64,000 bases of DNA. It comes from a candidate division TM6 bacterium GW2011_GWF2_28_16. Lineage in GTDB: Bacteria; Babelota; Babeliae; Babelales; UASB340. This document shows, piece by piece, positions 1 to 64,000 of this stretch. The position numbers and the translations under genes are program-made. The stretch spans positions 358,012-422,011 of the forward strand of contig LBNX01000002.1 of the NCBI GenBank assembly GCA_000989185.1. Reading direction: 5' to 3'. The notes beneath the pieces were generated by a model. That model worked only from the letters and a program-made list of their open reading frames with translations. It was not told where the DNA came from and did no database searches. Positions within the stretch are counted from its first letter, which is position 1. Every line of letters starts with the position of its first letter.

Positions 1-1
1 G

Positions 2-463
2 AGTGATAAGGGTAATTTAAATTATATAAAAGAAAAAGTTAAAGAGTTTGGTTTAGAAAAAAAAATAAAATTTTTAGGTTTTGTTCCCATAGAAGATATA
101 ATTTATTTTTATAAAAATGCTTTTGCTTTAGTTTTTCCATCTTTTTTTGGTCCGGACAATATTCCACCACTTGAAGCTTTTGCTCTTAATTGTCCTGTAA
201 TAACAGCTAGAGTTGAAGGTGTTCAGTATCAGTTGCAAGATGCAGTATTATTGTTTGATCCTAAAAATGAACTTGAGCTTGTTGAAAATATAAAAAAACT
301 TTATGAAGATAATAATTTAAAAAATAATTTAATTAAAAATGGGAAAGAGTTAGTTGAAAAATATAAAACACAAGAATATATAAAAAAAATATTTAAAGTT
401 ATTGATGATTTTGAGCGAATTTTAAGGTGCTGGAGTTCTAAAGATATTTATAAACATCTTTGA
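2..463 (+). CDS. Glycosyltransferase family 1 (GT-B fold), C-terminal fragment; 5' end lies outside the window
   Basis: Frame 2 is open from the window edge. Translation ...KIKFLGFVPIEDIIYFYKNAFALVFPSFFGPDNIPPLEAFALNCPVITARVEG... looks like the GT1/GT4 C-terminal donor-binding region. Track ORF 233..463 is only its tail (internal TTG). Confidence 0.7.
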   Translation, partial: SDKGNLNYIKEKVKEFGLEKKIKFLGFVPIEDIIYFYKNAFALVFPSFFGPDNIPPLEAFALNCPVITARVEGVQYQLQDAVLLFDPKNELELVENIKKLYEDNNLKNNLIKNGKELVEKYKTQEYIKKIFKVIDDFERILRCWSSKDIYKHL

Positions 464-472
464 AAATATATT

Positions 473-1444
473 ATGAAACAAAAAATAGCTCTTATAACAG
501 GCATAACCGGACAAGATGGTGCATATTTAAGTGAATTATTATTAAATAAAAATTATAAAATTTATGGTCTTGTAAGAGCTCAAGATGATTATTTTAAACT
601 AGAATATTTAAAAATTAAAAATGAAATTAATTTTTTAGAATTTAATCTTTTGGATTTTGAGCAAGTTAAAAATAATATAAATACTATAAAACCTGACGAA
701 ATTTATAATTTTGCAGCACAAAGTTCTGTGGGCTTATCTTATTTAGAGCCATATAATACGATAAATTTTAATTTTAATTCGACTTTAAATCTTTTAGAAT
801 CTATTCGATTATTAAGTTTATCTGGTAAACAAATTAAATTTTTCCAGCCATCTAGTAGTGAAATGTATGGAAAGCAAGAAAATTTGCCCATTAACGAAAG
901 TTTTAAGTTTAATTCTTTAAATAATAACCCCTATGCTTTATCAAAGATTGCAGCGCATGAGCTCTGTGTTCTTTACAGGCGATTATATAATCTATTTATA
1001 TCTTGTGGCATTATGTTTAATCACGAAAGCTATTTGCGTGGGGATAATTTTTTTGTAAAAAAAGTTATCCGTGAATCTTTGGAAATAAAAGCAGGAAAAA
1101 GAGATTTTTTATTTGTTGGTAATTTAAATAGTAAAAGAGATTTTGGGTTTGCACCAGAGTATGTTAAAGCTATGTCGCTTATGTTGCAGCAAGATAAACC
1201 TGATGATTATATTATAGCATCTGGCAAATCTATTAGCTTGCAAGATATTATTTATTATGTTTTTGATAAATTAAATATAGATAAAAATAAAATTAAAATA
1301 GATAAAAGTTTATTAAGACCTGTAGAAGTTTCAGATTCTTATGGGGATTATTTAAAAGCTAAAACTGTTTTAGGCTGGGATTATAATTTAAGCTTTTATC
1401 AAGTATTAGATCTTTTAATTAAAGAAGAATTACAAAATAGTTAA
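473..1444 (+). CDS. gmd: GDP-mannose 4,6-dehydratase
   Basis: N-terminal Rossmann motif ITGITGQDGAYL. SDR catalytic context PSSSEMYG and NPYALSKIAA. FNHES motif. Collinear with E. coli Gmd as recalled. Confidence 0.9.
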   Translation: MKQKIALITGITGQDGAYLSELLLNKNYKIYGLVRAQDDYFKLEYLKIKNEINFLEFNLLDFEQVKNNINTIKPDEIYNFAAQSSVGLSYLEPYNTINFNFNSTLNLLESIRLLSLSGKQIKFFQPSSSEMYGKQENLPINESFKFNSLNNNPYALSKIAAHELCVLYRRLYNLFISCGIMFNHESYLRGDNFFVKKVIRESLEIKAGKRDFLFVGNLNSKRDFGFAPEYVKAMSLMLQQDKPDDYIIASGKSISLQDIIYYVFDKLNIDKNKIKIDKSLLRPVEVSDSYGDYLKAKTVLGWDYNLSFYQVLDLLIKEELQNS

Positions 1445-2341
1445 ATTAATTTCGTGTTCTTTTACTTTTTCAAATAAATCTAAATCATTTTCGTGAAATG
1501 CGCATATATCAAAGTAATAAACTATTTGTTTATATTTTTTATTTGATCTTAAGTAAGAATTTAAATCTACAAAATTACTTATATTTTTATTATCTAGGCT
1601 TAATAAATAGTTCCCAAAATTATCGTAAATAATAAATTGTTTATAACCAGAATTAACTAAACTATTTATAGTATTAATACTTTCTTGTTCGCCATTTTGG
1701 GCCATACTTGGATCGTATTCAAAAAAAATTACTGGTTTTAATTGGTTTATAATTTCTTGTGAATTTTTTATTATTTCAAAATCATAACCATCTGTGTCTA
1801 TTTTAATTAATTTTGAATTTCTAAAATTTGTATATTTATTTAGTATAGTTTCAAGGCTTTGCATAGCTATGTCGCTTACTGTATCATGTAATTTATTATT
1901 TTTAATTGCTTTATTTATATTTGCAGTGCCTCTTTTTGTTTCTATTTTATTTATATCTAATATTGTATTATCTTTGCCTACAAAGCATTCTTCAATAAAT
2001 ATATGAGTGCCAATTGTTTTTGCATTTTCTTTTAATGTTGGTAAAAAATTTTCGTTACCCTCAATGCATAATGTTGGTATTTTACGATATTTTGAAATTA
2101 GTGCTGCAGAATCACCTATATTTGCGCCAATATCTATGACTGTTAAGTCAGGGTATTTGTTGTTAATTATTTTTGTAATTTCACCTAAAGCTATATCGTA
2201 ACGCTTAAATACTTCTTGATAATTTTTAAGAGCATGATTGCCTGGCAATTTAATTGTATGAGGGCCTATTTGATAGTTGAAAAGATTATTATTCTGTGTA
2301 AGAAAATTTTTAAAAAAATTTTCTTTAATTTTATTTAACAT
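1430..2341 (-). CDS. FkbM-family SAM-dependent methyltransferase
   Basis: VIDIGANIGDSAALI (SAM-binding motif I) and LIKIDTDGYDFEII, typical of FkbM methyltransferases. Lies in a glycan-synthesis neighbourhood. Confidence 0.8.
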   Translation of the reverse strand: MLNKIKENFFKNFLTQNNNLFNYQIGPHTIKLPGNHALKNYQEVFKRYDIALGEITKIINNKYPDLTVIDIGANIGDSAALISKYRKIPTLCIEGNENFLPTLKENAKTIGTHIFIEECFVGKDNTILDINKIETKRGTANINKAIKNNKLHDTVSDIAMQSLETILNKYTNFRNSKLIKIDTDGYDFEIIKNSQEIINQLKPVIFFEYDPSMAQNGEQESINTINSLVNSGYKQFIIYDNFGNYLLSLDNKNISNFVDLNSYLRSNKKYKQIVYYFDICAFHENDLDLFEKVKEHEINLTIL

Positions 2342-2355
2342 TTAAATTCTCTTTT

Positions 2356-2838
2356 TTATTTTAAAAAATTTTTAGCAAAACCTTTTACAGAGTCGAAACA
2401 ATTGCATTTTAAAAGCTCTTCTTTTGTAAGCCATTTAATATTTGAAACTTCATTTAAATCAATTTTAACAATAGTTTCTTCTGCTTGCATGGCATAAATA
2501 AAATCTACATGAATATGTTCAATGTCTTTTTTGTTTTCTGGAACTATTTGATAAAGTATTGTATATGGTCTTGGTATTTGGCAGTCAACTTTATTTTCAA
2601 GATTTATTATAGGATCATCAGTAATTATTTTTGCTGTAATTCCAGTTTCTTCAAAGACTTCTCTTAATGCAGCTTCGTGAGGTAACTCATTTGGTTCTAC
2701 ATGGCCTCCTGCTGGTAACCATTTTTGTAATTTATTGTGAAAAATCACCAGCATTTTAGTTCGTTCTGGATTTACAATATAGCCTGTGGCTGTAAAATCT
2801 TTGCGTAAATTTTTTGTTGATTCTATTAAATTATTCAC
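2356..2838 (-). CDS. NUDIX hydrolase
   Basis: Canonical Nudix box GGHVEPNELPHEAALREVFEETGI (G-x5-E-x7-REUxEExGU). Confidence 0.85.
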   Translation of the reverse strand: MNNLIESTKNLRKDFTATGYIVNPERTKMLVIFHNKLQKWLPAGGHVEPNELPHEAALREVFEETGITAKIITDDPIINLENKVDCQIPRPYTILYQIVPENKKDIEHIHVDFIYAMQAEETIVKIDLNEVSNIKWLTKEELLKCNCFDSVKGFAKNFLK

Positions 2839-2939
2839 GTTTAAATCTCTTTTTCGCTTTTAAATTTAAAACTTAAATATAAAATATATTAATAAATAAA
2901 AATTTAAATTAATATAAAAATTTTAATGGGGATTTTGTA

Positions 2940-3842
2940 ATGAACAGAAGTTTAATATCAGTAGTTCTTGGCTCTTATAACAGATACGATTTTTTAAAAC
3001 TAACAATAGATTCTGTGCGTAAAGAATTAGTTGATATCCCACACGAAATTATTGTAGTAGATGGTGGTTCTACAGATGGTGTTGTTAATTGGTTAATAAA
3101 ACAAAAAGATATAATTACTATATTGCAGCACAACAGGGGAATTTGGCGGGGTAAAAGTATAGAAAAAAGATCGTGGGGGTATTTTATGAACTTGGGCTTT
3201 CGCGCTAGTAATTCAAAATATGTATGCATGATTAGTGATGATTGTTTACTTTTGCCTGGTGCAATTAAAAATGGTCTTAAGTTATTTGAAGAACAATTAA
3301 ATAATAATCAAAAAATTGGCGCTGTTGCGTTTTATGCTCGTGAATGGAATAAAGAAACCAATTATTGTGTGCGTTACACTGTAGGTAAAAAATTATACGT
3401 AAATCATGGCATTTATTTAAAGCAGGCGCTTTGTGATGTTAATTTTATAAACGAAGATGATTACTTTTTTTATAATGCAGATTCAGATTTGTGCTTAAAA
3501 ATGTGGCAACTGGGGTATAAAATTATAGATTCAAAAGAATCTTTTGTAGAGCATTATCCGCATGCTAATATAAAAATACGTTCGCAAAATCATGAAAAAT
3601 ATTTACAAGATGCTGAAGTTTTTTTAAAGAATTGGAAAGATGTTTTTTATGATGGAACAAAAGAATCTCTTGGATTTGCAAGTTATATAAAGCATGAAGA
3701 TGTTTTTAGAACAGGCGATAAATATAAAAATTTATATTTAAAAAATTATTTAACTAATCCAGGGTTATTTATTCCTGAGGTGAAGAGAATAATCAAAAGA
3801 TTTATAAACTTTTGCTTATTTCTAGTCTTAAATCTTTTTTAG
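2940..3842 (+). CDS. Glycosyltransferase family 2
   Basis: ISVVLGSYNRYDFLKLTIDSV...VVDGGSTDG N-terminal GT-A signature and an SDD acidic motif. The 3' end overlaps the convergent ABC exporter by 41 nt. Confidence 0.8.
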   Translation: MNRSLISVVLGSYNRYDFLKLTIDSVRKELVDIPHEIIVVDGGSTDGVVNWLIKQKDIITILQHNRGIWRGKSIEKRSWGYFMNLGFRASNSKYVCMISDDCLLLPGAIKNGLKLFEEQLNNNQKIGAVAFYAREWNKETNYCVRYTVGKKLYVNHGIYLKQALCDVNFINEDDYFFYNADSDLCLKMWQLGYKIIDSKESFVEHYPHANIKIRSQNHEKYLQDAEVFLKNWKDVFYDGTKESLGFASYIKHEDVFRTGDKYKNLYLKNYLTNPGLFIPEVKRIIKRFINFCLFLVLNLF

Positions 3843-5496
3843 TAATTTCTATTACTTTTTTGTCTTTTATCATAAAGACTCTGTCCATCTTTTCTATAAA
3901 AGATAGTCTGTGCGAAATTACTATTACAGTTTTTTCTTTGCTAATTTCTTCTATTGCAAGTCGTATAGCATTTTCAGATTCTTGGTCTAAGGCTGAAGTG
4001 GCTTCGTCAAAAATTAAAATTTCTGGGTTTTTAAGAAGAGCTCGGGCAATAGTTAAACGTTGCTTTTGCCCGCCAGAAAGTTTATTGCCATTTTCTCCAA
4101 CTATAGAATTATATTGTTCTGGTAAGTTTTGTATAAATTCATGAGCATGCGCCATTTCGCATGCGTTTATTATATTACTTAATGATTTACTTTCTTGTGA
4201 GTAAGAGACATTTTCTATTACAGTATCGTTAAATAAAAATGTTTTTTGTCCTACATAGCCTATTTTATTACGTAATTCTTCTTCTGGAATATTATTTATA
4301 TCTAGATTATTTATTAAAATGGTGCCAGACGTTGGGCTAATAAAAGATAATAATAAATCACAAAGAGTACTTTTGCCTGCGCCAGATTGGCCTATAATTC
4401 CAATGCTTTCGCTTGAATTAATTTTTAAATTTATATTTTCTAATACTGTAGTCTCTTGGTTATAACTAAAATTTGTATTAATAAATTCTATAGTATTTAT
4501 ATTTTGATTATTTAAAGTTTCTGTTTTTTCTTTTATTTGTGCAGGATAAACTTTATTCATAAGATCAAAAATTCTATCTGCTGCTGCAAGGCCATATTGA
4601 ACTTCGGCATAGACATTGATTAAACGTTTTAATGGTTGGTACGAAAGTAATACAGACGCAAAAAATGCTGTTAATTGTCCGGCAGTAATTTCGCCAGATA
4701 TAATTTGATGAGCAGCTATGTAAAAAACAAAGCCACTACCAAACATAGCAACCGTTTCTATAAATGCTGGGCCAAAAGATTCAATATGTACGTTTTGCAT
4801 AATAGCAGTAAATACATGTTTTAATTTTTCGTAAAATCTGTTTGTTTCTATTTTTTCACCATTAAATGCTTTTACTTCTCTAATACCTACAAAGACTTCT
4901 TGCAGTAAATTGCTTATATTGCCTATATTTTTTTGAATTTCTAAAGAAGCTTTTTTTACAGCGCCGCCCATTTTTTTTATAGATATGCCTATAATTGGAC
5001 CTACAAGCATCATGAGTAAAGCAAGTTTCCAATTTTGGGAGAATGCGACTCCAAGTAAAAATATGGCCTCAAAAAAACTACGAACACCATTTTTTATTGC
5101 AGATGCTGTGGCGTTTTGAATCATTTGAATATCATTTAAAAAATGGGACATTAATTGTCCTGTTGTTTTTTCCTGAAAAAAAGAAATAGGAAAGTGTATT
5201 ACTTTTTTAAAAAGATCATGTCGTATATCGTTAATAACTTTATTGCCTACAAAGTTCATGTAATAATTTGAAACATACATAAATATGCCTTTAAGGGCAA
5301 AAAGCAAAACAAAGCCAATAATAAATGGTATTAAAAGATGGTTAAATTTTTTTATAAAAATATCGTCTACAGCATTTTTTAAAATGTATGTTGGTGCAGC
5401 TGAAAATATGCCATAAAGTGTTGCGGCTATTACCGATAAAATTAAATGTTTTTTATATGTTTTTATATAATTTAATATTTTTTTAAATGAATTCAT
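3802..5496 (-). CDS. ABC exporter with fused permease and ATPase, MsbA-like lipid flippase family
   Basis: Six-TM N-terminal domain. Walker A GQSGAGKST, signature LSGGQKQR, Walker B ILIFDEATSALD. Lies near kdsA and glycosyltransferases. Confidence 0.85.
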   Translation of the reverse strand: MNSFKKILNYIKTYKKHLILSVIAATLYGIFSAAPTYILKNAVDDIFIKKFNHLLIPFIIGFVLLFALKGIFMYVSNYYMNFVGNKVINDIRHDLFKKVIHFPISFFQEKTTGQLMSHFLNDIQMIQNATASAIKNGVRSFFEAIFLLGVAFSQNWKLALLMMLVGPIIGISIKKMGGAVKKASLEIQKNIGNISNLLQEVFVGIREVKAFNGEKIETNRFYEKLKHVFTAIMQNVHIESFGPAFIETVAMFGSGFVFYIAAHQIISGEITAGQLTAFFASVLLSYQPLKRLINVYAEVQYGLAAADRIFDLMNKVYPAQIKEKTETLNNQNINTIEFINTNFSYNQETTVLENINLKINSSESIGIIGQSGAGKSTLCDLLLSFISPTSGTILINNLDINNIPEEELRNKIGYVGQKTFLFNDTVIENVSYSQESKSLSNIINACEMAHAHEFIQNLPEQYNSIVGENGNKLSGGQKQRLTIARALLKNPEILIFDEATSALDQESENAIRLAIEEISKEKTVIVISHRLSFIEKMDRVFMIKDKKVIEITKKDLRLEISKSL

Positions 5497-5559
5497 GTAT
5501 AACTTTCAAAAATTGTTAATGGGTTTTATTGTAATATAAATTATATTTTATGTGTAGCT

Positions 5560-6774
5560 TTAATAAATTTTAAACCTTTTACATAAATCTTGAACTTCTA
5601 CTTTAAGTTTTTGTGCAAAATTTGTATCAAGTTTATTTTTAATTGCTTCGTCAATAAGGTGCACAACCTGTAAAACTTCTTTTTCTTTAAATCCTCTAGT
5701 TGTAACTGCAGGGGTACCAATTCTTATGCCACTTGTAACGGTTGGGGGTGTTGGGTCAAAGGGTATAGAATTACTATTTAATATAATTCCAGATTGCTCT
5801 AAAAGTTTTTCGACTTCTTTGCCAGAAATATTTTTATTACGTAAATCTATTAAAAATAAATGATTATCTGTATCACCTGAAACTATTTTATATCCCAGAT
5901 TTTTAAATTCTTGGCACATAGTTTTAGAATTTTTAACAACTTGTTCTTGATAACTTTTAAATTCTGGTGTTAAAGCATTATCAAATGCCACTGCTTTGGC
6001 TGCAATAACATGCATTAAAGGGCCACCTTGTGAGCCTGGCATAACAGCTTTGTCTAGTTTTTGAGCATGATCTAATTTGCTCATAATTATTCCACCACGT
6101 GGGCCGCGCAAAGTTTTATGTGTAGTGCTACTTACAAAATCGGCATATGGCATTGGGCTTGGGTGAATGTCTGCTGCTATTAAACCTGCAATATGGGCAA
6201 TGTCTATAAATAATAGTGCATGATTTTTTTGTGCTATATCATAAAGCCTTTTAAAATCTATAGTTCTTGAATATGCACTTGCGCCAGCGACTATCATTTT
6301 GGGTTGATGTTGGTTAGCCAAAATTTCTATTTCGTCGTAATCAAGTTGTTCAGTTTCGGGGCTAACGTGATAGGGTATAAAATTAAAAATTTTGCCAGAA
6401 AAGTTAACTTTGTGACCATGGGTTAAATGGCCGCCGCAACTTAGGTCCATGCCTAAAATAGTATCTCCTGGTTTTAGAACACTTAAGTAAACGGCAAAGT
6501 TAGCGCTTGAGCCAGAATGTGGCTGAACATTTATATGTTCACAACTAAATAACTTTTTACCCTGAGTTATGGCATAATTTTCGACTTTATCTACTATTTC
6601 GCATCCGCCATAATATCTTTTACCAGGATAGCCTTCGGCATATTTATTGGTTAAAACAGAACCTGTGGCATCCAAAACATTTTGGGGGGCATAATTTTCT
6701 GAAGCTATTAAGTTTATTGTTAATTCTTGGCGCAAAAATTCTTCTTTTATTAATTTAGAGATAAAATCTGACAT
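5560..6774 (-). CDS. glyA: Serine hydroxymethyltransferase
   Basis: GGHLTHGH and the PLP-lysine context SSTTHKTLRGPRGG. Full-length SHMT-like sequence. Confidence 0.95.
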   Translation of the reverse strand: MSDFISKLIKEEFLRQELTINLIASENYAPQNVLDATGSVLTNKYAEGYPGKRYYGGCEIVDKVENYAITQGKKLFSCEHINVQPHSGSSANFAVYLSVLKPGDTILGMDLSCGGHLTHGHKVNFSGKIFNFIPYHVSPETEQLDYDEIEILANQHQPKMIVAGASAYSRTIDFKRLYDIAQKNHALLFIDIAHIAGLIAADIHPSPMPYADFVSSTTHKTLRGPRGGIIMSKLDHAQKLDKAVMPGSQGGPLMHVIAAKAVAFDNALTPEFKSYQEQVVKNSKTMCQEFKNLGYKIVSGDTDNHLFLIDLRNKNISGKEVEKLLEQSGIILNSNSIPFDPTPPTVTSGIRIGTPAVTTRGFKEKEVLQVVHLIDEAIKNKLDTNFAQKLKVEVQDLCKRFKIY

Positions 6775-6934
6775 GATTGGCCCTTTTTTTTATTTTTTCG
6801 CTGGTTTTAATAAATTAAAATTTAATTTCATTGACTGTTTAATCTTAAATTTGTCATTTTATTACTAATAAGTTTTAACTAAATATAACATTAAAAAAAT
6901 TTGTTAAAAATATTAAAAAAAAGGGAGATGTTTT

Positions 6935-7279
6935 ATGAAAAAACTTATTTTAGCTTCTATCTTGTCTGTACTTATGTTGTTACCAACATCTGTTGTTCTT
7001 GCCGGTGGCGGTGATTCTTTTGCTGGAGGTTTAGCAGGGGGAATGGTCGGTGGTGTTGTAGCTGGCGCAATGACAAAGGATAGATCTGGAGGTCGCGCTG
7101 AAAGTAAAGTAGATCAATTACAAAGAGAACGTGATCAGGAAAGATTAGCTCAATTAAAAGAAGAGTTAAATAAAACTAAAACAGAAACAAACTTTAATAT
7201 TTTATTAATATTTATGGGATTAATGTTTATAGCTATTATATTTATGGCTGTAATGCTTTTAAAGATGAGAAAAAAATAA
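6935..7279 (+). CDS. Small exported protein: signal peptide, glycine-zipper segment, coiled coil, C-terminal TM
   Basis: Strong SD (AAGGGAG, 7 nt before ATG). Signal peptide ...VVLA/GGGD. GGLAGGMVGGVVAGA glycine zipper. Heptad-like QLQRERDQERLAQLKEEL. Hydrophobic tail plus KMRKK. Confidence 0.6.
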   Translation: MKKLILASILSVLMLLPTSVVLAGGGDSFAGGLAGGMVGGVVAGAMTKDRSGGRAESKVDQLQRERDQERLAQLKEELNKTKTETNFNILLIFMGLMFIAIIFMAVMLLKMRKK

Positions 7280-7310
7280 TTAAAAGTTTGTAAAAAAAGG
7301 GAGTTTGATT

Positions 7311-7610
7311 GTGAATAAAATTTTTAAAAATTTATTAATTTTTACACTTGTTCCTGGTTTTGTTTGCGCTGGTGGTGGAGATGCTGCTATTGGTCTTGGG
7401 ATGGGATTAGTGGCTGGATCAGCTATGAATAGACCAAGCGAGAAAACTGTTATTGTTCAGCAACCTGCACAACAAGCTACACAAGATTATAGCGCAGAAG
7501 TTGTAAGACTTAGAGAAGAAGTTAACAAGCTATATCAAAAACTTGGCTCTTTAGAAACAGAAAACAAGATGCTTAAAGAACAAGTAGAAGAGTTAAAAAA
7601 CAATAAATAA
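7311..7610 (+). CDS. Small exported glycine-zipper/coiled-coil protein, similar in design to 6935..7279
   Basis: GTG at 7311 has the same SD and spacing (AAGGGAG + 7 nt) as the upstream gene; the track uses TTG 7305. Signal peptide ...FVCA/GGGD, then GLGMGLVAGSA, then coiled coil LREEVNKLYQKLGSLETENKMLKEQVEELK. Confidence 0.55.
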   Translation: MNKIFKNLLIFTLVPGFVCAGGGDAAIGLGMGLVAGSAMNRPSEKTVIVQQPAQQATQDYSAEVVRLREEVNKLYQKLGSLETENKMLKEQVEELKNNK

Positions 7611-7637
7611 TGATATAATGTTGTTCGTTTAGGGGAA

Positions 7638-7667
7638 AATTGCTCGCATAAGCGGGCAATTTTTTTT
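7638..7667 (+). terminator. Rho-independent terminator after the small-protein pair
   Basis: AATTGCTCGC-ATAA-GCGGGCAATT stem (one G.U pair) followed by T7. Confidence 0.75.
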
Positions 7668-7762
7668 ACTTGTCTTAATTGAAAAGATTCGTAATAATAG
7701 AAAAACAGTTTAAAAGCTTTAATTAATAAATATATATATAAATATTAAAAGGGTTGTTTAAC

Positions 7763-8323
7763 ATGATCTCAACATCAGATTTTCGTAAAAATTCTACAAA
7801 AATATTGTGGCGCGATGAGCCTTGGATGATTTTAGATTATCAACTTGTAAAGCCTGGAAAAGGCGGAACTTATGTTCGTACCAAGATGAAGAATTTGCTA
7901 ACAGGCAGAGTTTTGGAAGAAACGTTCAGATCTGCGGAAAAATTTCCAGAACCTGATCTAGAAAAGAAAACTATGCAATATCTTTATACAGATAGCCATG
8001 CACATTTTATGGATCAAGAAAGTTTTGATCAGGTAGATTTTGATCTTGAAGCTATAGAAACTGTAAAACAGCTCCTTCAGGAAGGTCAAGAATATACAGT
8101 TTTATTCTTTAAGGGTAGACCAATTAATGTTGAACCTCCAATGTTTTTGATTTTAGAAGTCAAAGAAACTTTGCCAGGTGTTAAAGGTGATACAGCTCAA
8201 GGGGGTAATAAACCTGCAACATTAGAAACTGGTTTGGTTATCTCTGTTCCATTGTTTGTTCAAGAGGGACAAAGAATTAAAATAGATACTAGAGATTGTT
8301 CTTATATTGAACGTGTAGATTAA
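7763..8323 (+). CDS. efp: Elongation factor P
   Basis: KPGKGGTYVRTKMKNLLTGRVLEETFRS matches the EF-P loop region with the modified Lys. ATG at 7763 is preferred over the track TTG 7754 (SD AAAAGGG upstream). Confidence 0.95.
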   Translation: MISTSDFRKNSTKILWRDEPWMILDYQLVKPGKGGTYVRTKMKNLLTGRVLEETFRSAEKFPEPDLEKKTMQYLYTDSHAHFMDQESFDQVDFDLEAIETVKQLLQEGQEYTVLFFKGRPINVEPPMFLILEVKETLPGVKGDTAQGGNKPATLETGLVISVPLFVQEGQRIKIDTRDCSYIERVD

Positions 8324-8339
8324 TTATTAACATAAAATT

Positions 8340-8840
8340 ATGAGCGAAAATAGTAAAATTATTCTTAATGGAATGCGAGATATAAGAAGTTTTGCATTCC
8401 ACATACTTTATGCTGCTGAATCTTTTGATTATGCTATTTCTGTAGATGAAATTGTACAAAATTTTAGAGATGGTTATGGTCTTGAAATTGAAGATGACTC
8501 TAAAGCCATTTTAATGGCTTTTAATACAATTCAAGAAAGACAAACTCTTGATGAAATTATAAAGCCATTATTAAAAAATTGGAAAATAGATCGTCTTGGG
8601 GTTTGTACTCTTTTAATTTTGCGTATGGCTATTTGGGAAATACAACAAAGATTATTGCCTCCTTCTATAATAATTAACGAAGCTATAGAGCTAGCTAAAG
8701 ATTTTGCAGAAAAAGATTCTTATAAATTTGTAAATGGCATTCTTGATGAAGTTTGTAAAAATTTAAACATAACTGATCAAGATGAAGCTTACGCAGGAGT
8801 AAATAATCATGAGCCAGAAGATAACTCAGATATTAAATAG
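8340..8840 (+). CDS. nusB: Transcription antitermination factor NusB
   Basis: IINEAIELAKDFAEKDSYKFVNGILDEV C-terminal NusB signature; size about 160 aa. Confidence 0.85.
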   Translation: MSENSKIILNGMRDIRSFAFHILYAAESFDYAISVDEIVQNFRDGYGLEIEDDSKAILMAFNTIQERQTLDEIIKPLLKNWKIDRLGVCTLLILRMAIWEIQQRLLPPSIIINEAIELAKDFAEKDSYKFVNGILDEVCKNLNITDQDEAYAGVNNHEPEDNSDIK

Positions 8841-9660
8841 TTTAAAAAATATTAATTCTAACAGCCCTTTATTTTTTATTTTGGGTCCATGTGTTATAGA
8901 AACTGAAGAGCATTCACTAAAAGCAGCTGAATTTTTAACTAATTTAGCAACAAAGTTAAACTTTAACTTTATATTTAAAAGCTCATTTGATAAAGCAAAT
9001 AGAACTTCTTTAAATAATTTTAGAGGTACTGGCTTTGAGCAGGGGCTTAAAATTCTTGAACGTGTACGAAAAGATTTTGATGTTCCTGTTATTACAGATA
9101 TTCATGAAATTTCTCAGGTAAATGAAGTTGCCAGCGTTGTTGATGTTTTACAAATTCCAGCTTTATTGTCGCGACAAACAGATTTGCTTGTTGCTGCAGG
9201 TAAAACTGGCAAATTTATAAATATAAAAAAAGGCCAGTTTATAGCTCCAGAAAATATGAAATCTATTTTGGACAAAGTTACTTCTACCGGAAATCAAAAT
9301 GTTTGGGCATGTGAGCGTGGATATTCTTTTGGTTATAATAATTTAATTGTAGATTATCGAAATTTTAGTATTCTTAAACGTTTTGGACATCCAGTAGTAT
9401 TTGACGCTACTCATTCTGTTCAAACTCCTAGCGCTCAAGGTTGTTCTTCTGGAGGCGACAGGCGCTTTGCATTGCCTTTGGCTATCTCTGCAGTTGCCCA
9501 AGGAATATCTGGTGTATTTATGGAAGTTCATGATAATCCAGAAAAAGCCCTTTGCGACGGACCAAATTCTATAAGATTTTCGCAACTTGAAGATTTATTA
9601 AAATATTTAATTGAATTAGATAATTTTGTTAAGTCTAAAAAATTACCGGAAATTAGTTAA
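8809..9660 (+). CDS. kdsA: 3-deoxy-8-phosphooctulonate (KDO8P) synthase
   Basis: KSSFDKANRTS, VITDIHE, QIPALLSRQTDLL, FDATHSVQ, MEVHDNPEKALCDGPN. SD AGGAG 9 nt upstream. Overlaps nusB by 32 nt. Confidence 0.95.
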   Translation: MSQKITQILNSLKNINSNSPLFFILGPCVIETEEHSLKAAEFLTNLATKLNFNFIFKSSFDKANRTSLNNFRGTGFEQGLKILERVRKDFDVPVITDIHEISQVNEVASVVDVLQIPALLSRQTDLLVAAGKTGKFINIKKGQFIAPENMKSILDKVTSTGNQNVWACERGYSFGYNNLIVDYRNFSILKRFGHPVVFDATHSVQTPSAQGCSSGGDRRFALPLAISAVAQGISGVFMEVHDNPEKALCDGPNSIRFSQLEDLLKYLIELDNFVKSKKLPEIS

Positions 9661-9680
9661 GATAAATAAATTAAAATAAA

Positions 9681-9707
9681 AGAGCCCGGAAATTATTTCC
9701 GGGCTCT
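9681..9707. terminator. Bidirectional hairpin terminator between convergent kdsA and the MutS-like gene
   Basis: AGAGCCCGGAAA-TTA-TTTCCGGGCTCT, a perfect 12-bp stem flanked by an A-run and a T-run. Confidence 0.8.
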
Positions 9708-9720
9708 TTTATTTTAATTT

Positions 9721-11730
9721 TTAATTAACACTTAATCTTTGATACGCATAAGTTAAAATATCAGGATCAAAACCTTCGTTTTTGATTAGGTCTAATGCAA
9801 TCTTTGAATAAGATATACCTTCTTTAAAATCATATGGGTAATAAAATGAGCCATCTGATTTTTTTATTGCAGAAACCATGTAGTTTATAATTTCATGGTT
9901 AGTATCATTTTCTAAATTTGTTAAATCTTTAAAATGTGTGGACAGTAGGTATAGAGTGTTATCAAAATCGGCTAGTTTTCTTGCTATGCCATAAGCTGCT
10001 GCAGAACCTTCTTCAGGATTTGTGCCAGTAAAAATTTCGTCCATAATAAAGAATGCAAATTGTTGTTCTTTTAAATTTAATATTGACTGTAAAAGTTTTA
10101 AGGCTCTATCCATTTCAGCTTGAAAAAGAGATTTATCTCCTGTTGCGTCTGTTATATTTAAATATGTATTTAAAATAGTAAATGGTGTAAAAGCCATAAC
10201 ATTTGCAGGAGCAATTCCAATTGTTTGAGCCATGAGTGTAGAAGCAGTAATGGCTTTTAATATTGTTGATTTACCTGCTGCATTTGGTCCTGTAACTAAA
10301 ATTTTACTGTTTGATATTCCCAATTCTAAATTATTGGTTACAACTGTTTTGGGATTTAGGATAGGGTGCCAGAAGTTTTCTATTTTTAGAAATGGTTTTA
10401 ATGCATTTTCTCTATAAGTCACAAAGCAATATCTTGCATTTTCATTACTAATATGTTCTTTAAATAGTTTTGTGATAGATATATAGCTATCTATTTTTGC
10501 GATCAATTTATAATTTTTTAAAAAGTTCGCTTTTAAATTTTTGATTAATTCAAAAGAAGCAAAAATATTTCCTTTATGAGATATCAATGATGGAGAGTCT
10601 GCTTTAAATGTATTTTTATTTAAAATGTTTAGCAGTTTTTTATTTTGATTATTTTTTTCCAAATTTAACTTTATATTTGTTGCTTCTGGCAATAATAAAA
10701 GAAGTTTTGTATCGTTAATAATTAAATTGTTAATGTTTTTTATAGCTTGAATATATCTGCTTGTATTGATCATTCTTTGTTGAATATTATTAGAAGCATC
10801 GAGAATGCTTTTTATTATTGTGTTGTACATTTCTCTAGACAAAAACAAGCCAAATCCAAATCCCAATGCAGCTGCTGGAAGTTGAATTGCCGGCTTATCT
10901 ATCTTGAATGCGGCTGCAAGACTAGAGTTTCCATAATAATTTTCTCCAAAGTTATTCGTAGCACTTATAAAAAACCCTGGACAAAGTAGTGGTGCTGTTA
11001 ATGCCATTATTGAACCAGTAATTAATTGAAATGATAGTGCAGTTCCTAGTGCAGTTGGGCTTGTATTTAATTGATTAAACCCTGGCAATTTAAAATATAT
11101 TAAATTTTTTAGAAAATTTTCAAACATTTTATCAAATGGTTTCCAGAATGATAAAAAATCGTTTTCATATAATTTTATTATTTTTAGATTTTGATTAATA
11201 TTTTCAAATAATGTTTCGTTATTTAATAATGTATGTATTATATCTTGTCTCTTTTTTAAAAGCGTAATATTTGTTGTTGGATTAAAAAGAATTTTTGCTA
11301 ATTTAATACGTCCAAATTTTGTTTCTGTTTTATCTATAAAATGGAAAATACTATTGTCTTTTGTTGTTTCTGAGCTATTAAATAGGCATAAATCTTTTGC
11401 GAGCGTTTCGTTTGATATATTATTGCTTAGTGATTTACTATATTTCTGTTGTAGTTCGAAAATTAATTTATAACATTCGTAATCTGTTAATTTTGGAATT
11501 TCGATTTTATTTTTATTTTTTTTATCTTCTTCTATTATGATTTTATCAGAATTATTTTCAGGTTTGATTATTGATGGCATGAAAAGTTTTTCAATTGAAT
11601 GATATATGTTTTTTGTTTGAGTGTTTGATTGTGTATCATTGTTATTTAATGTAGATGTATCTGGAAATAAAAGAAAACTTTGAATCGTAAATGTGAATAA
11701 AAAGAGTATTGATAGTTTTTTATTTAACAT
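9721..11730 (-). CDS. MutS-family protein (core domain III plus ATPase domain V) with an N-terminal signal sequence and internal TM segments; no mismatch-binding domain
   Basis: Domain III-like FIDKTETKFGRIKLAKILFNPTTNITLLKKRQDII. Walker A GPNAAGKST, SLFQAEM, Walker B FIMDEIFTGTNPEEG, STHF. Hydrophobic N-terminus MLNKKLSILFLFTFTIQSFLLF and central hydrophobic stretches. Confidence 0.8.
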   Translation of the reverse strand: MLNKKLSILFLFTFTIQSFLLFPDTSTLNNNDTQSNTQTKNIYHSIEKLFMPSIIKPENNSDKIIIEEDKKNKNKIEIPKLTDYECYKLIFELQQKYSKSLSNNISNETLAKDLCLFNSSETTKDNSIFHFIDKTETKFGRIKLAKILFNPTTNITLLKKRQDIIHTLLNNETLFENINQNLKIIKLYENDFLSFWKPFDKMFENFLKNLIYFKLPGFNQLNTSPTALGTALSFQLITGSIMALTAPLLCPGFFISATNNFGENYYGNSSLAAAFKIDKPAIQLPAAALGFGFGLFLSREMYNTIIKSILDASNNIQQRMINTSRYIQAIKNINNLIINDTKLLLLLPEATNIKLNLEKNNQNKKLLNILNKNTFKADSPSLISHKGNIFASFELIKNLKANFLKNYKLIAKIDSYISITKLFKEHISNENARYCFVTYRENALKPFLKIENFWHPILNPKTVVTNNLELGISNSKILVTGPNAAGKSTILKAITASTLMAQTIGIAPANVMAFTPFTILNTYLNITDATGDKSLFQAEMDRALKLLQSILNLKEQQFAFFIMDEIFTGTNPEEGSAAAYGIARKLADFDNTLYLLSTHFKDLTNLENDTNHEIINYMVSAIKKSDGSFYYPYDFKEGISYSKIALDLIKNEGFDPDILTYAYQRLSVN

Positions 11731-11832
11731 AAAAAATGCCCCCTGTTATTTGGACTTAATTACATATTAGTTATTTATAGAGGGTAAAAGGCTAGCAAAA
11801 GCTAGTCTTCGCGTCAAACGATAAAATTGAAT

Positions 11833-11865
11833 TTAGCCCTGAATTATGGGAATAATCAGGGCTAA
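11833..11865 (-). terminator. Putative terminator downstream of ndk
   Basis: TTAGCCCTGA...TCAGGGCTAA 10-bp inverted repeat 12 nt past the ndk stop; the U-run is weak. Confidence 0.5.
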
Positions 11866-11876
11866 GATTAAAGAAT

Positions 11877-12284
11877 TTATGCTAATTCTGGAAAAAAGAA
11901 TTTTATCTCTTCTTTAGCAGTCTCTGGTGCATCAGAGCCATGAGTTGCATTTTCGCCTTTACTTGTTCCATAAAGTTTGCGTAAGCTATTCTCTGTTGCC
12001 TTTGTAGAATCTGTATCACCCATTAAATCGCGCCATGCTTTAATAGCATTGTCTTTTTGCAACGCCATTACTATAACGGGGCCAGAGATCATAAATTTTA
12101 CTAATTCATTATAAAAAGGTCTTTCTTTATGCACAGCATAAAATTGTTCTGCTTGGTTTTGTGTAAGCTGTAATTTTTTCATGCCCAAAATATTAAAGCC
12201 TTCTTTTTCGATTCTATCTATAATTTTGCCAGCATTTTTTGCTTTTACAGCATCTGGTTTTATAATTGCGAATGTTTTTTCCAT
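11877..12284 (-). CDS. ndk: Nucleoside diphosphate kinase
   Basis: TFAIIKPDAV start and the active-site His context NATHGSD. Confidence 0.95.
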   Translation of the reverse strand: MEKTFAIIKPDAVKAKNAGKIIDRIEKEGFNILGMKKLQLTQNQAEQFYAVHKERPFYNELVKFMISGPVIVMALQKDNAIKAWRDLMGDTDSTKATENSLRKLYGTSKGENATHGSDAPETAKEEIKFFFPELA

Positions 12285-12311
12285 GATTACCCTATAAAAA
12301 TTAAATAAATT

Positions 12312-12344
12312 AAAAAAAAGAGCCCGCCGGTTTAATGGCGGGCT
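12312..12344 (-). terminator. Rho-independent terminator downstream of rpsA
   Basis: On the minus strand: AGCCCGCC-loop-GGCGGGCT followed by T8. Confidence 0.8.
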
Positions 12345-12368
12345 AATTATAATTACCCAATAAAAATT

Positions 12369-14195
12369 TTACTCTTTATTGCTTTTATTCATGTGAGCTT
12401 CTAAAGCTTGCTGTAAAGAAGATTTTGGTTTTCTTGCATCTTCTTGTTGTGTGTTTTCTTCAGGTTCTCTAGCTGTTACTCTGCGAGGTTTAGAAGTGCC
12501 TGCAGCAGATGAGCCAGCGCCAGCTTCTTTTTTGCCTTTAGATTCTTTAGGTTTACTAGAAGTTCTTAAGCTTAAACCAAGCTTTTTGTCTTCTTCGTTA
12601 ACTTTAACAACTTTGAATTTTCTGGTTTCGCCAACTTGTAATACATCTTCTACTTTTTCTACATCTGTATCAGAAAGTTCAGATATATGTATTAAGCCTT
12701 CAATTCCAGATTCAAGTTTTACAAAAGCGCCAAAGTTTGTAATTTTGGAAACTTTACCTTCAACTTCGCTTCCTACTGGATGCTTAGTTTCGATATTTTC
12801 CCATGGATCGCCTGCAAGTTGTTTTACGCCAAGAGAAACTTTTTTATTATCGCTATCAACGTTTAATACTAAAGCTTCAACTTCGTCACCTTTTTTATAT
12901 TTATCACTAGGGTGATTTATATTGCTTGCCCAAGAAATATCAGAAATATGTACAAGGCCATCAACACCTTCTAGTAATTGAACAAATATACCAAAGTCTG
13001 TAATGTTTGTGATTTTACCCTTAATTTTATCGCCAGCTTTAAATTTAGCAGCAACTTCTTTCCAAGGGTCTTGGCTCATTTGTTTAATACTTAATGACAT
13101 TCTTCTGTTGTCTTTATCAAGAGCTACAACTTTAACTTCTATTGTATCGCCTGCAGCATAGTGCTTAGCTAAGTTTGTAATTCTTTCTGTCCAAGAAATT
13201 TCAGAAATATGTACAAGGCCTTCTACGCCTTTTTCTATTTCTACAAACAAGCCGTAATCTGTAATGCTGGAGATTTTACCTTTAATAATAGATCCAACAG
13301 GATATTTTTTATCAATTTCTGCCCATGGATTATCAGAAAGCTGTTTAATGCCAAGGGATATTTTTTCAAATTGTTTATCAAAAGAAAGAACTTTTACGTT
13401 GATTTCATCACCAATTTTTAATAATTCGCTTGGGTGTGTAATTCTGCCCCAAGACATATCTGTGATGTGTAAAAGACCGTCAATACCACCAATGTCAACA
13501 AACACACCATAGTTGGTGATGTTTTTGACTATACCACGAATCACTTGGCCTTCGCTGACATTTTCTAATGCTTTTTGTTTATCAACGCTTCTTTGTTCTT
13601 CTATAAATTTACGACGGGAAATTATTACATTACCGCGTTTTTTATTAACTTTTAAAATTTTACCGGTAACTTCTTGTCCAACAAATTGATCAAAATTATT
13701 AATTCTTTGAGTATCAACTTGAGATCCTGGTAAAAATGCTGGGATACCAATATCAACGCTAAGACCACCCTTAACTTTGTGTGTTACAACACCTGTTACA
13801 GGCATATCTTTTTCTGCAAATTCGGCAATTTTTTCCCAAGCTCTGATTGCTTTTGCTTTTTGGTAAGAGAGAACTATGTTGCCATATTCATCTTCTACGC
13901 GATCTAAAATGACATCAATTTCGTCATTTACATGCAATTTTTTTAGTTCTATTTCAGAAAATTCATAGTTAGGAATAAAACCGTCAGATTTATAATTTAT
14001 ACTGACTGTAACTCCATTATTTTCTTTTATTATAATTTTGCCTTTAATAATTTTTTCAGCATCAAACCCTTGTAAGGTTTGAGTAAAAATAGCGGCAAGA
14101 TCATTTTTATCTTGTTCGCTTATATTAAAAACTTCTTCTAATAATTCTGTGTTAAGAAGAGGCGAAATAGAGAATTTCTCTGGATTATTTTCCAT
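12369..14195 (-). CDS. rpsA: 30S ribosomal protein S1 (six S1 domains) with a basic, low-complexity C-terminal tail
   Basis: Repeated S1 OB-fold motifs (G.V..I..FG.FV....GL.H.S). Start at ATG 14195 (MENNPEKF) is preferred; the track ORF extends to 14219. Confidence 0.95.
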   Translation of the reverse strand: MENNPEKFSISPLLNTELLEEVFNISEQDKNDLAAIFTQTLQGFDAEKIIKGKIIIKENNGVTVSINYKSDGFIPNYEFSEIELKKLHVNDEIDVILDRVEDEYGNIVLSYQKAKAIRAWEKIAEFAEKDMPVTGVVTHKVKGGLSVDIGIPAFLPGSQVDTQRINNFDQFVGQEVTGKILKVNKKRGNVIISRRKFIEEQRSVDKQKALENVSEGQVIRGIVKNITNYGVFVDIGGIDGLLHITDMSWGRITHPSELLKIGDEINVKVLSFDKQFEKISLGIKQLSDNPWAEIDKKYPVGSIIKGKISSITDYGLFVEIEKGVEGLVHISEISWTERITNLAKHYAAGDTIEVKVVALDKDNRRMSLSIKQMSQDPWKEVAAKFKAGDKIKGKITNITDFGIFVQLLEGVDGLVHISDISWASNINHPSDKYKKGDEVEALVLNVDSDNKKVSLGVKQLAGDPWENIETKHPVGSEVEGKVSKITNFGAFVKLESGIEGLIHISELSDTDVEKVEDVLQVGETRKFKVVKVNEEDKKLGLSLRTSSKPKESKGKKEAGAGSSAAGTSKPRRVTAREPEENTQQEDARKPKSSLQQALEAHMNKSNKE

Positions 14196-14490
14196 TAAAA
14201 TGGATCCTTTGCGATGCACCTAAAACAGATAGTTTTGGTGGTTAATTGGTTTAAATTATATTACACGACAGTAAAATCTAACAAAAATATGCTATTTCGG
14301 CAAGGAAAAGTTGCGATAGATACATTCAAAATCATTAATTTTTTTAATTAAAAAAGCCTAAAAAACCCATTTTTTAATTAGGTTTATGTAAAAAACAGGG
14401 TTTTTTTAGTTAAAAGCCATAAAATTATGTTTTTTCATTTGCAAATAGAAATATTTAATTTAAAATAGTATTATAATTTAAACTATAAAA

Positions 14491-16350
14491 ATGAGGTTAA
14501 ATGTGAAGACTTTTTTAGATAAAATATTAAAAATTATTACATTTGGTTTAGTTGCAAACTCGATTTTGTTTTCTATGGATAATTTCCCTTCTGGAAAAAG
14601 AGAATGGTCGTCATTTGAAAGTATTTCTTCAGAAGAAGATTTACCTTTTAATAATGATGAATATTTTTCGCCACCTGTTTTTGATGAAAAAGATGAAAAA
14701 TTAAATAGTATAAAAATTATGTATGGCGAGCCTATGATTAGGCCAGATGATTATGAATTTAAAAATGTATTAAAAGAAAATTTTCCAGAGTTTGATTCAT
14801 CTGAGCAAGAAGAAGAATATACAAAAGAAATTAATAATTTTGAAAAGCGAAATCAGATGTTAGAAGATATGAATTTATTGGAGCCTGTAGCAAAGCTATA
14901 TTATGTTGATAGAAAGATATATTCACAAACTCGTAACAAAGAGTTTAAAGAAACAAATAGATTAAATTTAAATGATCTTGGTCTTGAGTTAGAAGAGATA
15001 GATAATGTGTTATCTTTTTTTGATGATATTCAAAATTTAGAAAACGCTGTGGATTTTTCTTATACAGATCCCTATGTTAGCGATGATCTTGAAAAAAATA
15101 TTTATCCTATAGTTAAAATAATAAATATTTATCAATATTTTATTTCTTATTTAGATGATTTAAATTATGAAAAATATATAAAAAAAGCGGCTAGCTTTTT
15201 GGAAAATTTGAGATTTGTTTATTTTGAATATATTAAAAATAATAATATAGATATAAATAATAAATTAATTAAAAGTATCAAAAATATGTTTTGTTCTATT
15301 GCTGATGATATCGAAAATCTAGAGCAATTAATGTTTGCTAAAAAATTTGAACAAGTATTAGAATTATTAAATATTGATGGTGTAGCAAGAGCTATTGGTG
15401 CATTTTATGAAAAATACAATTACGATCTAGATTTTTCTGATTCCGAAGAGATTGTTTTAAATTTAATTAAAAATAAAAAAATAAATAATGTAATAGATTC
15501 TATTTTTAACAGAATTTCTTTTGAAGATTCTAATGTTATCAAAAAGGGTTTAGTTAAATTATTATTGAAAATTGAAGAAGTTCTTATTGATGAAATTGAT
15601 CATACAAAAGAGAATAAAGATAAACAAAAAGAATTGATAGAAATTCTTAAGTTGATTTTTAGTAATATTGCTAATTGGAATGAAGATAATTTAGATTCAT
15701 TAAATATATTTTTGTCTGAACATATTTTAGAAAAATTAGGAAATTCTTCTATATTGCAAAAAATTGTAAACAATAAAAATTTAAATTTATTTATTGATAA
15801 ATTTAAAGATCTTATTAATAGATATGCTGAATTAGTAAAAATGATAGATGTAAATCTTTTAATGATTTTAGATTATGTTGGTGATTTAGCGATGTTTAAT
15901 GGTTTTGTTTGTGATATTATATTTGATTTGGTCTTTATTGATCATTATGAATTTGATGAAAATGATTGCAATAATGATGATATTTTAGAATATGTAACAA
16001 ATTTTAGAAATTCTTTGGTAGAAAATAAAACTAGATATGAATCTTGGCTTGATGAATCTTTTAAAATAATTAAATTTGATATTGATTTGAGTATTAAAAA
16101 CTCTGAAAATTATAATGAAATTAATGAGACTACCATTAAAATGAATGTAATTGATTTAGGCAAAGATTTATTATTGTTAAGATTTAGAGCTGTATTGTAT
16201 TTTTTTGGGTATGTTGTTGAATATCTTTCAGAGAAAGATTCGTCTAAACAAACTATAATATACAATAAATTTAAACAAAATAGAGGTTCTATTGGGGATA
16301 TATTTGATCAAATTTTAGACAATGCAAATGAATGCTTATCTAAATTATGA
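14491..16350 (+). CDS. Hypothetical exported/anchored protein, D/E/N/K-rich, no recognised domain
   Basis: Long uninterrupted ORF in an AT-rich genome. N-terminal hydrophobic segment ...ITFGLVANSILFSM. Alternative start GTG 14503, 6 nt after a GAGG SD. Confidence 0.6.
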   Translation: MRLNVKTFLDKILKIITFGLVANSILFSMDNFPSGKREWSSFESISSEEDLPFNNDEYFSPPVFDEKDEKLNSIKIMYGEPMIRPDDYEFKNVLKENFPEFDSSEQEEEYTKEINNFEKRNQMLEDMNLLEPVAKLYYVDRKIYSQTRNKEFKETNRLNLNDLGLELEEIDNVLSFFDDIQNLENAVDFSYTDPYVSDDLEKNIYPIVKIINIYQYFISYLDDLNYEKYIKKAASFLENLRFVYFEYIKNNNIDINNKLIKSIKNMFCSIADDIENLEQLMFAKKFEQVLELLNIDGVARAIGAFYEKYNYDLDFSDSEEIVLNLIKNKKINNVIDSIFNRISFEDSNVIKKGLVKLLLKIEEVLIDEIDHTKENKDKQKELIEILKLIFSNIANWNEDNLDSLNIFLSEHILEKLGNSSILQKIVNNKNLNLFIDKFKDLINRYAELVKMIDVNLLMILDYVGDLAMFNGFVCDIIFDLVFIDHYEFDENDCNNDDILEYVTNFRNSLVENKTRYESWLDESFKIIKFDIDLSIKNSENYNEINETTIKMNVIDLGKDLLLLRFRAVLYFFGYVVEYLSEKDSSKQTIIYNKFKQNRGSIGDIFDQILDNANECLSKL

Positions 16351-17259
16351 TAATAGTAAGTTAGCTGAAGATGAAAAATAATAACAGGAATTACTTACTT
16401 TTTGAAATTTAGATATTTTAAGGTTATAAAATTGAGGCAATTTGCTTAAATTGGCCATAAAATTTGATAAATCTTGTTCTGTTTTAGATTCACCTTTAAA
16501 AACATATTTTTTAAATTTTTTACTATTCTTTTTATTATTTATTTCTATTTTAGTTAATTTAATATTATTAGGTAAACTTTGGGCTATATTTACTAAATTT
16601 TTTATCATCAATTTGTTTTTTTGAGAGTCTTTAGTAATTTTTAAAATGTTATTTTTTTTATTTAATTCTATTTTTAATAAATTATTTTTTAAATTTAAAT
16701 TATTTATCTCAAGATTTAATTTATTATTTAAATTATTTTTATTAATTAAACTTTTTGTTAAAAATATAATTTCAAAAGATATTAAAAAAACAGCAAAAAT
16801 AAGCCAGTTTTTGGGGTCATGTTTTTTTGGCGGTAAAAATTGTTGAAATAAATTTTCCTGAGAGTCTAGAGTTTTTTTAAATATAAAATCTTGAATTTTT
16901 TCTTGTGTATTTATTATTTTTTTTATTTTTAAACTTGTTTTTCCAAAAATTAAAGCTAGTTGCAATATAATTAAATTATTTTTAAATATATTTTCTTGCA
17001 AGTTAATAATAGCGTAACTATTTTTTAGATTATTTTTGTCTAAATAATCTTTAATTAATAAAAATATTTTATTTAAGTTAAAAATTTTATTTTCTGTAAT
17101 ATCTTGTTTATCTAAGTTTATTACTTCTTGATCTTGTAAATTATATTTGTCTTTTGTATTTATTAATCGTGATAAGGTTATATTATCTTGAGTTAAATTT
17201 ATGTAAATTAACTTGTTAAACAAAATCGCCCCCCCCAATTTTATATTAATTAAGTTCAA
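16345..17259 (-). CDS. PilN-like (type IV pilus / T2SS assembly) membrane protein; start uncertain
   Basis: Central TM WLIFAVFLISFEIIFL followed by a coiled coil. C-terminal pattern LPNNIKLTKIEI...YVFKGESKTEQDLSNFMANLSKLPQFYNLKISKF resembles PilN/PilO. TTG start at 17259 has no SD; alternative TTG at 17223 lies 5 nt after the G8 run. Confidence 0.45.
   Translation of the reverse strand: MNLINIKLGGAILFNKLIYINLTQDNITLSRLINTKDKYNLQDQEVINLDKQDITENKIFNLNKIFLLIKDYLDKNNLKNSYAIINLQENIFKNNLIILQLALIFGKTSLKIKKIINTQEKIQDFIFKKTLDSQENLFQQFLPPKKHDPKNWLIFAVFLISFEIIFLTKSLINKNNLNNKLNLEINNLNLKNNLLKIELNKKNNILKITKDSQKNKLMIKNLVNIAQSLPNNIKLTKIEINNKKNSKKFKKYVFKGESKTEQDLSNFMANLSKLPQFYNLKISKFQKVSNSCYYFSSSANLLLS
17229..17236 (-). 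repeat. Homopolymeric G8 tract (C8 on the + strand) at the 5' end of the PilN-like gene
   Basis: Read directly: ...AAATTGGGGGGGGCGATTTTG... on the minus strand. It is the only G/C homopolymer of 8 or more that I saw in the window. Confidence 0.9.
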
Positions 17260-18382
17260 ATTTTTGTATTAAATTTAAATTAATTTCTTTTTTATCTAAT
17301 TCGTCGTTTGTTAATAACCCTGGTTTTGCACCGAATTTGCTTATTACGCTTGAGCTATTTATAATGCCGCGCACAAGAGCTGCTTCTACTTTGTGCCCAG
17401 ATAATATGCTTGCTACAAAACAAGATCCAAAAGAATCTCCAGCACCAAGAGTATCAATTACATTTGTTTTAATACTTGGGTGATAAAATATATTTTTATT
17501 ATTAGCTGCATAAACGCCATTAGCTCCATCTGTAATTACTACAGTTTTGGGGCCCAGTTTTAATATTTCTTTAAAAAATTTCCAGATACTAAAATAATAA
17601 TCTAAATGTTTTAATGGTGAATTTAATAAGCTGGGTTTATTTTCTGTAGTTTCGCATGGTGTACAGTTTAGCATAGAACTTTTTAAGCTTTCTTTATAAT
17701 TACTATCATTTTCTGTTAACGCTATCATAAAAGATTTTGCTTCGTCACTGTTCATAATTATAGTGTCTATATATTTTAAAGAATCTTTTAATGTTTGTGT
17801 GCCTTTAGCTAATTGGCTTATTCCTGGGTTTATAGCTACGGGTATATTATTTTCATGAGCAAAATTTACTATATCAGGTAAAATTTTACTAGATTCATGA
17901 CTTAACGAAGTTATATATATTTGGTCTATATTTTTTATATTATTTAAATTTATATCTTTTTTTTCTATAAAACCATTTGCACCTCTGTACGCAAAAATAG
18001 TGCGTTCGCGTTCTAACGAATTTATAATAAAAGAGGTACCAGTACTTATTTTATTTGTTCTTATTATATTTTTAGTGTCTATATTTTCTTTTTCAAGTTC
18101 TTGTATTATTAAATTTCCAGCTTCGTCTGTGCCAATTTTTGAAATACAAGTTGCCTTAAATCCTAATCTTTTAAAAGAAACAGCAGAATTTGTAGCTCCA
18201 CCACCGGTAAAATTTAAAATATTTTCTATTTCTATTTTATCGCCGGCTTTTAATAGCATATATTTTAGTTGGCAATCTTTTTGATTTATTGTCATATAGT
18301 CTGTACCTTGATTGCTCAAATAGATATCTTTTGTGGCGCCGCCTATGGTTAGTACGTGTAAATTATTTAATATTTTTTTCAT
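17246..18382 (-). CDS. PfkB-family carbohydrate kinase (ribokinase-like)
   Basis: GGGATNSAVSFKRLG N-terminal motif and DTLGAGDSFGSCF C-terminal PfkB signature. Carries a roughly 50-aa insert relative to typical ribokinases. Confidence 0.85.
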   Translation of the reverse strand: MKKILNNLHVLTIGGATKDIYLSNQGTDYMTINQKDCQLKYMLLKAGDKIEIENILNFTGGGATNSAVSFKRLGFKATCISKIGTDEAGNLIIQELEKENIDTKNIIRTNKISTGTSFIINSLERERTIFAYRGANGFIEKKDINLNNIKNIDQIYITSLSHESSKILPDIVNFAHENNIPVAINPGISQLAKGTQTLKDSLKYIDTIIMNSDEAKSFMIALTENDSNYKESLKSSMLNCTPCETTENKPSLLNSPLKHLDYYFSIWKFFKEILKLGPKTVVITDGANGVYAANNKNIFYHPSIKTNVIDTLGAGDSFGSCFVASILSGHKVEAALVRGIINSSSVISKFGAKPGLLTNDELDKKEINLNLIQKFELN

Positions 18383-18479
18383 TTTTATATCCCTAATTTG
18401 TAATTTTTATTTTTCAATAGTAGATTATTTCCCATTTTAAATGCAAGTACAAAAAATATAAATAAGTAAAGGGTTTTAA

Positions 18480-18755
18480 ATGCTAAAAATTAGTAAAATA
18501 TATATTTTGTTAAGTTTTTTAATTTTATCTTATAGTCTGGTTTTTTGCATGGAACGGCATCAGAGACGACAAGGCCCAAATAATGCAACAAACCAAGAAG
18601 AACTTTTAAAAAGACTGGGGATTTTTTTAGGACAAGATGATGAGCGATTAGAAGAATTAAGAGACGCTTTGCGTCAAAATGGGCCATTTAGAGAGCGTGT
18701 TTTTTCTGTGCTTATGGATGAGCAAGAAACAGATGAGGGTGATAGTAAAAAATAA
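18480..18755 (+). CDS. Small secreted protein, basic then acidic, unknown function
   Basis: SD AAAGGG. Signal peptide ...SYSLVFC/M. Sits 24 nt upstream of the next ORF, so probably co-transcribed. Confidence 0.5.
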   Translation: MLKISKIYILLSFLILSYSLVFCMERHQRRQGPNNATNQEELLKRLGIFLGQDDERLEELRDALRQNGPFRERVFSVLMDEQETDEGDSKK

Positions 18756-18779
18756 ATAATAAAAAAGAAAGGGAGTAGT

Positions 18780-20444
18780 GTGAGTTATAAATATTTACTT
18801 AATATTTTAATATTTTTAAATTTTATATTCTTAAATAATTTTGCAACTTCAGCTTCTGTAAAGTTTTATAATCAAACACAGCATATTTTAAAAATAGATT
18901 ATAAAGTTGCTGGTGTAAAAAAATGGTGTCACGAAAAATTAAATCCAGGTCAAAATAGTGGTCCTAGAGTTACAGCAAAAGAGGGTGGTAATTCTAGAAA
19001 TATAGATAAAATTATTGTTTGTGTTTTTGACCCAAAAACATATATCCCTTTGGATGATATAAAAATTTGGTCACGCAATGTTTTTGTTAAAGATAATCAA
19101 AAAACAAATATATATTTTAATATGGTTAACAATAAGCTGGTCAGAAAAATTAGTTGTGATGGAAAAATGCTAGAAAATTATGATCAGTTTAAGGGCCTAA
19201 AAAATAATTTAGATTATTTAAAAATATTATTAGATTCGTTATTTAACGGTGATTTTAATAAAACTTATAAAACAATTAATTCAGAAAATTTAAAAAAGCC
19301 AAGATCTTTTTTACGATTAGAACATGTTGCTTTTTTGGGCGCAAGAAATCCTGAGTTTTCTCGCGAAAATGGTTATAAATTATTAAATGAACAATATTAT
19401 GGATATGAAAAACTTTTTGATTTAGGTGTAAGAGCTTTTATATTAGATGGAGCTTTGGAAGATAACTTAAAAAAGTTAAATTATATTTTGAAATATAACA
19501 AAAATTATAGTTATTTAACTTTTATAACAGAACTATTGCATGCTAAAAAACAACAAGATAATGATTTTAGTTTATTAAAAATTAGTTTTGATAAATTAAA
19601 AAATATTTTGGATAAAAATAAAGAAGATATTATTTGTGTTGAATTACATAATTATTTTGATAAGCAATTAGTTGAGGAAATAATTAAAAATTCAGGCGTT
19701 CAGTCTATGGTTTTTACTCAAACAGAATGGGATATTATTAAAAATAAAGGTGAATGGCCTAATATTGAGTGGTTAATTAAAAATAATAAACGTTTGATTA
19801 TTTATTCTAATACATTAATATCTGATTTTATTTTTAATAAATTTATTACACAAATATCTAATGTAGGCATGACAAATATAAAACCAGATATTTTTGTCCA
19901 AAATCCTGAACATGATGTTGAAATTCAAAAATTAATTAAAGACATAGATGATCAAATTTCGGCCAAAAAAGCAGAACTTCCAAATTATAGATTTAATTCA
20001 AGAAAACAAGCAGATACATCACTAGAAATTAATTCTTTAGAATATAAATTAAAGAATTTGCATGTTATGAAGCATTTAGCAACTATAAATTTGTTCCCTG
20101 AAAAATTATTAAAAGATGCACAAGTTTATTTATTAAAAGCTATAAGTAAAATTAGAATTAATAAATTATCAAAATCTGGCGTAATTATTTCTGGATTGGA
20201 TGAGCTTATAAAGGCCTTTGTGAATATAAAATTATATTGGAGTATTGATTATAATATTTTAAATGAAAAAATATTATCAGATGTTGTAAGCCGTATAATT
20301 AATAATGGTTTATATGATACAAAATCTTTAAAGGGGCAAGTTCCAAATTTTATTTATCTTGATCAAATAAATTGGGGAAATAATCCATCTAGAATAATAA
20401 ATTCATTAAATACAGATTTTAAAAGTTTTAAAGCTTCAGCTTAA
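18780..20444 (+). CDS. Secreted protein with a central PLC-like phosphodiesterase (PI-PLC X-like TIM barrel) region; tentative
   Basis: SD AAGGGAG. N-terminal signal sequence. LEHVAFLGARNPEF...LFDLGVRAFILDG...ICVELHNYFD...WPNIEWLIKNNKRLIIYSN matches the layout of the Ca-independent PLC-like family as recalled. The usual HNS catalytic His position reads ARN. Confidence 0.45.
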   Translation: MSYKYLLNILIFLNFIFLNNFATSASVKFYNQTQHILKIDYKVAGVKKWCHEKLNPGQNSGPRVTAKEGGNSRNIDKIIVCVFDPKTYIPLDDIKIWSRNVFVKDNQKTNIYFNMVNNKLVRKISCDGKMLENYDQFKGLKNNLDYLKILLDSLFNGDFNKTYKTINSENLKKPRSFLRLEHVAFLGARNPEFSRENGYKLLNEQYYGYEKLFDLGVRAFILDGALEDNLKKLNYILKYNKNYSYLTFITELLHAKKQQDNDFSLLKISFDKLKNILDKNKEDIICVELHNYFDKQLVEEIIKNSGVQSMVFTQTEWDIIKNKGEWPNIEWLIKNNKRLIIYSNTLISDFIFNKFITQISNVGMTNIKPDIFVQNPEHDVEIQKLIKDIDDQISAKKAELPNYRFNSRKQADTSLEINSLEYKLKNLHVMKHLATINLFPEKLLKDAQVYLLKAISKIRINKLSKSGVIISGLDELIKAFVNIKLYWSIDYNILNEKILSDVVSRIINNGLYDTKSLKGQVPNFIYLDQINWGNNPSRIINSLNTDFKSFKASA

Positions 20445-20452
20445 ATAAAACT

Positions 20453-20496
20453 AAATAGTCCCGCAAATGATTTAAAATTTATTTGCGGGGCTATTT
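20453..20496. terminator. Bidirectional terminator between convergent 18780..20444 and lon
   Basis: AAATAGTCCCGCAAAT...ATTTGCGGGGCTATTT, a 16-bp stem with one mismatch. Confidence 0.75.
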
Positions 20497-20515
20497 AGTT
20501 GTGTTGATTAGATTT

Positions 20516-22864
20516 TTATATCTTTTTTAATAACACTCTGTCTAAAACATCTGCTGCACTATCTACCCAGAAAACATTTAGATCTTTATATATTTTTTCA
20601 TCGCTTTCATCTAAATCTTTTTGGTTAGATTTTGGAATTATTAAATTCTTAAGTCCACGTCTTTTTGCAGCTAAGATTTTCTCCTTTAATCCGCCAATAG
20701 GTAACACGTTACCTTGTAAGTTTAATTCTCCTGTCATGGCAAAGTTTGAGTTAACAGCTCTACCTGTATAAACAGAAAGAACTGAAGATAAAAGTGTTAT
20801 ACCTGCAGAAGGGCCATCTTTTGGAATTGCTCCAGCTGGTAAATGTATATGTAAGTCGAATTTATCAAATACATCATCATGTATTCCAAATAGCTGTGCA
20901 TGAGCTTTTGCATAAGTTACAGCTGCTTGTGCCGATTCTTTCATAACATCGCCAAGCTGGCCGGTTAAAATTAACTTGCCATTGCCATGCATTAAAACAG
21001 CTTCGACTTGTAAAACTTCACCACCGTATGGTGTCCATGCAAGCCCATTTGTTACACCAATTTTGTCTATATGATTTCCATCTTCATCTAGAACACGTTT
21101 TGCGCCAAGATGTTTTCTTAAACTTTCGCTATTAAAACTAATGGCTTGTTTAGTTTCTACAAGAGAACGTGCAAATTTTGAACATAATTTTGTTATAAAT
21201 CGTTCAAGTTCTCGAACGCCAGCTTCTCTTGTGTAGCCCATTACTATTTCACTAACAATATTATCTTGTAAATTAAAACCTTTATCTTCTAATCCAGATT
21301 TTTTTATAGCTTTTTCTATTAAATGTTTTTTAGCGATTTCTATTTTTTCTTCATGCGTGTAACCAGGTAATTGTATAATTTCCATTCGATCTCTTAATGG
21401 TTCTGGTATTCCAGAAAGATCATTGGCTGTTGTAATAAATAATGTTTTAGAAAGATCAAAATGAACACCTAAATAATTATCATAAAAAGTGTTATTTTGT
21501 TCAGGATCTAAAACTTCTAAAAGAGCTGCAGAAGGATCACCTCTTTGTGATTGACCAATTTTATCTATTTCATCTATCATAATTAAAGGGTTTAAACTTC
21601 CTGCTTTTTTAACAGCTTGAATAAATCTTCCAGGCAAAGCTCCAACATAAGTTCTTCTGTGGCCACGAATTTCTGATTCATCATGAACGCCACCTAAAGA
21701 TAAACGAATAAATTTTCTGCCAAGAGCTTTGGCTATAGATTTACCCAACGAAGTTTTACCAACCCCTGGAGGACCTGCAAGGCATAATATAGGAGTATCG
21801 CAATCTTCTTTTAAAGCTCTTACTGATAAAAAGTCTAGCAATCTATCTTTTACTAGCTCTAGGCCTGCATGATCTTCATCTAATATTTTTTTTGCATTTT
21901 CAATATCTATATTATCTTTTGTTGTTATTCCCCATGGTAAATTTACTAACCATTCAATATGGTTTCTAAGTACAGTTGATTCCATAGAATCGGGACTTGT
22001 TCTTTCAAGCCTGCGTAATTGTCTGATAGCTTCTTCTTTAGCTTCTTCATCCATAGGCAATTCAGCTATTTTTGCTTTTAAGCCTTCCATTTCGGATTCA
22101 ACTTCATCACCTAATTCTTTATGAATACTTTTTAATTGTTCGCGTAAGTAATATTCTCTTTGAGATTTATTTATAGATTCGCGAGTATTACTTTGGATGT
22201 TTTCTTGAATTTTACTTATTTCTACTTCATTAGTTAATTGATCATAGATAGTTTTATATGTATCTATCATCGTTTCTTTTTCTAACAGTTCTTGGGCTTG
22301 GGCAACATTCATGTTTAAATGAGAAACTATAAACTCTGCAATTTTTTCTGGCTCTTGCATTTGAGATATTAATATTTGAAAATCAGGTCCAAATATTTTA
22401 CCTGTAGCAGAAAGTTGTTCTATTAATGCTATAATTTTTCGTTGCAAAGCCATAAGCTCGTTTTGGTCTTCTTTAGTGATATCATGATTTATAGGTTTAA
22501 TTATTGCATACAAAGAAGTTTCATCTTGATCTATTTCTTGAACAAATGCTTTAGAAATACCCTGGGCAAGAATTTTTATTCCGCCGTCAGGTAATTGCAT
22601 TGTTCTCATTATATTAGCAATTGTGCCTGTTTTATAAAGATCTTCAATTCCAATAGGTCCTGAGCTATCTTCTGGTTGTTTTGCAGCTAAAAGTACAATT
22701 TTTTTGTCCCCTTCTAGCGCCTCATTTACACCCTCTATAATTTTTTCATCCAAAATTAAAAGAGGTACGACCATATTTGGAAAAACAACTACATCTATTG
22801 TTGGTACAATAGGCAAGCGATTGGGAATTTTTTCTTGTATTGTCTTCTTGTTTGGTTTCTTCAT
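20516..22864 (-). CDS. lon: ATP-dependent Lon protease
   Basis: Walker A GPPGVGKTS, Walker B MIDEIDK, protease Ser context KDGPSAGITL. Full-length LonA architecture. Confidence 0.97.
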   Translation of the reverse strand: MKKPNKKTIQEKIPNRLPIVPTIDVVVFPNMVVPLLILDEKIIEGVNEALEGDKKIVLLAAKQPEDSSGPIGIEDLYKTGTIANIMRTMQLPDGGIKILAQGISKAFVQEIDQDETSLYAIIKPINHDITKEDQNELMALQRKIIALIEQLSATGKIFGPDFQILISQMQEPEKIAEFIVSHLNMNVAQAQELLEKETMIDTYKTIYDQLTNEVEISKIQENIQSNTRESINKSQREYYLREQLKSIHKELGDEVESEMEGLKAKIAELPMDEEAKEEAIRQLRRLERTSPDSMESTVLRNHIEWLVNLPWGITTKDNIDIENAKKILDEDHAGLELVKDRLLDFLSVRALKEDCDTPILCLAGPPGVGKTSLGKSIAKALGRKFIRLSLGGVHDESEIRGHRRTYVGALPGRFIQAVKKAGSLNPLIMIDEIDKIGQSQRGDPSAALLEVLDPEQNNTFYDNYLGVHFDLSKTLFITTANDLSGIPEPLRDRMEIIQLPGYTHEEKIEIAKKHLIEKAIKKSGLEDKGFNLQDNIVSEIVMGYTREAGVRELERFITKLCSKFARSLVETKQAISFNSESLRKHLGAKRVLDEDGNHIDKIGVTNGLAWTPYGGEVLQVEAVLMHGNGKLILTGQLGDVMKESAQAAVTYAKAHAQLFGIHDDVFDKFDLHIHLPAGAIPKDGPSAGITLLSSVLSVYTGRAVNSNFAMTGELNLQGNVLPIGGLKEKILAAKRRGLKNLIIPKSNQKDLDESDEKIYKDLNVFWVDSAADVLDRVLLKKI

Positions 22865-23002
22865 TGGCCCCTCCCCATATTTTTTTTTATTTTCCCTAAA
22901 TTTCCCCTAATGTTTACAGATGCATTATAAAAAATTATTTTGGTATAATTCAATAATATTAATAATAGTTGAAATTGTTTTTATTTTATAAGGGGATTTG
23001 AT

Positions 23003-23677
23003 TTGAAGATAAACAATTTAATTGCAAAAAAATTGGTCAAAAGTTTTTGGGATGGCGATAAAGAATTAAAAGTTATTAAAAATATAGATTTTGAATTTAA
23101 ACGTGGGGCATCTTATGCCATAACAGGAGCTTCTGGATCTGGTAAGTCTACTTTAATTCACTTATTAGGCGGGCTTGATACTCCTACAGGTGGCCAAGTT
23201 CTTTTTGATAATAAAAATATTTTTAAGTTAAAACAAAGAGAAAAAGAAAAAACTTTAAGTTTAAGTTTAGGTTTTGTTTTTCAATTTCACTATTTAATAA
23301 AAGAACTAACAGTATTAGAAAATATAATTTTGCCTGGGTTAATTTTAGAAAAATCTAAAAAAGAATCTATACAAAAAGCAGAATTACTGTTAAATAAAGT
23401 TGGTCTTACAGAAAAACGAGATAGTTATCCAACACAACTTTCGGGTGGTGAGCAACAAAGAGTGTCTATTTTGAGAGCAATTTTTAACGAACCATCTTTT
23501 TTGTTGGCAGATGAGCCAACCGGAGATTTGGATGTTCAAAATGCACAAATTATTACAGACTTGTTGTTAACTTGCCAAAAAGAGTGGGGTATGGGTTTAA
23601 TTTTATCTTCGCATGATAGTTTAGTGTATGAAAAAATGACAAATATTTTAAAACTTGAAAACGGGATATTAAGATGA
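23003..23677 (+). CDS. ABC transporter ATP-binding protein, LolD/FtsE/MacB-type
   Basis: GASGSGKSTL, LSGGEQQRVSILRA, LLADEPTGDLD. TTG start with SD AAGGGGA. No permease gene is adjacent. Confidence 0.8.
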   Translation: MKINNLIAKKLVKSFWDGDKELKVIKNIDFEFKRGASYAITGASGSGKSTLIHLLGGLDTPTGGQVLFDNKNIFKLKQREKEKTLSLSLGFVFQFHYLIKELTVLENIILPGLILEKSKKESIQKAELLLNKVGLTEKRDSYPTQLSGGEQQRVSILRAIFNEPSFLLADEPTGDLDVQNAQIITDLLLTCQKEWGMGLILSSHDSLVYEKMTNILKLENGILR

Positions 23678-25236
23678 GTTTGAATTTATCAAAAAAAGCG
23701 ATTTTAAAAAAAACAGCACAATTTGGATTTGTAACATTTTTTAGTAGAATTTTAGGTATAATACGAGAAATGCTTGTTGCTCGTATTTTGGGTGTGGGTG
23801 TAATTTCTGACGCTTTTTTAACAGCATTAAAATTGCCTAGTTTTTTAAGACGAATTTTAGCTGAGGGCTCACTTTCTGCGGCGTTTGTTCCGGTTTTTGT
23901 TCGTAAAGTTAAAGAGGGAGACAAACAAGAGGCAAATGGATTAATGTCTGCTACATTCTTGTTTTTTGAGGGTATCGTTTTTTTGTTAATAATTTTTGTC
24001 GCATTTTTCCCTAATCTTGTTTTTATGGTAGCAGCACCAGGTTTTACACAAGAACAATTAACTTATGCTGTACCATTTTTGCGCATACTATTTCCAATGA
24101 TATTTTTCTTTTCAGCAAGTGCTCTTTTAGCTGGTGCTTTAAATTCTGTTAATCATGTTTTAATACCTGCGCTTGGACCTGTAATAAATAATATATTTTT
24201 TATAGCATTTTTATTGGGTGCAAAGTTTTTAAATTTTTCTGTAACCACAGTTTGTTTTGGTGTTTTATTGTCTAGTTTTGTTGTATTTTTAATTCATGTT
24301 TATGCTTATTTAAAATATAATTTTAGTTTTTCACATCCAACACAAGAGTCTATTAAATCTTTAAAATCTGTTATAAAAAAATTTGTACCAAGTTTATTTG
24401 GGGTTAGCATTATAGAAATTAATTTATTTGTAGATACTTCTGTAGCATCTTTTTTAAATGCAGGTAGCATTTCTATGCTAACTTATGCTGGTAGATTTAT
24501 GAATATGCCAATAGGTATTTTTGCTGTAAGTTTTGCAACTATTTTGTTACCACATTTTTCTCGTTGTGCAACATATGCTCCTAAAAGATTAAATTTTCAA
24601 ATATTAGAGACTACAAAATTTATAACTTGGTTGCTTTTGCCCACTATGATATTTTTAATGTTTGTTTCGCAAGAAATTTTTACTAACTTAATGTTTGGTA
24701 AAGCTACAACTTTGCAAAATTCTATGACAGCTAAGTGGCTATTAATAATATATTTAAGCGCACTTGTATTTTATGCATTAAATAAAATTCTTGTTAATGT
24801 CTTTTATGCTTTACACGATACGGTAAGTCCAACTATAGCACTTGCAATATCAGCTGTTATAAATTTAATATTAAATATTACTGGTATGTATTATTTGGGT
24901 ATATATGGTATTGCTGCAGCCACATCTGTTGCAGGTATCGTTCTTACTATATTGTATTTTTATTTTTTAAATAAAAAATTTAATTTTAAATTTTATTATG
25001 CAAATTATTTTAAATTTTTGGCAAAATATTTATTACAAATTATTTTTGTTAGTGCACTGTTTTTAGTTATTTATTGCGCTATATTTTTTGCTTTGGGTTA
25101 TACACAGTATTTTAATTTTTTTAAAAATACTGTTGGTTATTGGCTTATTGTTTCGCCTCTTGTAGTTTTTGCGGCATTTTTACTTTATAAAACTAAAAAG
25201 TTATTTGGTGTCAAAATTTATTATTTATCAAAATAG
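23674..25236 (+). CDS. murJ: Lipid II flippase MurJ (MviN)
   Basis: SRILGIIREMLVARILGVGVISDAFLTALKLPSFLRRILAEGSLSAAFVPVF is the typical MurJ N-terminus; about 14 TM segments. Start overlaps the upstream stop (ATGA). Confidence 0.9.
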   Translation: MSLNLSKKAILKKTAQFGFVTFFSRILGIIREMLVARILGVGVISDAFLTALKLPSFLRRILAEGSLSAAFVPVFVRKVKEGDKQEANGLMSATFLFFEGIVFLLIIFVAFFPNLVFMVAAPGFTQEQLTYAVPFLRILFPMIFFFSASALLAGALNSVNHVLIPALGPVINNIFFIAFLLGAKFLNFSVTTVCFGVLLSSFVVFLIHVYAYLKYNFSFSHPTQESIKSLKSVIKKFVPSLFGVSIIEINLFVDTSVASFLNAGSISMLTYAGRFMNMPIGIFAVSFATILLPHFSRCATYAPKRLNFQILETTKFITWLLLPTMIFLMFVSQEIFTNLMFGKATTLQNSMTAKWLLIIYLSALVFYALNKILVNVFYALHDTVSPTIALAISAVINLILNITGMYYLGIYGIAAATSVAGIVLTILYFYFLNKKFNFKFYYANYFKFLAKYLLQIIFVSALFLVIYCAIFFALGYTQYFNFFKNTVGYWLIVSPLVVFAAFLLYKTKKLFGVKIYYLSK

Positions 25237-25320
25237 TTTTCAATAAATTTTTAACTTGGCGTTAATTAAAAGATATATTAATATATTCTCTTGATGTAAT
25301 TATTTAAAAAAAGGGCCAGT

Positions 25321-28299
25321 ATGAAGTTTAAATTTTCTTTAAAATATTTTTTATTATCGTCTTGTACTTTATTATTTTTTTATTATTTAAATTCTTCTAT
25401 ATCGACAGAAGTTGTTAATTTTGTTTTAACTCAAGATAAAGAAGCTAAGATAGAAATTCCAAAAGAGTTTGAACATGTTAAGTTTTTGGCCAATCTTGAA
25501 ATTCAAGAAGCAGATAAAACTATTACACGTTATCTTGCAGGATTAGGAACTGCAAGTTTTGCAGCAAATGCTTTTTATGCAGCAAATTATTTTTATTTGG
25601 GTGCAAGTTCTCCAAATCCTGGTACGTCTGCTATTGTTAATATTAGATTAAATGCAGGTACTACTCCAGATTTAAATACTCTTGAATTTGTGCCATTAGC
25701 ACCACAAACTGCATATTTAAATGGTATTAAAGAAAATGATAAATATGTAAAAAAAGATAATCCTGTTTATGACAAACGTATTGATAAATTAACTTTGCAA
25801 AGCAATAAACCAGTTGTAACTTTACTTGATCAAACAAATATAGAAGGCTGGGTTTCTGGAAATCCTGTTTTGGCTGGAGAGTGTGTTTGCTTGATTGATA
25901 ATCAAGCTGATGGTAGTTCTGTTAAAACTAATATTATAAAAATTAATGATTCCAATAATGCTGCAACTAATAGTGTTGTTGGTTTGGCTGCAACTTCAGA
26001 TAAGATTATTGCAGCTGTAAAATCAAATGCTGGTAGCTTTGGTGATGATAATGCAGGTTTTGCTGTTTTGATTCAAGAAGATAGTAAGCTAAAGCCAATT
26101 AATGCTCAAACAGGCGATAATGCAGGTAATCTTGCAGTTAAATTAGCTGTTGGTGCAGATTTACTTTTTGCAATTGATCAAGCTGCGGCTAGTGCTGGAG
26201 TTGATGCTGCTGAACTTGGTGATATGTACTGGGATTCAAGTTTGCAAAGATTATTTATTGGTCTTAAGAATGCTAAAAAAGATAATGGGTTGGTGGCTGG
26301 TGGCATAGTCTCTATTTTAGTTGGGCGTTTTAATGATAATGGTTCTTTAGCTATTGAACCGGCTATTTCATTAACCAGTGCATTATTTACACTTGATTCT
26401 GTTAATCACATTTTGGGCTTTTATAGCAACAATGATCTTCGTGCTGATGTTTACAAATTAAAAACAATGACAACTAGCACAAATAAAAATTATTTAATAG
26501 TTAATTCAAGTGTTGGCTTAGCGCAAGAAAAAAATAAAATTTATGCATTGCCAATTCTTGGCATAAAGTTAAGTGATGGTACAACTGTTACACCCGTTGC
26601 CAATGTTGGTAAAGTTGCAAGCAAAAATAATCATGATGCAGTTGTTGCTGCTAATGCAGATATGACTTTAGCTGGTGATGCAGCAGCTTTAGTTGGTGGT
26701 GGCGCGTTGCCAACTTCACCAGATGATGCAGCTGTAAAAGTTACAGATATTTATGTCGTAAATGATACTGTTTTTGTTTCATTATCTGGTGATAGAACGT
26801 TAGATATCCATGGTAATGTTATGGAATCTGGAATTTTTAAGAGCACTGCAATCTTGAATGCGAATGGCGAAATCCGCGCTTGGTCACCATGGCAACGTGT
26901 GATGGGAAATACGGACAAAGTCTATGGCTTTGGTTTTGATGTAACCGGAGCAAACTATTGGTATTTTACAGGAGCTGATGCAGCGAATGCAAATACAGCA
27001 AAAATTACTCAGTGGGGCAAGGGCGTTGCTCAAGCTGGTACAATGGGTAATGGACTTACAACCATTTTAAAAGATGAGTTTACACAAGCTAATGCTGGTG
27101 TGCATCAGATATTTAATTTTGATGAATATACGCCAAGCATAGCAAGAACTGGTGCAGCAGATAGAATGTCTTTTATGGCGTGCTTGGGATACAAAAAAAT
27201 TGCGTTAGTGCAAACAGGAGCAAATGTTAATGCAGGTGGCATTAATGCTTTTACGCCTACAAATTTATTTGAAGAAGGCGTGAATACTTTTATTTTAAAT
27301 GATCAAGCATTAAACGATCTTGGACCAATTTGTTGTGCAGATGTTTCTCGGGTTAACGCTGTTGCAGATTCTGGTTGGTTATTTGTTGGTGGTTATAACG
27401 GCATTGCAGTGTTACGTAAAGGTGGGGATGTTGTAGGTGTTAGAGGTAAGGGGTGGGATGGTAGAGTTGATCAGGCTGCAGTTAATTTAGCAACGGTTGC
27501 TGGTTGGTCATTTAAAGAAATTGGTAATTTTTCTAATGTAAGAAAGTTACTTGCAGATTCTCCAGATGGCGGATTATGGTTTTATGTTATGACTATGAAT
27601 AATCTTTATAGATTTGAAATGGATAGTGAAAAATTTAAAGATAGTGCTGTTGTTGCCGATTTATTAGCAAGAACGATTACACCTCCTCCTGGATATTTAT
27701 TAGACATGTTAATATTTAGACGCGAAAATCAAGATACAAGATTACTTGTTGCAACAACACAGGGTTTATTTTATTCAAATGCTATTAATGATGCTAATGT
27801 AGATAAAATTGGTGTTAATGCACCAGTTTGGACGCGAGTAAATTTAAACTCTGGCACAGCATTTTCAAAACCTGTAGCACATTTAAGTTTTATAGATGTA
27901 CAAAAGGGTGGTTATACTACTAATGGTAATTTATATGCACTAGCTGCAGACTTAGCATTAAATATGGCTACAGTTTATAGATTTGATGTTAACGCTGGAG
28001 TGATTACAGCAACAAAAGAAAATTCTGGAACAGATTACTTTTATTCTTTTGGTGAATTAAGATCAAATTTTACAACAGATGGTGCTCTTGGCTTTAGTAT
28101 GCTTTCTAAGCATTTTGATAAAGTACAATTTTTGCGTTCAATAAGAATGTCTTATATACAAAGTTATATTAGAAGTACAGAGACTAATTTAAATTTAAAT
28201 GTAGAAAGTAATGCATATAATATTGGTGTAATGACATTAAATACTGCTTCTGGTGGTTGGGTTATTCCTGGCGACTGGGGCATAAGGGTTAGTGAGTAG
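25321..28299 (+). CDS. Large (992 aa) secreted Ala/Gly/Asn/Thr/Val-rich protein; candidate surface-layer or adhesin protein
   Basis: N-terminal signal-like segment. Few Cys or charged runs. Long uninterrupted ORF. Composition resembles beta-rich surface proteins. No catalytic motif recognised. Confidence 0.7.
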   Translation: MKFKFSLKYFLLSSCTLLFFYYLNSSISTEVVNFVLTQDKEAKIEIPKEFEHVKFLANLEIQEADKTITRYLAGLGTASFAANAFYAANYFYLGASSPNPGTSAIVNIRLNAGTTPDLNTLEFVPLAPQTAYLNGIKENDKYVKKDNPVYDKRIDKLTLQSNKPVVTLLDQTNIEGWVSGNPVLAGECVCLIDNQADGSSVKTNIIKINDSNNAATNSVVGLAATSDKIIAAVKSNAGSFGDDNAGFAVLIQEDSKLKPINAQTGDNAGNLAVKLAVGADLLFAIDQAAASAGVDAAELGDMYWDSSLQRLFIGLKNAKKDNGLVAGGIVSILVGRFNDNGSLAIEPAISLTSALFTLDSVNHILGFYSNNDLRADVYKLKTMTTSTNKNYLIVNSSVGLAQEKNKIYALPILGIKLSDGTTVTPVANVGKVASKNNHDAVVAANADMTLAGDAAALVGGGALPTSPDDAAVKVTDIYVVNDTVFVSLSGDRTLDIHGNVMESGIFKSTAILNANGEIRAWSPWQRVMGNTDKVYGFGFDVTGANYWYFTGADAANANTAKITQWGKGVAQAGTMGNGLTTILKDEFTQANAGVHQIFNFDEYTPSIARTGAADRMSFMACLGYKKIALVQTGANVNAGGINAFTPTNLFEEGVNTFILNDQALNDLGPICCADVSRVNAVADSGWLFVGGYNGIAVLRKGGDVVGVRGKGWDGRVDQAAVNLATVAGWSFKEIGNFSNVRKLLADSPDGGLWFYVMTMNNLYRFEMDSEKFKDSAVVADLLARTITPPPGYLLDMLIFRRENQDTRLLVATTQGLFYSNAINDANVDKIGVNAPVWTRVNLNSGTAFSKPVAHLSFIDVQKGGYTTNGNLYALAADLALNMATVYRFDVNAGVITATKENSGTDYFYSFGELRSNFTTDGALGFSMLSKHFDKVQFLRSIRMSYIQSYIRSTETNLNLNVESNAYNIGVMTLNTASGGWVIPGDWGIRVSE

Positions 28300-28307
28300 A
28301 TTTAGGA

Positions 28308-28339
28308 CTAGATCCCGGATCGGGGTCCGGGATGACAAG
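28308..28339 (+). repeat. GC-rich hairpin element, family H (CCGG-arm variant)
   Basis: CTAG-ATCCCGGA-TCGGGG-TCCGGGAT-GACAAG, a perfect 8-bp stem, in the 67-nt gap between the 992-aa gene and the OMP gene. Confidence 0.85.
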
Positions 28340-28366
28340 TGCCCGTAAGAATAACAGGAACTGTTT

Positions 28367-29635
28367 ATGAAAAATTTAAAAATTATTTTACTTGGCCTAA
28401 GTTTTTCAACTTTGGCTTTGGCATATCCACCTTCAAATTTTTTTACGCCATATAATATTAATTGGAGGTTGCCAGATGTTAAAGATAAAAAGTTTTTATT
28501 TAACATAAATTTTGAACATGGTAATACAAATGATTGTAGAAATGGTGGCGAAGATAAAGCACCGGTTTTAAGATTATATAATGCAACAGAATCTAGTTTA
28601 GCCATGCTTTTGGGTGCTCAAGTTGGTAGTGATATTTATAATAAAGCAAATTTATTATTACCTGCATATGCTCCGGCTACAGATGATGGAGTTAGAGGTT
28701 GCTTTGAACTTGATGGTAAGTTTGAACAAACAAATATTAATTTACTCGCTAAATATAAATTACCTATAGAAACTATACCCGGCAATTTTGATTTACTTGT
28801 TCATGTACCAATGACACATATGGTTGTTAAAGATGTTGTATGGCGAGATTTAACAAAAAATGTTTTAGCATGCGATTTTGATGTTCATGCACAATTAACA
28901 GATGATATTGTAAACAATGTAAATACACTTGGTGATGGATTAAATCTAGAAGGCTTTGATAGAATGGGATTTGGTGATTTAGTTGTTATGTTGTGGTGGT
29001 ATAACGATTATAAACAGCTAAAAGAGCATCTTAAAAATGTAAGACTAAATTTTAGATTAGGGCTTTCGGCTCCAACAGGTCATAAAATAAACGAAGATAA
29101 ATCTATTGATTTTCCATTTGGAAATGACGGTTCTTGGGGTGTTCCATTGGCTGGTGCAATAGACTTAGATTTTATACATGCTTTTAAGTTGGGTTTAGAA
29201 TTTGAAATGTTATTTTTGTTTGATAACACAAGAATTCGAAGATTAAAAACAGATAGTAATCAAACAGATTATTTATTATTGCACAAAGGCAATGCAACAT
29301 TAAGCCAAGGTATGACTTGGAAGTTTAATTTATTTATACAAAAGAAATTTGGAAATTATATTACAGCAAAAATAGCATATCAATTTTTGAAAAAAGATTC
29401 AGACAAGCTTACTGCAGAATCTAATAATTTTGATTATAGCATTATAAATACAGCACAGAAATTACAAGAGTGGATGACTCAAGACTTTATATTTAAACTA
29501 GATATAGATTTATTTAAAGAATCTAGTAAATATGCATTTAAGCCACAGTTTAGTATGTTTGCTAAAGTACCGGTTACAGGGAAACGTATTGTAAGTGCAT
29601 ATACTTTTGGCGGGCAACTAGGATTTAATTTTTAA
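28367..29635 (+). CDS. Outer-membrane beta-barrel protein (porin/anchor-like)
   Basis: Signal peptide ...STLALA/YPPS. Alternating amphipathic strands in the C-terminal half. C-terminal ...GGQLGFNF with terminal Phe, typical of BAM substrates. Confidence 0.65.
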   Translation: MKNLKIILLGLSFSTLALAYPPSNFFTPYNINWRLPDVKDKKFLFNINFEHGNTNDCRNGGEDKAPVLRLYNATESSLAMLLGAQVGSDIYNKANLLLPAYAPATDDGVRGCFELDGKFEQTNINLLAKYKLPIETIPGNFDLLVHVPMTHMVVKDVVWRDLTKNVLACDFDVHAQLTDDIVNNVNTLGDGLNLEGFDRMGFGDLVVMLWWYNDYKQLKEHLKNVRLNFRLGLSAPTGHKINEDKSIDFPFGNDGSWGVPLAGAIDLDFIHAFKLGLEFEMLFLFDNTRIRRLKTDSNQTDYLLLHKGNATLSQGMTWKFNLFIQKKFGNYITAKIAYQFLKKDSDKLTAESNNFDYSIINTAQKLQEWMTQDFIFKLDIDLFKESSKYAFKPQFSMFAKVPVTGKRIVSAYTFGGQLGFNF

Positions 29636-29659
29636 AGAATAAATTAAAAGATGAATTGT

Positions 29660-29800
29660 GCGTATGGCGATAGCCATACGCTACCCCAGTGTTGCCATGC
29701 CTGAAGGCAGGCGTATTTGATTTAGTAACGAAATAATATTTTTTTAATAAGCTTACGTTTATGTAAGCGTTATTGAGGTAGAGGAAGGCTATCGCCTTCC
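29660..29800 (+). mobile_element. MITE-like GC-rich composite palindromic element, family M, copy A (~141 bp)
   Basis: Terminal inverted repeats GCGTATGGCGATAGCCATACGCTACC and GGTAGAGGAAGGCTATCGCCTTCC. Each terminus is itself a hairpin. Two internal hairpins flank an AT-rich core. Collinear with the reverse complement of 60358..60502. Confidence 0.8.
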
Positions 29801-29812
29801 CGTTAAAATTGT

Positions 29813-31051
29813 ATGAACATTCTTTATATAATTACAAAATTAGAACTTGGTGGCGCACAAAAAGTTTGTATATCGCTTTTAGATTATTTCCAAAAAAATA
29901 GTAATTTTGCTGGCTTAATATCTGGCGATCAGGGCGTATTAGTAGATCAAATAAAAGATTTAGATAATATTTTTTTATTACCAGAGTTTAAGCGTGAAGT
30001 GGGAATAAAAAATATATTTAACGAATTTAAATTATTTTTTAAATTAATAAAAATAATAAAAGAAAATAAGAAAAAATATAAAAATTTAATTGTACATACT
30101 CACAGTACAAAAGCAGGTATTTTTGGGCGCTGGGCAGCATTTTTTGCTGGTGTAAAAAACAGAGTGCACACTGTGCATGGTTTTGGTTTTCATGAAGGGC
30201 AAAATAAATTTGTATGGCTTATTATTTATTTGCTTGAATTTTTTACGGCTTTTATTACAACAAAATTTATTTGTGTGTCTAATTTTGATTTAAATACTGG
30301 TTCAAGATTATTGCCATTTTTTAAAAAGCGTTCAAGTGTAATTAACGCTGCAGTAGATTATGAAAAATTTTATTTAGAAAAAAAAGAAATTAAAAATTTT
30401 AATAAAAATTTAAATCAAAAATTTATAATAGGCACAGTGTCTTGTTTTAAGCCTCAAAAAAATTTAATAGACTTATTGCAAGCTTTTAAAAAAGTATTAA
30501 ATAATATAACAAGTGGAGAGCGTCACAGGTTTTGTCATACTGAACTTGCTGTGCCCGACGAAGCTTTACGCGAAGTCTGGGATTCAGCATCCAGAAATAT
30601 AAAATTCAATAATATTCTTTTGCAAATTATAGGTGATGGTGAACAACGTGAATATTTACAAGATTTTATTTTAAAAAATAATTTACAAAATAATATAGAG
30701 CTTTTGGGTTGGCAAGATAACGTTGCAAAATTTATGCATAATTGGGATTTGTTTGCTTTAAGCTCTTTATGGGAAGGTTTGCCTTGTGTAGTTGTTGAAG
30801 CTCGATTGGCAAAATTACCTGTTATTGCTTATAAAATATCTGGAATTCCAGAAGTTATATTCGATAATAAAAATGGTTTTTTGATAGATTCAGGGAACTG
30901 GGAAGTGCTGGCTGAAAAAATTGAATTTATTATAAAAGATAATATTAATCGAGAAAAATTGTCTAATTATAATGATAATTTATCTATGTTTAATAATAAT
31001 TACATGATTAACGAACATTTACTGCTTTACAAAAGCGTTCTTTATACATAA
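29813..31051 (+). CDS. Glycosyltransferase family 4 (GT-B) carrying an in-frame repeat-derived insertion
   Basis: ILYIITKLELGGAQK N-terminus and C-terminal WEGLPCVVVEARLAKLPVIAY (E-x7-E region). The GC-rich segment 30515..30594 encodes SGERHRFCHTELAVPDEALREVWDSASR in the interdomain region. Confidence 0.8.
   Translation: MNILYIITKLELGGAQKVCISLLDYFQKNSNFAGLISGDQGVLVDQIKDLDNIFLLPEFKREVGIKNIFNEFKLFFKLIKIIKENKKKYKNLIVHTHSTKAGIFGRWAAFFAGVKNRVHTVHGFGFHEGQNKFVWLIIYLLEFFTAFITTKFICVSNFDLNTGSRLLPFFKKRSSVINAAVDYEKFYLEKKEIKNFNKNLNQKFIIGTVSCFKPQKNLIDLLQAFKKVLNNITSGERHRFCHTELAVPDEALREVWDSASRNIKFNNILLQIIGDGEQREYLQDFILKNNLQNNIELLGWQDNVAKFMHNWDLFALSSLWEGLPCVVVEARLAKLPVIAYKISGIPEVIFDNKNGFLIDSGNWEVLAEKIEFIIKDNINREKLSNYNDNLSMFNNNYMINEHLLLYKSVLYT
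30532..30594 (-). repeat. Family H hairpin (TGAA-arm variant), degenerate and split by a 33-nt GC-rich insert; lies inside the GT4 CDS
   Basis: TTGTCATACTGAACTTG [33 nt] ATTCAGCATCCAG. Compare the reverse complement of copy 58889..58918, TTGTCATCCTGAACTTG-ATTCAGGATCCAG. Total 63 nt, which is 21 codons. Confidence 0.75.
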
Positions 31052-31138
31052 AAAAAATATTTTGACTTTTAAATTTTTCTTTTGTTAAATTGACCCCACC
31101 AATAGTTTGATTAAAAAGATGAATTGAAAGGTGGGTGA

Positions 31139-31414
31139 ATGAAAAGGTGCGTAAAAGTAAGAGTATTTGGACATGTGCATGGGGTAGGGTATAGAGCTTT
31201 TATTCAAAAACACGCCGAAAAGCTTGCGCTTGAAGGTAAAGTTCAAAATAATGAAGATGGAACAGTAGAAATTTTGGTTTGTGGTTCAGCAGAAAAAATT
31301 GATGATTTAATAGATGTTGTTTATCAGGGACCAGCAAAAGCTAAAATTGAAAATGTCATTATTCAGCCAGTGCAGGCAGATTTTGATTTTAGGGGTGTTT
31401 TTAGGGTTATCTAA
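31139..31414 (+). CDS. acyP: Acylphosphatase
   Basis: VRVFGHVHGVGYRAF (V.G.VQGVGFR motif) and G.V.N..DG.VE. Size 91 aa. Confidence 0.85.
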   Translation: MKRCVKVRVFGHVHGVGYRAFIQKHAEKLALEGKVQNNEDGTVEILVCGSAEKIDDLIDVVYQGPAKAKIENVIIQPVQADFDFRGVFRVI

Positions 31415-31479
31415 AAAAAATAAAAAACTTATCCATTCTTTTTGCAAAACTTTTGTATATAAGTTATTGTCGTAGAATT

Positions 31480-34017
31480 ATGGCAAAAGTTAAGTTTTTT
31501 TTATTGTTTTTAAATATATATTTTTTTGTATTTGCTCAAGAAACTTTTTTAAAAGAGAATTCTTGCTGGATTTTGAAAAAAGTTGCAGTTAAAGGTGTGC
31601 CTTTTGGTAAATATAATTTTTTATCTTTATATAAAATGCAGCAGGGTGATGTTTTTGATATATCTGAGCATGAAGAAGCTGTAAAAAATATTAAAATTTT
31701 ATTGAAAAATAAGGGTTATTTTAATTGTAGTGTTCAAGAAGAATTTATTTATGATAAAAAAAATAAAACAATTTTAGTTAATATTTTTATAAAAAAGAAT
31801 GAAAAATTTTTAATAAATAAAGTTTATTTTGATTTAAAAATAGATAACAGCAAAAAGCTTGAACTAAATATTATAAAAAATCTTGAAAATAGGTTTTACT
31901 CAAAAAGTTTATTATCTAGATATATAAAAAAAATAATAAAATATTGTAAATTAAATGGTTTTACTAATCCTAAAATTTCTATAAAAAAAATAATTAATAA
32001 TTATAGTAAAAAAATAGATTTAACTTTTAATGTTATTCTAGGTAAAAAACAAAAACTAGAATTTATAGGTAATCAATTTTTTACTTCAAGGGATATAAAG
32101 GAAAAATTATTCGGCCTAAATTATCCTGCATGGGCTTTTACTCCAGAAATTATAGCTCAAGAGTTATTTAATTATTATTATAATGTTGGATATTGGAATG
32201 CTGTTATTTTTTATAAAAAATTATTAGATGGCGCTTATTTGTTTAACATAAAAGAAAATGAGCCTGTTTTTGTTAATAAAATTTTACTAAAAGATGAAAA
32301 TAATAATCTTCTACAAGATAATATGTCTTTAAATTCTACAAAAAACTTAGAAAAAAGAATTTTTAGTCAAAAAGTGTTAGATGAAAATCTAAATAATATA
32401 ATGAATTATTACTATAAAAATGGTTTTTGGAATTTTAAAATAATTAATAAAAAATTAAAAAAGAATAAAAAAGATAATACTTGTGATGTTTTTATAAATG
32501 TAAATATGGGTCAACAAAGGCTATTTAGTGATACTCTTTTGCCTGTTGATTTAAGTTATATACAAGAACAAAAAATTGTAATTTTAAAAAAATTGCAAAA
32601 AGAAGGTTATTGGTATGCGAATGTTTATCCTGAAATTAAACAAGAACTAATAGATAAAAAATTAATGGTAAAAATTTCTTGGAATATAAAAAAGGGAGAA
32701 CAAATAAAATTTGGCGATATTACTTTGGGTGGATATACAAAAGTTGCACCAAAAAAAATATTAAAAGAATTAAGTTTTAGAAAAAATGACATTTGGGATG
32801 CAAAAAAAATAGATGAAACAAGAAAAAATTTAAAAAAATTAGATATTTTTAAATCTGTTTTGATAGAGCCAGAAAAGATATCTGAAAGTAAAACAACAGG
32901 ATTTGTTCCTGTAAAATTAAAAGTAATAGATGATGATCCTATCTCTGCAAGTTTTAGATTTGGATACTTTTTAACTAATAAAAACTTTTTATTTAAACGT
33001 GAATCTACTTATAAATTAGGTGGGTCTTTAATTTTTAAAAATCCTACAAATAATTTAGATAAACTTAGTTTAGATGCAGATTTTACACGCTTTGAACGTA
33101 AATTTAATTTAGAATATAAAATATTATCTCCATTTGGAATTAGTATAAAAGATTCAAAGCTTGTTGGAAAAGCAAATATTTATTTTAATAAATTTATAAA
33201 TCCTGTTGCTGTGCAAAATAGCCAATCAGCATATCAGGCTATAGAAAATGGTTTTTTATTTGGGTTTAATAATGAATTTAAGCATGATTATTTTGCAAGA
33301 TTAAATTTTGGCAATGAATGGATAAAAACAGAAAAAGTTAGGGGCAATATAAATTTAGATAGTAAATATATAAATAGAACAGTACCATATTTTTTTGTTG
33401 AGCCTACTATAATAGTAAAAAAAATAAATAGTGAGTTAGATATAAAAAAGGGAAGTATTAGTTTTGGGTCTTTAAAATTTATGGTACCAGAATATACAGG
33501 TAAACCTATTGGCAAATTAACTTTTGAACAATCTGTTTTTGCGCCAATATACAAACAAGTTATTTTTGCAGCCAGATTAAGATTGGGTTATATATTAAAT
33601 TCAAAATTTAATACAATAGAACCTTCGCAAAGATTTTTTTTAGGTGGACCATATTCTGTTAGGGGCTACGACAAAGATGCTTTGCCTCCATATGGTATAG
33701 ATTATTATCTAGATGATAAAAATGTTTTAAAAACACGATACACCATACAGGGTGGCTCAGGTATGCTAAATGGCAATCTAGAATTAAGATTTCCTGTATA
33801 TAAAAATTTTAAGGGTGTAATTTTTCAAGATTTGGGTGTACTTAGCCAAACAGGCTTGCCTGGCTTTTCTGGCAAATGGTATCCATCTACTGGATTTGGG
33901 TTAAGATATAATACGCCATTAGGGGCAATTAGATTTGATCTAGGTTTTAAATGGAAAGATGTTTTACCAAATGATACAAAATATGGTTGGTATTTAACTT
34001 TGGGTGAGGTTTTTTAA
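31480..34017 (+). CDS. bamA: Outer membrane protein assembly factor BamA (Omp85/D15)
   Basis: Signal peptide MAKVKFFLLFLNIYFFVFAQ (ATG 31480; the track starts at 31453). POTRA-like repeats. C-terminal barrel with FFLGGPYSVRGY and GFGLRYNTPLGAIRFDLGF. Terminal Phe. Confidence 0.85.
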   Translation: MAKVKFFLLFLNIYFFVFAQETFLKENSCWILKKVAVKGVPFGKYNFLSLYKMQQGDVFDISEHEEAVKNIKILLKNKGYFNCSVQEEFIYDKKNKTILVNIFIKKNEKFLINKVYFDLKIDNSKKLELNIIKNLENRFYSKSLLSRYIKKIIKYCKLNGFTNPKISIKKIINNYSKKIDLTFNVILGKKQKLEFIGNQFFTSRDIKEKLFGLNYPAWAFTPEIIAQELFNYYYNVGYWNAVIFYKKLLDGAYLFNIKENEPVFVNKILLKDENNNLLQDNMSLNSTKNLEKRIFSQKVLDENLNNIMNYYYKNGFWNFKIINKKLKKNKKDNTCDVFINVNMGQQRLFSDTLLPVDLSYIQEQKIVILKKLQKEGYWYANVYPEIKQELIDKKLMVKISWNIKKGEQIKFGDITLGGYTKVAPKKILKELSFRKNDIWDAKKIDETRKNLKKLDIFKSVLIEPEKISESKTTGFVPVKLKVIDDDPISASFRFGYFLTNKNFLFKRESTYKLGGSLIFKNPTNNLDKLSLDADFTRFERKFNLEYKILSPFGISIKDSKLVGKANIYFNKFINPVAVQNSQSAYQAIENGFLFGFNNEFKHDYFARLNFGNEWIKTEKVRGNINLDSKYINRTVPYFFVEPTIIVKKINSELDIKKGSISFGSLKFMVPEYTGKPIGKLTFEQSVFAPIYKQVIFAARLRLGYILNSKFNTIEPSQRFFLGGPYSVRGYDKDALPPYGIDYYLDDKNVLKTRYTIQGGSGMLNGNLELRFPVYKNFKGVIFQDLGVLSQTGLPGFSGKWYPSTGFGLRYNTPLGAIRFDLGFKWKDVLPNDTKYGWYLTLGEVF

Positions 34018-34397
34018 GAAAAGCTTAAATTTTTTTGGGTTGCATCTACATTCAAATGTAATATTATTTTATATTGAGAATATTCTTCTTTTTCTTTTTC
34101 GAGTTTATTTTCTAAAATATCTTTTAAGCGGGTTTTTTGATTCTCTTTTTCAGTAAAAGCTTTGCTAGTTTCTAAAATTTTTTGTTCTCCTATTTCTATA
34201 CTGTTTTTTAAAGAAATATCTTGTCCTGTTTCTGTTAAAATTTTTTTTAAAATATAATTATTATGTTTTAAATTTTTAAAAATAATTTTGGGATTAAAAA
34301 AATTATTATTTTTATATTTGTTTTTGTATATAAAAACAGTAAAAATAGCTATTAATAGTAAAAAAATTAAAAATAAAGATTTTGTTAATTTGTGCAT
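34014..34397 (-). CDS. Small N-terminally anchored coiled-coil protein, unknown function
   Basis: TM LFLIFLLLIAIFTVFIY, then a charged helical region. The 3' end overlaps bamA by 4 nt (convergent). Confidence 0.45.
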   Translation of the reverse strand: MHKLTKSLFLIFLLLIAIFTVFIYKNKYKNNNFFNPKIIFKNLKHNNYILKKILTETGQDISLKNSIEIGEQKILETSKAFTEKENQKTRLKDILENKLEKEKEEYSQYKIILHLNVDATQKNLSFS

Positions 34398-34597
34398 TAA
34401 AATACCCTAAATAAAAATTCCCAATATAGCTATATTATAAAATACAATTTATAGTGCAACCGTGCATACTATTTCTATTTGTATTTTTATATAATTTCTT
34501 TAAATTGTGCTTAAATAGTTTATAATAATACTCAATAATAAATTAAGAATAAATTAAGTTTAAATTTGGGGTTTTAATATAAAAAGAAAGATTAATT

Positions 34598-35314
34598 ATG
34601 TGTTGCGGACCAGAAAATAATTGTACGAGTAACCATTGTCATGATGAAAAACATAATAATTCAGGAATACTCGAAAAACATAGTACTATAAAAGAAGAAA
34701 TTATTTGTCATTTACCTATAGCTATATTTGCGGTAGCAATGTCTATGGTTGTGTTAAGCTTTTTGACATATTTTGATACAACTGGAGCTAATACTGTAGG
34801 GGCTCATAGGTTATTTCATAATTTTCATTTTTTACATTTACTATTTGCTGCTACTGGCACTGTATTAACTTTTAAAAGATATTCTGTAAGTAAAGTAAAA
34901 GCTATATTTCTTGGTTTTTTTATACCAGTAGTTTTTTGTACTCTTTCAGATGCAGTATTGCCATATTTTGCAGGAACATTATTGGGCGTGGATATGCACT
35001 TTCATTGGTGTTTTATAACAAATTTATCTAGAGTTTTACCATTTGTTTTTGCAGGTATGATAAATGGATGGCTTATGTCTAATCATGATTCTAATAAAAA
35101 ACTTTTTTATTCTCAGGGTTTTCATTTTTTACATATTTTTGTTAGCGCAATGGCTTCTATTTTATATATGGTGAGTTTTGGTTTTGCAAAGTGGTATAGC
35201 CAAATGGGGTTAGTTTTTATACTTATGATTTTGGCTGTTTTAATACCATGTACACTTTCAGATATTGTTGTGCCTATGATGTTTGCAAAAAATAAAAAGC
35301 CAATAAATAAATAA
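34598..35314 (+). CDS. Polytopic membrane protein with internal 3+3 TM duplication and His/Cys motifs; possible metal-ion transporter
   Basis: N-terminal MCCGPENNCTSNHCHDEKH. Repeated motifs HNFHFLHLLF / QGFHFLHIFV and FCTLSDAVLPYF / PCTLSDIVVPMMF. About 6 TM segments. Confidence 0.6.
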   Translation: MCCGPENNCTSNHCHDEKHNNSGILEKHSTIKEEIICHLPIAIFAVAMSMVVLSFLTYFDTTGANTVGAHRLFHNFHFLHLLFAATGTVLTFKRYSVSKVKAIFLGFFIPVVFCTLSDAVLPYFAGTLLGVDMHFHWCFITNLSRVLPFVFAGMINGWLMSNHDSNKKLFYSQGFHFLHIFVSAMASILYMVSFGFAKWYSQMGLVFILMILAVLIPCTLSDIVVPMMFAKNKKPINK

Positions 35315-35418
35315 AAAACGTAAATATTCTTTAATAGAAAGACAAAGTTTTAAAAATTATATAAGATGTGTGTTTGGTGTTTGGAGTTGTTATTGCTGAT
35401 TCGCTTAAGGATACACAG

Positions 35419-36510
35419 ATGAGGCAGATTCGATTTGAAAACGTTAGTAAATCATTTGAAGGTGAAGAGATAATTTCTGGGCTAAGCTTAGAAATTCCTG
35501 CCGGTAAGTTTTTTGCTTTACTGGGTCCATCTGGTTGCGGTAAAACAACACTTTTAAGACTTGTTGCAGGATTAGAATCTGTTGATTCTGGACGTATATT
35601 TTTGGGTGATCAGGATATTACTTATCAGCCAATATTCAAAAGAAGAGTGAATACTGTTTTTCAGCAGTATGCTCTTTTTCCACATTTGTCTGTTTTTGAA
35701 AATGTTGCCTATAGTTTAAGAATTAAAAGAGAAAAAGAAATTTTTGTTCGAGAAAAAGTATTTGATGCTCTTAAAATGGTGCATTTACTAGGCTTTGAAA
35801 ATAAAAATATAAAAAGTCTTTCTGGCGGGCAGCAGCAAAGAGTTGCGCTTGCTCGTGCTATTATAAGTGAACCTGAAGTGTTATTGCTAGATGAGCCATT
35901 AGCAGCTCTTGATCAAAAATTAAAAGAAAAATTATTAATAGAACTGATAGAACTTCAGGATAAATTAAAAACTACATTTGTTTATGTTACACACGATCAA
36001 TCTGAGGCATTAACTGTTGCAGATAAAATGGCAATTATGAATCATGATGGTCATATAGAACAAATTGGTACACCAAAACAAATTTATGAATTCCCTGTAT
36101 CAAGATTTGTTGCTAACTTTGTGGGTAACACAAATATACTATCTGGAAAACTTATAGATGTAGACAACCAACCAACGGTAGAAGTAAAAGGGCTAGATAG
36201 AATTTTAGTTTATATACAGGCACATAAAAATTGGATGATTTTGGGTTGTAATTTATTTGTAAGTATTCGACCAGAAAAAATATTTATTAGCAAAAAAGAG
36301 ATTTCAGGATTTTCGAATCATTTGCAGGGCCGTGTTGATAATATAATTTATTATGGTCGGTCTACTCAGTATAGTTTGATGTTAAAAAATGGTAAAAAGT
36401 TAATTGTATTTGAACAAAACGAAGAGCATTTTCCACAAGAAGTTATAGATTATGATGATATTGTAAATTTATATTTTCAAAAAGAAAATGTAGTACTGTT
36501 GCAGGGGTAA
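35419..36510 (+). CDS. potA: Spermidine/putrescine ABC transporter, ATP-binding protein
   Basis: GPSGCGKTT, LSGGQQQRVALARA, LLLDEPLAALD, plus a C-terminal TOBE-like domain. ATG 35419 with SD AAGGA is preferred over the track start 35368. Confidence 0.9.
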   Translation: MRQIRFENVSKSFEGEEIISGLSLEIPAGKFFALLGPSGCGKTTLLRLVAGLESVDSGRIFLGDQDITYQPIFKRRVNTVFQQYALFPHLSVFENVAYSLRIKREKEIFVREKVFDALKMVHLLGFENKNIKSLSGGQQQRVALARAIISEPEVLLLDEPLAALDQKLKEKLLIELIELQDKLKTTFVYVTHDQSEALTVADKMAIMNHDGHIEQIGTPKQIYEFPVSRFVANFVGNTNILSGKLIDVDNQPTVEVKGLDRILVYIQAHKNWMILGCNLFVSIRPEKIFISKKEISGFSNHLQGRVDNIIYYGRSTQYSLMLKNGKKLIVFEQNEEHFPQEVIDYDDIVNLYFQKENVVLLQG

Positions 36511-36513
36511 TTT

Positions 36514-37383
36514 TTGAATATGAAAATTTCAAAATTTTTTTCTTATGACGATTTACCATTTATTTTTGCAGCTCCTGCTTTTATATGGCAATGTTTATTT
36601 TTATATTTGCCGTTAATTATTTTAATTTTAAATAGTTTGTTGGATTTTAATTATTTAAATCCTTTTACATTATCTGTATATAAAAATATTGTTAACCCAT
36701 TATATTTTAAAGTTATTGTAAATTCTTTGTTTTTGGCTTTAACTACAGCATTTATAGCATTAATTTTTGCTTATCCAGCGGCATATTTTATAGCCTTAAA
36801 AGTTAAAAAATATAAATCGTTATTTTTATTTTCTCTAATATTACCATCGTGGACAAGTTTTGTTGTACAAGTGTATGCCTGGTTTTTTTTGTTAAAAAAA
36901 GGTGGCTTATTTAGTTTTGTATTTCAAAAAATTGGCATATTTTCGCAAGCAACTCATTTATTAAATAATTATTTTGCAGTTCAAATTGGTATGGCATATT
37001 GTTTTTTGCCTTTTATGATATTTCCTATTTATACAGTATTAGAAAAAATGGATAAAACATTAATAGAAGCTTCGCACGATTTAGGAGCAAATAAATTTCA
37101 GACATTTAAACGTGTAATATTTCCGGTCTCTATGCCTGGAGTTGTTACAGGTTTTTTATTAGTACTTGTTCCTACTTTTGGAGAATTTGCAGTGCCGGAT
37201 TTGCTTGGTGGTGGCAAAAAAATATATTGGGGAAGTATTATTGTTGAAAAGTTTTTGTTTGCAAGAGATTGGAAAGAGGGTGCAGCGTTAACAATGTTTG
37301 GTATTTTAACGCTACTATTTGTTTTGGTTTTTATTTTTTTATTATTTCGATTTGTTAAAAAAGTTTTTAGGGTAAAAATTTAA
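36514..37383 (+). CDS. potB: Spermidine/putrescine ABC transporter permease
   Basis: Six TM segments with the EAA loop IEASHDLGANKFQTFKRVIFP. Operon position after potA. The start may be ATG 36520. Confidence 0.85.
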   Translation: MNMKISKFFSYDDLPFIFAAPAFIWQCLFLYLPLIILILNSLLDFNYLNPFTLSVYKNIVNPLYFKVIVNSLFLALTTAFIALIFAYPAAYFIALKVKKYKSLFLFSLILPSWTSFVVQVYAWFFLLKKGGLFSFVFQKIGIFSQATHLLNNYFAVQIGMAYCFLPFMIFPIYTVLEKMDKTLIEASHDLGANKFQTFKRVIFPVSMPGVVTGFLLVLVPTFGEFAVPDLLGGGKKIYWGSIIVEKFLFARDWKEGAALTMFGILTLLFVLVFIFLLFRFVKKVFRVKI

Positions 37384-38181
37384 ATGGTTTTAGGTAAAAG
37401 AACGTTTACAAAATATTTAAATCCAATATCTGTTATATTAACTTATGTATTTTTGTATTTACCAATATTTATATTAATTTTATTTTCATTTAACGATTCT
37501 TCTGTTTCGATAGAATGGACAGGATTTAGTTTTAGATGGTACTATAAACTTTTTGATTCTCCAGAAATTTGGGCTGCATTAGGAGTATCATTAATTGTTG
37601 CTATATCTTCAACATTAATAAGTTTATTACTAGGAACTCTTTTTGTTATATCTGGTAGATGGATAAAAATAGATTTTATTACTAGTTTATTTAATACAAG
37701 TGTAATTTTGCCAGATATAATTTTAGCTGTGAGCGTGCTTAGTATTTTCGCATTTTTACGAATACCATTAGGTTATGGAAGCTTAATTGTAGGGCATACC
37801 ATAATTGGGCTTGGATTTGTTATTCCAATTGTAAAATCTAGATTTCATGAACTTGATCCAGAGCTTACAGAAGCTTCGCTAGATTTGGGAGCGGGTTATA
37901 TTCAAACATTTTTAAGGGTAATTTTCCCATTATTAACACCATCTCTTGTTGCATCTGGATTGTTAGTTTTTACTTTATCGCTTGATGATTTTTTAATTTC
38001 ATTTTTTTGTTCTAGCCCTACAGTGCAAACTTTGTCTGTTTATGTTTATTCTATGATCAAAACTTGGGTAGATCCTACTATAAATGCTGTTTCTACTTTA
38101 TTATTGCTTGTAAGCAGCATATTAGTTTTATTAATGTCTTATTTAAAAGTTGCAGATAAGGTAGTTTCTAATGAACACTAA
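37384..38181 (+). CDS. potC: Spermidine/putrescine ABC transporter permease
   Basis: EAA loop TEASLDLGAGYIQTFLRVIFP. Abuts the potB stop. Confidence 0.85.
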   Translation: MVLGKRTFTKYLNPISVILTYVFLYLPIFILILFSFNDSSVSIEWTGFSFRWYYKLFDSPEIWAALGVSLIVAISSTLISLLLGTLFVISGRWIKIDFITSLFNTSVILPDIILAVSVLSIFAFLRIPLGYGSLIVGHTIIGLGFVIPIVKSRFHELDPELTEASLDLGAGYIQTFLRVIFPLLTPSLVASGLLVFTLSLDDFLISFFCSSPTVQTLSVYVYSMIKTWVDPTINAVSTLLLLVSSILVLLMSYLKVADKVVSNEH

Positions 38182-39277
38182 ATTAAAACAAGATACTTTT
38201 TGGGAAAAAAATCTTGGTAAAATCTTGATTGTTTTTGTGTATATATTATTGTTTGCAATTTTTTTATATTTGCCTGTAATAAAAAATTTTTTTAGTGAAA
38301 AAAATAAGATTTTAAATGTTTATGCTTTTACCGATATGATATCGCCAGAAACGGCAAAAGAGTTTGAAGATTTAACTGGTATTAAAGTAAACTTAAAATA
38401 CTTTGATACAAATGAAGAACTTTATGCAAAGTTTAAAATCAGTCAGGGTAAGGGGTACGATTTAATAACAACATCAGACAGTACTGTTGAGCTTTTAATT
38501 AATAGTGATCTACTGGCCAAAATAGATATTAATAAATTACTAAATTTTAAAAATATAGATACGAGATTAACTGGTTTATATTTTGATCCTAAAAATCAAT
38601 TTTCTATTCCATATTTTTGGTCTACAGATGGTATAATTTTTAATAAAAATAGATTTAAAAATATTAATGTAGACTGGGATTTGGTTTTTAATAAACCAAA
38701 AAATAATAAATTTAAAATATGTATGTTAGATAGTTCAAAAGAAGCAATATTATTGGTTGCTATAAATTTGTTTAATCGAGTAGACAATTTAACAGATCAA
38801 GAACTAGAACAAATAAAAAAAGTTTTAGTAAATCAAAGTACCTGGGTAGATGCATATATGCTTGCCAGTTTACAATATTATCTATTTTCTGATGTTGTTC
38901 CTCTAGCTATAACATCAAGTGCTTTTGCAAAAAAAGTTTTAGAATTAAGTGATGATTTTGAATATACTATTCCAAAAAATGGAACAATAATTTTGGTAGA
39001 TAATTTAGTAATTCCAAAATCTAGCAAAAAAATAGAATTAGCGCATAAATTTATTGATTTTTTAATTTCTAAAAAAATTATAGCATATAATAGTGATAAA
39101 TTTGGATATAATCCTGCTAATAAATATGCTTATGAATTATTACCAGAAAAATTTGTTAAAAATAAAGCATTTTTTCCTGATAATAATACCTTTAAAAAAT
39201 TATATTTATTGCATAACAATTTAAATGTAAAAAAAATAGATGATTTGTGGTTAGAAGTACAGTTATCAAAAGATTAA
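38171..39277 (+). CDS. potD: Spermidine/putrescine-binding periplasmic protein, N-terminally anchored
   Basis: LNVYAFTDMISPETAKEFEDLTGIKVNLKYFDTNEELYAKF...GYDLITTSD matches the PotD/PotF pattern. Overlaps potC by 11 nt. Confidence 0.8.
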   Translation: MNTKLKQDTFWEKNLGKILIVFVYILLFAIFLYLPVIKNFFSEKNKILNVYAFTDMISPETAKEFEDLTGIKVNLKYFDTNEELYAKFKISQGKGYDLITTSDSTVELLINSDLLAKIDINKLLNFKNIDTRLTGLYFDPKNQFSIPYFWSTDGIIFNKNRFKNINVDWDLVFNKPKNNKFKICMLDSSKEAILLVAINLFNRVDNLTDQELEQIKKVLVNQSTWVDAYMLASLQYYLFSDVVPLAITSSAFAKKVLELSDDFEYTIPKNGTIILVDNLVIPKSSKKIELAHKFIDFLISKKIIAYNSDKFGYNPANKYAYELLPEKFVKNKAFFPDNNTFKKLYLLHNNLNVKKIDDLWLEVQLSKD

Positions 39278-39301
39278 AATATTTTAAATTAAAGGTTTGG
39301 G

Positions 39302-40504
39302 ATGAAGAATTTAAAAAATAAATTTGAACGCGTTAGTCAAAAGTTTGTTAATAAAAAAGAATATTATAAAAAGATAATAGATAAGTGGCGTTTAAAAAAT
39401 GATCTTAGCATGTATAATTCAGCCAATAGTTTATATGAAAAAACAGAGGCTTTATTTAAAGAAATTACAGAAAATTTTACAGCTACGGTAGAAGGACAGC
39501 TTAAGCCTGAATATATAAATAAAAAAATAAAAGAATTTAAACGTGTTAGTAAAAAGTTGAACGATATAACAAAACCTGTTTGGCAGCAATGGATCGAAGC
39601 AATAGTTTTTGCCGGTTCTCTTGTTTTTGTATTACGTACATATGTTTTTGGTCTTTATCATGTGCCTACAGGTTCTGCAGAACCTACAATATTGGTTGGA
39701 GACAGAATTTGGGGAAATAAAACGGTTTATTTTTTTAATAAAATAAAACATGGAGATAGTGTAATTTTTGATAATCCAAGATTTATTTATGACAAATCAA
39801 GTAAAATAAATTATTTTTGGCAAAAATATATTGGGCTGCCTGTTCCATTATTGGGATTGTCTGCTGGTCCAGACAATTGGGTAAAAAGAGTTATAGCTAT
39901 TCCTGGAGATACTATAGAAGGTAGAGTTGAAAATAATAGAACAGTTATTTACAGAAATGGCGTTAAACTTGATGAAACAGCTTATGTAAATAAATATCCA
40001 TTAATTTGTTTAAGAAAGACTACAGGATTTTTACCATTTAATTCTATAGGTATGATTAATATACCGGGCTTTCTTGTTAGTGTTAAAAAACTTGGTTTTT
40101 ATACTTATGATCCAGAAAAATCTTATGACAATCAGCCATTTTATAGCATGAAAGAGAGCGAGATTAAAAAAGATTTGTATGGTTTGCCTATATTAAGAGA
40201 AGCATATTCACCAAGTTATATTTATGATTATGAAACTGGTGATATTGAGCGAAGTGTTGATAACTTTGGACCAATAAGAATACCTGAAGGCAAGTATTGG
40301 GTTATGGGCGATAGCCGTAAAAATAGTGAAGACAGTAGATTTTGGAGTTTGCTGGATGAACATTTAATTCATGGTAGAGCTAGCTTTGTGATTTATTCTG
40401 TAGATAGTGAAGAAGCTCTTTGGATATTTGAACTTATTAAGCATCCAATAGATTTTTGGTTTAAAAATATACGTTACAATAGATTTTTAAAGTGGATTAA
40501 ATAA
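39302..40504 (+). CDS. lepB: Signal peptidase I
   Basis: Catalytic Ser box TGSAEPTILVGD, Lys box VKRVIAIPGD, and GDSRKNSEDSRFW. Confidence 0.85.
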   Translation: MKNLKNKFERVSQKFVNKKEYYKKIIDKWRLKNDLSMYNSANSLYEKTEALFKEITENFTATVEGQLKPEYINKKIKEFKRVSKKLNDITKPVWQQWIEAIVFAGSLVFVLRTYVFGLYHVPTGSAEPTILVGDRIWGNKTVYFFNKIKHGDSVIFDNPRFIYDKSSKINYFWQKYIGLPVPLLGLSAGPDNWVKRVIAIPGDTIEGRVENNRTVIYRNGVKLDETAYVNKYPLICLRKTTGFLPFNSIGMINIPGFLVSVKKLGFYTYDPEKSYDNQPFYSMKESEIKKDLYGLPILREAYSPSYIYDYETGDIERSVDNFGPIRIPEGKYWVMGDSRKNSEDSRFWSLLDEHLIHGRASFVIYSVDSEEALWIFELIKHPIDFWFKNIRYNRFLKWIK

Positions 40505-40507
40505 AAC

Positions 40508-42460
40508 ATGAATAAAAATAAATTTTATGTAACAACGCCAATATATTATGTAAATAGTAAGCCACACTTGGGAACGCTATATTCTACTTTAATAGCAGAT
40601 GTGGCAGCACGTTGGAATAAACTTTTGGGTAAACAAGTATATTTTTTGACAGGCACAGATGAGCATGGTCAAAAAGTAGAAGAAGCAGCACAAAAAAATA
40701 ATAAAGCGCCAAAAGATTTTGTAGACAGCATGATACCTGCTTTTAAAAATACATGGCAAAATTTTGAACTAGATTATAATAAATTTATTAGAACTACAGA
40801 TAAAGAGCATGAACAAGCTGTAACAAGCTTATTAAATATTTTATATAATAATAATGATATTTATAAATCTACTTATTCTGGTTGGTATTGTGTGCCATGC
40901 GAAACTTATGTAACAATAAATCCTGAAATTAAAAAAGATCAAGATGGTAAATATTTATGTCCAACATGTAATAGAGTTTTAAAAGAATTAGAAGAAGAAA
41001 GTTATTTTTTTAGGTTATCTAGTTATCAAGATAAATTACTTGAATTTTACGAAAAAAATCCAGATTTTATAGTTCCAAAAGAAAAGTTAAACGAAGTTAT
41101 TTCTTTTGTTAAATCAGGGTTAAAAGATTTAAGTATCTCTAGAAAAAATATTAAATGGGGCATACCATTGCCTTGGGATAATACTCATACTGCATATGTT
41201 TGGTCCGATGCATTAACAAATTATATTAGTGCTATAGGTTTTGGATCTAAAGATCAAAAAGATATAGAAAATTTTAATAAATATTGGCCAGCAGATTTGC
41301 AAGTCATGGCAAAAGATATAATTCGCTTTCATGCTGTTTATTGGCCTTCTTTTTTAATGGCTGCAAATGTAGCATTGCCAAAAAAATTATTGGTACATGG
41401 TTATATTCTTACAGATGGTGCAAAGATGTCCAAATCTTTGGGCAATGCAACAGACCCAAATGAGCTTGCAAATTTATTTGGTGTTGAGCCATTGCGATAT
41501 TATTTGCTTAGGCAAATGTCTATAAATCAAGATGGTCATTTTGATATACAAGATTTGCAAACTAGAATAGCTTCAGACTTGGCTAATAATTTGGGTAATT
41601 TATTAAATAGAACAGTAACACTTGCAATAAATAATAATTTAATAAATGTTAGTGCGCCAGAAGCATTAGAACCAAAAACTGTAGCATTAAAAGAAAAATG
41701 CGAAGCTGCATACAGAAGTTTTTGGGATGCTATGAATCATTATCAGTTTCATACGGCACTTTCTGAACTGTGGATATTTATTTCGCAGGTTAATGCATTT
41801 TTTCATGAGCAACAACCTTGGACATTGGCAAAAACAGATAAAGAAATGTTTGAAGAAGTTATATATGCTGTCACGCATAGTTTATATGTTATAGGCGTAT
41901 TGCTATGGCCTGTAATGCCTAAAAAGTCACAAGAGTTATTAAGTGCTATAGGTCATGATTTTAATTTAAATAATAATTATGAACAAGATCTAAGAAATAA
42001 TATTTGGAATAAAAAATTTGTTTTAAATAAATTAAATGAGCCTTTATTTATACGTCCGGAGATTGATATGGAAAATAGTGATAGTGCAAAAAAAGATTCT
42101 AGCTTAGAGACTAAGATTACAGATATTCAAGATTTTATAAATATAGAAGATTTTACAAAAGTAAAATTAATTGTAGGAACTATTATAGAGTGTGAGCCTG
42201 TTGCAGGGTCTGATAAGTTATTAAAATTATTAGTAGATATGGGTAGTTTGGGCAAAAAACAAGTGCTTTCTGGCGTTGCACCATATTTTAAACCAGAAGA
42301 GCTTATTGGCAAACAAGGTGTTTATGTACAGAATCTAAAACCACGCAAAATGATGGGTTTAGATTCTAACGGCATGATGCTTTTTGCAAAAGATGAAAGT
42401 GGCAATATGCGCATGGTGACAGTTGCTGGCTCTGTAGATAATGGTACAAGATTATCTTAA
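40508..42460 (+). CDS. metG: Methionyl-tRNA synthetase with a C-terminal tRNA-binding (Trbp111/EMAP-like) domain
   Basis: YVTTPIYYVNSKPHLGT (HIGH-type), Zn knuckle CVPCE...CPTC, KMSKS, and a C-terminal OB-fold (KVKLIVGTIIECEPVAGSDKLLKL). Confidence 0.95.
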   Translation: MNKNKFYVTTPIYYVNSKPHLGTLYSTLIADVAARWNKLLGKQVYFLTGTDEHGQKVEEAAQKNNKAPKDFVDSMIPAFKNTWQNFELDYNKFIRTTDKEHEQAVTSLLNILYNNNDIYKSTYSGWYCVPCETYVTINPEIKKDQDGKYLCPTCNRVLKELEEESYFFRLSSYQDKLLEFYEKNPDFIVPKEKLNEVISFVKSGLKDLSISRKNIKWGIPLPWDNTHTAYVWSDALTNYISAIGFGSKDQKDIENFNKYWPADLQVMAKDIIRFHAVYWPSFLMAANVALPKKLLVHGYILTDGAKMSKSLGNATDPNELANLFGVEPLRYYLLRQMSINQDGHFDIQDLQTRIASDLANNLGNLLNRTVTLAINNNLINVSAPEALEPKTVALKEKCEAAYRSFWDAMNHYQFHTALSELWIFISQVNAFFHEQQPWTLAKTDKEMFEEVIYAVTHSLYVIGVLLWPVMPKKSQELLSAIGHDFNLNNNYEQDLRNNIWNKKFVLNKLNEPLFIRPEIDMENSDSAKKDSSLETKITDIQDFINIEDFTKVKLIVGTIIECEPVAGSDKLLKLLVDMGSLGKKQVLSGVAPYFKPEELIGKQGVYVQNLKPRKMMGLDSNGMMLFAKDESGNMRMVTVAGSVDNGTRLS

Positions 42461-42504
42461 ATAAATTATTTATTTATTAAAATATTAATTAGCAGGAATA
42501 TATT

Positions 42505-43161
42505 ATGTGCAAAAGAATATATTTATATATTTTTATGAGCTTATTTTTTTTACAACTTTTTTCTATGAATGTAGTTAATGAAGTAAAAAAATATAATGCT
42601 AGTGATTTGCATTTGTTATTTATGAAAAATATAGCTGTAAATGAGCTTAAAAATATTTATTTATTAAATAAACCAGAACAAGTATTAAATGGTAAAAAAA
42701 TGTTATATAAAAAATTAATGGTTCTTGATTCTATAGATAGAGCGCCATTTTTTTATTGTTTTTTGGCGCCAAAGTTAGATTTAGAAATGGTTAAATTTTT
42801 GTTAGAAAATAATGCCCCAATTGGTAAAGGTGCTTTATTTGCTGATTATAAAGATATAGTAGCAAAAATTTTAAAATATAAAGATTCGCAAAATAATACG
42901 ATATTTCACTATGCAGTAAATTATAAACATTTAGAATTGATAGAATTTTTTGTCAAAAATGGTGAATATAAATATTTACAAGCAACAAATACTGAAAATA
43001 AAACAGTTGTTAATCTTATAGCAGAAAACGATATAAAATTTATAGAAAAATGTATTGAGATTTTTCGGAATTATTTGGGTGATAATAGTATTGGAATAGA
43101 AAAATATCTTCAAGAGGCAATATTTGATAAAAAAAGTCGCTGTTGTTGTGAGCAGTTTTAA
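42505..43161 (+). CDS. Secreted ankyrin-repeat-like protein ending in CCCEQF
   Basis: SD AGGAA. Signal peptide ...FFLQLFS/M. Degenerate ANK units (NTIFHYAVNYKHLELIEFFVKNG; APFFYCFLAPKLDLEMVKFLLENNA). C-terminus SRCCCEQF. Confidence 0.7.
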   Translation: MCKRIYLYIFMSLFFLQLFSMNVVNEVKKYNASDLHLLFMKNIAVNELKNIYLLNKPEQVLNGKKMLYKKLMVLDSIDRAPFFYCFLAPKLDLEMVKFLLENNAPIGKGALFADYKDIVAKILKYKDSQNNTIFHYAVNYKHLELIEFFVKNGEYKYLQATNTENKTVVNLIAENDIKFIEKCIEIFRNYLGDNSIGIEKYLQEAIFDKKSRCCCEQF

Positions 43162-43253
43162 TTTAATGTAATTATATAAATGAGAATAGTTAGTAGTTTT
43201 GTTGAAAGTTGTAGGTAATTATCAAAATAAATTTAATTTCAATAGGAATACTA

Positions 43254-43916
43254 ATGATAAAAAAAATATTTTTACTTATATTATTTTCGCAAATATATTC
43301 AAATGTTTTTTGCATGCAAGATAAACTTAAAAAAAATTGTGGGCTGACAGAATTGCATTTTATTTTGTTTGATAATCCTACTGTTAAAGAACTTGAGAGT
43401 GGATATTCTTTGGATTCAGAAAATTTAAATACATTTGTTGCTGGTTTGAAGCGATTAGAGTGTGCTTTATCTAGAGTAGATATTTTTCAAAGAGCACCAT
43501 TTTTTATGTGCTTTTTAACTAATAATGAGATAAATTTAGATTTAATTGTTTATTTAATGAAAAAAAAGGCGCCAATTGGTTCTGGAGCTTTGGATGAAAA
43601 ATATAAAGAAAGGGCTCAAGATCTTTTAAGTTCTAAAGATATTGATGAGAATAACTTATTTCATTATGCAGCTTATTATAAACATTTAGAACTTATAGAA
43701 TTTTTTTGTAAAAACTGTGAATATAAAGATTTACATATGCAGAATAAAAATAAAGATTCTATTATGGATATTATTTTAGACACAGATGATGAAGTTTTTA
43801 TAAAAGCTTGCTGGAATATTTTAATTAAATATTTTAATGCACATAAATTTAAAATAGAATATTATCCTAAAGAAAGAGAAAAAAGTAGAAAAATATGTTG
43901 TTGTGAGCAATTTTAG
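43254..43916 (+). CDS. Secreted ankyrin-repeat-like protein ending in CCCEQF; tandem paralog of 42505..43161
   Basis: SD AGGAA. Signal peptide ...YSNVFC/M. NNLFHYAAYYKHLELIEFFCKNC. C-terminus KICCCEQF. The last 18 nt are nearly identical to the paralog. Confidence 0.7.
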   Translation: MIKKIFLLILFSQIYSNVFCMQDKLKKNCGLTELHFILFDNPTVKELESGYSLDSENLNTFVAGLKRLECALSRVDIFQRAPFFMCFLTNNEINLDLIVYLMKKKAPIGSGALDEKYKERAQDLLSSKDIDENNLFHYAAYYKHLELIEFFCKNCEYKDLHMQNKNKDSIMDIILDTDDEVFIKACWNILIKYFNAHKFKIEYYPKEREKSRKICCCEQF

Positions 43917-43925
43917 ATTAAATTT

Positions 43926-45179
43926 ATGGGGAGAGATATGTCAAAGTTTGATGCTCAAAAATTAAAAAAAGATTTTATGTTTTTTGAACATAATAAAAAT
44001 TTAATTTATTTAGATAGTGCAGCGACTACTCAAAAACCCAAACAGGTAATTCAAACTTTAGTAGATTTTTACGAAAAATATAATTCTAATGTTCACAGGT
44101 CTATACACGAAATGGGCGAAGCTTCGACTTCATTATACGAGCAGGCTCGACAGGATATAGCGAAATTTTTTAATGCATATCCTGAAGAAGTTATATTTAC
44201 ATCTGGAACTACAGAGGGAATTAATTTTATTGCAGATACCTGGGGCAGGGATAATCTAAAATCTGGTGATTATATAGTAACAACGCAAGTAGAGCACCAT
44301 GCTAACTTTTTGCCTTGGTTAAGATTAATAAAAAGAAATAATGCCAAATTAAAGTTTTTAGAATTAGATATAAAAACTTTTTTTATAAAAAATAATTTAG
44401 ATGATAATAATTTTTGGGATAAAAATATTAAATTATTATCGATATCTGGTAATTCGAATATATTAAGTGACTTTTGGCAAGATAATAACTTGCAAGAATT
44501 TATTGATAAAGCGCATTCTATTGGGGCTAAAGTTTTATTAGACGCTTCGCAAATGGCACCATGCAAAAAAATAGATGTAAAAAAATTAAATATAGATTTT
44601 ATGGTTCTCTCTGGTCATAAAATGTTGGCACCTACAGGTATTGGCGTTTTATTTATAAAAAAAGAATTACACGATAAAGTTGAACCATACAGAGTTGGAG
44701 GCTCTATGGTGCAAGCTGCATCTTTTAATGATGCAATATGGAAACAAGCACCAGATAAATTTGAAGCTGGAACTCCTGCAATAGCTCAGGCAATAGGTTT
44801 GGGCCAAGCTGTAAAATATCTAGAAAAAAATATTAATTTTAAAGAATACGAAAAGCACACAGCTAATTTATGTAGTTTATTAATAGATGGTTTATTAAAA
44901 ATAAAAGATATAAATATTATAGGTAATATAGAACAACTTAAAAAAACTGGGCATTTAGTTAGCTTTTATTTGCCCTATATTCATGCGCATGATCTTAGTG
45001 GATTTTTGGCAGGATTGGGCGTTGCTGTGCGAAGTGGGCATCACTGTGCACAGCCATTAGCATCTGTGTTGGGATTAGTTTCTACAGTTCGTGTAAGCTT
45101 TTATATTTATAGCACTGTAAATGACGTAGAAATTTTTTTAGATAAATTAAATGAGACCATAAAGTTTTTTAGAAAGTAG
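43926..45179 (+). CDS. sufS: Cysteine desulfurase, SufS type
   Basis: YLDSAATTQKP, PLP-Lys context LSGHKMLAPTGIGVL, active-site RSGHHCAQP. The start may be ATG 43938. Confidence 0.9.
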   Translation: MGRDMSKFDAQKLKKDFMFFEHNKNLIYLDSAATTQKPKQVIQTLVDFYEKYNSNVHRSIHEMGEASTSLYEQARQDIAKFFNAYPEEVIFTSGTTEGINFIADTWGRDNLKSGDYIVTTQVEHHANFLPWLRLIKRNNAKLKFLELDIKTFFIKNNLDDNNFWDKNIKLLSISGNSNILSDFWQDNNLQEFIDKAHSIGAKVLLDASQMAPCKKIDVKKLNIDFMVLSGHKMLAPTGIGVLFIKKELHDKVEPYRVGGSMVQAASFNDAIWKQAPDKFEAGTPAIAQAIGLGQAVKYLEKNINFKEYEKHTANLCSLLIDGLLKIKDINIIGNIEQLKKTGHLVSFYLPYIHAHDLSGFLAGLGVAVRSGHHCAQPLASVLGLVSTVRVSFYIYSTVNDVEIFLDKLNETIKFFRK

Positions 45180-45182
45180 TTT

Positions 45183-45566
45183 ATGAATAATAAAATTTAT
45201 CAAGAAAGATTAATGGAGCATTTTAAAAACTCTATCTATAAAAACAAAATAGCAAATCCAGATTTTTCTAGTGGCCAGCAAAACCCATCTTGTGGTGATA
45301 GCATTTTAATTGAGGGTAAGTTGGGTGTAGACTCAGATACTGGAAAAAACATAATAAAAGAATTAAGTTTTAATGGTTCTGGTTGCGTTATTAGTCAGGC
45401 AGCAGCATCGATTTTAATAGAAAATTGCTTAGGTAAAACTGTAGAAGAAATATTAAAGCTTGACTCAAATGATATTATTAAAATGTTAGGTATAGAGTTA
45501 GGGCCAAATAGAATTAAGTGTGCTTTATTGTCTTTGGAGGCGTTAAAAGCTAGTTTGAAAAAATAA
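45183..45566 (+). CDS. sufU: Fe-S cluster assembly sulfur-acceptor/scaffold, SufU type
   Basis: NPSCGDSI, GSGCVISQA and RIKCALL, the three conserved Cys. Lies directly after sufS. Confidence 0.85.
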   Translation: MNNKIYQERLMEHFKNSIYKNKIANPDFSSGQQNPSCGDSILIEGKLGVDSDTGKNIIKELSFNGSGCVISQAAASILIENCLGKTVEEILKLDSNDIIKMLGIELGPNRIKCALLSLEALKASLKK

Positions 45567-45589
45567 TTTTAAATAAAAGGGGGAGATTT

Positions 45590-47230
45590 ATGTTAAAAAA
45601 TATAAAATATTATTTATTAATTTTATTTTTGATAATATTTAGTGTAAATCTAAAATCGAATACAGAAAATATTATAAATTTTGAAGGTGATAGCATGCTA
45701 GATATTCAAATTACAGAAAAAAGTTTTTGGCAAAATGATGTAGAAGGTTACGTCTTTTTGTTAAAAGAGGGGCTTTATTCTACTGGTCAAGATACAGACT
45801 TTGAAAAAGTAGAAAAAGAATATTATCCAAATTTAAGAGACATTTTATCTAAGCATAAATTTACAGGAAAATTTGGTGAGATTTTTGTTTTAACAGGAAC
45901 AAAAAACAATAAACTTGTACAGTTTATATTTGCAGGCTTAGGTAAACTTGATACAACGTGGAACTATGAACTGGAAAATTTAAGAAGAACAATAGGATCA
46001 GTTGTTTTAAAATTAAAAGAATTAGAAATAAAAACAGCTGTTCTTGAATTACCTGCAGATGATAAACCTTTTGGTCTTATAAGAGATAGATTAATAAGAC
46101 AGGTTGTAATTGCAGCTCTTATGGCTAATTATGAATTTACAGAATTTAAAACAGATAAAGAGGGTAAAGAAAAACTTGAATATAAACTTTTAATTTATCC
46201 AGGTGATAAACAAGAACAAACTTATGTATTAGGCTTGCAAGAGGGTTTAATAATTGGTAATGCTACAAATTTTACAAGAATGTTACAAGATTTGCCTGCA
46301 AATTATTTAAATCCAAAAGCTCTTGCAGAACAAGCTAAAATTTTGGCAGATGAGCATAATCTAGAATGTAAAGTTTTAGGAGTTAAAGAAGCTCAAAAGC
46401 TTGGGATGGGTGGCTTTTTGGCTGTTAGCTCTGGTTCAGATAATGAACCACAATTTGTTATTTTAGAATATAATAATGACAAAAAAGATGTGCCAACTAT
46501 AGCTCTTGTTGGTAAGGGAGTAACATTCGATTCTGGCGGAATAAGCTTAAAACCTTCAGATTCTATGACAGGCATGAAGTTTGATATGTCTGGTGCTGCG
46601 GCAGTCTATGGTGCATTTAAAATTATTGCACAACTAAAACCAAATGTTAGAGTTATTGGCATTACACCACTAGTAGAAAACATGCCAAGTGGTAAAGCTT
46701 GCAGACAAGATGATATAATTAGATTTTTGAATGGCAAAACTGCAGAGATCAAAAATACAGATGCAGAGGGCAGATTAATTTTAGCTGATGCACTTTCGTA
46801 TGCAGAAAAATTTTATAGCCCAGATGTTATTGTTGATATAGCTACTTTAACTGGTGCATGCTTGTACGCATTGGGTCATTCGTTTACAGCTCTTATGACA
46901 TTAAACGATGATATTGGAACAAAATTGCAAGCAACTGGTTTAGTTACAGGTGATAGAGTTTGGCCATTGCCTTTAGATAAAGATTTTAAAGATGCCATTA
47001 AATCTGAAGTTGCAGATATTGCAAATATTGGTGCCTCAAATTATAAAGCCGGAACAATTACAGCAGCATGGTTTTTGAAAAATTTTGTTGAAAAAGCAAA
47101 ATGGGCTCATTTAGATATTGCTGGTACTGCAGACGGTGTTCCTGGAGTTAGTTATTTAGGCAAAGGTGCAACTGGTGCAGGCGTTAGACTTATGTCTGAG
47201 TTTGTTTTAAATTATAATAAAAACAAGTAA
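45590..47230 (+). CDS. pepA: Leucyl aminopeptidase (M17), possibly with an N-terminal signal-like extension
   Basis: VGKGVTFDSGGISLKP, MKFDMSGAAAV, NTDAEGRLILAD, ATLTGAC. Two candidate starts: 45590 (SD AAGGGGGAG) and 45695 (SD GAAGGTGA). Confidence 0.9.
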   Translation: MLKNIKYYLLILFLIIFSVNLKSNTENIINFEGDSMLDIQITEKSFWQNDVEGYVFLLKEGLYSTGQDTDFEKVEKEYYPNLRDILSKHKFTGKFGEIFVLTGTKNNKLVQFIFAGLGKLDTTWNYELENLRRTIGSVVLKLKELEIKTAVLELPADDKPFGLIRDRLIRQVVIAALMANYEFTEFKTDKEGKEKLEYKLLIYPGDKQEQTYVLGLQEGLIIGNATNFTRMLQDLPANYLNPKALAEQAKILADEHNLECKVLGVKEAQKLGMGGFLAVSSGSDNEPQFVILEYNNDKKDVPTIALVGKGVTFDSGGISLKPSDSMTGMKFDMSGAAAVYGAFKIIAQLKPNVRVIGITPLVENMPSGKACRQDDIIRFLNGKTAEIKNTDAEGRLILADALSYAEKFYSPDVIVDIATLTGACLYALGHSFTALMTLNDDIGTKLQATGLVTGDRVWPLPLDKDFKDAIKSEVADIANIGASNYKAGTITAAWFLKNFVEKAKWAHLDIAGTADGVPGVSYLGKGATGAGVRLMSEFVLNYNKNK

Positions 47231-47260
47231 TTAACAAAAAAATATTTTACAATTTTTTAA

Positions 47261-47302
47261 ATATAAAGCCCATAATATTTTTATGGGCTTTATATTTTTT
47301 TA
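47261..47302. terminator. Hairpin terminator between convergent pepA and 47320..47721
   Basis: ATATAAAGCCCATAA-TATTT-TTATGGGCTTTATAT, a perfect 15-bp stem followed by T7. Confidence 0.8.
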
Positions 47303-47319
47303 ATAAATTAATTAAATTA

Positions 47320-47721
47320 TTAAATTTTTTTTAATAATTTTGATATTTCACTTAGAGTAGCATAATGTATTGGTTGTATTACTGTAATGCCTTTTATTTT
47401 GTAAGTTTCCTTTTTTGTCTCTTTATCTAGCTCACCTTTTATGTATTTACCATCTATTTCTATTTTTTCTCCAGGTTCAAAAAGTATTAAACAAGCATCT
47501 TCTGGTACTTTAATTTTATTTTCGCCATCTGCTAAAATATTATTATAGTTACAGTAAATCATACATATACCTGTAACATGCCATGGTTCTGCTGGCGTGA
47601 AATCTTCTGTTAGTTCAAATGTTTTATTTTTTATAATTTCTTGTTTTTGAGAAGACTCCATGGCACTAATATTTGAAAATAAGAAAATAGTTAATGCAAA
47701 TTTTAATAAATTTTTATTCAT
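47320..47721 (-). CDS. Small secreted protein, one copy of the module found in 48067..48756
   Basis: Signal peptide MNKNLLKFALTIFLFSNISA/M, nearly identical to that of 48067..48756 at the nucleotide level. Start overlaps the upstream stop (TAATG). Confidence 0.55.
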   Translation of the reverse strand: MNKNLLKFALTIFLFSNISAMESSQKQEIIKNKTFELTEDFTPAEPWHVTGICMIYCNYNNILADGENKIKVPEDACLILFEPGEKIEIDGKYIKGELDKETKKETYKIKGITVIQPIHYATLSEISKLLKKI

Positions 47722-48029
47722 TAAAGATCCTTTAATATTTTAGCAAATTCTTCATCTGTTGCCATTTCGCCTTTTAAAATTGAACAATTTTTATCTTTCC
47801 AATATGATTGCATATTCATATTTTTTCGGGTTACTTTTTCTGCCATTTTGCGGTCGCTACCAAGCTGGCTCATAAAAAATTGTACACCACCCTCAAAGAT
47901 TTCTTCGCAAGATTTTACGCTTCCGTCTGGGTTAACACAGTATAGACAGAATATTGAATTTTCATCTTTGAGTGCAAAATCTTCTTTTTTGCTCATGGGC
48001 ATTCCGCATGATTCGCAGTGTTTTTGCAT
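47721..48029 (-). CDS. Zinc-ribbon domain protein (Zn_ribbon_2-like)
   Basis: CESCGMPM...FCLYCVNPDG, a four-Cys ribbon at the N-terminus followed by a helical tail, as in the family with CxxCgMP...YCxxC as recalled. Confidence 0.65.
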   Translation of the reverse strand: MQKHCESCGMPMSKKEDFALKDENSIFCLYCVNPDGSVKSCEEIFEGGVQFFMSQLGSDRKMAEKVTRKNMNMQSYWKDKNCSILKGEMATDEEFAKILKDL

Positions 48030-48066
48030 AATTTTATCCTTTAATTCATTTTTGAATATATTAAAA

Positions 48067-48756
48067 TTAAATTTTGGCCAGATCTATAAACTCTATAGAA
48101 TATATTTTATCAAAAATATTGGAATCTATTGCATCTATTCTTGAATTATTCGAAACAATTATATTGTTTGAATTTCCATTTAATTTTAAATTATAAAAAA
48201 ATAACACACTATTTTTTGAAATATTAATAAAGCCCGTATTTTCTAGTGTTAATTGATGATTGTTGCCATTAATAAGACATACTCCATTAAATTCATTATA
48301 GCACTCTTTCCAAACTGTATCTTGTGTGAGTTCTATTATTTGATTTGAATAAGAATTATGTGTTGTAGTTAAAGTTGTGGGTTTATTTTTTTTAAAAATA
48401 TTTGCAATATTTGTATGAGATTTAGTTATTTCACTATTATATATAGAAGAATTAATTAATATAAGTTTGGCATTTGAATTTATCACAAATGTTCCAATTT
48501 CAGATTTTAAAACATGTGTATTTATTATTATTAATAATGAATTATCATTGATTGATAAAATTGCATCTTCATCCAAATTTAATTCATTATTATTGCTATT
48601 TATTATACAAATTCCATCTATTGAATGATTTTCTTTCCAAAGTGTGTTTTTTATTAAATTTAATACCTCGTTTTTATGAATTATTGTATTATTCATGGCA
48701 TTAATATTTGAAAATAAGAAAATAGTTAATACAAATTTTAATAGATTTTTATTCAT
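48067..48756 (-). CDS. Secreted protein with two copies of a ~90-aa beta-rich module
   Basis: SD AAAGGAG. Signal peptide MNKNLLKFVLTIFLFSNINA/M. Internal repeat: NTLWKENHSIDGICIINSNNNELNLDEDAILSINDNSLL and DTVWKECYNEFNGVCLINGNNHQLTLENTGFINISKNSVL. Confidence 0.6.
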   Translation of the reverse strand: MNKNLLKFVLTIFLFSNINAMNNTIIHKNEVLNLIKNTLWKENHSIDGICIINSNNNELNLDEDAILSINDNSLLIIINTHVLKSEIGTFVINSNAKLILINSSIYNSEITKSHTNIANIFKKNKPTTLTTTHNSYSNQIIELTQDTVWKECYNEFNGVCLINGNNHQLTLENTGFINISKNSVLFFYNLKLNGNSNNIIVSNNSRIDAIDSNIFDKIYSIEFIDLAKI

Positions 48757-48996
48757 TAAAGCTCCTTTATATTTAAAATAATATTCGAATATATTTTATA
48801 TTAATTTAATTAAAAAAATAGCTTTTTATTATAAAAAATATATAAAAGTTGCATATGGTAGGTTTTTTACAGAAAAGAATATACCGTGTATAATTATGAA
48901 TCCAATTGGGGGTAATATTCATAGTGATAATGAATATGTAAGTTTAAGTAGTTTAATAAAATTAAAAAAAATATATAAAAAATATTTGAGAGAATT

Positions 48997-49602
48997 ATGA
49001 ATTTAAATAGTTTTTTTCCATGGATAGCGCAAGTAATTTTTTTTGTAGGGCTTTTGCCACAAATTAGGCTTAATTATAAATTAAAATCTACAAAGGGACT
49101 TAGTGATTTTTTATTTATAGGCTATTTTTTGGGTTATAGTTTTTACACTTTTTATGCATATTGTTTAAATTTGCCATTGGCTCATAAAATAATGGTGCCA
49201 TTAGGTCTTATGGCGGCATTAGTTTTAGTATTTCAGAGGTTTTATTATTCTGATAATAAAAATGGTGATAGAAAATTAAAATTATTTTTTGTTTTAGTGA
49301 CAATGTTTTTTCTGGGATTATTATTTTTGGCTATAAATAATAGAGAACTTATTGGCCATATATCAGGCTGGATTATGATGCTAAATTGGGCTATTTACCA
49401 AATTCCCCAGATAATTAAAAATTATAAAAATAAAGCTGTTAAAGGCTTAAGCTTTGGACTTGTTAGCATAATTGGGCTTGGAAATTTTACAGAATTTATT
49501 GTTATGCTTGTTTTGGGTATGCCGATACAGAGTTGCTTAAATAATTTTAATGGTATTTTAACTTATATTATTTATTTATTTCAGTTTATAAAATTTAAAT
49601 AA
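48997..49602 (+). CDS. 7-TM PQ-loop family transporter
   Basis: Two PQ-loop motifs, LLPQIRLNYKLKSTKGLS and YQIPQIIKNYKNKAVKGLS. Seven predicted TM segments. Confidence 0.75.
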   Translation: MNLNSFFPWIAQVIFFVGLLPQIRLNYKLKSTKGLSDFLFIGYFLGYSFYTFYAYCLNLPLAHKIMVPLGLMAALVLVFQRFYYSDNKNGDRKLKLFFVLVTMFFLGLLFLAINNRELIGHISGWIMMLNWAIYQIPQIIKNYKNKAVKGLSFGLVSIIGLGNFTEFIVMLVLGMPIQSCLNNFNGILTYIIYLFQFIKFK

Positions 49603-49614
49603 ATTAAATTTTAG

Positions 49615-50271
49615 TTAGTTTTTTAAAATTAAATTTTGGTCTGAGATATTTTTTTCTAAATTGTTTAAGTCACAGCTTTTATTGTAAATTATTTTTGGTA
49701 TATCATTGGCTAACCCGGGATTTATTTCTTTTGTAATTAATATTATTGGTTCTCTAGAATCATTGTTACTAATTATTTCTTCTCTTTCGATAATATAACT
49801 AACATCTTCAAATTCAAAGTTATCTATTGTACCAATTAAAATTATGCCATTTAAATTTAAGCGTGCGCCTCGTTTTAATATTATTTTTGCGCCGGATTTT
49901 AGAATTAAATAACTGATATCTTCTTTATCAGGCTTATCTATGTAATCTATGTTATTTATATAAAGAGATTCGTATTTTTCTATAATTAAATTTGTATTTT
50001 CTGGTACTATTAATCTTTGATTTGTTTCAAGTTCAATAATATTATTTGTTTTGTTTATTCTATATTTTTTGGAAAAAAATTTAATATCTTCTTGTGATAG
50101 TGTTTGTTTTAATTTTGGAGAATATATTAATTCTTGTTCTGTTTTATAAAAATCATAACGATTTTCGTTTTTGGGATTTTCAAATAAACTTGTTATTTTT
50201 CTAAAAAAACCAAAAGAATTTGTGAAACTAAAAAATAATAAAAAATTTAATAAAATAACTTTTTTTAACAT
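49615..50271 (-). CDS. Secreted beta-rich protein, unknown function
   Basis: ATG 50271 (MLKKVILLNFLLFFSF...) follows a GGAGG SD; the track start is TTG 50289. Strand-like repeats LILKSGAKIILKRGARLNLNGIILIG. Confidence 0.5.
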   Translation of the reverse strand: MLKKVILLNFLLFFSFTNSFGFFRKITSLFENPKNENRYDFYKTEQELIYSPKLKQTLSQEDIKFFSKKYRINKTNNIIELETNQRLIVPENTNLIIEKYESLYINNIDYIDKPDKEDISYLILKSGAKIILKRGARLNLNGIILIGTIDNFEFEDVSYIIEREEIISNNDSREPIILITKEINPGLANDIPKIIYNKSCDLNNLEKNISDQNLILKN

Positions 50272-50503
50272 TTTGATTAAAACCTCCAATAAATTGCTAT
50301 AATTTATATTAAAAGTATGGCAAATTTACTTTTTGTTGTCGAAAGCCTTTGTCTTTTAAGTTTAAAAACTCAAAAATATGTTAAATAAAGCCAAAATATG
50401 AATTATTTAAAAAGCTTGTTTTTTAATATAAAAAAGTTTTATATTGCATTTGTGAGGGGGCGTGAAATAAGGGAATGTCGGTGTTTGGTTTTGGGGGAGT
50501 TCG

Positions 50504-51157
50504 ATGATTAATTCTCCAATATTGACAACCATTATCACATGGGTTGTCAATATTTTTTTCTCTATAGCAGTTGTTCCTCAGGTCTATTTAAATTACAAAA
50601 ATAAGTCTGTTCGAGGGCTTAGTGATTTGTATATAGTAGGCTATTTTAATGGTTATGCTTTTAATGTTTTGTATATTTATGCACTTGGGTTTCCTGTAGC
50701 CTACAAAATTAGGGCTATAATAGCTTTTTTTGTGATATCTATATTGATTTATCAGCGGTTTTTATACAATAATAGTGTTTTAAATAACAAAACAAAAAAG
50801 TTATATTTAGGAAACTTTTGTTTTTTATTATTTATAGCGTTTTTAATTTATTTAAACCCAATAAAATTTGGTAATTTTGCAGGATGGGCACTTGTTATAA
50901 TATGGAGTATTTACCAGTTACCACAACTTTTAAAAGTTTATAAAAGCAAATCTGTAGAAGGTTTTAGCTTTTTTTTAATATCTTTTGTTGGAATTGGTAA
51001 TTTAATAGAATTCTGGGCAGCTTACCTTTTGAATTTACCATTACAGACTAGTGTGACTGCATTAAGAGGCGTTTTTGTTTACTTAATATTTGTATCACAG
51101 TTTTGGGCTTATAAATACAAATTTGAACTAAAAACCCCAATAATTTCAGAAAAATAA
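50504..51157 (+). CDS. 7-TM PQ-loop family transporter, paralog of 48997..49602
   Basis: VVPQVYLNYKNKSVRGLS and YQLPQLLKVYKSKSVEGFS. Collinear with the first PQ-loop protein. Confidence 0.75.
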   Translation: MINSPILTTIITWVVNIFFSIAVVPQVYLNYKNKSVRGLSDLYIVGYFNGYAFNVLYIYALGFPVAYKIRAIIAFFVISILIYQRFLYNNSVLNNKTKKLYLGNFCFLLFIAFLIYLNPIKFGNFAGWALVIIWSIYQLPQLLKVYKSKSVEGFSFFLISFVGIGNLIEFWAAYLLNLPLQTSVTALRGVFVYLIFVSQFWAYKYKFELKTPIISEK

Positions 51158-51319
51158 TAAATATTGTTGTTTTTAGTGTTTTTTGACTAATAAAAACAAA
51201 AAGATATATTTTTGTTGCTAAATATTTTCCAATTGTAATATAATATATATGAAAAGTTGAGTTAACTTATTAAAATAGGGATTTAAAATAAGTTTAAAAG
51301 AACAGTTTTGGGGGGAGTT

Positions 51320-52102
51320 ATGAATAAAAGGTTATATCTATTAACAACATTATTGGTTGTTTTTTTTGCAATTTATTCGGATTCTGAAAAAAAGATAGAA
51401 AATAGTTTGCCAGATTCTGAGCTTACTGCCCCTGTGCAGCAGGTTGAGCAGGTAGCTCAGGTTGTTGAGGCAGAAAAAATTGAGGTTCCTGTTGAGTCGG
51501 TAGCTCAGATTATTGAACCTGTTGTTGAGGTTCCAGTTGAGCAGGTAAAGGTCGAAGAAATTGAACCAGTTGTGTTACCTGCTACAGAAGTACCAGAAAA
51601 TATTGTAGAAAAAGTTGAGTCTGTTGCAGTTGAACAACCTGTTGAGCCGGTAGTTCCAGTTGTTGAGCCAGCTATTATTGAGCCTGCAATTGTTGAATCA
51701 ACTATCGACCCAGTTATCGATCAGTCTGTTGGTGATCTTATTGTTCCTGAAGAATCAGTGATGCCGGAACCAGAAGAAGTTGTTGAGCTTGAAGAAGTTC
51801 AGGACGTTGCACAGCCTGATGGTGAAGAAAATTTAGATGAAATGGAAGAAATTGAACAGGAGCAAGATGTTAGTCAAGACCAAGTTCCAGAAGAAAATCC
51901 TGTTGAGCCTGTTGAGTTAGATGAGACTCAAGCAATAATTTCTGAAAAAGCACCCGAAATTGATGTATTAGGTTCTGTAGAAGAAACAAAGCAAGATATC
52001 AGTGATGCTGATATGAATGCTGTTCAAGCAGAAGACGAAGAGCTTTATGATGAACTTGCAGATTTAACTTTTGGTTCTGATATAGATACAGACTTAGAGT
52101 AA
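51320..52102 (+). CDS. N-terminally anchored, extremely acidic protein with degenerate P-V-E repeats
   Basis: ATG 51320 (MNKRLYLLTTLLVVFFAIY) after a GGGGGGAG SD. Degenerate repeats VEQV / EPVVEVPVEQV / VEPVVPVVEP. D/E-rich C-terminus. Confidence 0.6.
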   Translation: MNKRLYLLTTLLVVFFAIYSDSEKKIENSLPDSELTAPVQQVEQVAQVVEAEKIEVPVESVAQIIEPVVEVPVEQVKVEEIEPVVLPATEVPENIVEKVESVAVEQPVEPVVPVVEPAIIEPAIVESTIDPVIDQSVGDLIVPEESVMPEPEEVVELEEVQDVAQPDGEENLDEMEEIEQEQDVSQDQVPEENPVEPVELDETQAIISEKAPEIDVLGSVEETKQDISDADMNAVQAEDEELYDELADLTFGSDIDTDLE

Positions 52103-52127
52103 GTATATAAATAAAAATTACCTTTTG

Positions 52128-52155
52128 GCCCGGTTTAATCCGGGCTTTTTTATTT
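52128..52155 (+). terminator. Rho-independent terminator
   Basis: GCCCGG-TTTAAT-CCGGGC followed by TTTTTTATTTT. Confidence 0.75.
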
Positions 52156-52173
52156 TGTATATTTTTTATTGAC

Positions 52174-52203
52174 CTAGATCCTGAATAGAGTTCAGGATGG
52201 CAA
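52174..52203 (+). repeat. GC-rich hairpin element, family H (TGAA-arm variant)
   Basis: CTAG-ATCCTGAA-TAGAG-TTCAGGAT-GGCAA. Sits 19 nt after the terminator and 44 nt before the NurA-like start. Confidence 0.85.
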
Positions 52204-52246
52204 ATATACATGACTGAATACAAAAATAAATGGGTCAATAATTATT

Positions 52247-53509
52247 ATGTTAGATAAAAATAAATTATATTTACAGATTAAAAAAAATGCGCAAAAACTT
52301 TTTAGTGATTTTACTCAAGAATTTGATTTAGCTAAAAAAAAGTGGCAAGAAATTTCTTGTGATATTAATTTTAAAAATAAAGTTGAATTTTCTCATGCTA
52401 GTTTTTTAACTCCAACTTGGCTTGGTAATTTAAATGATAAATTTAAGATCGATAATAAAATTTTTAATTATTCTATATTATCTGTAGATGGTTCTCAGGT
52501 TTATCCAGATCGTAATATATCTGGAGCAAATTGTTGCTTAATAAATATCGGTTCATGTTTAATTAAATATAATAATACAGGCAGCTCCGTCAAAATAGGC
52601 TCTGAGCCACTTTTATTTTTGTTAGATGATTTATTTGAACATGCTATCCCGAGTAAGGACCCGGGATCTAGTGATCTTGTTGATTTAAAGCGAGAAGAAC
52701 TTGAACTTTTAAACTTGTTAAATATAACTTTAGAACAAAATATAGATATAGCATTTGTAGATGGTACTGTAATATTTTGGTTTTTAGAAAGTAAGCCAGA
52801 AGAAGTAAAAAATTTATTTTTAAATTTATATTTAAATATTTTACAAAAATTTTATGATCAAAAAAAAATAATTGCAGGTTTTATAAGCTTTCCCAAAAGC
52901 AAAGAGCTTATTAATTTAATTAAAATTGGCTTGTGTAAGTACGATTACGCTGACTGTATTGCTTGTTATAAAATTTATAATAATAAAGCGTTTGATAAAG
53001 TGGATTCGACTACGCAGCAAGCTGCTGCGCTCACCACGAACGCCCCGTTCGCCCTGAGCGAAGTCGAAGGGGTTGCCATTTCTAAGAATGCTCAGCCCTG
53101 TATGCTTGTTGATAATTTAATAGATACTAAAATATTAAGAAATTTTTTAAATATAAATGAGCGAACTACAGTTTTTTTTAGTAATTCAAAAATTGTAGAT
53201 AGTTATCCAGATTATCTAAAACCCTGTTTTTTTTATTTAAATGCAGGGGTAGAAATTGTACGTATAGAGACTTTTAAATATATTGCACAAGATGAAAAGT
53301 TAATTAATCTTATTGCAAGCGTAGCTCTTGATCAAATTAATAAGGGGCTTGGTTACCCTGTAACTTTGGCTCAAGCGCACGAAGCTGCAGTTGTAAAAGG
53401 ACCAGATAGAGAGTTTTTTTATAATTTATTACAAAAAGAAGCTCTTGATCAATCACGAAGATTAATTTACTCTCAAAAGAGTATAAAAAAACGTGGCACT
53501 GGGGTATAA
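52247..53509 (+). CDS. NurA-like nuclease domain protein carrying two in-frame repeat insertions
   Basis: YSILSVDGSQVYPDR (NurA Asp motif), IAFVDGTVIFW, C-terminal GYPVTLAQAHEAAVVKGPDREFF. GC-rich inserts at 52643..52671 and about 53003..53075. Confidence 0.6.
   Translation: MLDKNKLYLQIKKNAQKLFSDFTQEFDLAKKKWQEISCDINFKNKVEFSHASFLTPTWLGNLNDKFKIDNKIFNYSILSVDGSQVYPDRNISGANCCLINIGSCLIKYNNTGSSVKIGSEPLLFLLDDLFEHAIPSKDPGSSDLVDLKREELELLNLLNITLEQNIDIAFVDGTVIFWFLESKPEEVKNLFLNLYLNILQKFYDQKKIIAGFISFPKSKELINLIKIGLCKYDYADCIACYKIYNNKAFDKVDSTTQQAAALTTNAPFALSEVEGVAISKNAQPCMLVDNLIDTKILRNFLNINERTTVFFSNSKIVDSYPDYLKPCFFYLNAGVEIVRIETFKYIAQDEKLINLIASVALDQINKGLGYPVTLAQAHEAAVVKGPDREFFYNLLQKEALDQSRRLIYSQKSIKKRGTGV
52643..52671 (-). 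repeat. Family H hairpin (CCGG-arm variant), in frame inside the NurA-like CDS
   Basis: GCT-ATCCCGAG-TAAGGA-CCCGGGAT-CTAG, 7 of 8 stem pairs; encodes AIPSKDPGSS. Confidence 0.8.
53003..53075. repeat. GC-rich palindromic insertion (family G) in frame inside the NurA-like CDS
   Basis: Inverted termini TTCGACTACGC (53005..53015) and GCGAAGTCGAA (53058..53068), 10 of 11 complementary. Internal palindrome CGCAGCA-AGC-TGCTGCG. Encodes DSTTQQAAALTTNAPFALSEVEGVA. Confidence 0.7.
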
Positions 53510-53521
53510 TATTGGGCTTTT

Positions 53522-55474
53522 ATGTTAATAGTAAAAAAATTAAGTTTAAACTTTGGTCAGCAAGTAATTTTTGAAGATATTTCGTTTACTGTAAATTCAA
53601 ACGAACGAATTGGTCTTGTTGGGCGTAATGGTTCTGGAAAAACTACTTTATTAAAAATAATAAGTGATTTTAATCAATCAGGTACAAAAGACTTTGATTC
53701 TGGCCAAATAGAGATATATAAAAATAAAAAAATTGCATACTTGCCACAGCAGGTTATTTTAGAGTCAAAAAAAGATATTTTACACGAAGCGCTAAATAGC
53801 TTTATAACAGATTTGGGTTATTTAGGTGATTTAATTCATGAATATAATGATCTTGAAAATAAAATTAATAGTTTACATAATCACGAAGTAAATAATCTTG
53901 AAAGATATTCGAATTTGCAAATTCTTTTAAACGAGCTTAATTTTGAAAAAAAAGTTTTAGAAACTAAAAAGATTTTATTGGGTTTAGGCTTTAGTGAAAG
54001 TATCTTAAAAGATAGCGTACAAACGCTTTCTGTTGGTTGGAAGATGCGCTTGGTTTTGGCTAAATTGTTATTGCAAAAGGCTGATTTTTATTTATTTGAC
54101 GAACCAACAAACCATTTAGATTTAGTAGCAAAAGATTGGTTTTTAGCATTTTTGCAAAATGCTAACTTTGGTTTTATGTTAGTTTGTCATGATAGATATT
54201 TTTTAGATAAATTATGTTCACAAATTTATGAATTATCTTTAGGCCAATTAAATATTTATACAGGTAATTATTCTAAATATTTGGAACAAAAAGAACATGA
54301 TAAACAACTTTTAGAACAAAAATATATAGAACAACAAAAATATATTAAAAAAGAGATGGCTGTAATAGATCGCTTTAGGGCAAGTGCATCAAGATCTAAT
54401 ATGGCGCAGAGTAAATTAAAAGCATTAGAAAAATTAGAACTTGTAAAAATAGAACCAATGCAAAAAATTGTTAAAATAAAATTTAATAATGTAAAACAGG
54501 CTGGCAAAATAGTTTTGACTGTTAAAAATTTAGCAAAATCTTTTGGTGATAAATTAATTTTTAAAAATGTAAATTTTGAAATTGATCGAGGCGAAAAGGT
54601 TGCAATAGTTGCGCCAAATGGTCAAGGTAAGTCGACTTTATTAAATATGATTATGGAGAATATTCTGTGTGAAGACCCGGGATCTAAAATTATTTTTGGA
54701 CATAATGTTTTTCCGGCATTTTTTGAACAGGATCAAAATAAAACTTTAAATCCAAAAAAAACTATATATCAAGAAGTAGAAGATAGCTGTAAAACAACAG
54801 AACAAAGACAAAAAATTAGGACTATTTTGGGCTCGTTTTTGTTTTCTGGTGATGATATCGAAAAAACTATATCTGTTTTAAGTGGTGGTGAAAAAAATAG
54901 AGTTGCAATGGTAAAGGTTCTTTTGCAAGATGCGAATTTTTTAATATTGGATGAACCTACAAATCATCTTGATATAGAATCAAAAGAAGTACTATTGTCT
55001 GTTCTAAAAGATTATCCTGGGACTATATTATTTGTTTCTCATGATCGTGATTTTTTGAATAATTTATCAACAGCTATAATAGAATTAAAACAAGATTCTA
55101 GCTATAAATATAAAGGTAATTATGATGCATTTTTGGAACAAAAAGATGCACAGCAAAATGTAATCGAAAATGTTAAAAATATAGAATTAAGAGCTAATCA
55201 TATTGAGCATGCATTGTCATCCCGGGCAAGGACCCGGGATCCAGAAATAAAACATTCAAATAATTTCTCCAAAAATGATTATGAAACTCGTAAACAAATA
55301 AGAGCATTAGAAAGTAAGATAGAAAAACAAGAAAAAGAACTTGAACTTTTAACTAAAAAGTTTGAAAATTTAGAATATGGATCTAAAGATTATAATAAAG
55401 TTTTAAATGAAATTAATAAAATAGAAAAAGAGCTAAATGAAAATTTAGCTCTTTGGGAAATTTTAAATAGTTAA
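53522..55474 (+). CDS. ABC-F family ATPase (Uup/YheS-like, C-terminal coiled coil)
   Basis: Two ABC cassettes (GRNGSGKTT / LSVGWKMR / YLFDEPTNHLD; APNGQGKST / LSGGEKNR / LILDEPTNHLD), no TM domain, coiled-coil tail. Contains a family H copy and a half-copy in frame. Confidence 0.9.
   Translation: MLIVKKLSLNFGQQVIFEDISFTVNSNERIGLVGRNGSGKTTLLKIISDFNQSGTKDFDSGQIEIYKNKKIAYLPQQVILESKKDILHEALNSFITDLGYLGDLIHEYNDLENKINSLHNHEVNNLERYSNLQILLNELNFEKKVLETKKILLGLGFSESILKDSVQTLSVGWKMRLVLAKLLLQKADFYLFDEPTNHLDLVAKDWFLAFLQNANFGFMLVCHDRYFLDKLCSQIYELSLGQLNIYTGNYSKYLEQKEHDKQLLEQKYIEQQKYIKKEMAVIDRFRASASRSNMAQSKLKALEKLELVKIEPMQKIVKIKFNNVKQAGKIVLTVKNLAKSFGDKLIFKNVNFEIDRGEKVAIVAPNGQGKSTLLNMIMENILCEDPGSKIIFGHNVFPAFFEQDQNKTLNPKKTIYQEVEDSCKTTEQRQKIRTILGSFLFSGDDIEKTISVLSGGEKNRVAMVKVLLQDANFLILDEPTNHLDIESKEVLLSVLKDYPGTILFVSHDRDFLNNLSTAIIELKQDSSYKYKGNYDAFLEQKDAQQNVIENVKNIELRANHIEHALSSRARTRDPEIKHSNNFSKNDYETRKQIRALESKIEKQEKELELLTKKFENLEYGSKDYNKVLNEINKIEKELNENLALWEILNS
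54672..54686 (-). repeat. Family H half-copy (one arm plus flank) inside the ABC-F CDS
   Basis: AAGACCCGGGATCTA is identical to the 3' half of copy 56623..56652; encodes EDPGS just after the second Walker A. Confidence 0.6.
55214..55244 (-). repeat. Family H hairpin (CCGG-arm variant), in frame inside the ABC-F CDS
   Basis: TTGTC-ATCCCGGG-CAAGGA-CCCGGGAT-CCAG, a perfect stem; encodes LSSRARTRDPE in the linker before the coiled coil. Confidence 0.85.
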
Positions 55475-56601
55475 ACGTTAAAGCGTATTAAAATTATATC
55501 GCCATCTTTTATTATATAATCTTTGCCTTCAGTTCGCATTTTACCTGTATCACGTAATTTTGCTTCACTTCCTGCTAACATTATATCGCTATAATTATAA
55601 ACAACAGCACATATAAAACCACGTTCTAAATCAGAATGAATTTCTCCAGCAGCCTGAGGTGCTTTGGTGTTTTGTCGCAAACTCCAGGCATGCGCTTCTT
55701 TGGGGCCACATGTAAAAAATGTAATTAAGCCTAGGTTTTGGTATGTGCTTTTAATAATTTTATCTAAACCTGATTCATCTATTTCAAGAGACGCTAGCAT
55801 TTCTTGTTTTTCACTATCTTCAAGTTGAGATAATTCAGCTTCTATTTTTGCAGATATTGCTATTACTTTATTAGCACCAAATTTTGCTACTAAATTTTTA
55901 TAGTGAATATTATTTAAATAGTTTTTATTTTGTAAATCATCTTCAGAAATATTTGCTATTATTATAAAGTTTTTGGCACTTAAAAGATCTATCGTTTTTA
56001 TATTTTTATTAGCATATTCACGAATTATATCTTGTACACCATAAAAATTACCAGAGTTAATAAAATTTTTAACTTTTAAAACAAGCTCTAGTTCTTGCTC
56101 TAATTCTTTAATTTGATTTGGTGTAAAATTTTTGTTTTTGGCACTTTTTAAAAGTGCATTTAATTTTTCTTCTTTTTTTTCTATAGATTCCAAATCTTTT
56201 AACATAAGCTCAGAAACTATAACTTCAAAGTCATCTATTGGGTCAAGATGATCATGAACATGAGTTACGTTTTTATCTTCAAAGCAACGTAATACGTGTA
56301 TTATTAAATCAACACCCATTATATTAGACAAAAATTGGTTACCTAAGCCTTCGCCTGTTGCTGCACCTTTTACAAGCCCTGCAATATCACAAAATTGCAC
56401 AGTTGTTGGTATTAATTTTTGTGAACCAAATATTTTTGCTAACTCTTCTAAGCGCTTATCTGGAACATTTGTAATAGCCATATGAGGGTCTATTGTACAA
56501 AATGGGTAGTTTTCTGCAGGTATTCCTGCTTTTGTTAATGCATTAAAAAGTGTAGATTTTCCAACATTTGGAAGGCCTACTAAACCTGCTTGAATTGCCA
56601 T
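55471..56601 (-). CDS. ychF: Ribosome-binding ATPase YchF
   Basis: GLVGLPNVGKSTLFNALT, DIAGLVKGA, and a C-terminal TGS-like domain (DGDIILIRFNV). Confidence 0.95.
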   Translation of the reverse strand: MAIQAGLVGLPNVGKSTLFNALTKAGIPAENYPFCTIDPHMAITNVPDKRLEELAKIFGSQKLIPTTVQFCDIAGLVKGAATGEGLGNQFLSNIMGVDLIIHVLRCFEDKNVTHVHDHLDPIDDFEVIVSELMLKDLESIEKKEEKLNALLKSAKNKNFTPNQIKELEQELELVLKVKNFINSGNFYGVQDIIREYANKNIKTIDLLSAKNFIIIANISEDDLQNKNYLNNIHYKNLVAKFGANKVIAISAKIEAELSQLEDSEKQEMLASLEIDESGLDKIIKSTYQNLGLITFFTCGPKEAHAWSLRQNTKAPQAAGEIHSDLERGFICAVVYNYSDIMLAGSEAKLRDTGKMRTEGKDYIIKDGDIILIRFNV

Positions 56602-56622
56602 TTTTCACCTATTATTTTATGG

Positions 56623-56652
56623 GGTCATCCCGGGCAAAGACCCGGGATCTAA
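56623..56652 (-). repeat. Family H hairpin (CCGG-arm variant) in the ychF 5' leader / divergent promoter region
   Basis: GGTC-ATCCCGGG-CAAAGA-CCCGGGAT-CTAA, a perfect stem, 22 nt upstream of the ychF start codon. Confidence 0.85.
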
Positions 56653-56799
56653 ATACTAGTATAAAAAAATTGATTTTTTTTGCAAAAAGCGTAGTTTAAA
56701 AGCCATTTATTTATTACCATTTGTGAATTTTTATCCAGATGGGATAATTTAAGTGTAAATACATAATTTTGTGTATTTTTAATAAAAAATGAGGTTATT

Positions 56800-57519
56800 A
56801 TGAAAAAAATGAATATTTTTACAAAAATTATGTTAATTTTTGCTATTTTAGTTAATATTTTGTCTTTTGATTTAAATGCATCTATAAGACGTAGACTTAA
56901 TGCAAGAAGAGAACAATCTGTTGTTAATGGACCTATGGATAGGTTTGTAATTCGAAGAGTTAGAGTTGTTGAGCAACAAGTTCAAGAACAACAAGTGCTT
57001 GAAATTAATTTTGATTTATTCAGAGAACAACTTGTTGCAACAAATTTAAATCAAGAGATTGTAAATTTAATTATTGAAAGAATTCGAGATTATAATTCTG
57101 AAAATTTAAATGAGATTCTAGATTTATCTGGATTATTTATTACAGATGCAAGATTGCAGATTATAATACCATTTTTGGCACAAAGAAATGTTAGAAAACT
57201 AAATCTTGCTGGTAATCAAATAAGATTAATACCACAAAATATTAGAGAATTAGTAAATTTAAATTATTTAAATTTAAATAATAATAATATTGTTTATTTT
57301 AACGCAAGTTTTAGAGATTTTATACAGGGCGAAAATTCTTTAGAAGTTTTATCAAAAATGCAAAATTTAAGAATAATATTATTACAAAATAATAATTTAG
57401 ATTATATACCATATAGATTTTTAGGTATGAGAAATTTAGAAGTATTAAATGCAAGTGATAATCGATTAAATATTGGTACTCAAAGATTTAGAAATGATAA
57501 TAGGTTTATTTTAGATTAA
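56800..57519 (+). CDS. Secreted leucine-rich-repeat protein (eukaryote-like LRR)
   Basis: Signal peptide, then SIRRRLNARREQS. LRR units LNLAGNQIRLIPQNIRELVNLNYLNLNNNNI and LQNNNLDYIPYRFLGMRNLEVLNASDNRL. Confidence 0.75.
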   Translation: MKKMNIFTKIMLIFAILVNILSFDLNASIRRRLNARREQSVVNGPMDRFVIRRVRVVEQQVQEQQVLEINFDLFREQLVATNLNQEIVNLIIERIRDYNSENLNEILDLSGLFITDARLQIIIPFLAQRNVRKLNLAGNQIRLIPQNIRELVNLNYLNLNNNNIVYFNASFRDFIQGENSLEVLSKMQNLRIILLQNNNLDYIPYRFLGMRNLEVLNASDNRLNIGTQRFRNDNRFILD

Positions 57520-57536
57520 AAGCTAATGGGGTTATT

Positions 57537-58799
57537 ATGAAATTTTTAAATAAAAAAATATTAATATTATTTTTAAGTTTATTAACATTAAATAATTTTA
57601 GTTTTGGTTCTATAAGAAAAAAGCTTGAAAGACGAAGAGCAGAATCTCCAAATAATTCTAGATTTAATAGAATTGATAAATTTATGTTTGATAAAGAATC
57701 TTTGGACATTATAGGGTTTATTGCGCAAGATGAGATACAAAATGTTTCTGTAGAGTTTAAAGGCTTTTGTTCTTGTATATATTCTTATTTGAATGAACAA
57801 AATAGTTTTAAAAATGTTGAAATTGAAAGTTACATAGATGGAATAGTTGAAAATCTTGTTAATACAAGAAAGCTTAGTTTTGATACTTTTAATTCTATAA
57901 ATAAAGTATCTTTTAAAAAATTATGGACTCAAATGTACAATAACCTAAAAAATGAAGCTTTGAGTTTGGGGATTAGTTGGTCTGAAACATTTTTGATGCA
58001 AGAAATATTAAATGATTATAATAATGAACAAGAAAATTTTGTATTGGATGATGAATCTTTAAATATTATAAATGAATTTGTATCTAATATTTTTATGGAT
58101 TGTTCTAATGAATTTAGAGTTTGGGGTGACAAAATATTATCAAATAGATGCTTATCTAATAAATACGTTTCAATTGAAAAGATAACAGAAAATATAATTA
58201 TAGATTTTGTAAAAAATTGTGGTTACAAATCTGAAGATATTGGGTTTAAAGTTTTATGGACAGAGTTATATAAGAATTTAAAAGATGAAGCAATTAGTTA
58301 TGGTATTAATTGGTTAGATACTAATTTAATGCAAGAAATAGTTGATAAATATGACATAGCAAAAGATTTTGTATATTTATCTAATGATGAAATATATAGC
58401 TCAATTAATACTGTTATAGATATAGTAAAGGGTGAATATATTACTACAACGCCACAATTTAGATCTTTATGTGAAAAAGTTCTTGAATATTATTTACCAC
58501 AAGAATTGCAAGAAACATCATTTGAGATTTTTATATCAGAAAGAGTTGCGGATTTAGTTTTTGGAAAATTGGGTGATATTTCAGAAGAAAGTATAGAATT
58601 TTTTGAAGAATGGTTGGTTATTTATACTTTATTATTTTTTGAAGCAAAAGCTCTTGGAATTGGTGAATTTATATTTCCAAGTAATGATTCAAATACGGAT
58701 ATAATAGGGTATCACCTTAAAGGTGCAGGATTAACAAAAGCTGATTTTATCAAAAAGTTTAATGAGCAGTATCTTAAAAAAGATGATGATAATGATTAA
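57537..58799 (+). CDS. Secreted protein with three ~110-aa internal repeats, unknown function
   Basis: Signal peptide, then SIRKKLERRRAES. Repeated blocks such as FKKLWTQMYNNLKNEALSLGISWSETFLMQEI and FKVLWTELYKNLKDEAISYGINWLDTNLMQEI. Starts 17 nt after the LRR gene. Confidence 0.6.
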   Translation: MKFLNKKILILFLSLLTLNNFSFGSIRKKLERRRAESPNNSRFNRIDKFMFDKESLDIIGFIAQDEIQNVSVEFKGFCSCIYSYLNEQNSFKNVEIESYIDGIVENLVNTRKLSFDTFNSINKVSFKKLWTQMYNNLKNEALSLGISWSETFLMQEILNDYNNEQENFVLDDESLNIINEFVSNIFMDCSNEFRVWGDKILSNRCLSNKYVSIEKITENIIIDFVKNCGYKSEDIGFKVLWTELYKNLKDEAISYGINWLDTNLMQEIVDKYDIAKDFVYLSNDEIYSSINTVIDIVKGEYITTTPQFRSLCEKVLEYYLPQELQETSFEIFISERVADLVFGKLGDISEESIEFFEEWLVIYTLLFFEAKALGIGEFIFPSNDSNTDIIGYHLKGAGLTKADFIKKFNEQYLKKDDDND

Positions 58800-58826
58800 T
58801 GTTAAAAAATATTATATAGTATATTG

Positions 58827-58852
58827 GGGCTGCAGGTTGCAGCCCTTTTTCT
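58827..58852 (+). terminator. Rho-independent terminator
   Basis: GGGCTGCA-GGT-TGCAGCCC followed by a T-run. Confidence 0.8.
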
Positions 58853-58888
58853 TTTAAAGCGCTTTTGGTTATAATTGGTTAAGTTGAT

Positions 58889-58918
58889 TTTTTTATTACT
58901 GGATCCTGAATCAAGTTC
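58889..58918 (+). repeat. GC-rich hairpin element, family H (TGAA-arm variant)
   Basis: CTGG-ATCCTGAA-TCAAG-TTCAGGAT-GACAA, 31 nt upstream of miaB. Its left flank TTTTTTATTAC resembles that of copy 52174. Confidence 0.85.
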
Positions 58919-58949
58919 AGGATGACAATGTTAGAGAAATATTTTAATT

Positions 58950-60257
58950 ATGCTTAAATTTTTTATACAAACATATGGATGCCAGGCAAATGTTGCTGAT
59001 TCGCAAGCTATAGCAAATTTCTTAGTTAATTTAGATTGTGAGCAGGTTTTTACAGAAAATCAGGCTGATTTAATACTTATAAATACTTGTGCTATACGAG
59101 ATAAGGCTGAACAAAAGATATATTCTTATATTGGCAGATTAGCTAAATTACAGAAACAAAATAGTTTATTAAAAATTATAATAGTAGGGTGCATTGCTAG
59201 TTATAAAAAACAAGAATTTTATTCTAGATTTAATTTTATAACATTTGTTAATGGTGCTCGAGAAGATAAAAATATTTTGCGTGATAAATTAATCGAAGTT
59301 GTTATGCTTTCGCAAAGTAGTAAGAATGTTCTTGATATAGATTTAAAATTTGGTGGTATAAAACAAGAGAAAAAACATAGTACTCAAGCTTTTGTAAATA
59401 TTATGACCGGGTGTAATAATTTTTGTACTTATTGTATTGTGCCATTTACTCGAGGTCGAGAAGTTAGTTATAGTTCACAAGAAATTTTAGAAAAAATAAA
59501 ACAAGATATAATATTGGGTGCAAAAGAAATTGTTTTGCTTGGTCAAAATGTAAATTCTTATAAATGCCCAAAAAGTAATATTAATTTTGCAAGTTTATTA
59601 GAGGCTGTAGCAGAGCTTGATGGTGAATTTTGGATTAGGTTTGTTAGCCCTCATCCAAAAGATATGACTCTTGATGTAATAAAAATTATGGCAAAATATC
59701 CAGATAAAATTTGTGCGTTTATGCATTTACCTTTGCAGTCTGGTTCTAATAAAATTTTAGAATTAATGAACAGGGGCTATAATACAGAAAAATATTTAGA
59801 GCAGGTAGGTTGGGTAAAAGAATATTTGCCACATGCTACGATTTCTACAGATATTATAGTTGGATTTCCTGGTGAAACAGAAAAAGATTTTCAGGATACT
59901 ATAGATATTATAAAAAAAATAAAATTCGATAATATTTTTAGTTTTATATTTTCGCCAAGAAAATTTACTAAAGCAATATTAATGCAAGATGATTTATCAT
60001 ATGATCAAAAACAAGCCCGCTTAGATTTTTTACAAAAATTGCAAGTTGATATCTCTAGAGAAAATAACGAAAAGTATCTGGGCAAAATTTTGAAATGTTT
60101 AGTTGAAAAAGAAGCTGTAAATGGTATGCTGTTAGCTCGAAGCAGTGGTAATCATACAGTTTTATTTAATGGTAATATAGAATTGATTGACTCTTTTGTT
60201 AATATTAATATAGATAAAGTTAGTGCTACAAATTTAGTTGGATCTTTGATAAAATAG
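58950..60257 (+). CDS. miaB: Radical-SAM methylthiotransferase, MiaB family
   Basis: N-terminal UPF0004 Cys motif TYGCQANVADS. Radical SAM CNNFCTYC. C-terminal TRAM-like domain. Confidence 0.8.
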   Translation: MLKFFIQTYGCQANVADSQAIANFLVNLDCEQVFTENQADLILINTCAIRDKAEQKIYSYIGRLAKLQKQNSLLKIIIVGCIASYKKQEFYSRFNFITFVNGAREDKNILRDKLIEVVMLSQSSKNVLDIDLKFGGIKQEKKHSTQAFVNIMTGCNNFCTYCIVPFTRGREVSYSSQEILEKIKQDIILGAKEIVLLGQNVNSYKCPKSNINFASLLEAVAELDGEFWIRFVSPHPKDMTLDVIKIMAKYPDKICAFMHLPLQSGSNKILELMNRGYNTEKYLEQVGWVKEYLPHATISTDIIVGFPGETEKDFQDTIDIIKKIKFDNIFSFIFSPRKFTKAILMQDDLSYDQKQARLDFLQKLQVDISRENNEKYLGKILKCLVEKEAVNGMLLARSSGNHTVLFNGNIELIDSFVNINIDKVSATNLVGSLIK

Positions 60258-60273
60258 TTTTGTAATTATGTAT

Positions 60274-60347
60274 GGCGGCATAGCCAAGTGGTAAGGCAGT
60301 GGTCTGCAAAACCGCGATCCCCGGTTCAATTCCGGGTGCCGCCTCCA
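60274..60347 (+). tRNA. tRNA-Cys (GCA), CCA encoded
   Basis: Folded by hand. Acceptor GGCGGCA/TGCCGCC. Anticodon stem GTGGT/ACCGC with loop CTGCAAA. T arm CCCGG-TTCAATT-CCGGG. Confidence 0.9.
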
Positions 60348-60357
60348 GCCTACGCTC

Positions 60358-60502
60358 AGCAAGGCGATAGCCTTGCTCTACCATAATGATGCCTACATAA
60401 ACGTAGGCTCTAATGATATGAAATAAAAAAATATTTATAATTTAAATTTAAGCCCGCCTTTAGGCGCGGCGATGTTGTGGTAGAGGAGGGCTATCGCCCT
60501 CC
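60358..60502 (-). mobile_element. MITE-like GC-rich composite palindromic element, family M, copy B (~145 bp), inverted relative to copy A
   Basis: Termini AGCAAGGCGATAGCCTTGCTCTACC and GGTAGAGGAGGGCTATCGCCCTCC. Internal hairpins GCCTACATAAACGTAGGC and GCCCGCCTTTAGGCGCGGC. Its reverse complement is collinear with 29660..29800, with compensatory stem changes. Confidence 0.8.
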
Positions 60503-60573
60503 GGCAGTATAATTTTTTTAAAAAAAAGTTGATTATATTTATAAATTGTACATAATTATAACAATTAATGCGT

Positions 60574-60661
60574 GCCGTGGTGGCGGAATTGGTAGACGCA
60601 AGGGACTTAAAATCCCTCGGGTTTTTAACCTGTGCCGGTTCGACTCCGGCCCTCGGCACCA
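60574..60661 (+). tRNA. tRNA-Leu (UAA), long variable arm, CCA encoded
   Basis: GCCGTGG-TG-GCGGAATTGGTAGACGC D region typical of tRNA-Leu. Anticodon loop CTTAAAA. T arm GCCGG-TTCGACT-CCGGC. One U-U mismatch in the acceptor stem (5:68). Confidence 0.85.
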
Positions 60662-60697
60662 GCCGTCGCTCCTTTGGAGCTATGGCTGGCAAGCCAG
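60661..60697 (+). other. Two GC-rich hairpins abutting the tRNA-Leu 3' end (processing/termination structure or a degenerate repeat terminus)
   Basis: AGCCGTCGCTCC-TTT-GGAGCTATGGCT (12-bp stem with 1 mismatch and 1 G.U), then CTGGC-AA-GCCAG. No U-run follows. Confidence 0.4.
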
Positions 60698-60836
60698 TAT
60701 TAGAAAAAAATATTAAAATCTTGACAAAAGAAAATCTTGTAAATAAACATCAATGGTATACTTACGAAACGTTTGTGTTGTTTGTGTGTTGTGTTGATTA
60801 ATTGAGAAATTCAGTTTTGAATTTTAGGAGTTATGT

Positions 60837-61112
60837 ATGAACAAGGCCGCTTTGATAGATACAATGTCAAAAGCTACAAAGTTATCTAAAACTGCATGTA
60901 AGGATGCTTTAGAAGCATTCATTGATGCAATTGAAAAATCTTTAAAGAAAAAAAAATCTGTAGTGCTTACAGGTTTTGGAACATTCTCTGTAATGAAGAG
61001 AAAAGCAAGAACAGGTATAAATCCAGCAACAGGCAAGAAAATGCAAATACCTTCCAAAAATGTTCCAAAATTCAAAGCAGGAAAAAAATTAAAAGATTTA
61101 GTAAAAGCCTAA
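60837..61112 (+). CDS. hup: DNA-binding protein HU
   Basis: MNKAALIDTMSK...GFGTFSVMKRKARTGINPATGKKMQIPSKNVPKFKAGKKLKD, canonical HU/IHF fold sequence. Confidence 0.9.
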   Translation: MNKAALIDTMSKATKLSKTACKDALEAFIDAIEKSLKKKKSVVLTGFGTFSVMKRKARTGINPATGKKMQIPSKNVPKFKAGKKLKDLVKA

Positions 61113-61152
61113 GTTTTTTAAAAAGCTTAATATACGTAACCGTATATTCAAA

Positions 61153-61193
61153 ATTGCAGGAAAAACTTGTTGTTTTCCTGCAATTTTTTTTTG
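61153..61193 (+). terminator. Rho-independent terminator after hup
   Basis: ATTGCAGGAAAA-loop-TTTTCCTGCAAT, a 12-bp perfect stem followed by T9. Confidence 0.85.
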
Positions 61194-61277
61194 TTTTATT
61201 TTTATATGGTTTTTTTTATTTTATTTTTGGTAGGGTATTTTTAGATTTTATTAGTTTTTAAAAATAGGGAGTAGAAT

Positions 61278-61721
61278 ATGCAAGACGTTGTAACTCAGGG
61301 TGTGCAAGTAGATAATGTAGCGCCTGTAGCCACGGGAAAATTTGAAGCTATTATAGCTTGGATAAAGGCGATGTGGGATAAGATCGATATCAAAAAATGG
61401 TCGGAAGAAATTGGAGGCTCATCTTCAATGGCAGTTCAAGCTGCAATTTATTTTGGTTTGGGCTTCGCTTTTGGTTTTTTATTTAAAAAATATTTTAAAT
61501 TTATATTTTTTACTCTTTTATTTGCAATGGTTATTGTATTAGTTTTAGAATATAACAATGTTGTTGCAATAGATTGGAAAGCTTTAAATATATTTTTAGG
61601 TTTAGACCCTGCAACAGATTTTGGTGTTTTGTTAAATAATTCATTTGAATGGATTAAACAAAATTTAGTAATATTTATTTCTGGTACAGTTGGGTTTTTA
61701 ATTGGATATAAATTAGGATAA
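61278..61721 (+). CDS. Small membrane protein, possibly FUN14-like
   Basis: SD AGGGAG. Pattern GLGFAFGFLFKKYFK...VLEYNNVVAIDWKAL resembles FUN14-family proteins as recalled (weak). Three hydrophobic segments. Confidence 0.45.
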   Translation: MQDVVTQGVQVDNVAPVATGKFEAIIAWIKAMWDKIDIKKWSEEIGGSSSMAVQAAIYFGLGFAFGFLFKKYFKFIFFTLLFAMVIVLVLEYNNVVAIDWKALNIFLGLDPATDFGVLLNNSFEWIKQNLVIFISGTVGFLIGYKLG

Positions 61722-61728
61722 TTTTATT

Positions 61729-62970
61729 GTGCTTTTTTATAATTTATTTTCAAAAGAAGCCAAAATAGAAAAGGGAATTACTGAACAGCCTATAGTTGAT
61801 TTGGTAGATTCCCTTTTAATAATAGCAATAGAGTATTCTGTTTCTGATATTCATCTTGAACAAACTCAAGATGAGTTAAAAGTTCGTTATAGAATAGATG
61901 GTATTCTATATGATCAAAATCCTGTAAATCAAGATTACGGCGAATCTATAATTTCGCGATTAAAAATTTTATCTGGACTTGATATTGCTCAAAAACGTAT
62001 GCCTCAAGATGGTAAAATTTTGGTAAGTTTTATAAAAGATTCTTCTGGTCAGGATAACAAAATAGATATGCGTATTTCTACATTTCCAACTATTTATGGT
62101 GAAAAAATGGTTATACGTATTCTTGATAAAGAGCAAAATAAAATAGACTTAAATTGTTTGGGTATGCCATCAGAAGTTTTAACTAGTTTATATAATTTAA
62201 TAGACAGACCATATGGCTTTTTTTTGTTAACAGGGCCTACAGGTTCTGGAAAAACTACAACTTTATATTCTATATTATCTTATTTAAATAATGGGGAAAA
62301 AAACATAGTCACTATGGAAGATCCCGTCGAGTATAATATAGATGGAATTATTCAAAGCCAAATTAATGAAAAAGCTGGGTTTACATTTGAAAAAGGCTTA
62401 CGTTCTATTTTGCGTCAAGATCCAGACGTTATAATGATTGGAGAAATTAGAGATAAAGTTACAGCAAAAATTGCTATAGAATCAGCATTAACTGGTCATT
62501 TGGTTTTTAGTACATTGCATACCAATGATACTGTTAGTGCTATTAATAGATTAATAGATATGGGAGTAGAGCCATTTTTGGTAAATGCTGCACTTACCGG
62601 AGTATTGTCTCAAAGATTAGTAAGAAAACTTTGTACTAACTGTATGCAACAAGATATTATTACAATACAAGAAAAAGAATTTATAAAAAATAAAAATATT
62701 AATTTAGATAAATTTAATTTGGATAAAATTAATCGTCCTTGTGGCTGTGCTTCTTGTTATGATCTTGGGTATAAAGGGCGTATAGGTATTTTTGAATTAT
62801 TAAAAGTAGATGATAATATAAGAGATTTTGTAGCAAAAAAAGCTACAGAATCTCAGATTAAAGAATTTTTAATTTCTCAAAATATGCAATTTTTACAAGG
62901 CAGTGCATTAAAACTTGTAGAAGCTGGAGTGATATCTCTAGAAGAATTTTTTAAAGCTATTTCTTTATAA
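61729..62970 (+). CDS. GspE/PilB-family secretion ATPase (type II secretion / type IV pilus), short N-terminus
   Basis: Walker A GPTGSGKTTT, Asp box MEDPVEY, Walker B/His box LRQDPDVIMIGEIRD and GHLVFSTLHTND, tetracysteine CTNC...CGCASC. GTG start 8 nt after the upstream gene. Confidence 0.85.
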   Translation: MLFYNLFSKEAKIEKGITEQPIVDLVDSLLIIAIEYSVSDIHLEQTQDELKVRYRIDGILYDQNPVNQDYGESIISRLKILSGLDIAQKRMPQDGKILVSFIKDSSGQDNKIDMRISTFPTIYGEKMVIRILDKEQNKIDLNCLGMPSEVLTSLYNLIDRPYGFFLLTGPTGSGKTTTLYSILSYLNNGEKNIVTMEDPVEYNIDGIIQSQINEKAGFTFEKGLRSILRQDPDVIMIGEIRDKVTAKIAIESALTGHLVFSTLHTNDTVSAINRLIDMGVEPFLVNAALTGVLSQRLVRKLCTNCMQQDIITIQEKEFIKNKNINLDKFNLDKINRPCGCASCYDLGYKGRIGIFELLKVDDNIRDFVAKKATESQIKEFLISQNMQFLQGSALKLVEAGVISLEEFFKAISL

Positions 62971-63453
62971 AATATTATTTTTTTTATTTAAATTTTTATA
63001 AAAAACAAAATAGCCTGTTCCTGCTGCAGCTAAAACGGTCAAATATAAAAATGTTTTTGTAAAAGTACTTAATTTTTGTTTATTATTACTATTAATTATT
63101 TTTAAAATATTTGTTAATTCTTTTATTTGTTTAAATAAATTATTGTCTTGAATTTTGGGATATTCTTTTTCTAGAGCATTTAATTTAAGATCAATATTTT
63201 TAATTTTTTTATTTAATAAATTAATATTTTTATTTTTTTCGTTTAAATTATAAATAGCTTCTAAATCATGTAAAATATTTTCTAGTTCTTTAATAACTAT
63301 TTTATTAATAATATTTAATTCGCTTGAAATAGTTTTTGATACAGTGTTTATTTCTGTAATCGTTTCTTCTTGTAAATTGCAAAATAAATTATTAAAAAAT
63401 ATATTAAATATAATTAATAAAAATATATTTAATTTAAACTTTAATTTTTGCAT
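62965..63453 (-). CDS. Signal-peptide/coiled-coil protein with a C-terminal TM, unknown function
   Basis: ATG 63453 (MQKLKFKLNIFLLIIFNIFF...) lies 2 nt after the dnaJ stop; the track ORF extends into dnaJ. C-terminal TM FLYLTVLAAAGTGYFVFY. Confidence 0.5.
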   Translation of the reverse strand: MQKLKFKLNIFLLIIFNIFFNNLFCNLQEETITEINTVSKTISSELNIINKIVIKELENILHDLEAIYNLNEKNKNINLLNKKIKNIDLKLNALEKEYPKIQDNNLFKQIKELTNILKIINSNNKQKLSTFTKTFLYLTVLAAAGTGYFVFYKNLNKKNNIL

Positions 63454-63454
63454 T

Positions 63455-64000
63455 TTATCCCAAAAATTTTTTAAAAAATCCAGAAATTCCTGAACCAGAG
63501 CTGTTTGATGCATCGTTACCAATTTTATCTGCATAGTCTAGCAATACTTCTTTAGCCTTTGATGATAATTTTGTTGGAATATGACATTTTGTAATAATAA
63601 CCAAATTACCTCTAGCTAAACTACCTGGAACTGTAAAGCCTTTGCCTGGAATTATTATTTGTTCATCAACAGGACAACCTTTACTAATTTTTACAGCTTG
63701 TATTTGTCCATCGATATTTTCTATATCTACTTGGCAACCCAAAACTAATTGAGGGTAAGTTAAATTTAAATTTGTTACAAGATCATTATTTTTACGCCAG
63801 AATTTTTTGTCTGTTGCTACGCTAACGTTTATATAAAGATCGCCAGTTTCTCCCCCAAATACACCGGCATCACCTCTGCTTTTAACTCTTAATTCAGCAT
63901 CATTATAAACTCCAGCAGGAATATTTATTGTTATATTTTCTCTATTTTGTACTCTTGATTGTCCTTTGCATGTTGGGCAAGGGGTTTTTATTGTAAAACC
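63455..64000 (-). CDS. dnaJ: Chaperone DnaJ, C-terminal part (N-terminus outside the window)
   Basis: The frame stays open to the window edge. Translation GFTIKTPCPTCKGQSRV...IPAGVYNDAELRVKSRGDAG...GDLYINV...RGNLVI covers the last Zn-finger CxxCxG and the CTD I/II. Track ORF 63455..63742 starts at an internal TTG. Confidence 0.9.
   Translation of the reverse strand, partial: GFTIKTPCPTCKGQSRVQNRENITINIPAGVYNDAELRVKSRGDAGVFGGETGDLYINVSVATDKKFWRKNNDLVTNLNLTYPQLVLGCQVDIENIDGQIQAVKISKGCPVDEQIIIPGKGFTVPGSLARGNLVIITKCHIPTKLSSKAKEVLLDYADKIGNDASNSSGSGISGFFKKFLG

Follow-up and report, generated by a model that had tools for sequence, protein, structure and literature searches.

Two adjacent genes in a 64,000-nt stretch of DNA (hereafter the window) from the candidate division TM6 (Dependentiae) bacterium GW2011_GWF2_28_16 encode predicted secreted ankyrin-like proteins with the same last six residues, CCCEQF, and a cysteine at position –4 from the carboxyl end is the only tail feature common to all seven syntenic members of their family. 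On balance we favour the interpretation that these paralogues are Sec-exported effectors that become membrane-anchored by host prenylation, with the extra cysteines and nearby basic residues acting as a second signal. CaaX-like last four residues on secreted ankyrin proteins suggest that they are probably host-lipidated effectors, as is AnkB of Legionella, and the family as a whole probably consists of lineage-specific small ankyrin-repeat effectors of an intracellular Dependentiae parasite.

Tandem ankyrin-like paralogues in a variable slot

Paralogue 1 is an ORF of 218 residues (positions 42505–43161, forward strand) that ends in KKSRCCCEQF, and paralogue 2, of 220 residues (43254–43916, forward strand), ends in KSRKICCCEQF. 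The former, SZ59_C0002G0361 (P0001 below), is a 100% match to a hypothetical protein of TM6 GW2011_GWF2_28_16. The two proteins share 39% identity (BLASTP, E 2e-42), and their DNA is 60.6% identical overall. A Shine-Dalgarno-like AGGA can be read from the sequence 7 nt 5’ of the ATG of paralogue 1 (42494–42497, forward strand) and 6 nt 5’ of that of paralogue 2 (43244–43247, forward strand). An earlier note on this DNA had described two adjacent genes for proteins of about 220 residues, each with a good Shine-Dalgarno sequence, an N-terminal signal peptide and degenerate ankyrin units. Both ORFs exist as described and are tandem paralogues, and the other features were borne out as well, the signal peptides by a hydropathy heuristic only.

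That heuristic is crude and was used in place of a dedicated predictor; the Sec-type criteria were a basic n-region, an h-region of 10–16 hydrophobic residues and a small residue at –1 of the cleavage site. Paralogue 1 begins with MCKR followed by IYLYIFMSLFFLQLFS and then Met21 (42505–42564, forward strand), and paralogue 2 begins with MIKK followed by IFLLILFSQIYSNVFC and then Met21 (43254–43313, forward strand). Both thus carry an n-region with K/R, a hydrophobic core of 14–16 residues and a small residue (S or C) before Met21, which is invariant across all eight family members. In the AF2 model of paralogue 1 a helix spans residues 2–23 and is followed by a low-confidence linker.

The ankyrin core of paralogue 1, located from Pfam, the AF2 model and a PDB profile, covers approximately residues 79–160 (42739–42984, forward strand) and contains two to three degenerate repeats, the best unit being residues 130–153. 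Pfam Ank_2 scored 34.6 bits in paralogue 1 (cut-off 27.3), with ankyrin stretches at residues 92–154 and 130–153, and a sub-threshold 19.3 bits in paralogue 2. A profile of the eight-member family matched solved ANK/DARPin chains with E values from 4e-30 to 1e-10. The AF2 model is all-alpha with helix pairs in the core (pLDDT 81), and its Foldseek matches, though weak, were to ANK proteins only. Pfam returned no F-box at E ≤ 10 and no Ras/Rab domain, and the only NCBIfam match in the ankyrin region was a sub-threshold one to AnkX (17.6 bits vs a cut-off of 1400).

Upstream of the pair lie genes for signal peptidase I (S26, 400 aa) and methionyl-tRNA synthetase (39302–42460, forward strand), and downstream lie those for a SufS-type cysteine desulfurase, a NifU_N/SufU scaffold and an M17 aminopeptidase (43926–47230, forward strand; all assigned by Pfam). 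The desulfurase gene begins 9 nt past the stop codon of paralogue 2. The order signal peptidase, MetRS, ankyrin gene, SufS, SufU, M17 peptidase is conserved: its upstream part is also found at seven related loci (L001, L063, L067, L068, L070, L072 and L073), and its downstream part is kept across all syntenic loci. The slot between MetRS and SufS is a variable island, occupied in other genomes by different secreted proteins that bear eukaryote-like domains (RING and LRR, for instance) or by unrelated secreted hydrolase genes; in five related genomes that keep sufS-sufU, no ankyrin family gene occupies it. The island-like content speaks for an effector role, and the absences speak against it.

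This setting bears on whether the proteins might be accessory factors of the neighbouring SufS-SufU iron-sulfur system, with the cysteine tail taking up persulfide or binding a cluster. The tail is Cys-rich, the ankyrin gene always lies immediately 5’ of sufS-sufU and co-directional with it at a gap of 9–39 nt, and no terminator-like site was seen in between (in this 28% GC DNA the terminator scan was uninformative, as was the promoter scan, which gave 22 promoter-like sites vs 23.5 expected). We reject such a role, which we regard as very improbable, because the signal peptide would take the protein out of the cytoplasm, the compartment of SufS and SufU activity, because the five genomes just mentioned hold sufS-sufU without the ankyrin gene, and because the slot is island-like, being filled elsewhere by genes for secreted proteins of unrelated types (RING, LRR or hydrolase). 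In addition, MetRS, signal peptidase I and M17 as neighbours indicate that synteny here is not functional, and the family member at locus L069 has one cysteine only in its tail.

A cysteine at –4 from the carboxyl end

The CCCEQF tail occupies 43141–43158 in paralogue 1 and 43896–43913 in paralogue 2 (both forward strand, read from the sequence), and consists of a CaaX-like box, CEQF, with its cysteine at –4, and two upstream cysteines. Each protein ends with this motif, and no hydrophobic segment follows. In paralogue 1 it is preceded by a basic patch, KKSR (43129–43140, forward strand), a candidate second membrane signal, of which KSR is shared by both paralogues. The earlier observation that the ends are identical, and the last 18 or so nucleotides nearly so despite the divergence of the proteins, was accurate: 17 of the 18 tail nucleotides match, against 60.6% of the DNA overall. 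Within the window, CCCEQF occurs at the ends of these two ORFs only.

Relatives of the pair are few. An exhaustive search with HMMER across 1.84 billion representatives returned P0001 and P0003, the latter an orthologue of paralogue 2 at L001, as the only full-length close relatives; P0028 and P0057 were remote, and the rest were generic ANK proteins. Word-indexed protein searches found two proteins with paralogue 1 as query and four with a six-member alignment, and the family alignment had no match among IMG/VR viral contigs. In both L001 orthologues, from a related genome, CCCEQF is unchanged though the residues just before it differ.

We also looked for the DNA that encodes precisely this tail, TGYTGYTGYGARCARTTYTAR (with TAA or TAG stops), in 185,579 GTDB species genomes and in JGI metagenomes, the window’s own genome lying outside both the GTDB representative and the JGI collections. 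Outside the family this gave 61 matches (21 in GTDB and 40 in JGI), all of them chance out-of-frame occurrences and none family-like, in stop-to-stop stretches of 6–112 codons, mostly <60. Among 154 other Dependentiae ORFs no similar tail was present. Judged from these sequence scans, CCCEQF is specific to the ankyrin family and no general tag; the enrichment that the earlier note had proposed to look for was not seen, the tail being confined to this family. Its suggestion of a bacterial sorting tag fares no better, as the exact tail stands at no other real ORF end in the window or in either collection and NCBIfam matched no sorting or anchoring domain. A tag resembling LPXTG, PEP-CTERM or GlyGly-CTERM was likewise rejected, since no hydrophobic helix follows the motif and it does not recur on other proteins.

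More distant positional orthologues in three Dependentiae genomes end in CAMF (P0057, at L063), CDMF (L068) and CSVM (L069). Cysteine thus stands at –4 in 7/7 syntenic family proteins from five genomes, in the boxes CEQF (four times), CAMF, CDMF and CSVM. In the remote relative P0028, which ends in CFIDN, it stands at –5, an exception that weighs against the CaaX reading. Homology between the two subfamilies is confined to the signal peptide and ANK core (hhalign 97.8%, E 1e-12, query columns 5–166), and the approximately 50 residues before the tail are unalignable between them. The tails themselves are shifted by indels (PCSVM, PCSCDMF, PCSNCAMF), each with a cysteine exactly at –4. That the cysteine is held there despite the indels suggests that selection acts on its distance from the carboxyl end, the measure that defines CaaX geometry. 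Across 162 ORFs of the Dependentiae loci cysteine makes up 1.06% of residues and is absent from positions –1 to –3, while seven of the nine cysteines at –4 belong to the ankyrin family. The other two (CSII and CFMP, among 154 ORFs outside the family) correspond to the background rate, so nothing as yet hints at a broader set of CaaX effectors.

Could the tail lack a specific function, its identity between the paralogues reflecting recent duplication or gene conversion and the orthologues’ Cys(–4) being coincidental? The conservation of Cys(–4) samples only about three deep independent lineages, and between the paralogues one further block only, the ANK-helix block YKHLELIEFF, is as well conserved as the tail. 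However, nearly all tail nucleotides match in a pair of proteins at 39% identity, CCCEQF persists in the L001 orthologues next to changed residues, and at the observed frequency of cysteine the chance of Cys(–4) in three further lineages is about 1e-6. We give this explanation hardly any credence.

A stronger competitor, though an unlikely one in our estimate, is a role on the bacterial side, in which the protein would be a periplasmic or envelope ankyrin of the inhibitor or immunity type, comparable to Bd3460, that uses its tail cysteines for disulfides, metal binding or tethering and never meets host enzymes. A Sec signal peptide alone reaches the periplasm only, which predicts such a location and counts against delivery to a host. 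One of the closest folds is that of Bd3460, an ANK immunity protein of the periplasm, and neither a T3SS nor a T4SS has been described for the phylum. On the other hand, no known bacterial process reads a cysteine at a fixed –4 from the C-terminus, the a1a2X residues vary freely in CaaX-like fashion, and a sorting or anchoring domain is missing from the NCBIfam matches. Moreover, since the L069 protein has a single tail cysteine, what is conserved cannot be a disulfide or metal cluster within the tail.

Prenyltransferase fit and a proposed route to the host

The boxes differ in how well they suit host prenyltransferases. Yeast GGTase-I prefers Cxa[L/F/I/M/V] with a non-polar a2, and CSVM, CAMF and CDMF fit both this motif and FTase preferences; by motif, FTase and/or GGTase-I would be expected to act on them. 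CEQF has an acidic a1 and a polar a2, neither of them aliphatic, and is off the GGTase-I motif because its a2 is Q. It is free of restricted residues (D/E/K/R at a2; K/P/R at X). According to the accessible part of a published yeast FTase screen that covered all 8000 CXXX sequences in the Ydj1 context, CEQF is reactive but non-canonical, with an EF of 1.43 and an HM score of 4.32 (cut-off 3), values from yeast that may not transfer to a protist host; its Ras-based score in the same source is low, 1.10. The likely enzyme for CEQF is FTase, and the product would probably be of the uncleaved (‘shunted’) type.

The earlier note had read the final tetrapeptide as CaaX-like, with the caveat that E and Q make a poor canonical box. 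The reading is strengthened by Cys(–4) in all seven syntenic proteins and by the better boxes of the orthologues, and the caveat, although correct in that a1 and a2 are not aliphatic, is softened by the available Ydj1 values. Two of its parts were not supported. Geranylgeranylation, deduced from X = F, is at odds with the non-polar a2 that yeast GGTase-I wants. A Rab-type CCXXX tail has no GTPase domain to go with it in Pfam, and we rejected the proteins as Rab-type CC/CXC/CCXXX substrates, since they have an ANK solenoid in place of a Rab GTPase fold.

Palmitoylation could also act by itself. If the Cys cluster were only S-acylated, the C-x-x-F spacing in the window lineage would be incidental and CEQF no prenyltransferase substrate. 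The three consecutive cysteines adjoin a basic patch, the polar a2 and low Ras-based score of CEQF would agree with this, within the accessible screen data, and Legionella LpdA is palmitoylated at a C-terminal cysteine. We nonetheless consider S-acylation alone quite improbable: the sole tail cysteine of L069 lies within a canonical CSVM, the indel pattern holds the cysteine at exactly –4 whereas S-acylation has no fixed C-terminal distance and usually requires earlier membrane contact, and CEQF exceeds the FTase cut-off in the accessible Ydj1 data.

Dependentiae are widespread, nearly all uncultured parasites of protists. Published accounts describe the phylum as obligate intracellular parasites with type II secretion as a core trait. 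The Chromulinavorax destructans cell sits in the host cytoplasm and sheds vesicles, and the species encodes 98 ANK proteins, 78% of them with signal peptides, which are presumed effectors.

For the favoured interpretation, host prenylation of exported effectors, we envisage that the signal peptide would direct the protein to Sec, with exit through the phylum-conserved type II system or outer-membrane vesicles. In the protist cytosol the C-x-x-X box would meet a host prenyltransferase, and Cys(–4) would be farnesylated or geranylgeranylated, as the motif and its conservation suggest. In the window lineage the two extra cysteines, as candidate S-acylation sites, and the KSR/KK patch would supply a Ras-like second signal. 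The ankyrin domain would then be held on the cytosolic face of a host membrane and might there bind some host protein. To our knowledge, the known CaaX effectors are delivered by a T3SS or T4SS, which counts against a Sec-based reading.

More speculatively, Dependentiae may deploy Sec-dependent, host-lipidated effectors through a T2SS or vesicles without an injection apparatus, and a canonical ancestral box of the CSVM/CAMF type may have given rise to the tri-Cys CCCEQF code. We hold this only tentatively and think it doubtful. The CCCEQF code may provide a multi-lipid anchor, with a farnesyl group, two acyl chains and a C-terminus left uncleaved, that is adapted to one protist host in particular. 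If so, prenylation mimicry would for the first time be evident outside Pseudomonadota, as would CaaX effectors with classical signal peptides.

Comparison with known lipidated effectors and ankyrin proteins

The numerous ankyrin proteins of Dependentiae lack an assigned mechanism, and a conserved CaaX-type box offers a concrete and cheap test of host destination. Its confirmation would carry host-prenylation mimicry beyond Legionella and Salmonella into a distantly related phylum, indicate that Sec-exported proteins of cytoplasm-dwelling parasites can exploit host prenylation, and make CCCEQF a naturally occurring CXXX sequence of the non-canonical, probably ‘shunted’ kind. The searchable literature yielded no paper that mentions CaaX together with Dependentiae.

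Among characterized effectors we compared the family with Legionella pneumophila AnkB (LegAU13/Ceg27), an F-box/ankyrin effector that is farnesylated by the host at a C-terminal CaaX box, CVLC. Both are small proteins of an intracellular parasite of protists with ANK repeats followed by a C-terminal Cys(–4), and for the window family we propose the same outcome, host prenylation and anchoring on the cytosolic face of host membranes. Membership of the AnkB family was rejected: Pfam finds no F-box, NCBIfam matches just the ANK region of AnkX below threshold, and any sequence relation is limited to the generic ANK repeat. The two also differ in delivery, AnkB by the Dot/Icm T4SS and the window family with a Sec-type signal peptide, and the box of the window lineage is non-canonical, with two extra cysteines and a lipidation predicted from sequence.

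In its tail the family can be compared with Salmonella SifA, which ends in CLCCFL and undergoes host geranylgeranylation together with S-acylation of a neighbouring cysteine; GtgE is a further precedent. The likeness lies in a Cys-rich hexapeptide with a CaaX cysteine, adjacent cysteines (S-acylated in SifA) and a hydrophobic last residue. SifA differs in its unrelated fold, in its T3SS delivery and in a2, which is F in SifA vs Q in the window proteins. In the Legionella Pel/CaaX-motif proteins (PelA-K), which belong to unrelated families, the CaaX cysteine is needed for membrane or vacuole localisation. These families share nothing but a C-terminal CaaX box; unlike the window proteins they come from another phylum, their boxes are canonical and aliphatic, and delivery is through a T4SS.

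Outside the lipidated effectors, Bdellovibrio Bd3460 resembles the family as a small bacterial ANK protein exported by a signal peptide, and it is among the best fold matches, though its match to the AF2 model is weak (E about 2e-2, TM about 0.26). The signal-peptide ANK proteins of C. destructans come from the same phylum and have the same architecture as the window proteins, a signal peptide followed by ANK repeats.

The tandem gene pair and its tail

The gene pair described in the earlier note lies on the forward strand at 42505-43161 and 43254-43916 of the window (GC content 28%) and encodes proteins of 218 and 220 aa, both ending in CCCEQF, with an AGGA preceding the ATG by 7 and 6 nt, respectively. 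The first matches SZ59_C0002G0361, a hypothetical protein of candidate division TM6 (Dependentiae) bacterium GW2011_GWF2_28_16, at 100% identity. The two are paralogues (39% identity, E 2e-42) whose tail nucleotides are identical at 17 of 18 positions, compared with 60.6% DNA identity gene-wide; the only other block as conserved is the ankyrin helix YKHLELIEFF. Thus the note's account of the pair held in its coordinates, Shine-Dalgarno sequences, paralogy and shared end.

The degenerate ankyrin (ANK) repeats that it proposed were also borne out. Pfam Ank_2 matched protein 1 at 34.6 bits, above the gathering threshold of 27.3, and protein 2 below threshold, and a profile of eight family members matched ankyrin and DARPin chains among solved structures, down to E 4e-30. 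The AlphaFold model is all-helical (pLDDT 81, pTM 0.75), with the tail predicted to be borne on a long C-terminal helix (177-216), and its Foldseek matches were exclusively ANK proteins, but weak (E about 1e-2). Family N-termini comprise a K/R n-region, a hydrophobic core of 14-16 residues, a small residue and then an invariant Met, which by heuristic only is consistent with the Sec signal peptide that the note had suggested.

Across the genomes compared, many signal-peptide-like N-termini share the ending [S/G/A/C]-M, which closes 19 of 71 hydrophobic N-termini, compared with 5% of 16-residue windows taken at random. Examples lie at window 42562-42567 and 43311-43316, from 14491 and from 18480, and at 47320-47721 (-) and 48067-48756 (-), as well as in the Dependentiae loci L063, L068, L070 and L071. 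Possible causes are a preference of the signal peptidase, a separate sub-class of export signals, or an internal codon serving as an alternative start; the neighbouring signal peptidase I gene encodes an unusually long enzyme (400 aa, S26 domain from residue 94). The genes at 47320-47721 and 48067-48756 form a second paralogue pair with nearly identical signal peptides, MNKNLLKFALTIFLFSNISAM and MNKNLLKFVLTIFLFSNINAM; neither protein has a Pfam match, and the two genes flank one for a zinc-ribbon protein (PF12674; 47721-48029, -). In the adjacent genes at 56800-57519 (+) and 57537-58799 (+), an Arg-rich stretch directly follows the signal-peptide-like segment (SIRRRLNARREQS and SIRKKLERRRAESPNN); LRR_8 repeats occur in the first protein, and Pfam gave no match for the second.

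The ends of these two ORFs are the only places in the 64-kb window where CCCEQF is present. The earlier note had proposed a wider search, with a bacterial sorting tag as one alternative. A degenerate DNA pattern for CCCEQF followed by TAA or TAG (TGA stops lie outside it) matched 21 times in the genomes of 185,579 species, one genome per species, and 40 times in JGI metagenomes, and upstream translation of all 21 and 40 matches gave only short or out-of-frame stretches. The source genome is absent from both collections, since the window's own genes were not returned. When 1.84 billion representatives were searched exhaustively with HMMER, the only close full-length relatives were P0001 (paralogue 1) and P0003 (the orthologue of paralogue 2 in the contig L001); the remaining matches were the remote relatives P0028 and P0057 and otherwise generic ANK proteins. 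CCCEQF is no general tag in these scans, and we rejected the sorting-tag reading.

Cysteine at -4 in syntenic orthologues

In the related Logan contig L001 the gene pair is likewise flanked by MetRS and SufS, and CCCEQF ends both proteins; across the window and L001, the residues directly before it vary (FDKKSR, EKSRKI, FIKKH). P0057 is a positional orthologue in L063, where the order of signal peptidase I, MetRS, small ORF, ANK, SufS, NifU_N and M17 peptidase matches window 39302-47230. Further syntenic loci were retrieved via SufS homologues. Directly upstream of SufS, L063, L068 and L069 (SufS 78%, 71% and 69% identical to the window's) encode family members of 221, 227 and 218 aa, with tails ...NPCSNCAMF, ...NPCSCDMF and ...GPCSVM, respectively. 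By profile-profile comparison, homology between the window-type and distant-type subfamilies (97.8%, E 1e-12) extends over the signal peptide and ANK core only (query columns 5-166), and the C-terminal region ahead of the tail gave no alignment.

Cys nevertheless lies exactly at -4 from the C-terminus in 7/7 syntenic proteins (CEQF in four, then CAMF, CDMF and CSVM). A PCS motif is common to the three distant tails; they differ by indels, yet each has Cys at -4, a pattern that favours selection acting on how far the Cys lies from the carboxyl terminus over passive inheritance. Among 162 ORFs from all Dependentiae loci in the comparison, Cys frequency is 1.06%; none has Cys at -1 to -3, and nine have it at -4, seven of them members of the present family. 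The sole exception in the family is P0028, which ends in CFIDN (Cys at -5) and lies on a 1.3-kb contig with uninformative context. The exact spacing and the single-Cys CSVM orthologue together weaken three other explanations of the tail: that it arose by chance, that it is S-acylated only, and that the protein has a periplasmic Bd3460-like role in which the Cys are structural or metal-binding.

Cys at -4 is also found in two small unrelated proteins whose N-termini are signal-peptide-like: the first (L070 11498-12043, -) ends in a canonical-looking box, ...YSGCSII, and the other (L068 11295-11621, -) in a polybasic stretch and CFMP, ...KIKSKIKCFMP. Two of 154 ORFs is the background rate and their Cys may be there by chance; both are lipidation candidates. 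The profile search also retrieved 148 unrelated ANK proteins; apart from P0057, Cys is at -4 in five of these, and in three of the five the box is canonical (CLLQ, CVVQ, CVIQ); those noted (P0007, P0017, P0046, P0115) look like long eukaryotic-type ANK proteins.

The MetRS-SufS interval

This interval (window 42461-43925) varies in content among Dependentiae genomes. It is almost empty in L066 and L067 (a 62-aa ORF only); other loci carry a RING-finger protein (L072 3087-4253, -), an RNI-type LRR protein (L073 3087-4490, +) or a canonical 264-aa ANK protein (L068 3926-4720, +), the latter two with signal-peptide-like N-termini, or a pentapeptide/metallophosphatase protein (L069 3441-4982, -). 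Four loci (L069 684-1919, L070 4551-5723, L072 4676-5923, L073 4551-5783, all -) share a conserved protein of 390-415 aa that lacks a Pfam match, begins with a signal-peptide-like segment and, by sequence motifs, looks like an alpha/beta-hydrolase. Such content suits an effector island. An Fe-S accessory role could be proposed from the 9 nt separating paralogue 2 from sufS; despite this spacing, the variable content speaks against functional linkage to sufS-sufU, and the CSVM orthologue and exact -4 position weaken that role further.

Signal-peptide-like N-termini are also found on several neighbouring ORFs without Pfam matches. In the metagenome contig L073, two short ORFs (7255-7419 and 7441-7626; 54 and 61 aa) stand in place of a single NifU_N/SufU gene; the break reflects either faulty assembly or a frameshift or pseudogene. 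Downstream of the M17 peptidase, several genomes carry two to five tandem PQ-loop (PF04193) membrane-protein genes (L071 9291-12997; L067 11151-13203; L072 9864-12205; L066 6597-7695, two copies, the second interrupted by the locus end).

Prenyltransferase specificity and proposed host lipidation

In yeast, a screen covering all 8000 CXXX sequences found FTase restricted mainly by D/E/K/R at a2 and K/P/R at X, with an HM-score cut-off of 3 (PMC10320760). Ydj1 EF, Ydj1 HM and Ras-based HM scores are 1.43, 4.32 and 1.10 for CEQF, 2.05, 4.77 and 5.44 for CAMF, and 1.48, 4.00 and 2.82 for CDMF; negatives such as CEQK score EF 0.16. From these scores CEQF is predicted to be farnesylatable but non-canonical, and aaX cleavage is probably absent. 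The earlier note's view of it as a poor CaaX box therefore stands in part: it is non-canonical, with a low Ras-based score, but its Ydj1 HM exceeds the cut-off. For yeast GGTase-I the preferred sequence is Cxa[L/F/I/M/V] in which a2 is non-polar (PMC11304957), a motif fitted by CAMF, CDMF and CSVM and not by CEQF. The Rab-type tail also raised in the note was rejected: Pfam shows no Ras/Rab domain in the proteins.

In the cultured Dependentiae Chromulinavorax destructans, signal peptides occur on 44% of proteins and on 78% of its 98 ANK proteins; by 3 h the bacterium is inside the cytoplasm of its host, and it sheds vesicles (PMC6561590). The core features of the phylum include a type II secretion system (PMC4776705). 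Given these features, a Sec-exported protein of the source organism could, by analogy, plausibly meet host prenyltransferases. We lean modestly towards a Sec-exported ankyrin effector family, host-lipidated at a CaaX-type box, as the most likely reading. Family proteins would be exported via Sec and the host would lipidate them at the box; the window lineage would also have Ras-like second signals, namely its two additional Cys and the KSR/KK patch. This host-lipidation reading is directly testable.

The literature searched held no paper co-mentioning CaaX and Dependentiae. We rejected membership of the AnkB family because the window proteins lack its F-box and show no homology beyond ANK; as functional analogues, Legionella AnkB (box CVLC) and Pel effectors and Salmonella SifA and GtgE are the closest.

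What the first reader, a model, noticed from the sequence alone, without database searches (positions are those of the whole stretch)
47320..51157. Duplicated divergent module: secreted beta-rich protein (-) paired with a 7-TM PQ-loop transporter (+), plus a secreted/Zn-ribbon/secreted operon
The pattern secreted protein on the minus strand, a 215-240 nt divergent intergenic region, then a PQ-loop transporter on the plus strand occurs twice in a row (48067-48756 with 48997-49602, and 49615-50271 with 50504-51157). The PQ-loop proteins are clear paralogs with two PQ motifs and seven TM segments. That is the full-length architecture typical of eukaryotic lysosomal/vacuolar PQ-loop exporters (cystinosin/PQLC2-like), not the 3-TM bacterial SemiSWEET type. 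The first secreted gene heads an apparent operon that continues into a cytosolic-type zinc-ribbon protein and a third secreted protein built from one copy of the same ~90-aa module (...T.D..W.....G.C.I..NN..L...). The repeated pairing hints at a functional unit, such as a transporter plus an extracytoplasmic partner, that I cannot assign to a known system.
Basis: partly seen in the sequence, partly recalled or inferred. Interest (0 to 1): 0.6.

Follow-up and report, generated by a model that had tools for sequence, protein, structure and literature searches.

The report
Dependentiae PQ-loop transporter array, variable neighbours
Two anciently diverged seven-helix PQ-loop membrane transporters of a host-dependent TM6/Dependentiae bacterium sit in a strongly conserved gene block, and the small secreted-protein genes beside them are lineage-specific insertions (one put there by a recent deletion), not dedicated partners.

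Summary
The genes exist as described. The window comes from candidate division TM6 (Dependentiae) bacterium GW2011_GWF2_28_16. Both plus-strand genes are true PQ-loop proteins. Each has two PQ repeats, and PQ-A has seven predicted helices (AlphaFold pLDDT 94) with full-length fold matches to cystinosin, SWEETs and the KDEL receptor.

The "duplicated module" reading fails. PQ-A and PQ-B are old paralogues, 37% identical to each other but 65-71% identical to their orthologues in a sister genome. They belong to a conserved array of 1-4 PQ genes (types A-B-C) that lies between SufS-SufU-PepA and NurA-ABC-F in about 12 Dependentiae lineages. The secreted-protein genes occur in only 4 of those lineages.

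The 229-aa gene reached PQ-A through a recent 2.7-kb deletion and replacement. The "divergent intergenic region" still holds the relic of an M20 peptidase gene. The 229-aa gene's ribosome-binding site and signal peptide are a 95%-identical 76-nt copy taken from the 133-aa gene.

Nothing points to a recent eukaryotic origin. The nearest relatives are Dependentiae, then Coxiellaceae-like Gammaproteobacteria. The two halves of each protein resemble each other and bacterial 3-helix PQ-loop proteins more than they resemble cystinosin.

Verdict: an ordinary though undescribed bacterial transporter family, next to orphan secreted proteins.

The parts
43926..47230 (+). Conserved upstream block: SufS (43926-45179), SufU (45183-45566) and M17 leucyl aminopeptidase PepA (45590-47230).
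   Evidence: Pfam families come from the gene table. phmmer finds orthologues in the same order in every Dependentiae locus.
47259..47297 (.). Hairpin with a 17-bp stem between the convergent PepA and 133-aa genes. It looks like a bidirectional terminator.
47320..47721 (-). 133-aa protein with a signal-peptide-like N-terminus and one A-type module. It is the last gene of the minus-strand operon.
   Evidence: An orthologue (P0021) lies directly after a Zn_ribbon_2 gene in relative L022.
47721..48029 (-). 102-aa cytoplasmic zinc-ribbon protein (Zn_ribbon_2, CxxC-x19-CxxC). Its stop codon overlaps the start of the 133-aa gene by 1 nt.
   Evidence: PF12674, E 4.1e-9, 37.4 bits against a cut-off of 22.5. 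The same gene pair is found in L022.
48067..48756 (-). 229-aa protein with a signal-peptide-like N-terminus and two tandem A-type modules (residues ~20-120 and ~128-229). The gene is lineage-specific.
   Evidence: Internal repeat: 35% identity over 54 aa, E 3e-12. The AlphaFold model has all-beta short strands; module 1 has pLDDT 75-85 and module 2 below 50. The gene is absent from close relative L022.
47659..47734 (-). Copy 1 of a 76-nt direct repeat. It covers the 3' end of the Zn-ribbon gene, the ribbon's stop codon, the start codon and the signal-peptide codons of the 133-aa gene.
   Evidence: 95% identical to 48694-48769.
48694..48769 (-). Copy 2 of the 76-nt repeat. It supplies the ribosome-binding site and signal peptide of the 229-aa gene, so the 5' end of that gene is a recent copy or a gene-conversion product.
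   Evidence: It also matches L022 3273-3357 at 88%.
48040..48801 (.). 0.76-kb segment specific to this genome. It replaces a 2.7-kb block (271-aa protein, YitT, most of the M20 peptidase gene) that is present in close relative L022.
   Evidence: blastn breakpoints: W 46205-48039 matches L022 4809-2974, and W 48802-49049 matches L022 242-1.
48857..48996 (+). Relic of the 3' end of an M20 peptidase gene, lying inside the 'divergent intergenic region' upstream of PQ-A.
   Evidence: tblastn with the M20 peptidase of L003: 81% identity over 32 aa, window 48857-48952, E 1.6e-12. The frame stays open to 48993 and reads ...FFTEKNIPCIIMNPIGGNIHSDNEYVSLSSLIKLKKIYKKYLRE.
48997..49602 (+). PQ-A: a 201-aa seven-helix PQ-loop transporter with PQ motifs at P21-Q22 and P137-Q138. 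Predicted topology is N-terminus out, C-terminus in.
   Evidence: Pfam. AlphaFold pLDDT 94.1. Foldseek against cystinosin, SWEET and KDEL receptor, TM-score 0.62-0.76. Orthologues are 56-71% identical and sit first in the array. K/R count in the cytoplasmic versus outer loops is about 15 versus 1, read from the sequence using the helix limits.
49615..50271 (-). 218-aa B-type protein with a signal-peptide-like N-terminus. It is the positional orthologue of the gene that lies between PQ-A and PQ-B in L005 and L011.
   Evidence: hhalign against B-type orthologues: probability 96%, E 2.8e-9, 34% identity over 113 columns. Position.
50504..51157 (+). PQ-B: a 217-aa seven-helix PQ-loop transporter of paralogue type B.
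   Evidence: It is 65% identical to the second-position gene of L003 and only 36% identical to PQ-A.
51308..55474 (+). Downstream flank: an acidic low-complexity protein with a signal-peptide-like N-terminus (51308-52102), a NurA-domain protein (52247-53509) and an ABC-F ATPase (53522-55474).
   Evidence: NurA PF09376, E 2.3e-23. The conserved order is shown.

Best explanation
The region is a variable slot inside a strongly conserved Dependentiae gene block: MetRS, (ankyrin proteins), SufS, SufU, PepA, [slot], a PQ-loop array, [slot], NurA, ABC-F.

PQ-A and PQ-B are two of three ancient paralogue types (A, B, C) of a compact bacterial PQ-loop transporter of about 200-220 aa. Each protein is a fusion of two 3-helix bundles joined by a linker helix (3+1+3). 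The predicted topology is N-terminus out and C-terminus in, with the PQ loops facing the cytoplasm.

By inference from solved relatives, each protein works on its own as an alternating-access carrier in the inner membrane. It would move a small host-derived solute into this biosynthetically poor bacterium. An amino acid is the most likely substrate class, and the paralogues probably differ in substrate.

The minus-strand genes encode fast-evolving, lineage-specific, beta-rich proteins with signal-peptide-like N-termini, plus a zinc-ribbon protein translationally coupled to one of them. They occupy the slot by genome history, not as transporter subunits. The 229-aa gene was placed next to PQ-A by a recent 2.7-kb deletion and replacement, and its ribosome-binding site and signal peptide were copied from the 133-aa gene.

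Shown here: family membership, fold, paralogy, synteny, the rearrangement. Inferred: transport direction, substrate class, independence of the secreted proteins.
For: IDENTITY. PQ-A matches TM6 bacterium GW2011_GWF2_28_16 at 100%.

FAMILY AND FOLD. Each protein carries two PF04193 repeats. The AlphaFold model has pLDDT 94.1 and seven helices. Full-length Foldseek matches are cystinosin, AtSWEET13, OsSWEET2b and the KDEL receptor.

OLD PARALOGUES IN A FIXED ORDER. PQ-A is 71/58/57/56% identical to the first-position genes of four other genomes. PQ-B is 65/57/50% identical to the second-position genes. A and B are 36-37% identical to each other. A neighbour-joining tree gives three clades that follow array position.

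CONSERVED SYNTENY. SufS-SufU-PepA ... 1-4 PQ genes ... NurA-ABC-F holds in all Dependentiae loci examined.

MODULE GENES ARE DISPENSABLE.
- They are found only in the window, L022, L005 and L011.
- L003/L004, L012 and L010 have 3-4 PQ genes head to tail with none.
- A profile search of 5.8 billion proteins found only 6 relatives.

REARRANGEMENT. Evidence is the M20 relic, the breakpoints against L022 and the 76-nt repeat at 95% identity.

BACTERIAL FAMILY.
- There are 155 cluster representatives at E <= 1e-30, and the best 150 listed run from 115 to 263 aa, mostly about 200-260 aa.
- Every named one among the 20 looked up is Dependentiae.
- A sister family of about 215 aa occurs in Gammaproteobacteria and Coxiellaceae.
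- The N- and C-terminal halves of one protein are 29-36% identical, with cross-HMM E-values of 1e-11 to 1e-15.
- A 3-TM PQ-loop protein from an Ignavibacteriaceae MAG is 38% identical to the N-terminal half of PQ-A.
Against: - No substrate, direction or expression data exist, so 'amino acid importer' rests on family analogy and on the neighbouring peptidase and SufS genes.
- The B-type gene has kept its place between PQ-A and PQ-B, divergent from PQ-B, in three genomes whose PQ-A proteins are only 56-58% identical. A functional link for that one pair is therefore not excluded.
- The neighbour-joining tree is quick and has no support values.
- Only 20 of the 150 best family representatives were looked up for names, and 3 of those carried an organism name.
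- Eukaryotic sequences were compared only through the PDB.
- Signal peptides were judged by a heuristic.
Confidence: 0.7

Rival explanations
1. Each PQ-loop transporter works with the divergently transcribed secreted beta-rich protein as an extracytoplasmic partner (substrate capture or regulation), and the pair has been duplicated.
For: The two pairs are physically arranged as described. The B-type gene holds the same place and orientation between PQ-A and PQ-B in the window, L005 and L011.
Against: - PQ arrays persist without any module gene in L003/L004, L012, L006, L008, L009, L010 and L018.
- In L022 the Zn-ribbon/133-aa pair is separated from PQ-A by three unrelated genes.
- The adjacency of the 229-aa gene to PQ-A arose by a recent deletion that left an M20 relic.
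- The 229-aa and 218-aa proteins are barely related.
- The PQ genes are old paralogues, not copies of a pair.
- About one third of the window's ORFs look secreted.
- Solved PQ-loop and SWEET carriers need no binding protein (established knowledge of the family).
Confidence: 0.08
2. The seven-helix PQ-loop genes were acquired from a eukaryotic host (cystinosin/PQLC2-like lysosomal exporters) by horizontal transfer.
For: The architecture is the eukaryotic 3+1+3 type, and the best fold and sequence matches in the PDB are cystinosins. Dependentiae live inside protists (general knowledge). The window also carries eukaryote-like ankyrin proteins with CaaX-like ends.
Against: - Identity to cystinosin is only 19%, at about 36 bits.
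- The match is crosswise: the C-terminal half of the query matches the first PQ repeat of cystinosin.
- TIGR00951 scores 35 bits against a cut-off of 192.
- A bacterial SemiSWEET fits one half at 25% identity and rmsd 1.3 A.
- A bacterial 3-TM PQ-loop protein is 38% identical to the N-terminal half.
- The two halves are 29-36% identical to each other, which fits a duplication within bacteria.
- The family is deep and broad in Dependentiae and has a gammaproteobacterial sister group.
- Fusion of PQ-loop units within bacteria has been proposed before (PMC5972207).
Confidence: 0.1
3. The conserved block is a cysteine-supply unit. The PQ-loop carriers import cystine or Cys-containing peptides, PepA (M17) and the M20 peptidase release cysteine, and SufS/SufU consume it for Fe-S clusters.
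For: The order SufS-SufU-PepA-(M20)-PQ holds in every Dependentiae locus. M20 ends 7 nt before PQ-A in L003, L004 and L022. Cystinosin is the founding PQ-loop carrier (PMC9385667). M17 and M20 peptidases are known Cys-Gly dipeptidases in other organisms (own knowledge, not tested here).
Against: - Gene order in reduced genomes is often conserved without any functional link.
- The slot between PepA and PQ-A holds unrelated genes in different genomes.
- The gammaproteobacterial sister family has quite different neighbours, such as LipA/LipB or penicillin amidase.
- The window genome has lost M20 yet keeps PQ-A and PQ-B.
- No cystinosin-specific residues were shown to be shared.
Confidence: 0.12
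4. The PQ-loop proteins are sugar uniporters of the SWEET/SemiSWEET type rather than amino-acid carriers.
For: The fold matches SWEETs as well as it matches cystinosin, with TM-scores up to 0.76. SemiSWEET profiles and structures are hit weakly.
Against: - Pfam PQ-loop scores 85.6 bits, while MtN3_slv scores 15.2 bits, below its cut-off of 23.7.
- NF037968 (SemiSWEET) scores 28.6 bits against a cut-off of 80.
- E166 in helix 6 is invariant, and K141 lies just after the second PQ motif. This is more suggestive of a charged substrate or proton coupling, but that is inference only.
Confidence: 0.2

Closest known systems
Eukaryotic PQ-loop / lysosomal cystine transporter family (Pfam PF04193, TCDB 2.A.43: cystinosin, PQLC2/SLC66A1, yeast Ypq1-3)
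   Same: Both have two PQ-loop repeats, a seven-helix 3+1+3 fold and an N-out/C-in topology with the PQ loops on the cytoplasmic side. Full-length Foldseek matches to human and Arabidopsis cystinosin give probability 1.00 and TM-score 0.62-0.71.
   Different: - Identity is only 17-19%.
- The proteins are 201-217 aa long, with no luminal N-terminal domain and no sorting tail.
- They are bacterial.
- TIGR00951 scores far below its cut-off.
- The best sequence match is crosswise between repeats.
- They occur as tandem arrays of 1-4 paralogues.
Bacterial SemiSWEETs / 3-TM PQ-loop proteins (e.g. PDB 4rng, 4qnc, 4x5m)
   Same: Each half of PQ-A is one such triple-helix bundle. The fit to 4rng is 25% identity, rmsd 1.3 A and TMt 0.92. 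A 3-TM PQ-loop protein from an Ignavibacteriaceae MAG is 38% identical to the N-terminal half.
   Different: The two bundles are fused through a linker helix into one chain, so no homodimer is needed. NF037968 scores 28.6 bits against a cut-off of 80.
Bacterial seven-TMH MtN3/PQ-loop fusion proteins reported by Jia et al. 2018 (PMC5972207), e.g. the Pseudoalteromonas 'PaSWEET'
   Same: These are also bacterial proteins with seven helices built from two units of the MtN3-like clan. The paper proposes duplication and fusion within bacteria.
   Different: [quoted passage not shown] The present family hits PQ-loop twice and MtN3_slv only below its cut-off. It is large (155 clusters at E <= 1e-30), centred on Dependentiae, and arranged in conserved tandem arrays. 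Direct sequence comparison with those 20 proteins was not done.
Beta-solenoid / right-handed beta-helix proteins (ice-binding proteins, tailspikes, pentapeptide-repeat luminal domain of SV2)
   Same: The A-type module is predicted as a run of short beta strands. All Foldseek matches are beta-helix or solenoid proteins. The sequence has a periodic pattern of the kind G-x-C-x-I-N-G-N-x-H-x-L-x-L.
   Different: No match is significant (best E 0.34, TM-score <= 0.24). The model is low-confidence overall (mean pLDDT 56.5). There is no Pfam, NCBIfam or PHROG hit. The proteins are very small (one or two modules).
Zn_ribbon_2 family (Pfam PF12674)
   Same: The 102-aa protein matches the whole 81-position model above its cut-off and has the four Cys ligands.
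   Different: The family has no known function. Here the gene is translationally coupled to a gene for a protein with a signal-peptide-like N-terminus, an arrangement also seen in L022.

Membership tests
PQ-loop family (Pfam PF04193) | Two PQ-loop repeats that score above the curated cut-off | tested here: met
   PQ-A scores 85.6 bits and PQ-B 74.5 bits against a cut-off of 22, with two stretches each.
PQ-loop family (Pfam PF04193) | A Pro-Gln dipeptide in the first helix of each triple-helix bundle | tested here: met
   P21-Q22 and P137-Q138 of PQ-A. P21, P137 and Q138 are invariant and Q22 is at least 90% conserved in 15 family members.
PQ-loop family (Pfam PF04193) | Seven transmembrane helices in a 3+1+3 arrangement | tested here: met
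   AlphaFold pLDDT 94.1 with seven helices. Full-length alignment to cystinosin, SWEET and KDEL receptor structures. PQ-B aligns with PQ-A almost end to end, with one gap.
PQ-loop family (Pfam PF04193) | Solute transport activity | not testable with these tools
   This needs uptake assays.
Lysosomal cystine transporter / cystinosin subfamily (NCBIfam TIGR00951, 2.A.43) | A score above the subfamily cut-off and a collinear match of both halves | tested here: not met
   35 and 31.8 bits against a cut-off of 192.35. The best PDB match pairs the C-terminal half of the query with the first repeat of cystinosin. Identity is 19%.
SemiSWEET (NCBIfam NF037968) | A single 3-TM unit of about 90 aa that scores above the cut-off | tested here: not met
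   28.6 and 29.4 bits against a cut-off of 80. The protein is a fused 7-TM chain.
SWEET (Pfam PF03083 MtN3_slv) | MtN3_slv repeats above the cut-off | tested here: not met
   15.2 bits against a cut-off of 23.7 for PQ-A, and no hit for PQ-B.
Eukaryote-to-bacterium transferred gene | The nearest relatives outside the lineage are eukaryotic | tested here: inconclusive
   The nearest relatives that could be named are Dependentiae and Gammaproteobacteria/Coxiellaceae. Bacterial 3-TM proteins are closer per half than cystinosin. No tree with dense eukaryotic sampling could be built.
Conserved transporter-plus-partner gene pair | The two genes co-occur across related genomes | tested here: not met
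   Module genes are found in 4 of about 12 Dependentiae lineages that carry the PQ array. They are absent from the sister genome, and in L022 they are separated from PQ-A.
Right-handed beta-helix / beta-solenoid fold (secreted module) | A confident model with stacked coils and a significant structural match | tested here: inconclusive
Zn_ribbon_2 (Pfam PF12674) | A full-length match above the cut-off with four Cys ligands | tested here: met
   37.4 bits against a cut-off of 22.5, covering model positions 2-81 of 81. C5, C8, C28 and C31 are visible in the sequence.

The most novel reading that the evidence does not exclude
The compact seven-helix PQ-loop proteins are an independent bacterial invention of the 'eukaryotic' 3+1+3 architecture, made by duplication and fusion of a 3-TM unit. 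The family diversified into three ancient paralogues across Dependentiae and is shared with Coxiellaceae/Legionellales-like Gammaproteobacteria. On this reading it is a transporter family specialised for life inside host vacuoles. It would use the acidic lumen to import the same solutes (cystine, cationic amino acids) that the host's own lysosomal PQ-loop exporters remove. In Dependentiae it would also be tied to the adjacent peptidase and SufS/SufU genes as a cysteine-supply block.
Probability: 0.15. Interest if true: 0.6.

Novelty: new member of a known kind. Interest (0 to 1): 0.3.

Why it matters
Dependentiae cannot make most building blocks and depend on transporters to take them from protist hosts. 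A phylum-wide, multi-paralogue array of single-chain PQ-loop carriers, with a sister family in Coxiellaceae-like bacteria, is a plausible and so far undescribed part of that import machinery. No paper in the searched library links PQ-loop proteins with Dependentiae, Coxiella or Legionella metabolism.

It is also a second, much larger example of bacteria building the seven-helix SWEET/PQ-loop architecture from 3-helix units. That bears on how the eukaryotic carriers arose.

The specific claim of the finding, a duplicated transporter-plus-secreted-partner module, does not hold up. The locus instead shows how a recent deletion and a copied signal-peptide cassette can produce a pattern that looks designed.

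Tried and rejected
1. Direct homology between the 229-aa and 218-aa proteins. BLASTP gave E 0.049. hhalign of the A-type profile against the 218-aa protein gave probability 7.7%. The two are linked only through the 102-aa protein of L011 and a weak profile-profile match (probability 51%).
2. A search for further module copies in the window. The only extra hit, 8340-8840, is a NusB-like protein and is a false positive.
3. Pfam, NCBIfam and PHROG scans of the secreted proteins found nothing.
4. A module profile search of 5.8 billion proteins gave only 6 hits, all of them close relatives from Dependentiae or unnamed metagenome contigs.
6. The promoter and terminator scan gave promoter-like hits no more frequent than in shuffled sequence (39 against 35.6 +/- 7.2). 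Only the hairpin at 47259-47297 stands out.
7. Aligning the two divergent spacers to find a shared regulatory motif showed only AT-rich similarity. It did expose the M20 relic.
It was repeated with 9 sequences.
9. Kyte-Doolittle counting of TM helices undercounted the aromatic-rich helices. It was replaced by the AlphaFold model.
10. The gene context of the gammaproteobacterial sister family (LipA/LipB, an LssY-like protein, penicillin amidase) shows no shared neighbourhood.
11. Literature searches found no prior description of these proteins in Dependentiae, Coxiella or Legionella.

Full report
SOURCE AND ANATOMY

The 201-aa PQ-loop protein is 100% identical to a hypothetical protein of candidate division TM6 (Dependentiae) bacterium GW2011_GWF2_28_16, on a 436-kb contig. 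The window is AT-rich, with GC of about 22-37%.

| Coordinates | Strand | Length | Identity |
|---|---|---|---|
| 47320-47721 | - | 133 aa | A-type module protein |
| 47721-48029 | - | 102 aa | zinc-ribbon protein |
| 48067-48756 | - | 229 aa | two A-type modules |
| 48997-49602 | + | 201 aa | PQ-A |
| 49615-50271 | - | 218 aa (224 from an upstream TTG) | B-type protein |
| 50504-51157 | + | 217 aa | PQ-B |

The divergent spacers are 240 and 232 nt. The three minus-strand genes at 48756-47320 are arranged like an operon. There is a 37-nt gap, then a 1-nt stop/start overlap, then a 17-bp hairpin at 47259-47297.

THE TRANSPORTERS

Both plus-strand proteins hit Pfam PQ-loop twice, at 85.6 and 74.5 bits against a cut-off of 22. 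They hit MtN3_slv only below its cut-off. They score far below the cut-offs of the cystinosin subfamily model TIGR00951 (35 against 192 bits) and of the SemiSWEET model NF037968 (29 against 80 bits). They are 37% identical over their full length (E 8e-48).

An AlphaFold model of PQ-A built on 15 relatives has pLDDT 94.1 and pTM 0.89. It has seven helices at 3-29, 37-56, 61-83, 92-114, 116-145, 153-173 and 177-200. Foldseek aligns it end to end with human and Arabidopsis cystinosin, AtSWEET13, OsSWEET2b and the KDEL receptor. Probability is 1.00, TM-score 0.62-0.76 and identity 13-19%. It aligns one half with the SemiSWEET 4rng at 25% identity and rmsd 1.3 A.

Using these helix limits, K/R residues cluster in loops 1-2, 3-4, 5-6 and the C-terminus: about 15, against 1 on the other side. 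This predicts N-out/C-in, the topology of eukaryotic family members (read from the sequence).

NOT A DUPLICATED PAIR

I fetched the neighbourhoods of homologues and mapped them with profile searches. Every Dependentiae locus has the same backbone: (MetRS), SufS, SufU, M17 aminopeptidase PepA, a variable slot, one to four PQ-loop genes, sometimes another variable gene, NurA, ABC-F.

A neighbour-joining tree and the identity values split the PQ genes into three clades that follow their position in the array:

- Type A comes first. The window's PQ-A is 71, 58, 57 and 56% identical to the first genes of L003, L005, L006 and L011.
- Type B comes second. PQ-B is 65, 57 and 50% identical to the second genes of L003, L005 and L011.
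- Type C comes last and is absent from the window.

PQ-A and PQ-B therefore diverged long before these genomes did. The repetition is not a copy of a two-gene module.

THE MINUS-STRAND GENES

The 229-aa protein is an internal duplication of one module (35% over 54 aa, E 3e-12). The 133-aa protein carries that module once. Related single-module proteins of 102 and 125 aa lie upstream of PQ-A in L011. I call these A-type.

The 218-aa protein is the positional orthologue of the 156-aa and 181/191-aa proteins that lie between PQ-A and PQ-B in L005 and L011 (hhalign probability 96%, E 2.8e-9). I call these B-type.

A-type and B-type are only weakly connected. Pairwise BLASTP gives E 0.049 and profile-profile comparison gives probability 51%. 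The L011 102-aa protein bridges them, with a B-type HMM E-value of about 1e-7 in a database of 296 ORFs and 41% identity over 54 aa to the L005 protein.

No Pfam, NCBIfam or PHROG family matches. A profile search of 5.8 billion proteins returned six proteins, all from the window genome, close Dependentiae relatives or unnamed metagenome contigs.

The AlphaFold model of the 229-aa protein is all-beta with short strands. Module 1 has pLDDT 75-85 and module 2 is below 50, for a mean of 56.5. The Foldseek list consists only of beta-helix and solenoid proteins, but nothing is significant (best E 0.34). 'Beta-solenoid-like' is plausible, not shown.

THE PAIRING IS NOT CONSERVED

Module genes occur in the window, L022, L005 and L011. 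They are absent from L003/L004, L012, L006/L014, L008/L015, L009/L016, L010 and L018.

- L003/L004, L012 and L010 have three or four PQ genes head to tail.
- L008, L009 and L018 have unrelated minus-strand genes for secreted proteins in the slot.
- By a crude hydropathy test, 19 of 58 ORFs in the window have signal-peptide-like N-termini, so a secreted neighbour is unremarkable.

HOW THE FIRST 'PAIR' AROSE

Aligning the two divergent spacers exposed coding-like sequence upstream of PQ-A. Its translation...FFTEKNIPCIIMNPIGGNIHSDNEYVSLSSLIKLKKIYKKYLRE, is 81% identical to the C-terminus of the M20 peptidase that ends 7 nt before PQ-A in L003 (tblastn E 1.6e-12, window 48857-48952).

L022 is a close relative with 88.5% DNA identity across PepA, the 133-aa gene and the zinc-ribbon gene. 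It has the zinc-ribbon and 133-aa genes, then a 271-aa protein, YitT and an intact M20 gene before PQ-A. The breakpoints show that 2.7 kb of L022 (243-2973) is replaced in the window by 0.76 kb (48040-48801), which is essentially the 229-aa gene.

The first 76 nt of that gene, together with its upstream ribosome-binding site (48694-48769), are 95% identical to the junction of the zinc-ribbon 3' end and the 133-aa 5' end (47659-47734). The 229-aa gene therefore borrowed its translation start and signal peptide from its neighbour. Its adjacency to PQ-A is a recent accident, and the 240-nt 'divergent intergenic region' is a deletion scar.

ORIGIN OF THE SEVEN-HELIX ARCHITECTURE

An exhaustive profile search of 1.84 billion cluster representatives found 3102 proteins at E <= 1e-3, 817 at E <= 1e-10 and 155 at E <= 1e-30. 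The best 150 listed run from 115 to 263 aa, most of them about 200-260 aa and matched over nearly their whole length. Of 20 looked up, every one that carries an organism name is Dependentiae.

A genome scan also found proteins 30-32% identical to PQ-A in two Gammaproteobacteria/Pseudomonadota MAGs. A search seeded with those proteins returned 167 proteins of about 215 aa, some named Gammaproteobacteria and Coxiellaceae. One of those loci has an LssY-like neighbour typical of Legionellales.

Within one protein, the N- and C-terminal halves are 29-36% identical, and the half-profiles hit each other at E 1e-11 to 1e-15. A 3-TM PQ-loop protein of an Ignavibacteriaceae MAG is 38% identical to the N-terminal half of PQ-A and scores 36 and 30 bits against the two half-profiles. 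That is as much as full-length cystinosin scores against the whole profile (36 bits). The best cystinosin match is also crosswise between repeats.

Jia et al. (PMC5972207) already reported 20 bacterial seven-TMH proteins of this clan and proposed fusion of PQ-loop units in bacteria. None of this proves the route. There is no positive evidence for a recent eukaryotic origin, and fusion within bacteria is at least as likely.

FUNCTION

Shown here: family, fold, topology, paralogy and synteny.

Inferred: each protein is a self-sufficient alternating-access carrier of the inner membrane that imports a small host-derived solute.

I favour amino acids over sugars for three reasons. The match is to PQ-loop rather than MtN3. 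E166 in helix 6 is invariant and K141 follows the second PQ motif. The genes also keep company with peptidases and the cysteine-using SufS/SufU genes. The last point suggests a cysteine-supply block, but the variable slot, the loss of M20 in this genome and the unrelated context of the gammaproteobacterial sister family weaken it.

The secreted proteins are most simply lineage-specific surface or host-directed proteins of unknown role. The zinc-ribbon/133-aa pair is a conserved two-gene unit (the window and L022), also of unknown role.

VERDICT

The PQ-loop family is a new, large member group of a known kind. It is annotated only as 'PQ-loop repeat-containing' or hypothetical, and I found no paper about it. 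Interest is modest.

Noticed in passing
window 42505-43161 (+) and 43254-43916 (+); L006 665-1330: Two tandem paralogous proteins of about 220 aa (phmmer E 8e-38) have signal-peptide-like N-termini and faint ankyrin hits. Both end in ...CCCEQF. The positional orthologue in L006/L014 ends in ...CSNCAMF. These ends look like eukaryote-type CaaX prenylation boxes, as on Legionella ankyrin effectors.
   Followed up: no
window 45590-45694 (start of PepA): The M17 aminopeptidase ORF has a 35-aa N-terminal extension (MLKNIKYYLLILFLIIFSVNLKSN...) that looks like a signal peptide and is preceded by a strong AGGGGGAG ribosome-binding site. Eight orthologues all start at the position of Met36 (MLDIQITEK...). 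Either PepA is exported in this lineage or the start is miscalled.
   Followed up: partly
window 51308-52102 (+); L003 7171-7773; L006 6408-7217: This is an extremely acidic, E/V/P-rich low-complexity protein with a signal-peptide-like N-terminus, lying between the PQ array and NurA. Positional counterparts exist in other Dependentiae genomes (phmmer E 1.5e-5 to the L006 protein).
   Followed up: partly
window 52247-55474 (+) and all related loci: A NurA-domain protein is always followed by an ABC-F type ATPase rather than by HerA, the usual partner of NurA. The pair is conserved in every Dependentiae locus seen.
   Followed up: no
slot between PepA and the first PQ gene in L003, L005, L008, L009, L011, L012, L018, L022: The slot holds quite different cargo in different genomes:
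- a GNAT-like 266-aa protein, YitT and M20
- an SBF-family transporter
- a 219-226-aa membrane protein
- unrelated minus-strand proteins of 165-359 aa with signal-peptide-like N-termini
- small DNA-binding-like ORFs

It behaves as a recombination or insertion hotspot.
   Followed up: partly
L019 and L020 (Gammaproteobacteria / Pseudomonadota MAGs), PQ genes at about 6960-7605: A sister family of compact seven-helix PQ-loop proteins (about 215 aa, 24-32% identical to PQ-A) is common in metagenomes, with 167 hits, some named Coxiellaceae. Its neighbours are unrelated to those in Dependentiae: LipA/LipB and an LssY-like protein in L019, penicillin amidase and a GGDEF protein in L020.
   Followed up: partly

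Follow-up and report, generated by a model that had tools for sequence, protein, structure and literature searches.

CGTC-tagged palindromic repeats in frame within a NurA nuclease gene and an ABC-F ATPase gene of a TM6 bacterium

How a GC-rich palindrome comes to be read in frame within intact genes of a genome of ~28% GC is the question raised by a 64-kb stretch of DNA (the window) from TM6 bacterium GW2011_GWF2_28_16. Five copies of a hairpin designated family H occur in the window, with the consensus TTGTC-ATCCCGGG-N6-CCCGGGAT-CYA and the variants TTGTC/GGGTC-ATCCCGGG-6 nt-CCCGGGAT-CCA/CTA. The sequence GACCCGGGATC is observed five times in the window with no more than one mismatch (0.02 expected by chance), and the full hairpin pattern five times with no more than three (0.00 expected). 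A unit measures 27-31 nt and codes for 8-10 amino acids, and five of the six frames of the element are free of stop codons. The DNA folding energies of intact copies range from -7.7 to -8.6 kcal/mol (z-scores between -2.6 and -3.6). More specifically, three of the five copies, one of them in NurA and two in ABC-F, fall inside ORFs that remain intact, and between them they use two reading frames, which bears out the original prediction in its coordinates, its peptides and its claim that long frames are left unbroken. Together with two sibling hairpins the window holds seven hairpins of CGTC type, three intragenic and four intergenic, the latter falling in the non-coding ~10% of a window that is otherwise ~90% ORF. 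Rfam returned two tRNAs and nothing else from the whole window at gathering thresholds, and under permissive settings it gave no match to H or to a 75-nt insert in 52000-57000.

The NurA-domain nuclease gene (52247..53509, plus strand; 420 aa; Pfam NurA match, E = 2.3e-23) encodes a product that matches SZ59_C0002G0373 of TM6 bacterium GW2011_GWF2_28_16 at 100% identity and keeps every invariant column of alignment A1. Within it, H copy 1 (52643..52672, plus strand) matches the hairpin pattern with arms at 52646-52653 and 52660-52667 and a single stem mismatch, and folds as a DNA hairpin at -5.4 kcal/mol. Its DNA, GCT ATC CCG AGT AAG GAC CCG GGA TCT AGT, is translated as AIPSKDPGSS (residues 133-142), which the structural model places in a loop between helices 126-133 and 142-164 at a pLDDT of ~54. 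In other Dependentiae the same loop is occupied by unrelated inserts, 9-63 aa long.

The ABC-F ATPase gene (53522..55474, plus strand; 650 aa; Pfam ABC_tran x2 and ABC_tran_Xtn), with conserved Walker and signature motifs in alignment A2, contains the other two intragenic copies. Copy 2 (54659..54685, plus strand; NILCEDPGS) matches the hairpin pattern with three mismatches; its right half (54672-54686) alone is still recognisable, ATTCTGTG stands in place of ATCCCGGG as the left arm, and the fold is lost (-0.3 kcal/mol). The right half, read as GAA GAC CCG GGA TCT at 54671-54685, gives EDPGS starting 11 residues past the GKS of the second Walker A motif, and the model puts this copy in the loop that joins the Walker-A helix 370-379 to strand 389-392. 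Copy 3 (55214..55244, plus strand; LSSRARTRDP) is a perfect hairpin with a TTGTC tag and a CCA tail, folding at -8.6 kcal/mol (z = -3.2). Its frame is not that of copies 1 and 2: 55214-55246, TTG TCA TCC CGG GCA AGG ACC CGG GAT CCA GAA, specifies LSSRARTRDPE, ABC-F residues 565-575, at the end of the modelled helix 534-569 and adjoining the disordered segment 570-584. The inserts are thus at predicted low-confidence (low-pLDDT) loops or linkers, as had been anticipated. Predicted peptides spanning the insert junctions include LFEHAIPSKDPGSSDLVDLK and ANHIEHALSSR.

That such peptides are a by-product of a DNA element, as originally proposed, is upheld by several observations. The frame GAC CCG GGA TCT is used in two intragenic copies and ACC CGG GAT in the third, an exact DNA identity of 11 nt is common to unrelated genes and spacers, the hairpin has intergenic copies too (28312 and 56627), and more distant orthologues do not have it. 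The insert codons are GC-rich and rare in the genome, GAC accounting for 9% of Asp codons, CCG for 10% of Pro, CGG for 3% of Arg and TCC for 2% of Ser.

The other four hairpins lie outside genes. A perfect H copy at 56623..56651 (plus strand; arms 56627-56634 and 56641-56648; -8.6 kcal/mol) occupies the spacer between two divergent genes, ychF (55471-56601, minus strand) and one for an LRR protein (56800-57519), with no ORF of 100 aa or more over it. The variant TTGTC-ATCCCGGA-CCCCGA-TCCGGGAT-CTA (28309..28338, minus strand; -7.7 kcal/mol), which carries a compensatory stem change, lies between a stop codon at 28299 and a start codon at 28367. Of the two intergenic siblings, TTGCC-ATCCTGAA-CTCTA-TTCAGGAT-CTA (52175..52203, minus strand; -6.4 kcal/mol, z = -4.3) has an AT-shifted stem and sits just upstream of NurA, while TTGTC-ATCCTGAA-CTTGA-TTCAGGAT-CCA (58900..58928, minus strand; -6.4 kcal/mol) has no ORF over it. 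Two other candidates were set aside: a supposed decayed copy at 28258-28299, encoding the C-terminal VIPGDWGI of a 992-aa protein, showed no arm complementarity when inspected by eye, and contamination by a cloning-vector polylinker (SmaI/BamHI sites) was ruled out because loops and flanks vary while the tag (CGTC) and the tail (CCA) are kept.

These features agree with a class already described, the CGTC-tagged REPs (Di Nocera, De Gregorio & Rocco 2013, BMC Genomics 14:522; PMC3733652), which includes RPE-4 (CGTC-4) and RPE-6 (CGTC-1) of R. conorii as well as Neisseria dRS3. Members of that class are defined by a CGTC tag (often TGTC or CCTC), a stem of 8-9 bp opening with an A-T and then a T-A pair, a loop of 4-5 nt (other lengths in some families) and an unpaired 3-nt tail with the consensus CCA; they are dispersed and mostly intergenic, head-to-head dimers predominate, and no transposase or other mobilising enzyme is known for them (PMC3733652). 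Single units also occur in frame within genes, notably DNA repair genes, where they encode VIPAKAGI, SFPRKRES or RHPGLDPGS, the last listed for intragenic CGTC-1 REPs (PMC3733652). In the window the tag is TGTC at 55215-55218, 28334-28337 (minus strand) and 58924-58927 (minus strand) and GGTC at 56623-56626, while for the decayed copies 1 and 2 a TGTC tag is seen in the orthologue of each in a related genome, L001, considered below. The 8-bp stems, ATCCCGGG/CCCGGGAT, ATCCCGGA/TCCGGGAT and ATCCTGAA/TTCAGGAT, start with AT, and the tail is CCA at 55241-55243 and on the 58903 copy and CTA on the other window copies. Likewise the copies are dispersed within the 64-kb window with an intergenic majority and an in-frame minority, the single in-frame units encode 8-10 residues, and one host, NurA, is a DNA repair gene. 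VIPGxxPGS and SSRAxTRDP are same-frame analogues of VIPAKAGI and SFPRKRES. H differs from the published families in its 6-nt loop (CAAGGA, CAAAGA, TAAGGA or CCCCGA; the two siblings with CCTGAA stems have 5 nt), in its host (Dependentiae/TM6, 28% GC), in net length gains below the length of the element, and in that all seven window copies are single, dimers being a tendency outside the definition. Because H fits this class, RPE families included, the phenomenon is a known one in a new host lineage, and the analogy first drawn with the Rickettsia elements is well founded in tag, stem and tail. The reading preferred here, at a probability of roughly 85%, is therefore that H is a CGTC-tagged REP, a small GC-rich non-coding palindrome which was carried into genes as DNA, was tolerated there and has since been decaying.

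The idea that H is confined to this lineage fails, since the identical hairpin is found in many phyla. The 2013 survey reported CGTC repeats in five phyla, mostly alpha-Proteobacteria (PMC3733652); the exact H hairpin occurs in at least 120 DNA stretches from more than 10 phyla. In 128 exact hairpins from other genomes, the tag is CGTC in 62 and TGTC in 57 and the tail is CCA in 80, counted over bases that the search pattern had left free, and 22 of the 128 have an inverted partner within 60 nt. Viral contigs contained the exact hairpin in 5 stretches only, and there is therefore no sign of a phage vector. Full-text literature searches for Dependentiae with palindromic repeats, and for repeat-derived peptides (VIPAKAGIQ, SFPRKRES, PELVEG, LRQAQGER and others), returned nothing relevant.

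The history of the intragenic copies is revealed by L001, an assembly made independently from a different sample (Logan ERR15087771), whose NurA is 79% identical to that of the window. Its contig stops at ABC-F residue 483, and the comparison of shared copies is one of copies 1 and 2. In this second species, better-preserved H elements occupy the same codon positions in the same frame in both genes: the orthologue of copy 1 (L001:3575-3601, GTCATCCCGGGCATAGCCCCGGGATCT) has a perfect stem, and that of copy 2 lies at L001:5483-5509 (GTCATCCCGGGCGAAGCCCCTGGATCT). Given this better preservation at both positions, the segment 54672-54686, originally taken for a half-copy, is the remnant of a decayed full copy, 54659-54685. 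Neither L002 nor L124 (62-69% identical) carries H, nor does any other orthologue compared, and a screen of 240 NurA and ABC-F homologues for H-type peptides at other positions yielded the window and L001 proteins only. The sibling hairpin upstream of NurA was searched for throughout L001 without a match, and the two spacers are too diverged for an indel or element ends to be defined.

Rates of change in this pair of genomes separate the inserts from their hosts. Between the window and L001, dN/dS is 0.078/0.68 = 0.12 for NurA and 0.045/0.44 = 0.10 for ABC-F, values that mark both host genes as functional and as kept by purifying selection ever since the elements arrived. In the two inserts common to both genomes, 9/30 and 12/30 nt are different, against a gene-wide divergence of 10-15% and a pS of 0.33-0.45; unlike their host genes, they drift at a nearly neutral rate. 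Stem mismatches in these copies number 1 and 3 in the window and 1 in L001.

Under the REP reading, copies would have been laid down as DNA in ancestors of the TM6 lineage, mostly in spacers (four of seven in the window), and now and then one would have landed within a gene. Such a copy would survive only if its net length change preserved the reading frame, if it brought in no stop codon (as in five of six element frames) and if it fell in a permissive surface loop or linker. It would then be translated as part of the protein and evolve nearly neutrally, its hairpin being lost under AT-biased mutation. The copies presumably arrived by some transposition-like or recombination-like process, and the insert-bearing NurA and ABC-F proteins are probably made.

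The lengths gained at the three sites bear on how the copies arrived. Clean indels of about 10 codons had been expected against orthologues, and only the linker copy approaches this: at copy 3 the gene is 8 codons longer than in L124 (P0123) and P0122 and 15 longer than in L002, while the net gain over H-free orthologues is 2 codons in NurA and 2 at ABC-F site 2. At sites 1 and 2 the H-free orthologues have an unrelated loop of nearly equal length; 7 native codons have been lost or overwritten and 9 element codons stand instead, a net +6 nt each. As aligned, these two sites are not described by simple insertion. Similarly, a 22-aa tail-to-tail REP dimer in L039 entails a net gain of +16 aa only. 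This pattern could point to templated replacement of a patch of native loop, by gene conversion or template switching from another H copy primed by microhomology, in place of transposition. The identical net change at sites 1 and 2 is compatible with such a process, as are the coincidence of the element's right end, GGA TCT, with native (G/T)xT TCT (GS or FS), the L039 dimer, where native orthologues start the loop with SxR, which resembles the element-encoded SSR, and the lack of a known transposase for CGTC REPs. However, the cases number only four, all in variable-length loops, and insertion with a later compensating deletion would account for them just as well; patch replacement is regarded as unlikely here. 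Extended to CGTC-type hairpins in general, the proposal would be that they are copied over ~20 nt of target DNA by microhomology-primed templated patches. This would fit the absence of a known transposase, the identical 8-bp stem in more than 10 phyla, gains smaller than the element in 4/4 intragenic cases and junction residues resembling the element ends, but it is advanced as a long shot.

It may alternatively be asked whether selection retains the intragenic hairpins as cis-elements, for instance in the roles suggested for extragenic REPs of stabilising mRNA, pausing translation or binding proteins. The stems of copy 3 and of the L001 NurA copy are perfect, and so are 4/4 intergenic copies, two of them with the compensatory variants ATCCCGGA/TCCGGGAT and ATCCTGAA/TTCAGGAT, which would fit selection on structure outside genes. 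Within genes, however, the two copies that L001 also carries diverge at about the synonymous rate, with stem pairing being eroded in one lineage or in both, and H-free orthologues manage without the hairpin; a selected role there is judged quite improbable. The chimeric joining of foreign GC-rich reads into AT-rich genes during assembly or binning would suit a metagenome-assembled source and a hairpin identical in many unrelated phyla, but in the independent L001 assembly the same codons hold copies that have diverged, no reading frame is broken and 3 contigs of several origins are on record with the protein, leaving this explanation hardly any credence. Conserved protein motifs with coincidental DNA similarity (e.g. 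an xDSGS turn after Walker A), for which the SGS or DSGS at the aligned position of ABC-F orthologues might speak, are effectively refuted by the complete hairpin that L001 carries at that site, quite apart from the 11-nt identity, the rare codons and the other frame of the third copy.

The REP interpretation also places H relative to other mobile palindromes. Short GC-rich palindromes known as GC clusters are spread through the very AT-rich yeast mitochondrial DNA and can occur in frame in a coding gene (var1), and their likeness to H is a functional analogy only, the genome being that of an organelle and the sequence unrelated. GTAG REPs and REPINs, mobilised by RAYT, are likewise short GC-rich extragenic palindromes in many copies with a conserved terminal tetranucleotide, and occasional intragenic units are known; they differ in flanking a dedicated RAYT gene, of which none is known for CGTC REPs, and H has T/CGTC on its CCA-tail strand and GTAG at neither end. 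The long Rickettsia elements such as RPE-1 (Ogata et al. 2000, as relayed in PMC10969869) are described there as ~100-150 bp with a conserved peptide of 30-50 aa, against 27-31 nt and 8-10 aa for H. By that account, they too are selfish palindromic DNA lying in frame in unrelated housekeeping genes of a host-associated bacterium, tolerated because the sites are compatible with the protein fold, and H resembles them in its intact ORFs, dN/dS of ~0.1 and low-pLDDT loops or linkers, a likeness of insertion behaviour.

Selfish palindromes within protein genes, best known from Rickettsia, are thus found in Dependentiae (TM6) and in one CPR bacterium as well, the TM6 host lineage being what is new, and one CGTC hairpin with the ATCCCGGG stem is common to very distant phyla. 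The inserts may serve as shared-derived markers relating TM6 genomes and as a natural record of protein loops that tolerate rewriting. They also call for caution in annotation and in contamination checks of MAGs, because they look like GC-rich islands in AT-rich genes. Were patch replacement true, the genes of Dependentiae and CPR bacteria would record a general and undescribed rewriting of loops by small palindromes.

The NurA gene carries a second GC-rich in-frame insert from another repeat family, 36 aa in length (AFDKVDSTTQQAAALTTNAPFALSEVEGVAISKNAQ; 52988..53095, plus strand). In alignment A1 all 19 remaining sequences show a clean gap of 36 residues at this place; the insert is missing from 119 other homologues and has no match in Rfam. 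NurA residues 247-280 have a predicted pLDDT below 50, and the insert folds into a three-stem Y structure.

The in-frame hairpin elements of the original prediction are real and were in essence correctly interpreted; what is new is the host lineage and the stem variant, the kind of element being already known. In the window, whose GC content is about 22-37% along its entire length, the 11-mer GACCCGGGATC (at most 1 mismatch) occurs 5 times against 0.02 expected, and the hairpin ATCCCGGG-N6-CCCGGGAT (at most 3 mismatches) 5 times against 0.00 expected. A hairpin scan of the window returned four well-formed copies of this GC-rich repeat, family H, at 28312 (reverse orientation), 52646, 55219 and 56627, together with two sibling hairpins at 52178 and 58903 whose AT-shifted stem, ATCCTGAA/TTCAGGAT, is fully complementary. 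An alignment that includes the flanks gives TTGTC-ATCCCGGG-(6 nt)-CCCGGGAT-C(C/T)A for the copies, and intact ones fold as DNA at -6.4 to -8.6 kcal/mol, far below shuffled controls. Four of seven copies lie in the approximately 10% of the window outside ORFs of at least 100 aa. Scanning the window sequence against Rfam gave no match to H.

The placing and translation of the three intragenic segments were both confirmed from the sequence: copy 1 (52643-52672; AIPSKDPGSS) lies in the NurA-like gene, and copies 2 (54659-54685; NILCEDPGS) and 3 (55214-55244; LSSRARTRDP) in the ABC-F gene. The NurA-like ORF (52247-53509) matches SZ59_C0002G0373 of candidate division TM6 bacterium GW2011_GWF2_28_16 at 100% identity and carries a NurA domain (Pfam, E = 2.3e-23), while the ABC-F protein comprises two ABC_tran domains, ABC_tran_Xtn and a weak C-terminal domain (Pfam). 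By direct reading of the sequence, five of the six reading frames through the H consensus are open, the sole closed frame being a reverse one that reads TGA from the tag.

The closest relative found is Logan contig L001 (ERR15087771; NurA 79% identical by BLASTP). Its NurA codons matching copy 1 are GTCATCCCGGGCATAGCCCCGGGATCT (VIPGIAPGS), and its ABC-F codons matching copy 2 are GTCATCCCGGGCGAAGCCCCTGGATCT (VIPGEAPGS). Because L001 carries GTCATCCCGGGCGAAGCCCCTGGATCT there, copy 2, originally taken for a half copy, is full-length, but mutation in the window lineage has turned its left arm into ATTCTGTG. H is absent at the copy positions in L002 and L124 (62-69% identical) and in every other orthologue compared; thus both insertions occurred before the split of the window and L001 lineages and after that of L002. 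Since the former split, NurA (dN 0.078, dS 0.68) and ABC-F (dN 0.045, dS 0.44) have been under purifying selection, a pattern that rules out pseudogenes. The H segments, in contrast, differ between the window and L001 at 9/30 and 12/30 positions, near synonymous divergence, and the stems of copies 1 and 2 are eroding in the window (-5.4 and -0.3 kcal/mol); therefore neither peptide nor hairpin is conserved inside the host genes. The absence of H from more distant orthologues bears out the view that the peptide is no conserved protein motif. Copy 3 still has a perfect consensus hairpin, which suggests that it is younger; the L001 contig stops short of its site.

The predicted clean indels of about 10 codons relative to H-free orthologues were found only in part. 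At the copy 3 site, where linker length is variable, 8 codons are missing in L124 and in the homologous protein P0122, and about 15 in more distant orthologues. The loop that H-free orthologues have in place of copies 1 and 2 is unrelated and only 2 residues shorter; at the DNA level, 9 element codons in L001 stand against 7 native codons (e.g. CAA AAT AAT AAG ATA AAT TTT in L002). Similarly, a tail-to-tail dimer of CGTC hairpins with stems ATCCCGGG and ATGCTGAA, in frame in an O-antigen-ligase/TPR gene (L039:4748-4830), encodes 22 residues for a net gain of just 16 aa. (Homologues of this gene are from Microgenomates/Gottesmanbacteria (CPR), yet the MAG is labelled Gammaproteobacteria.) Such small gains could reflect a mechanism that overwrites target DNA instead of inserting into it, but they are equally open to insertion with compensating deletion in length-constrained loops, and overwriting is improbable.

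Intragenic units inserted in frame are documented for CGTC-tagged REPs, which are defined by a CGTC (often TGTC) tag, a stem of 8-9 bp beginning AT, a loop of 4-5 nt, the tail CCA and no dedicated transposase; many of these intragenic units lie within replication and repair genes (PMC3733652). H agrees with this definition in tag, stem and tail, although its 6-nt loop is longer. The published peptides include VIPAKAGI, SFPRKRES, CHSRESGNP and RHPGLDPGS (PMC3733652), of which VIPGxxPGS and SSRARTRDP of H are frame-for-frame counterparts. The suggested likeness to Rickettsia palindromic elements also holds: H works in the same way and, by architecture, falls in the superfamily that includes R. 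conorii RPE-6 (CGTC-1) and RPE-4 (CGTC-4) and Neisseria dRS3 (CGTC-1) (PMC3733652), but outside the long RPE-1 type and the GTAG REP/RAYT system. The searchable literature yielded no account of such elements from Dependentiae.

AlphaFold models, each built from a 20-sequence alignment, place all three copies at loops or a helix-disorder junction, as originally anticipated. In NurA (mean pLDDT 82), copy 1 is predicted in the loop joining helices 126-133 and 142-164 (local pLDDT approximately 54); in ABC-F (mean pLDDT 84), copy 2 lies in the loop from the Walker-A helix to the next strand, and copy 3 lies where helix 534-569 meets the disordered segment 570-584. Other Dependentiae carry unrelated inserts of 9-63 aa in the H-bearing NurA loop, confirming that it is permissive.

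In-frame repeat insertion seems to be common in this phylum. Ten Dependentiae NurA proteins (P0014, P0032, P0036, P0041, P0042, P0062, P0065, P0067, P0080 and P0090) have lineage-specific in-frame inserts of 9-63 aa, with peptides typical of widespread GC-rich repeats (TLRQAQGER, AFDKLRTGG, VRPELVEG, STGSGRTG, LSKVE), concentrated at five hot-spot loops, one of them H-bearing. The window NurA itself has a second GC-rich in-frame insert, unrelated to H (52988-53095, GC-rich core 53006-53080; 36 aa, …APFALSEVEG…), absent from all 119 other homologues. The insert takes a three-stem Y fold and occurs once within the window; disorder is predicted for it (model segment of pLDDT < 50), and it has no Rfam match.

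An exact search for TCATCCCGGG-N6-CCCGGGATC, with one genome per species, matched at least 120 DNA stretches, against only about 4 expected by chance (estimated from uniform base composition). Sources among the matches listed include Proteobacteria, Actinobacteria, Bacteroidota, Fibrobacter, Chloroflexi, Firmicutes, Patescibacteria, Coxiellaceae and Babeliales; the 2013 survey had recorded CGTC repeats in only 5 phyla (PMC3733652). Among these listed matches, the upstream bases, left free in the search, are CGTC in 62 and TGTC in 57 of 128 hairpins, and 80/128 have the CCA tail; 13/128 have a direct half copy (TCATCC[CT]GG) within 40 nt upstream and 22/128 an inverted partner within 60 nt. Some loci (L066, L018, L025, L046, L015 and other pan-bacterial loci) carry H at regular spacings of 108-198 nt. 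The 62%-identical relative L002 has an intergenic CGTC hairpin with its own stem (5699-5719; GTTGTC-ATCCCGCA-CTTGA-TGCGGGAT-CTAG), so members of the CGTC superfamily, diverse in their stems, occur across this TM6 clade.

The order PQ-loop protein, acidic protein, NurA, ABC-F and then YchF (opposite strand) is common to relatives. The gap between NurA and ABC-F is only 12 nt in the window (53509-53522) and in L001, whereas L002 has genes for a Fic-domain protein and an amino-acid permease interposed (11338-13296). Upstream of NurA, the V/E/P-rich acidic protein (51308-52102; 264 aa) has a signal-peptide-like N-terminus, and a clean intrinsic terminator comes after its gene (52131-52153; GCCCGG-TTTAAT-CCGGGC-T6). 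GC-rich sequence (within 60345-60692) also directly follows each of two tRNA genes (60274-60344 and 60574-60658; Rfam), and a spacer that is AT-rich elsewhere has more GC-rich hairpins at 60447-60513.
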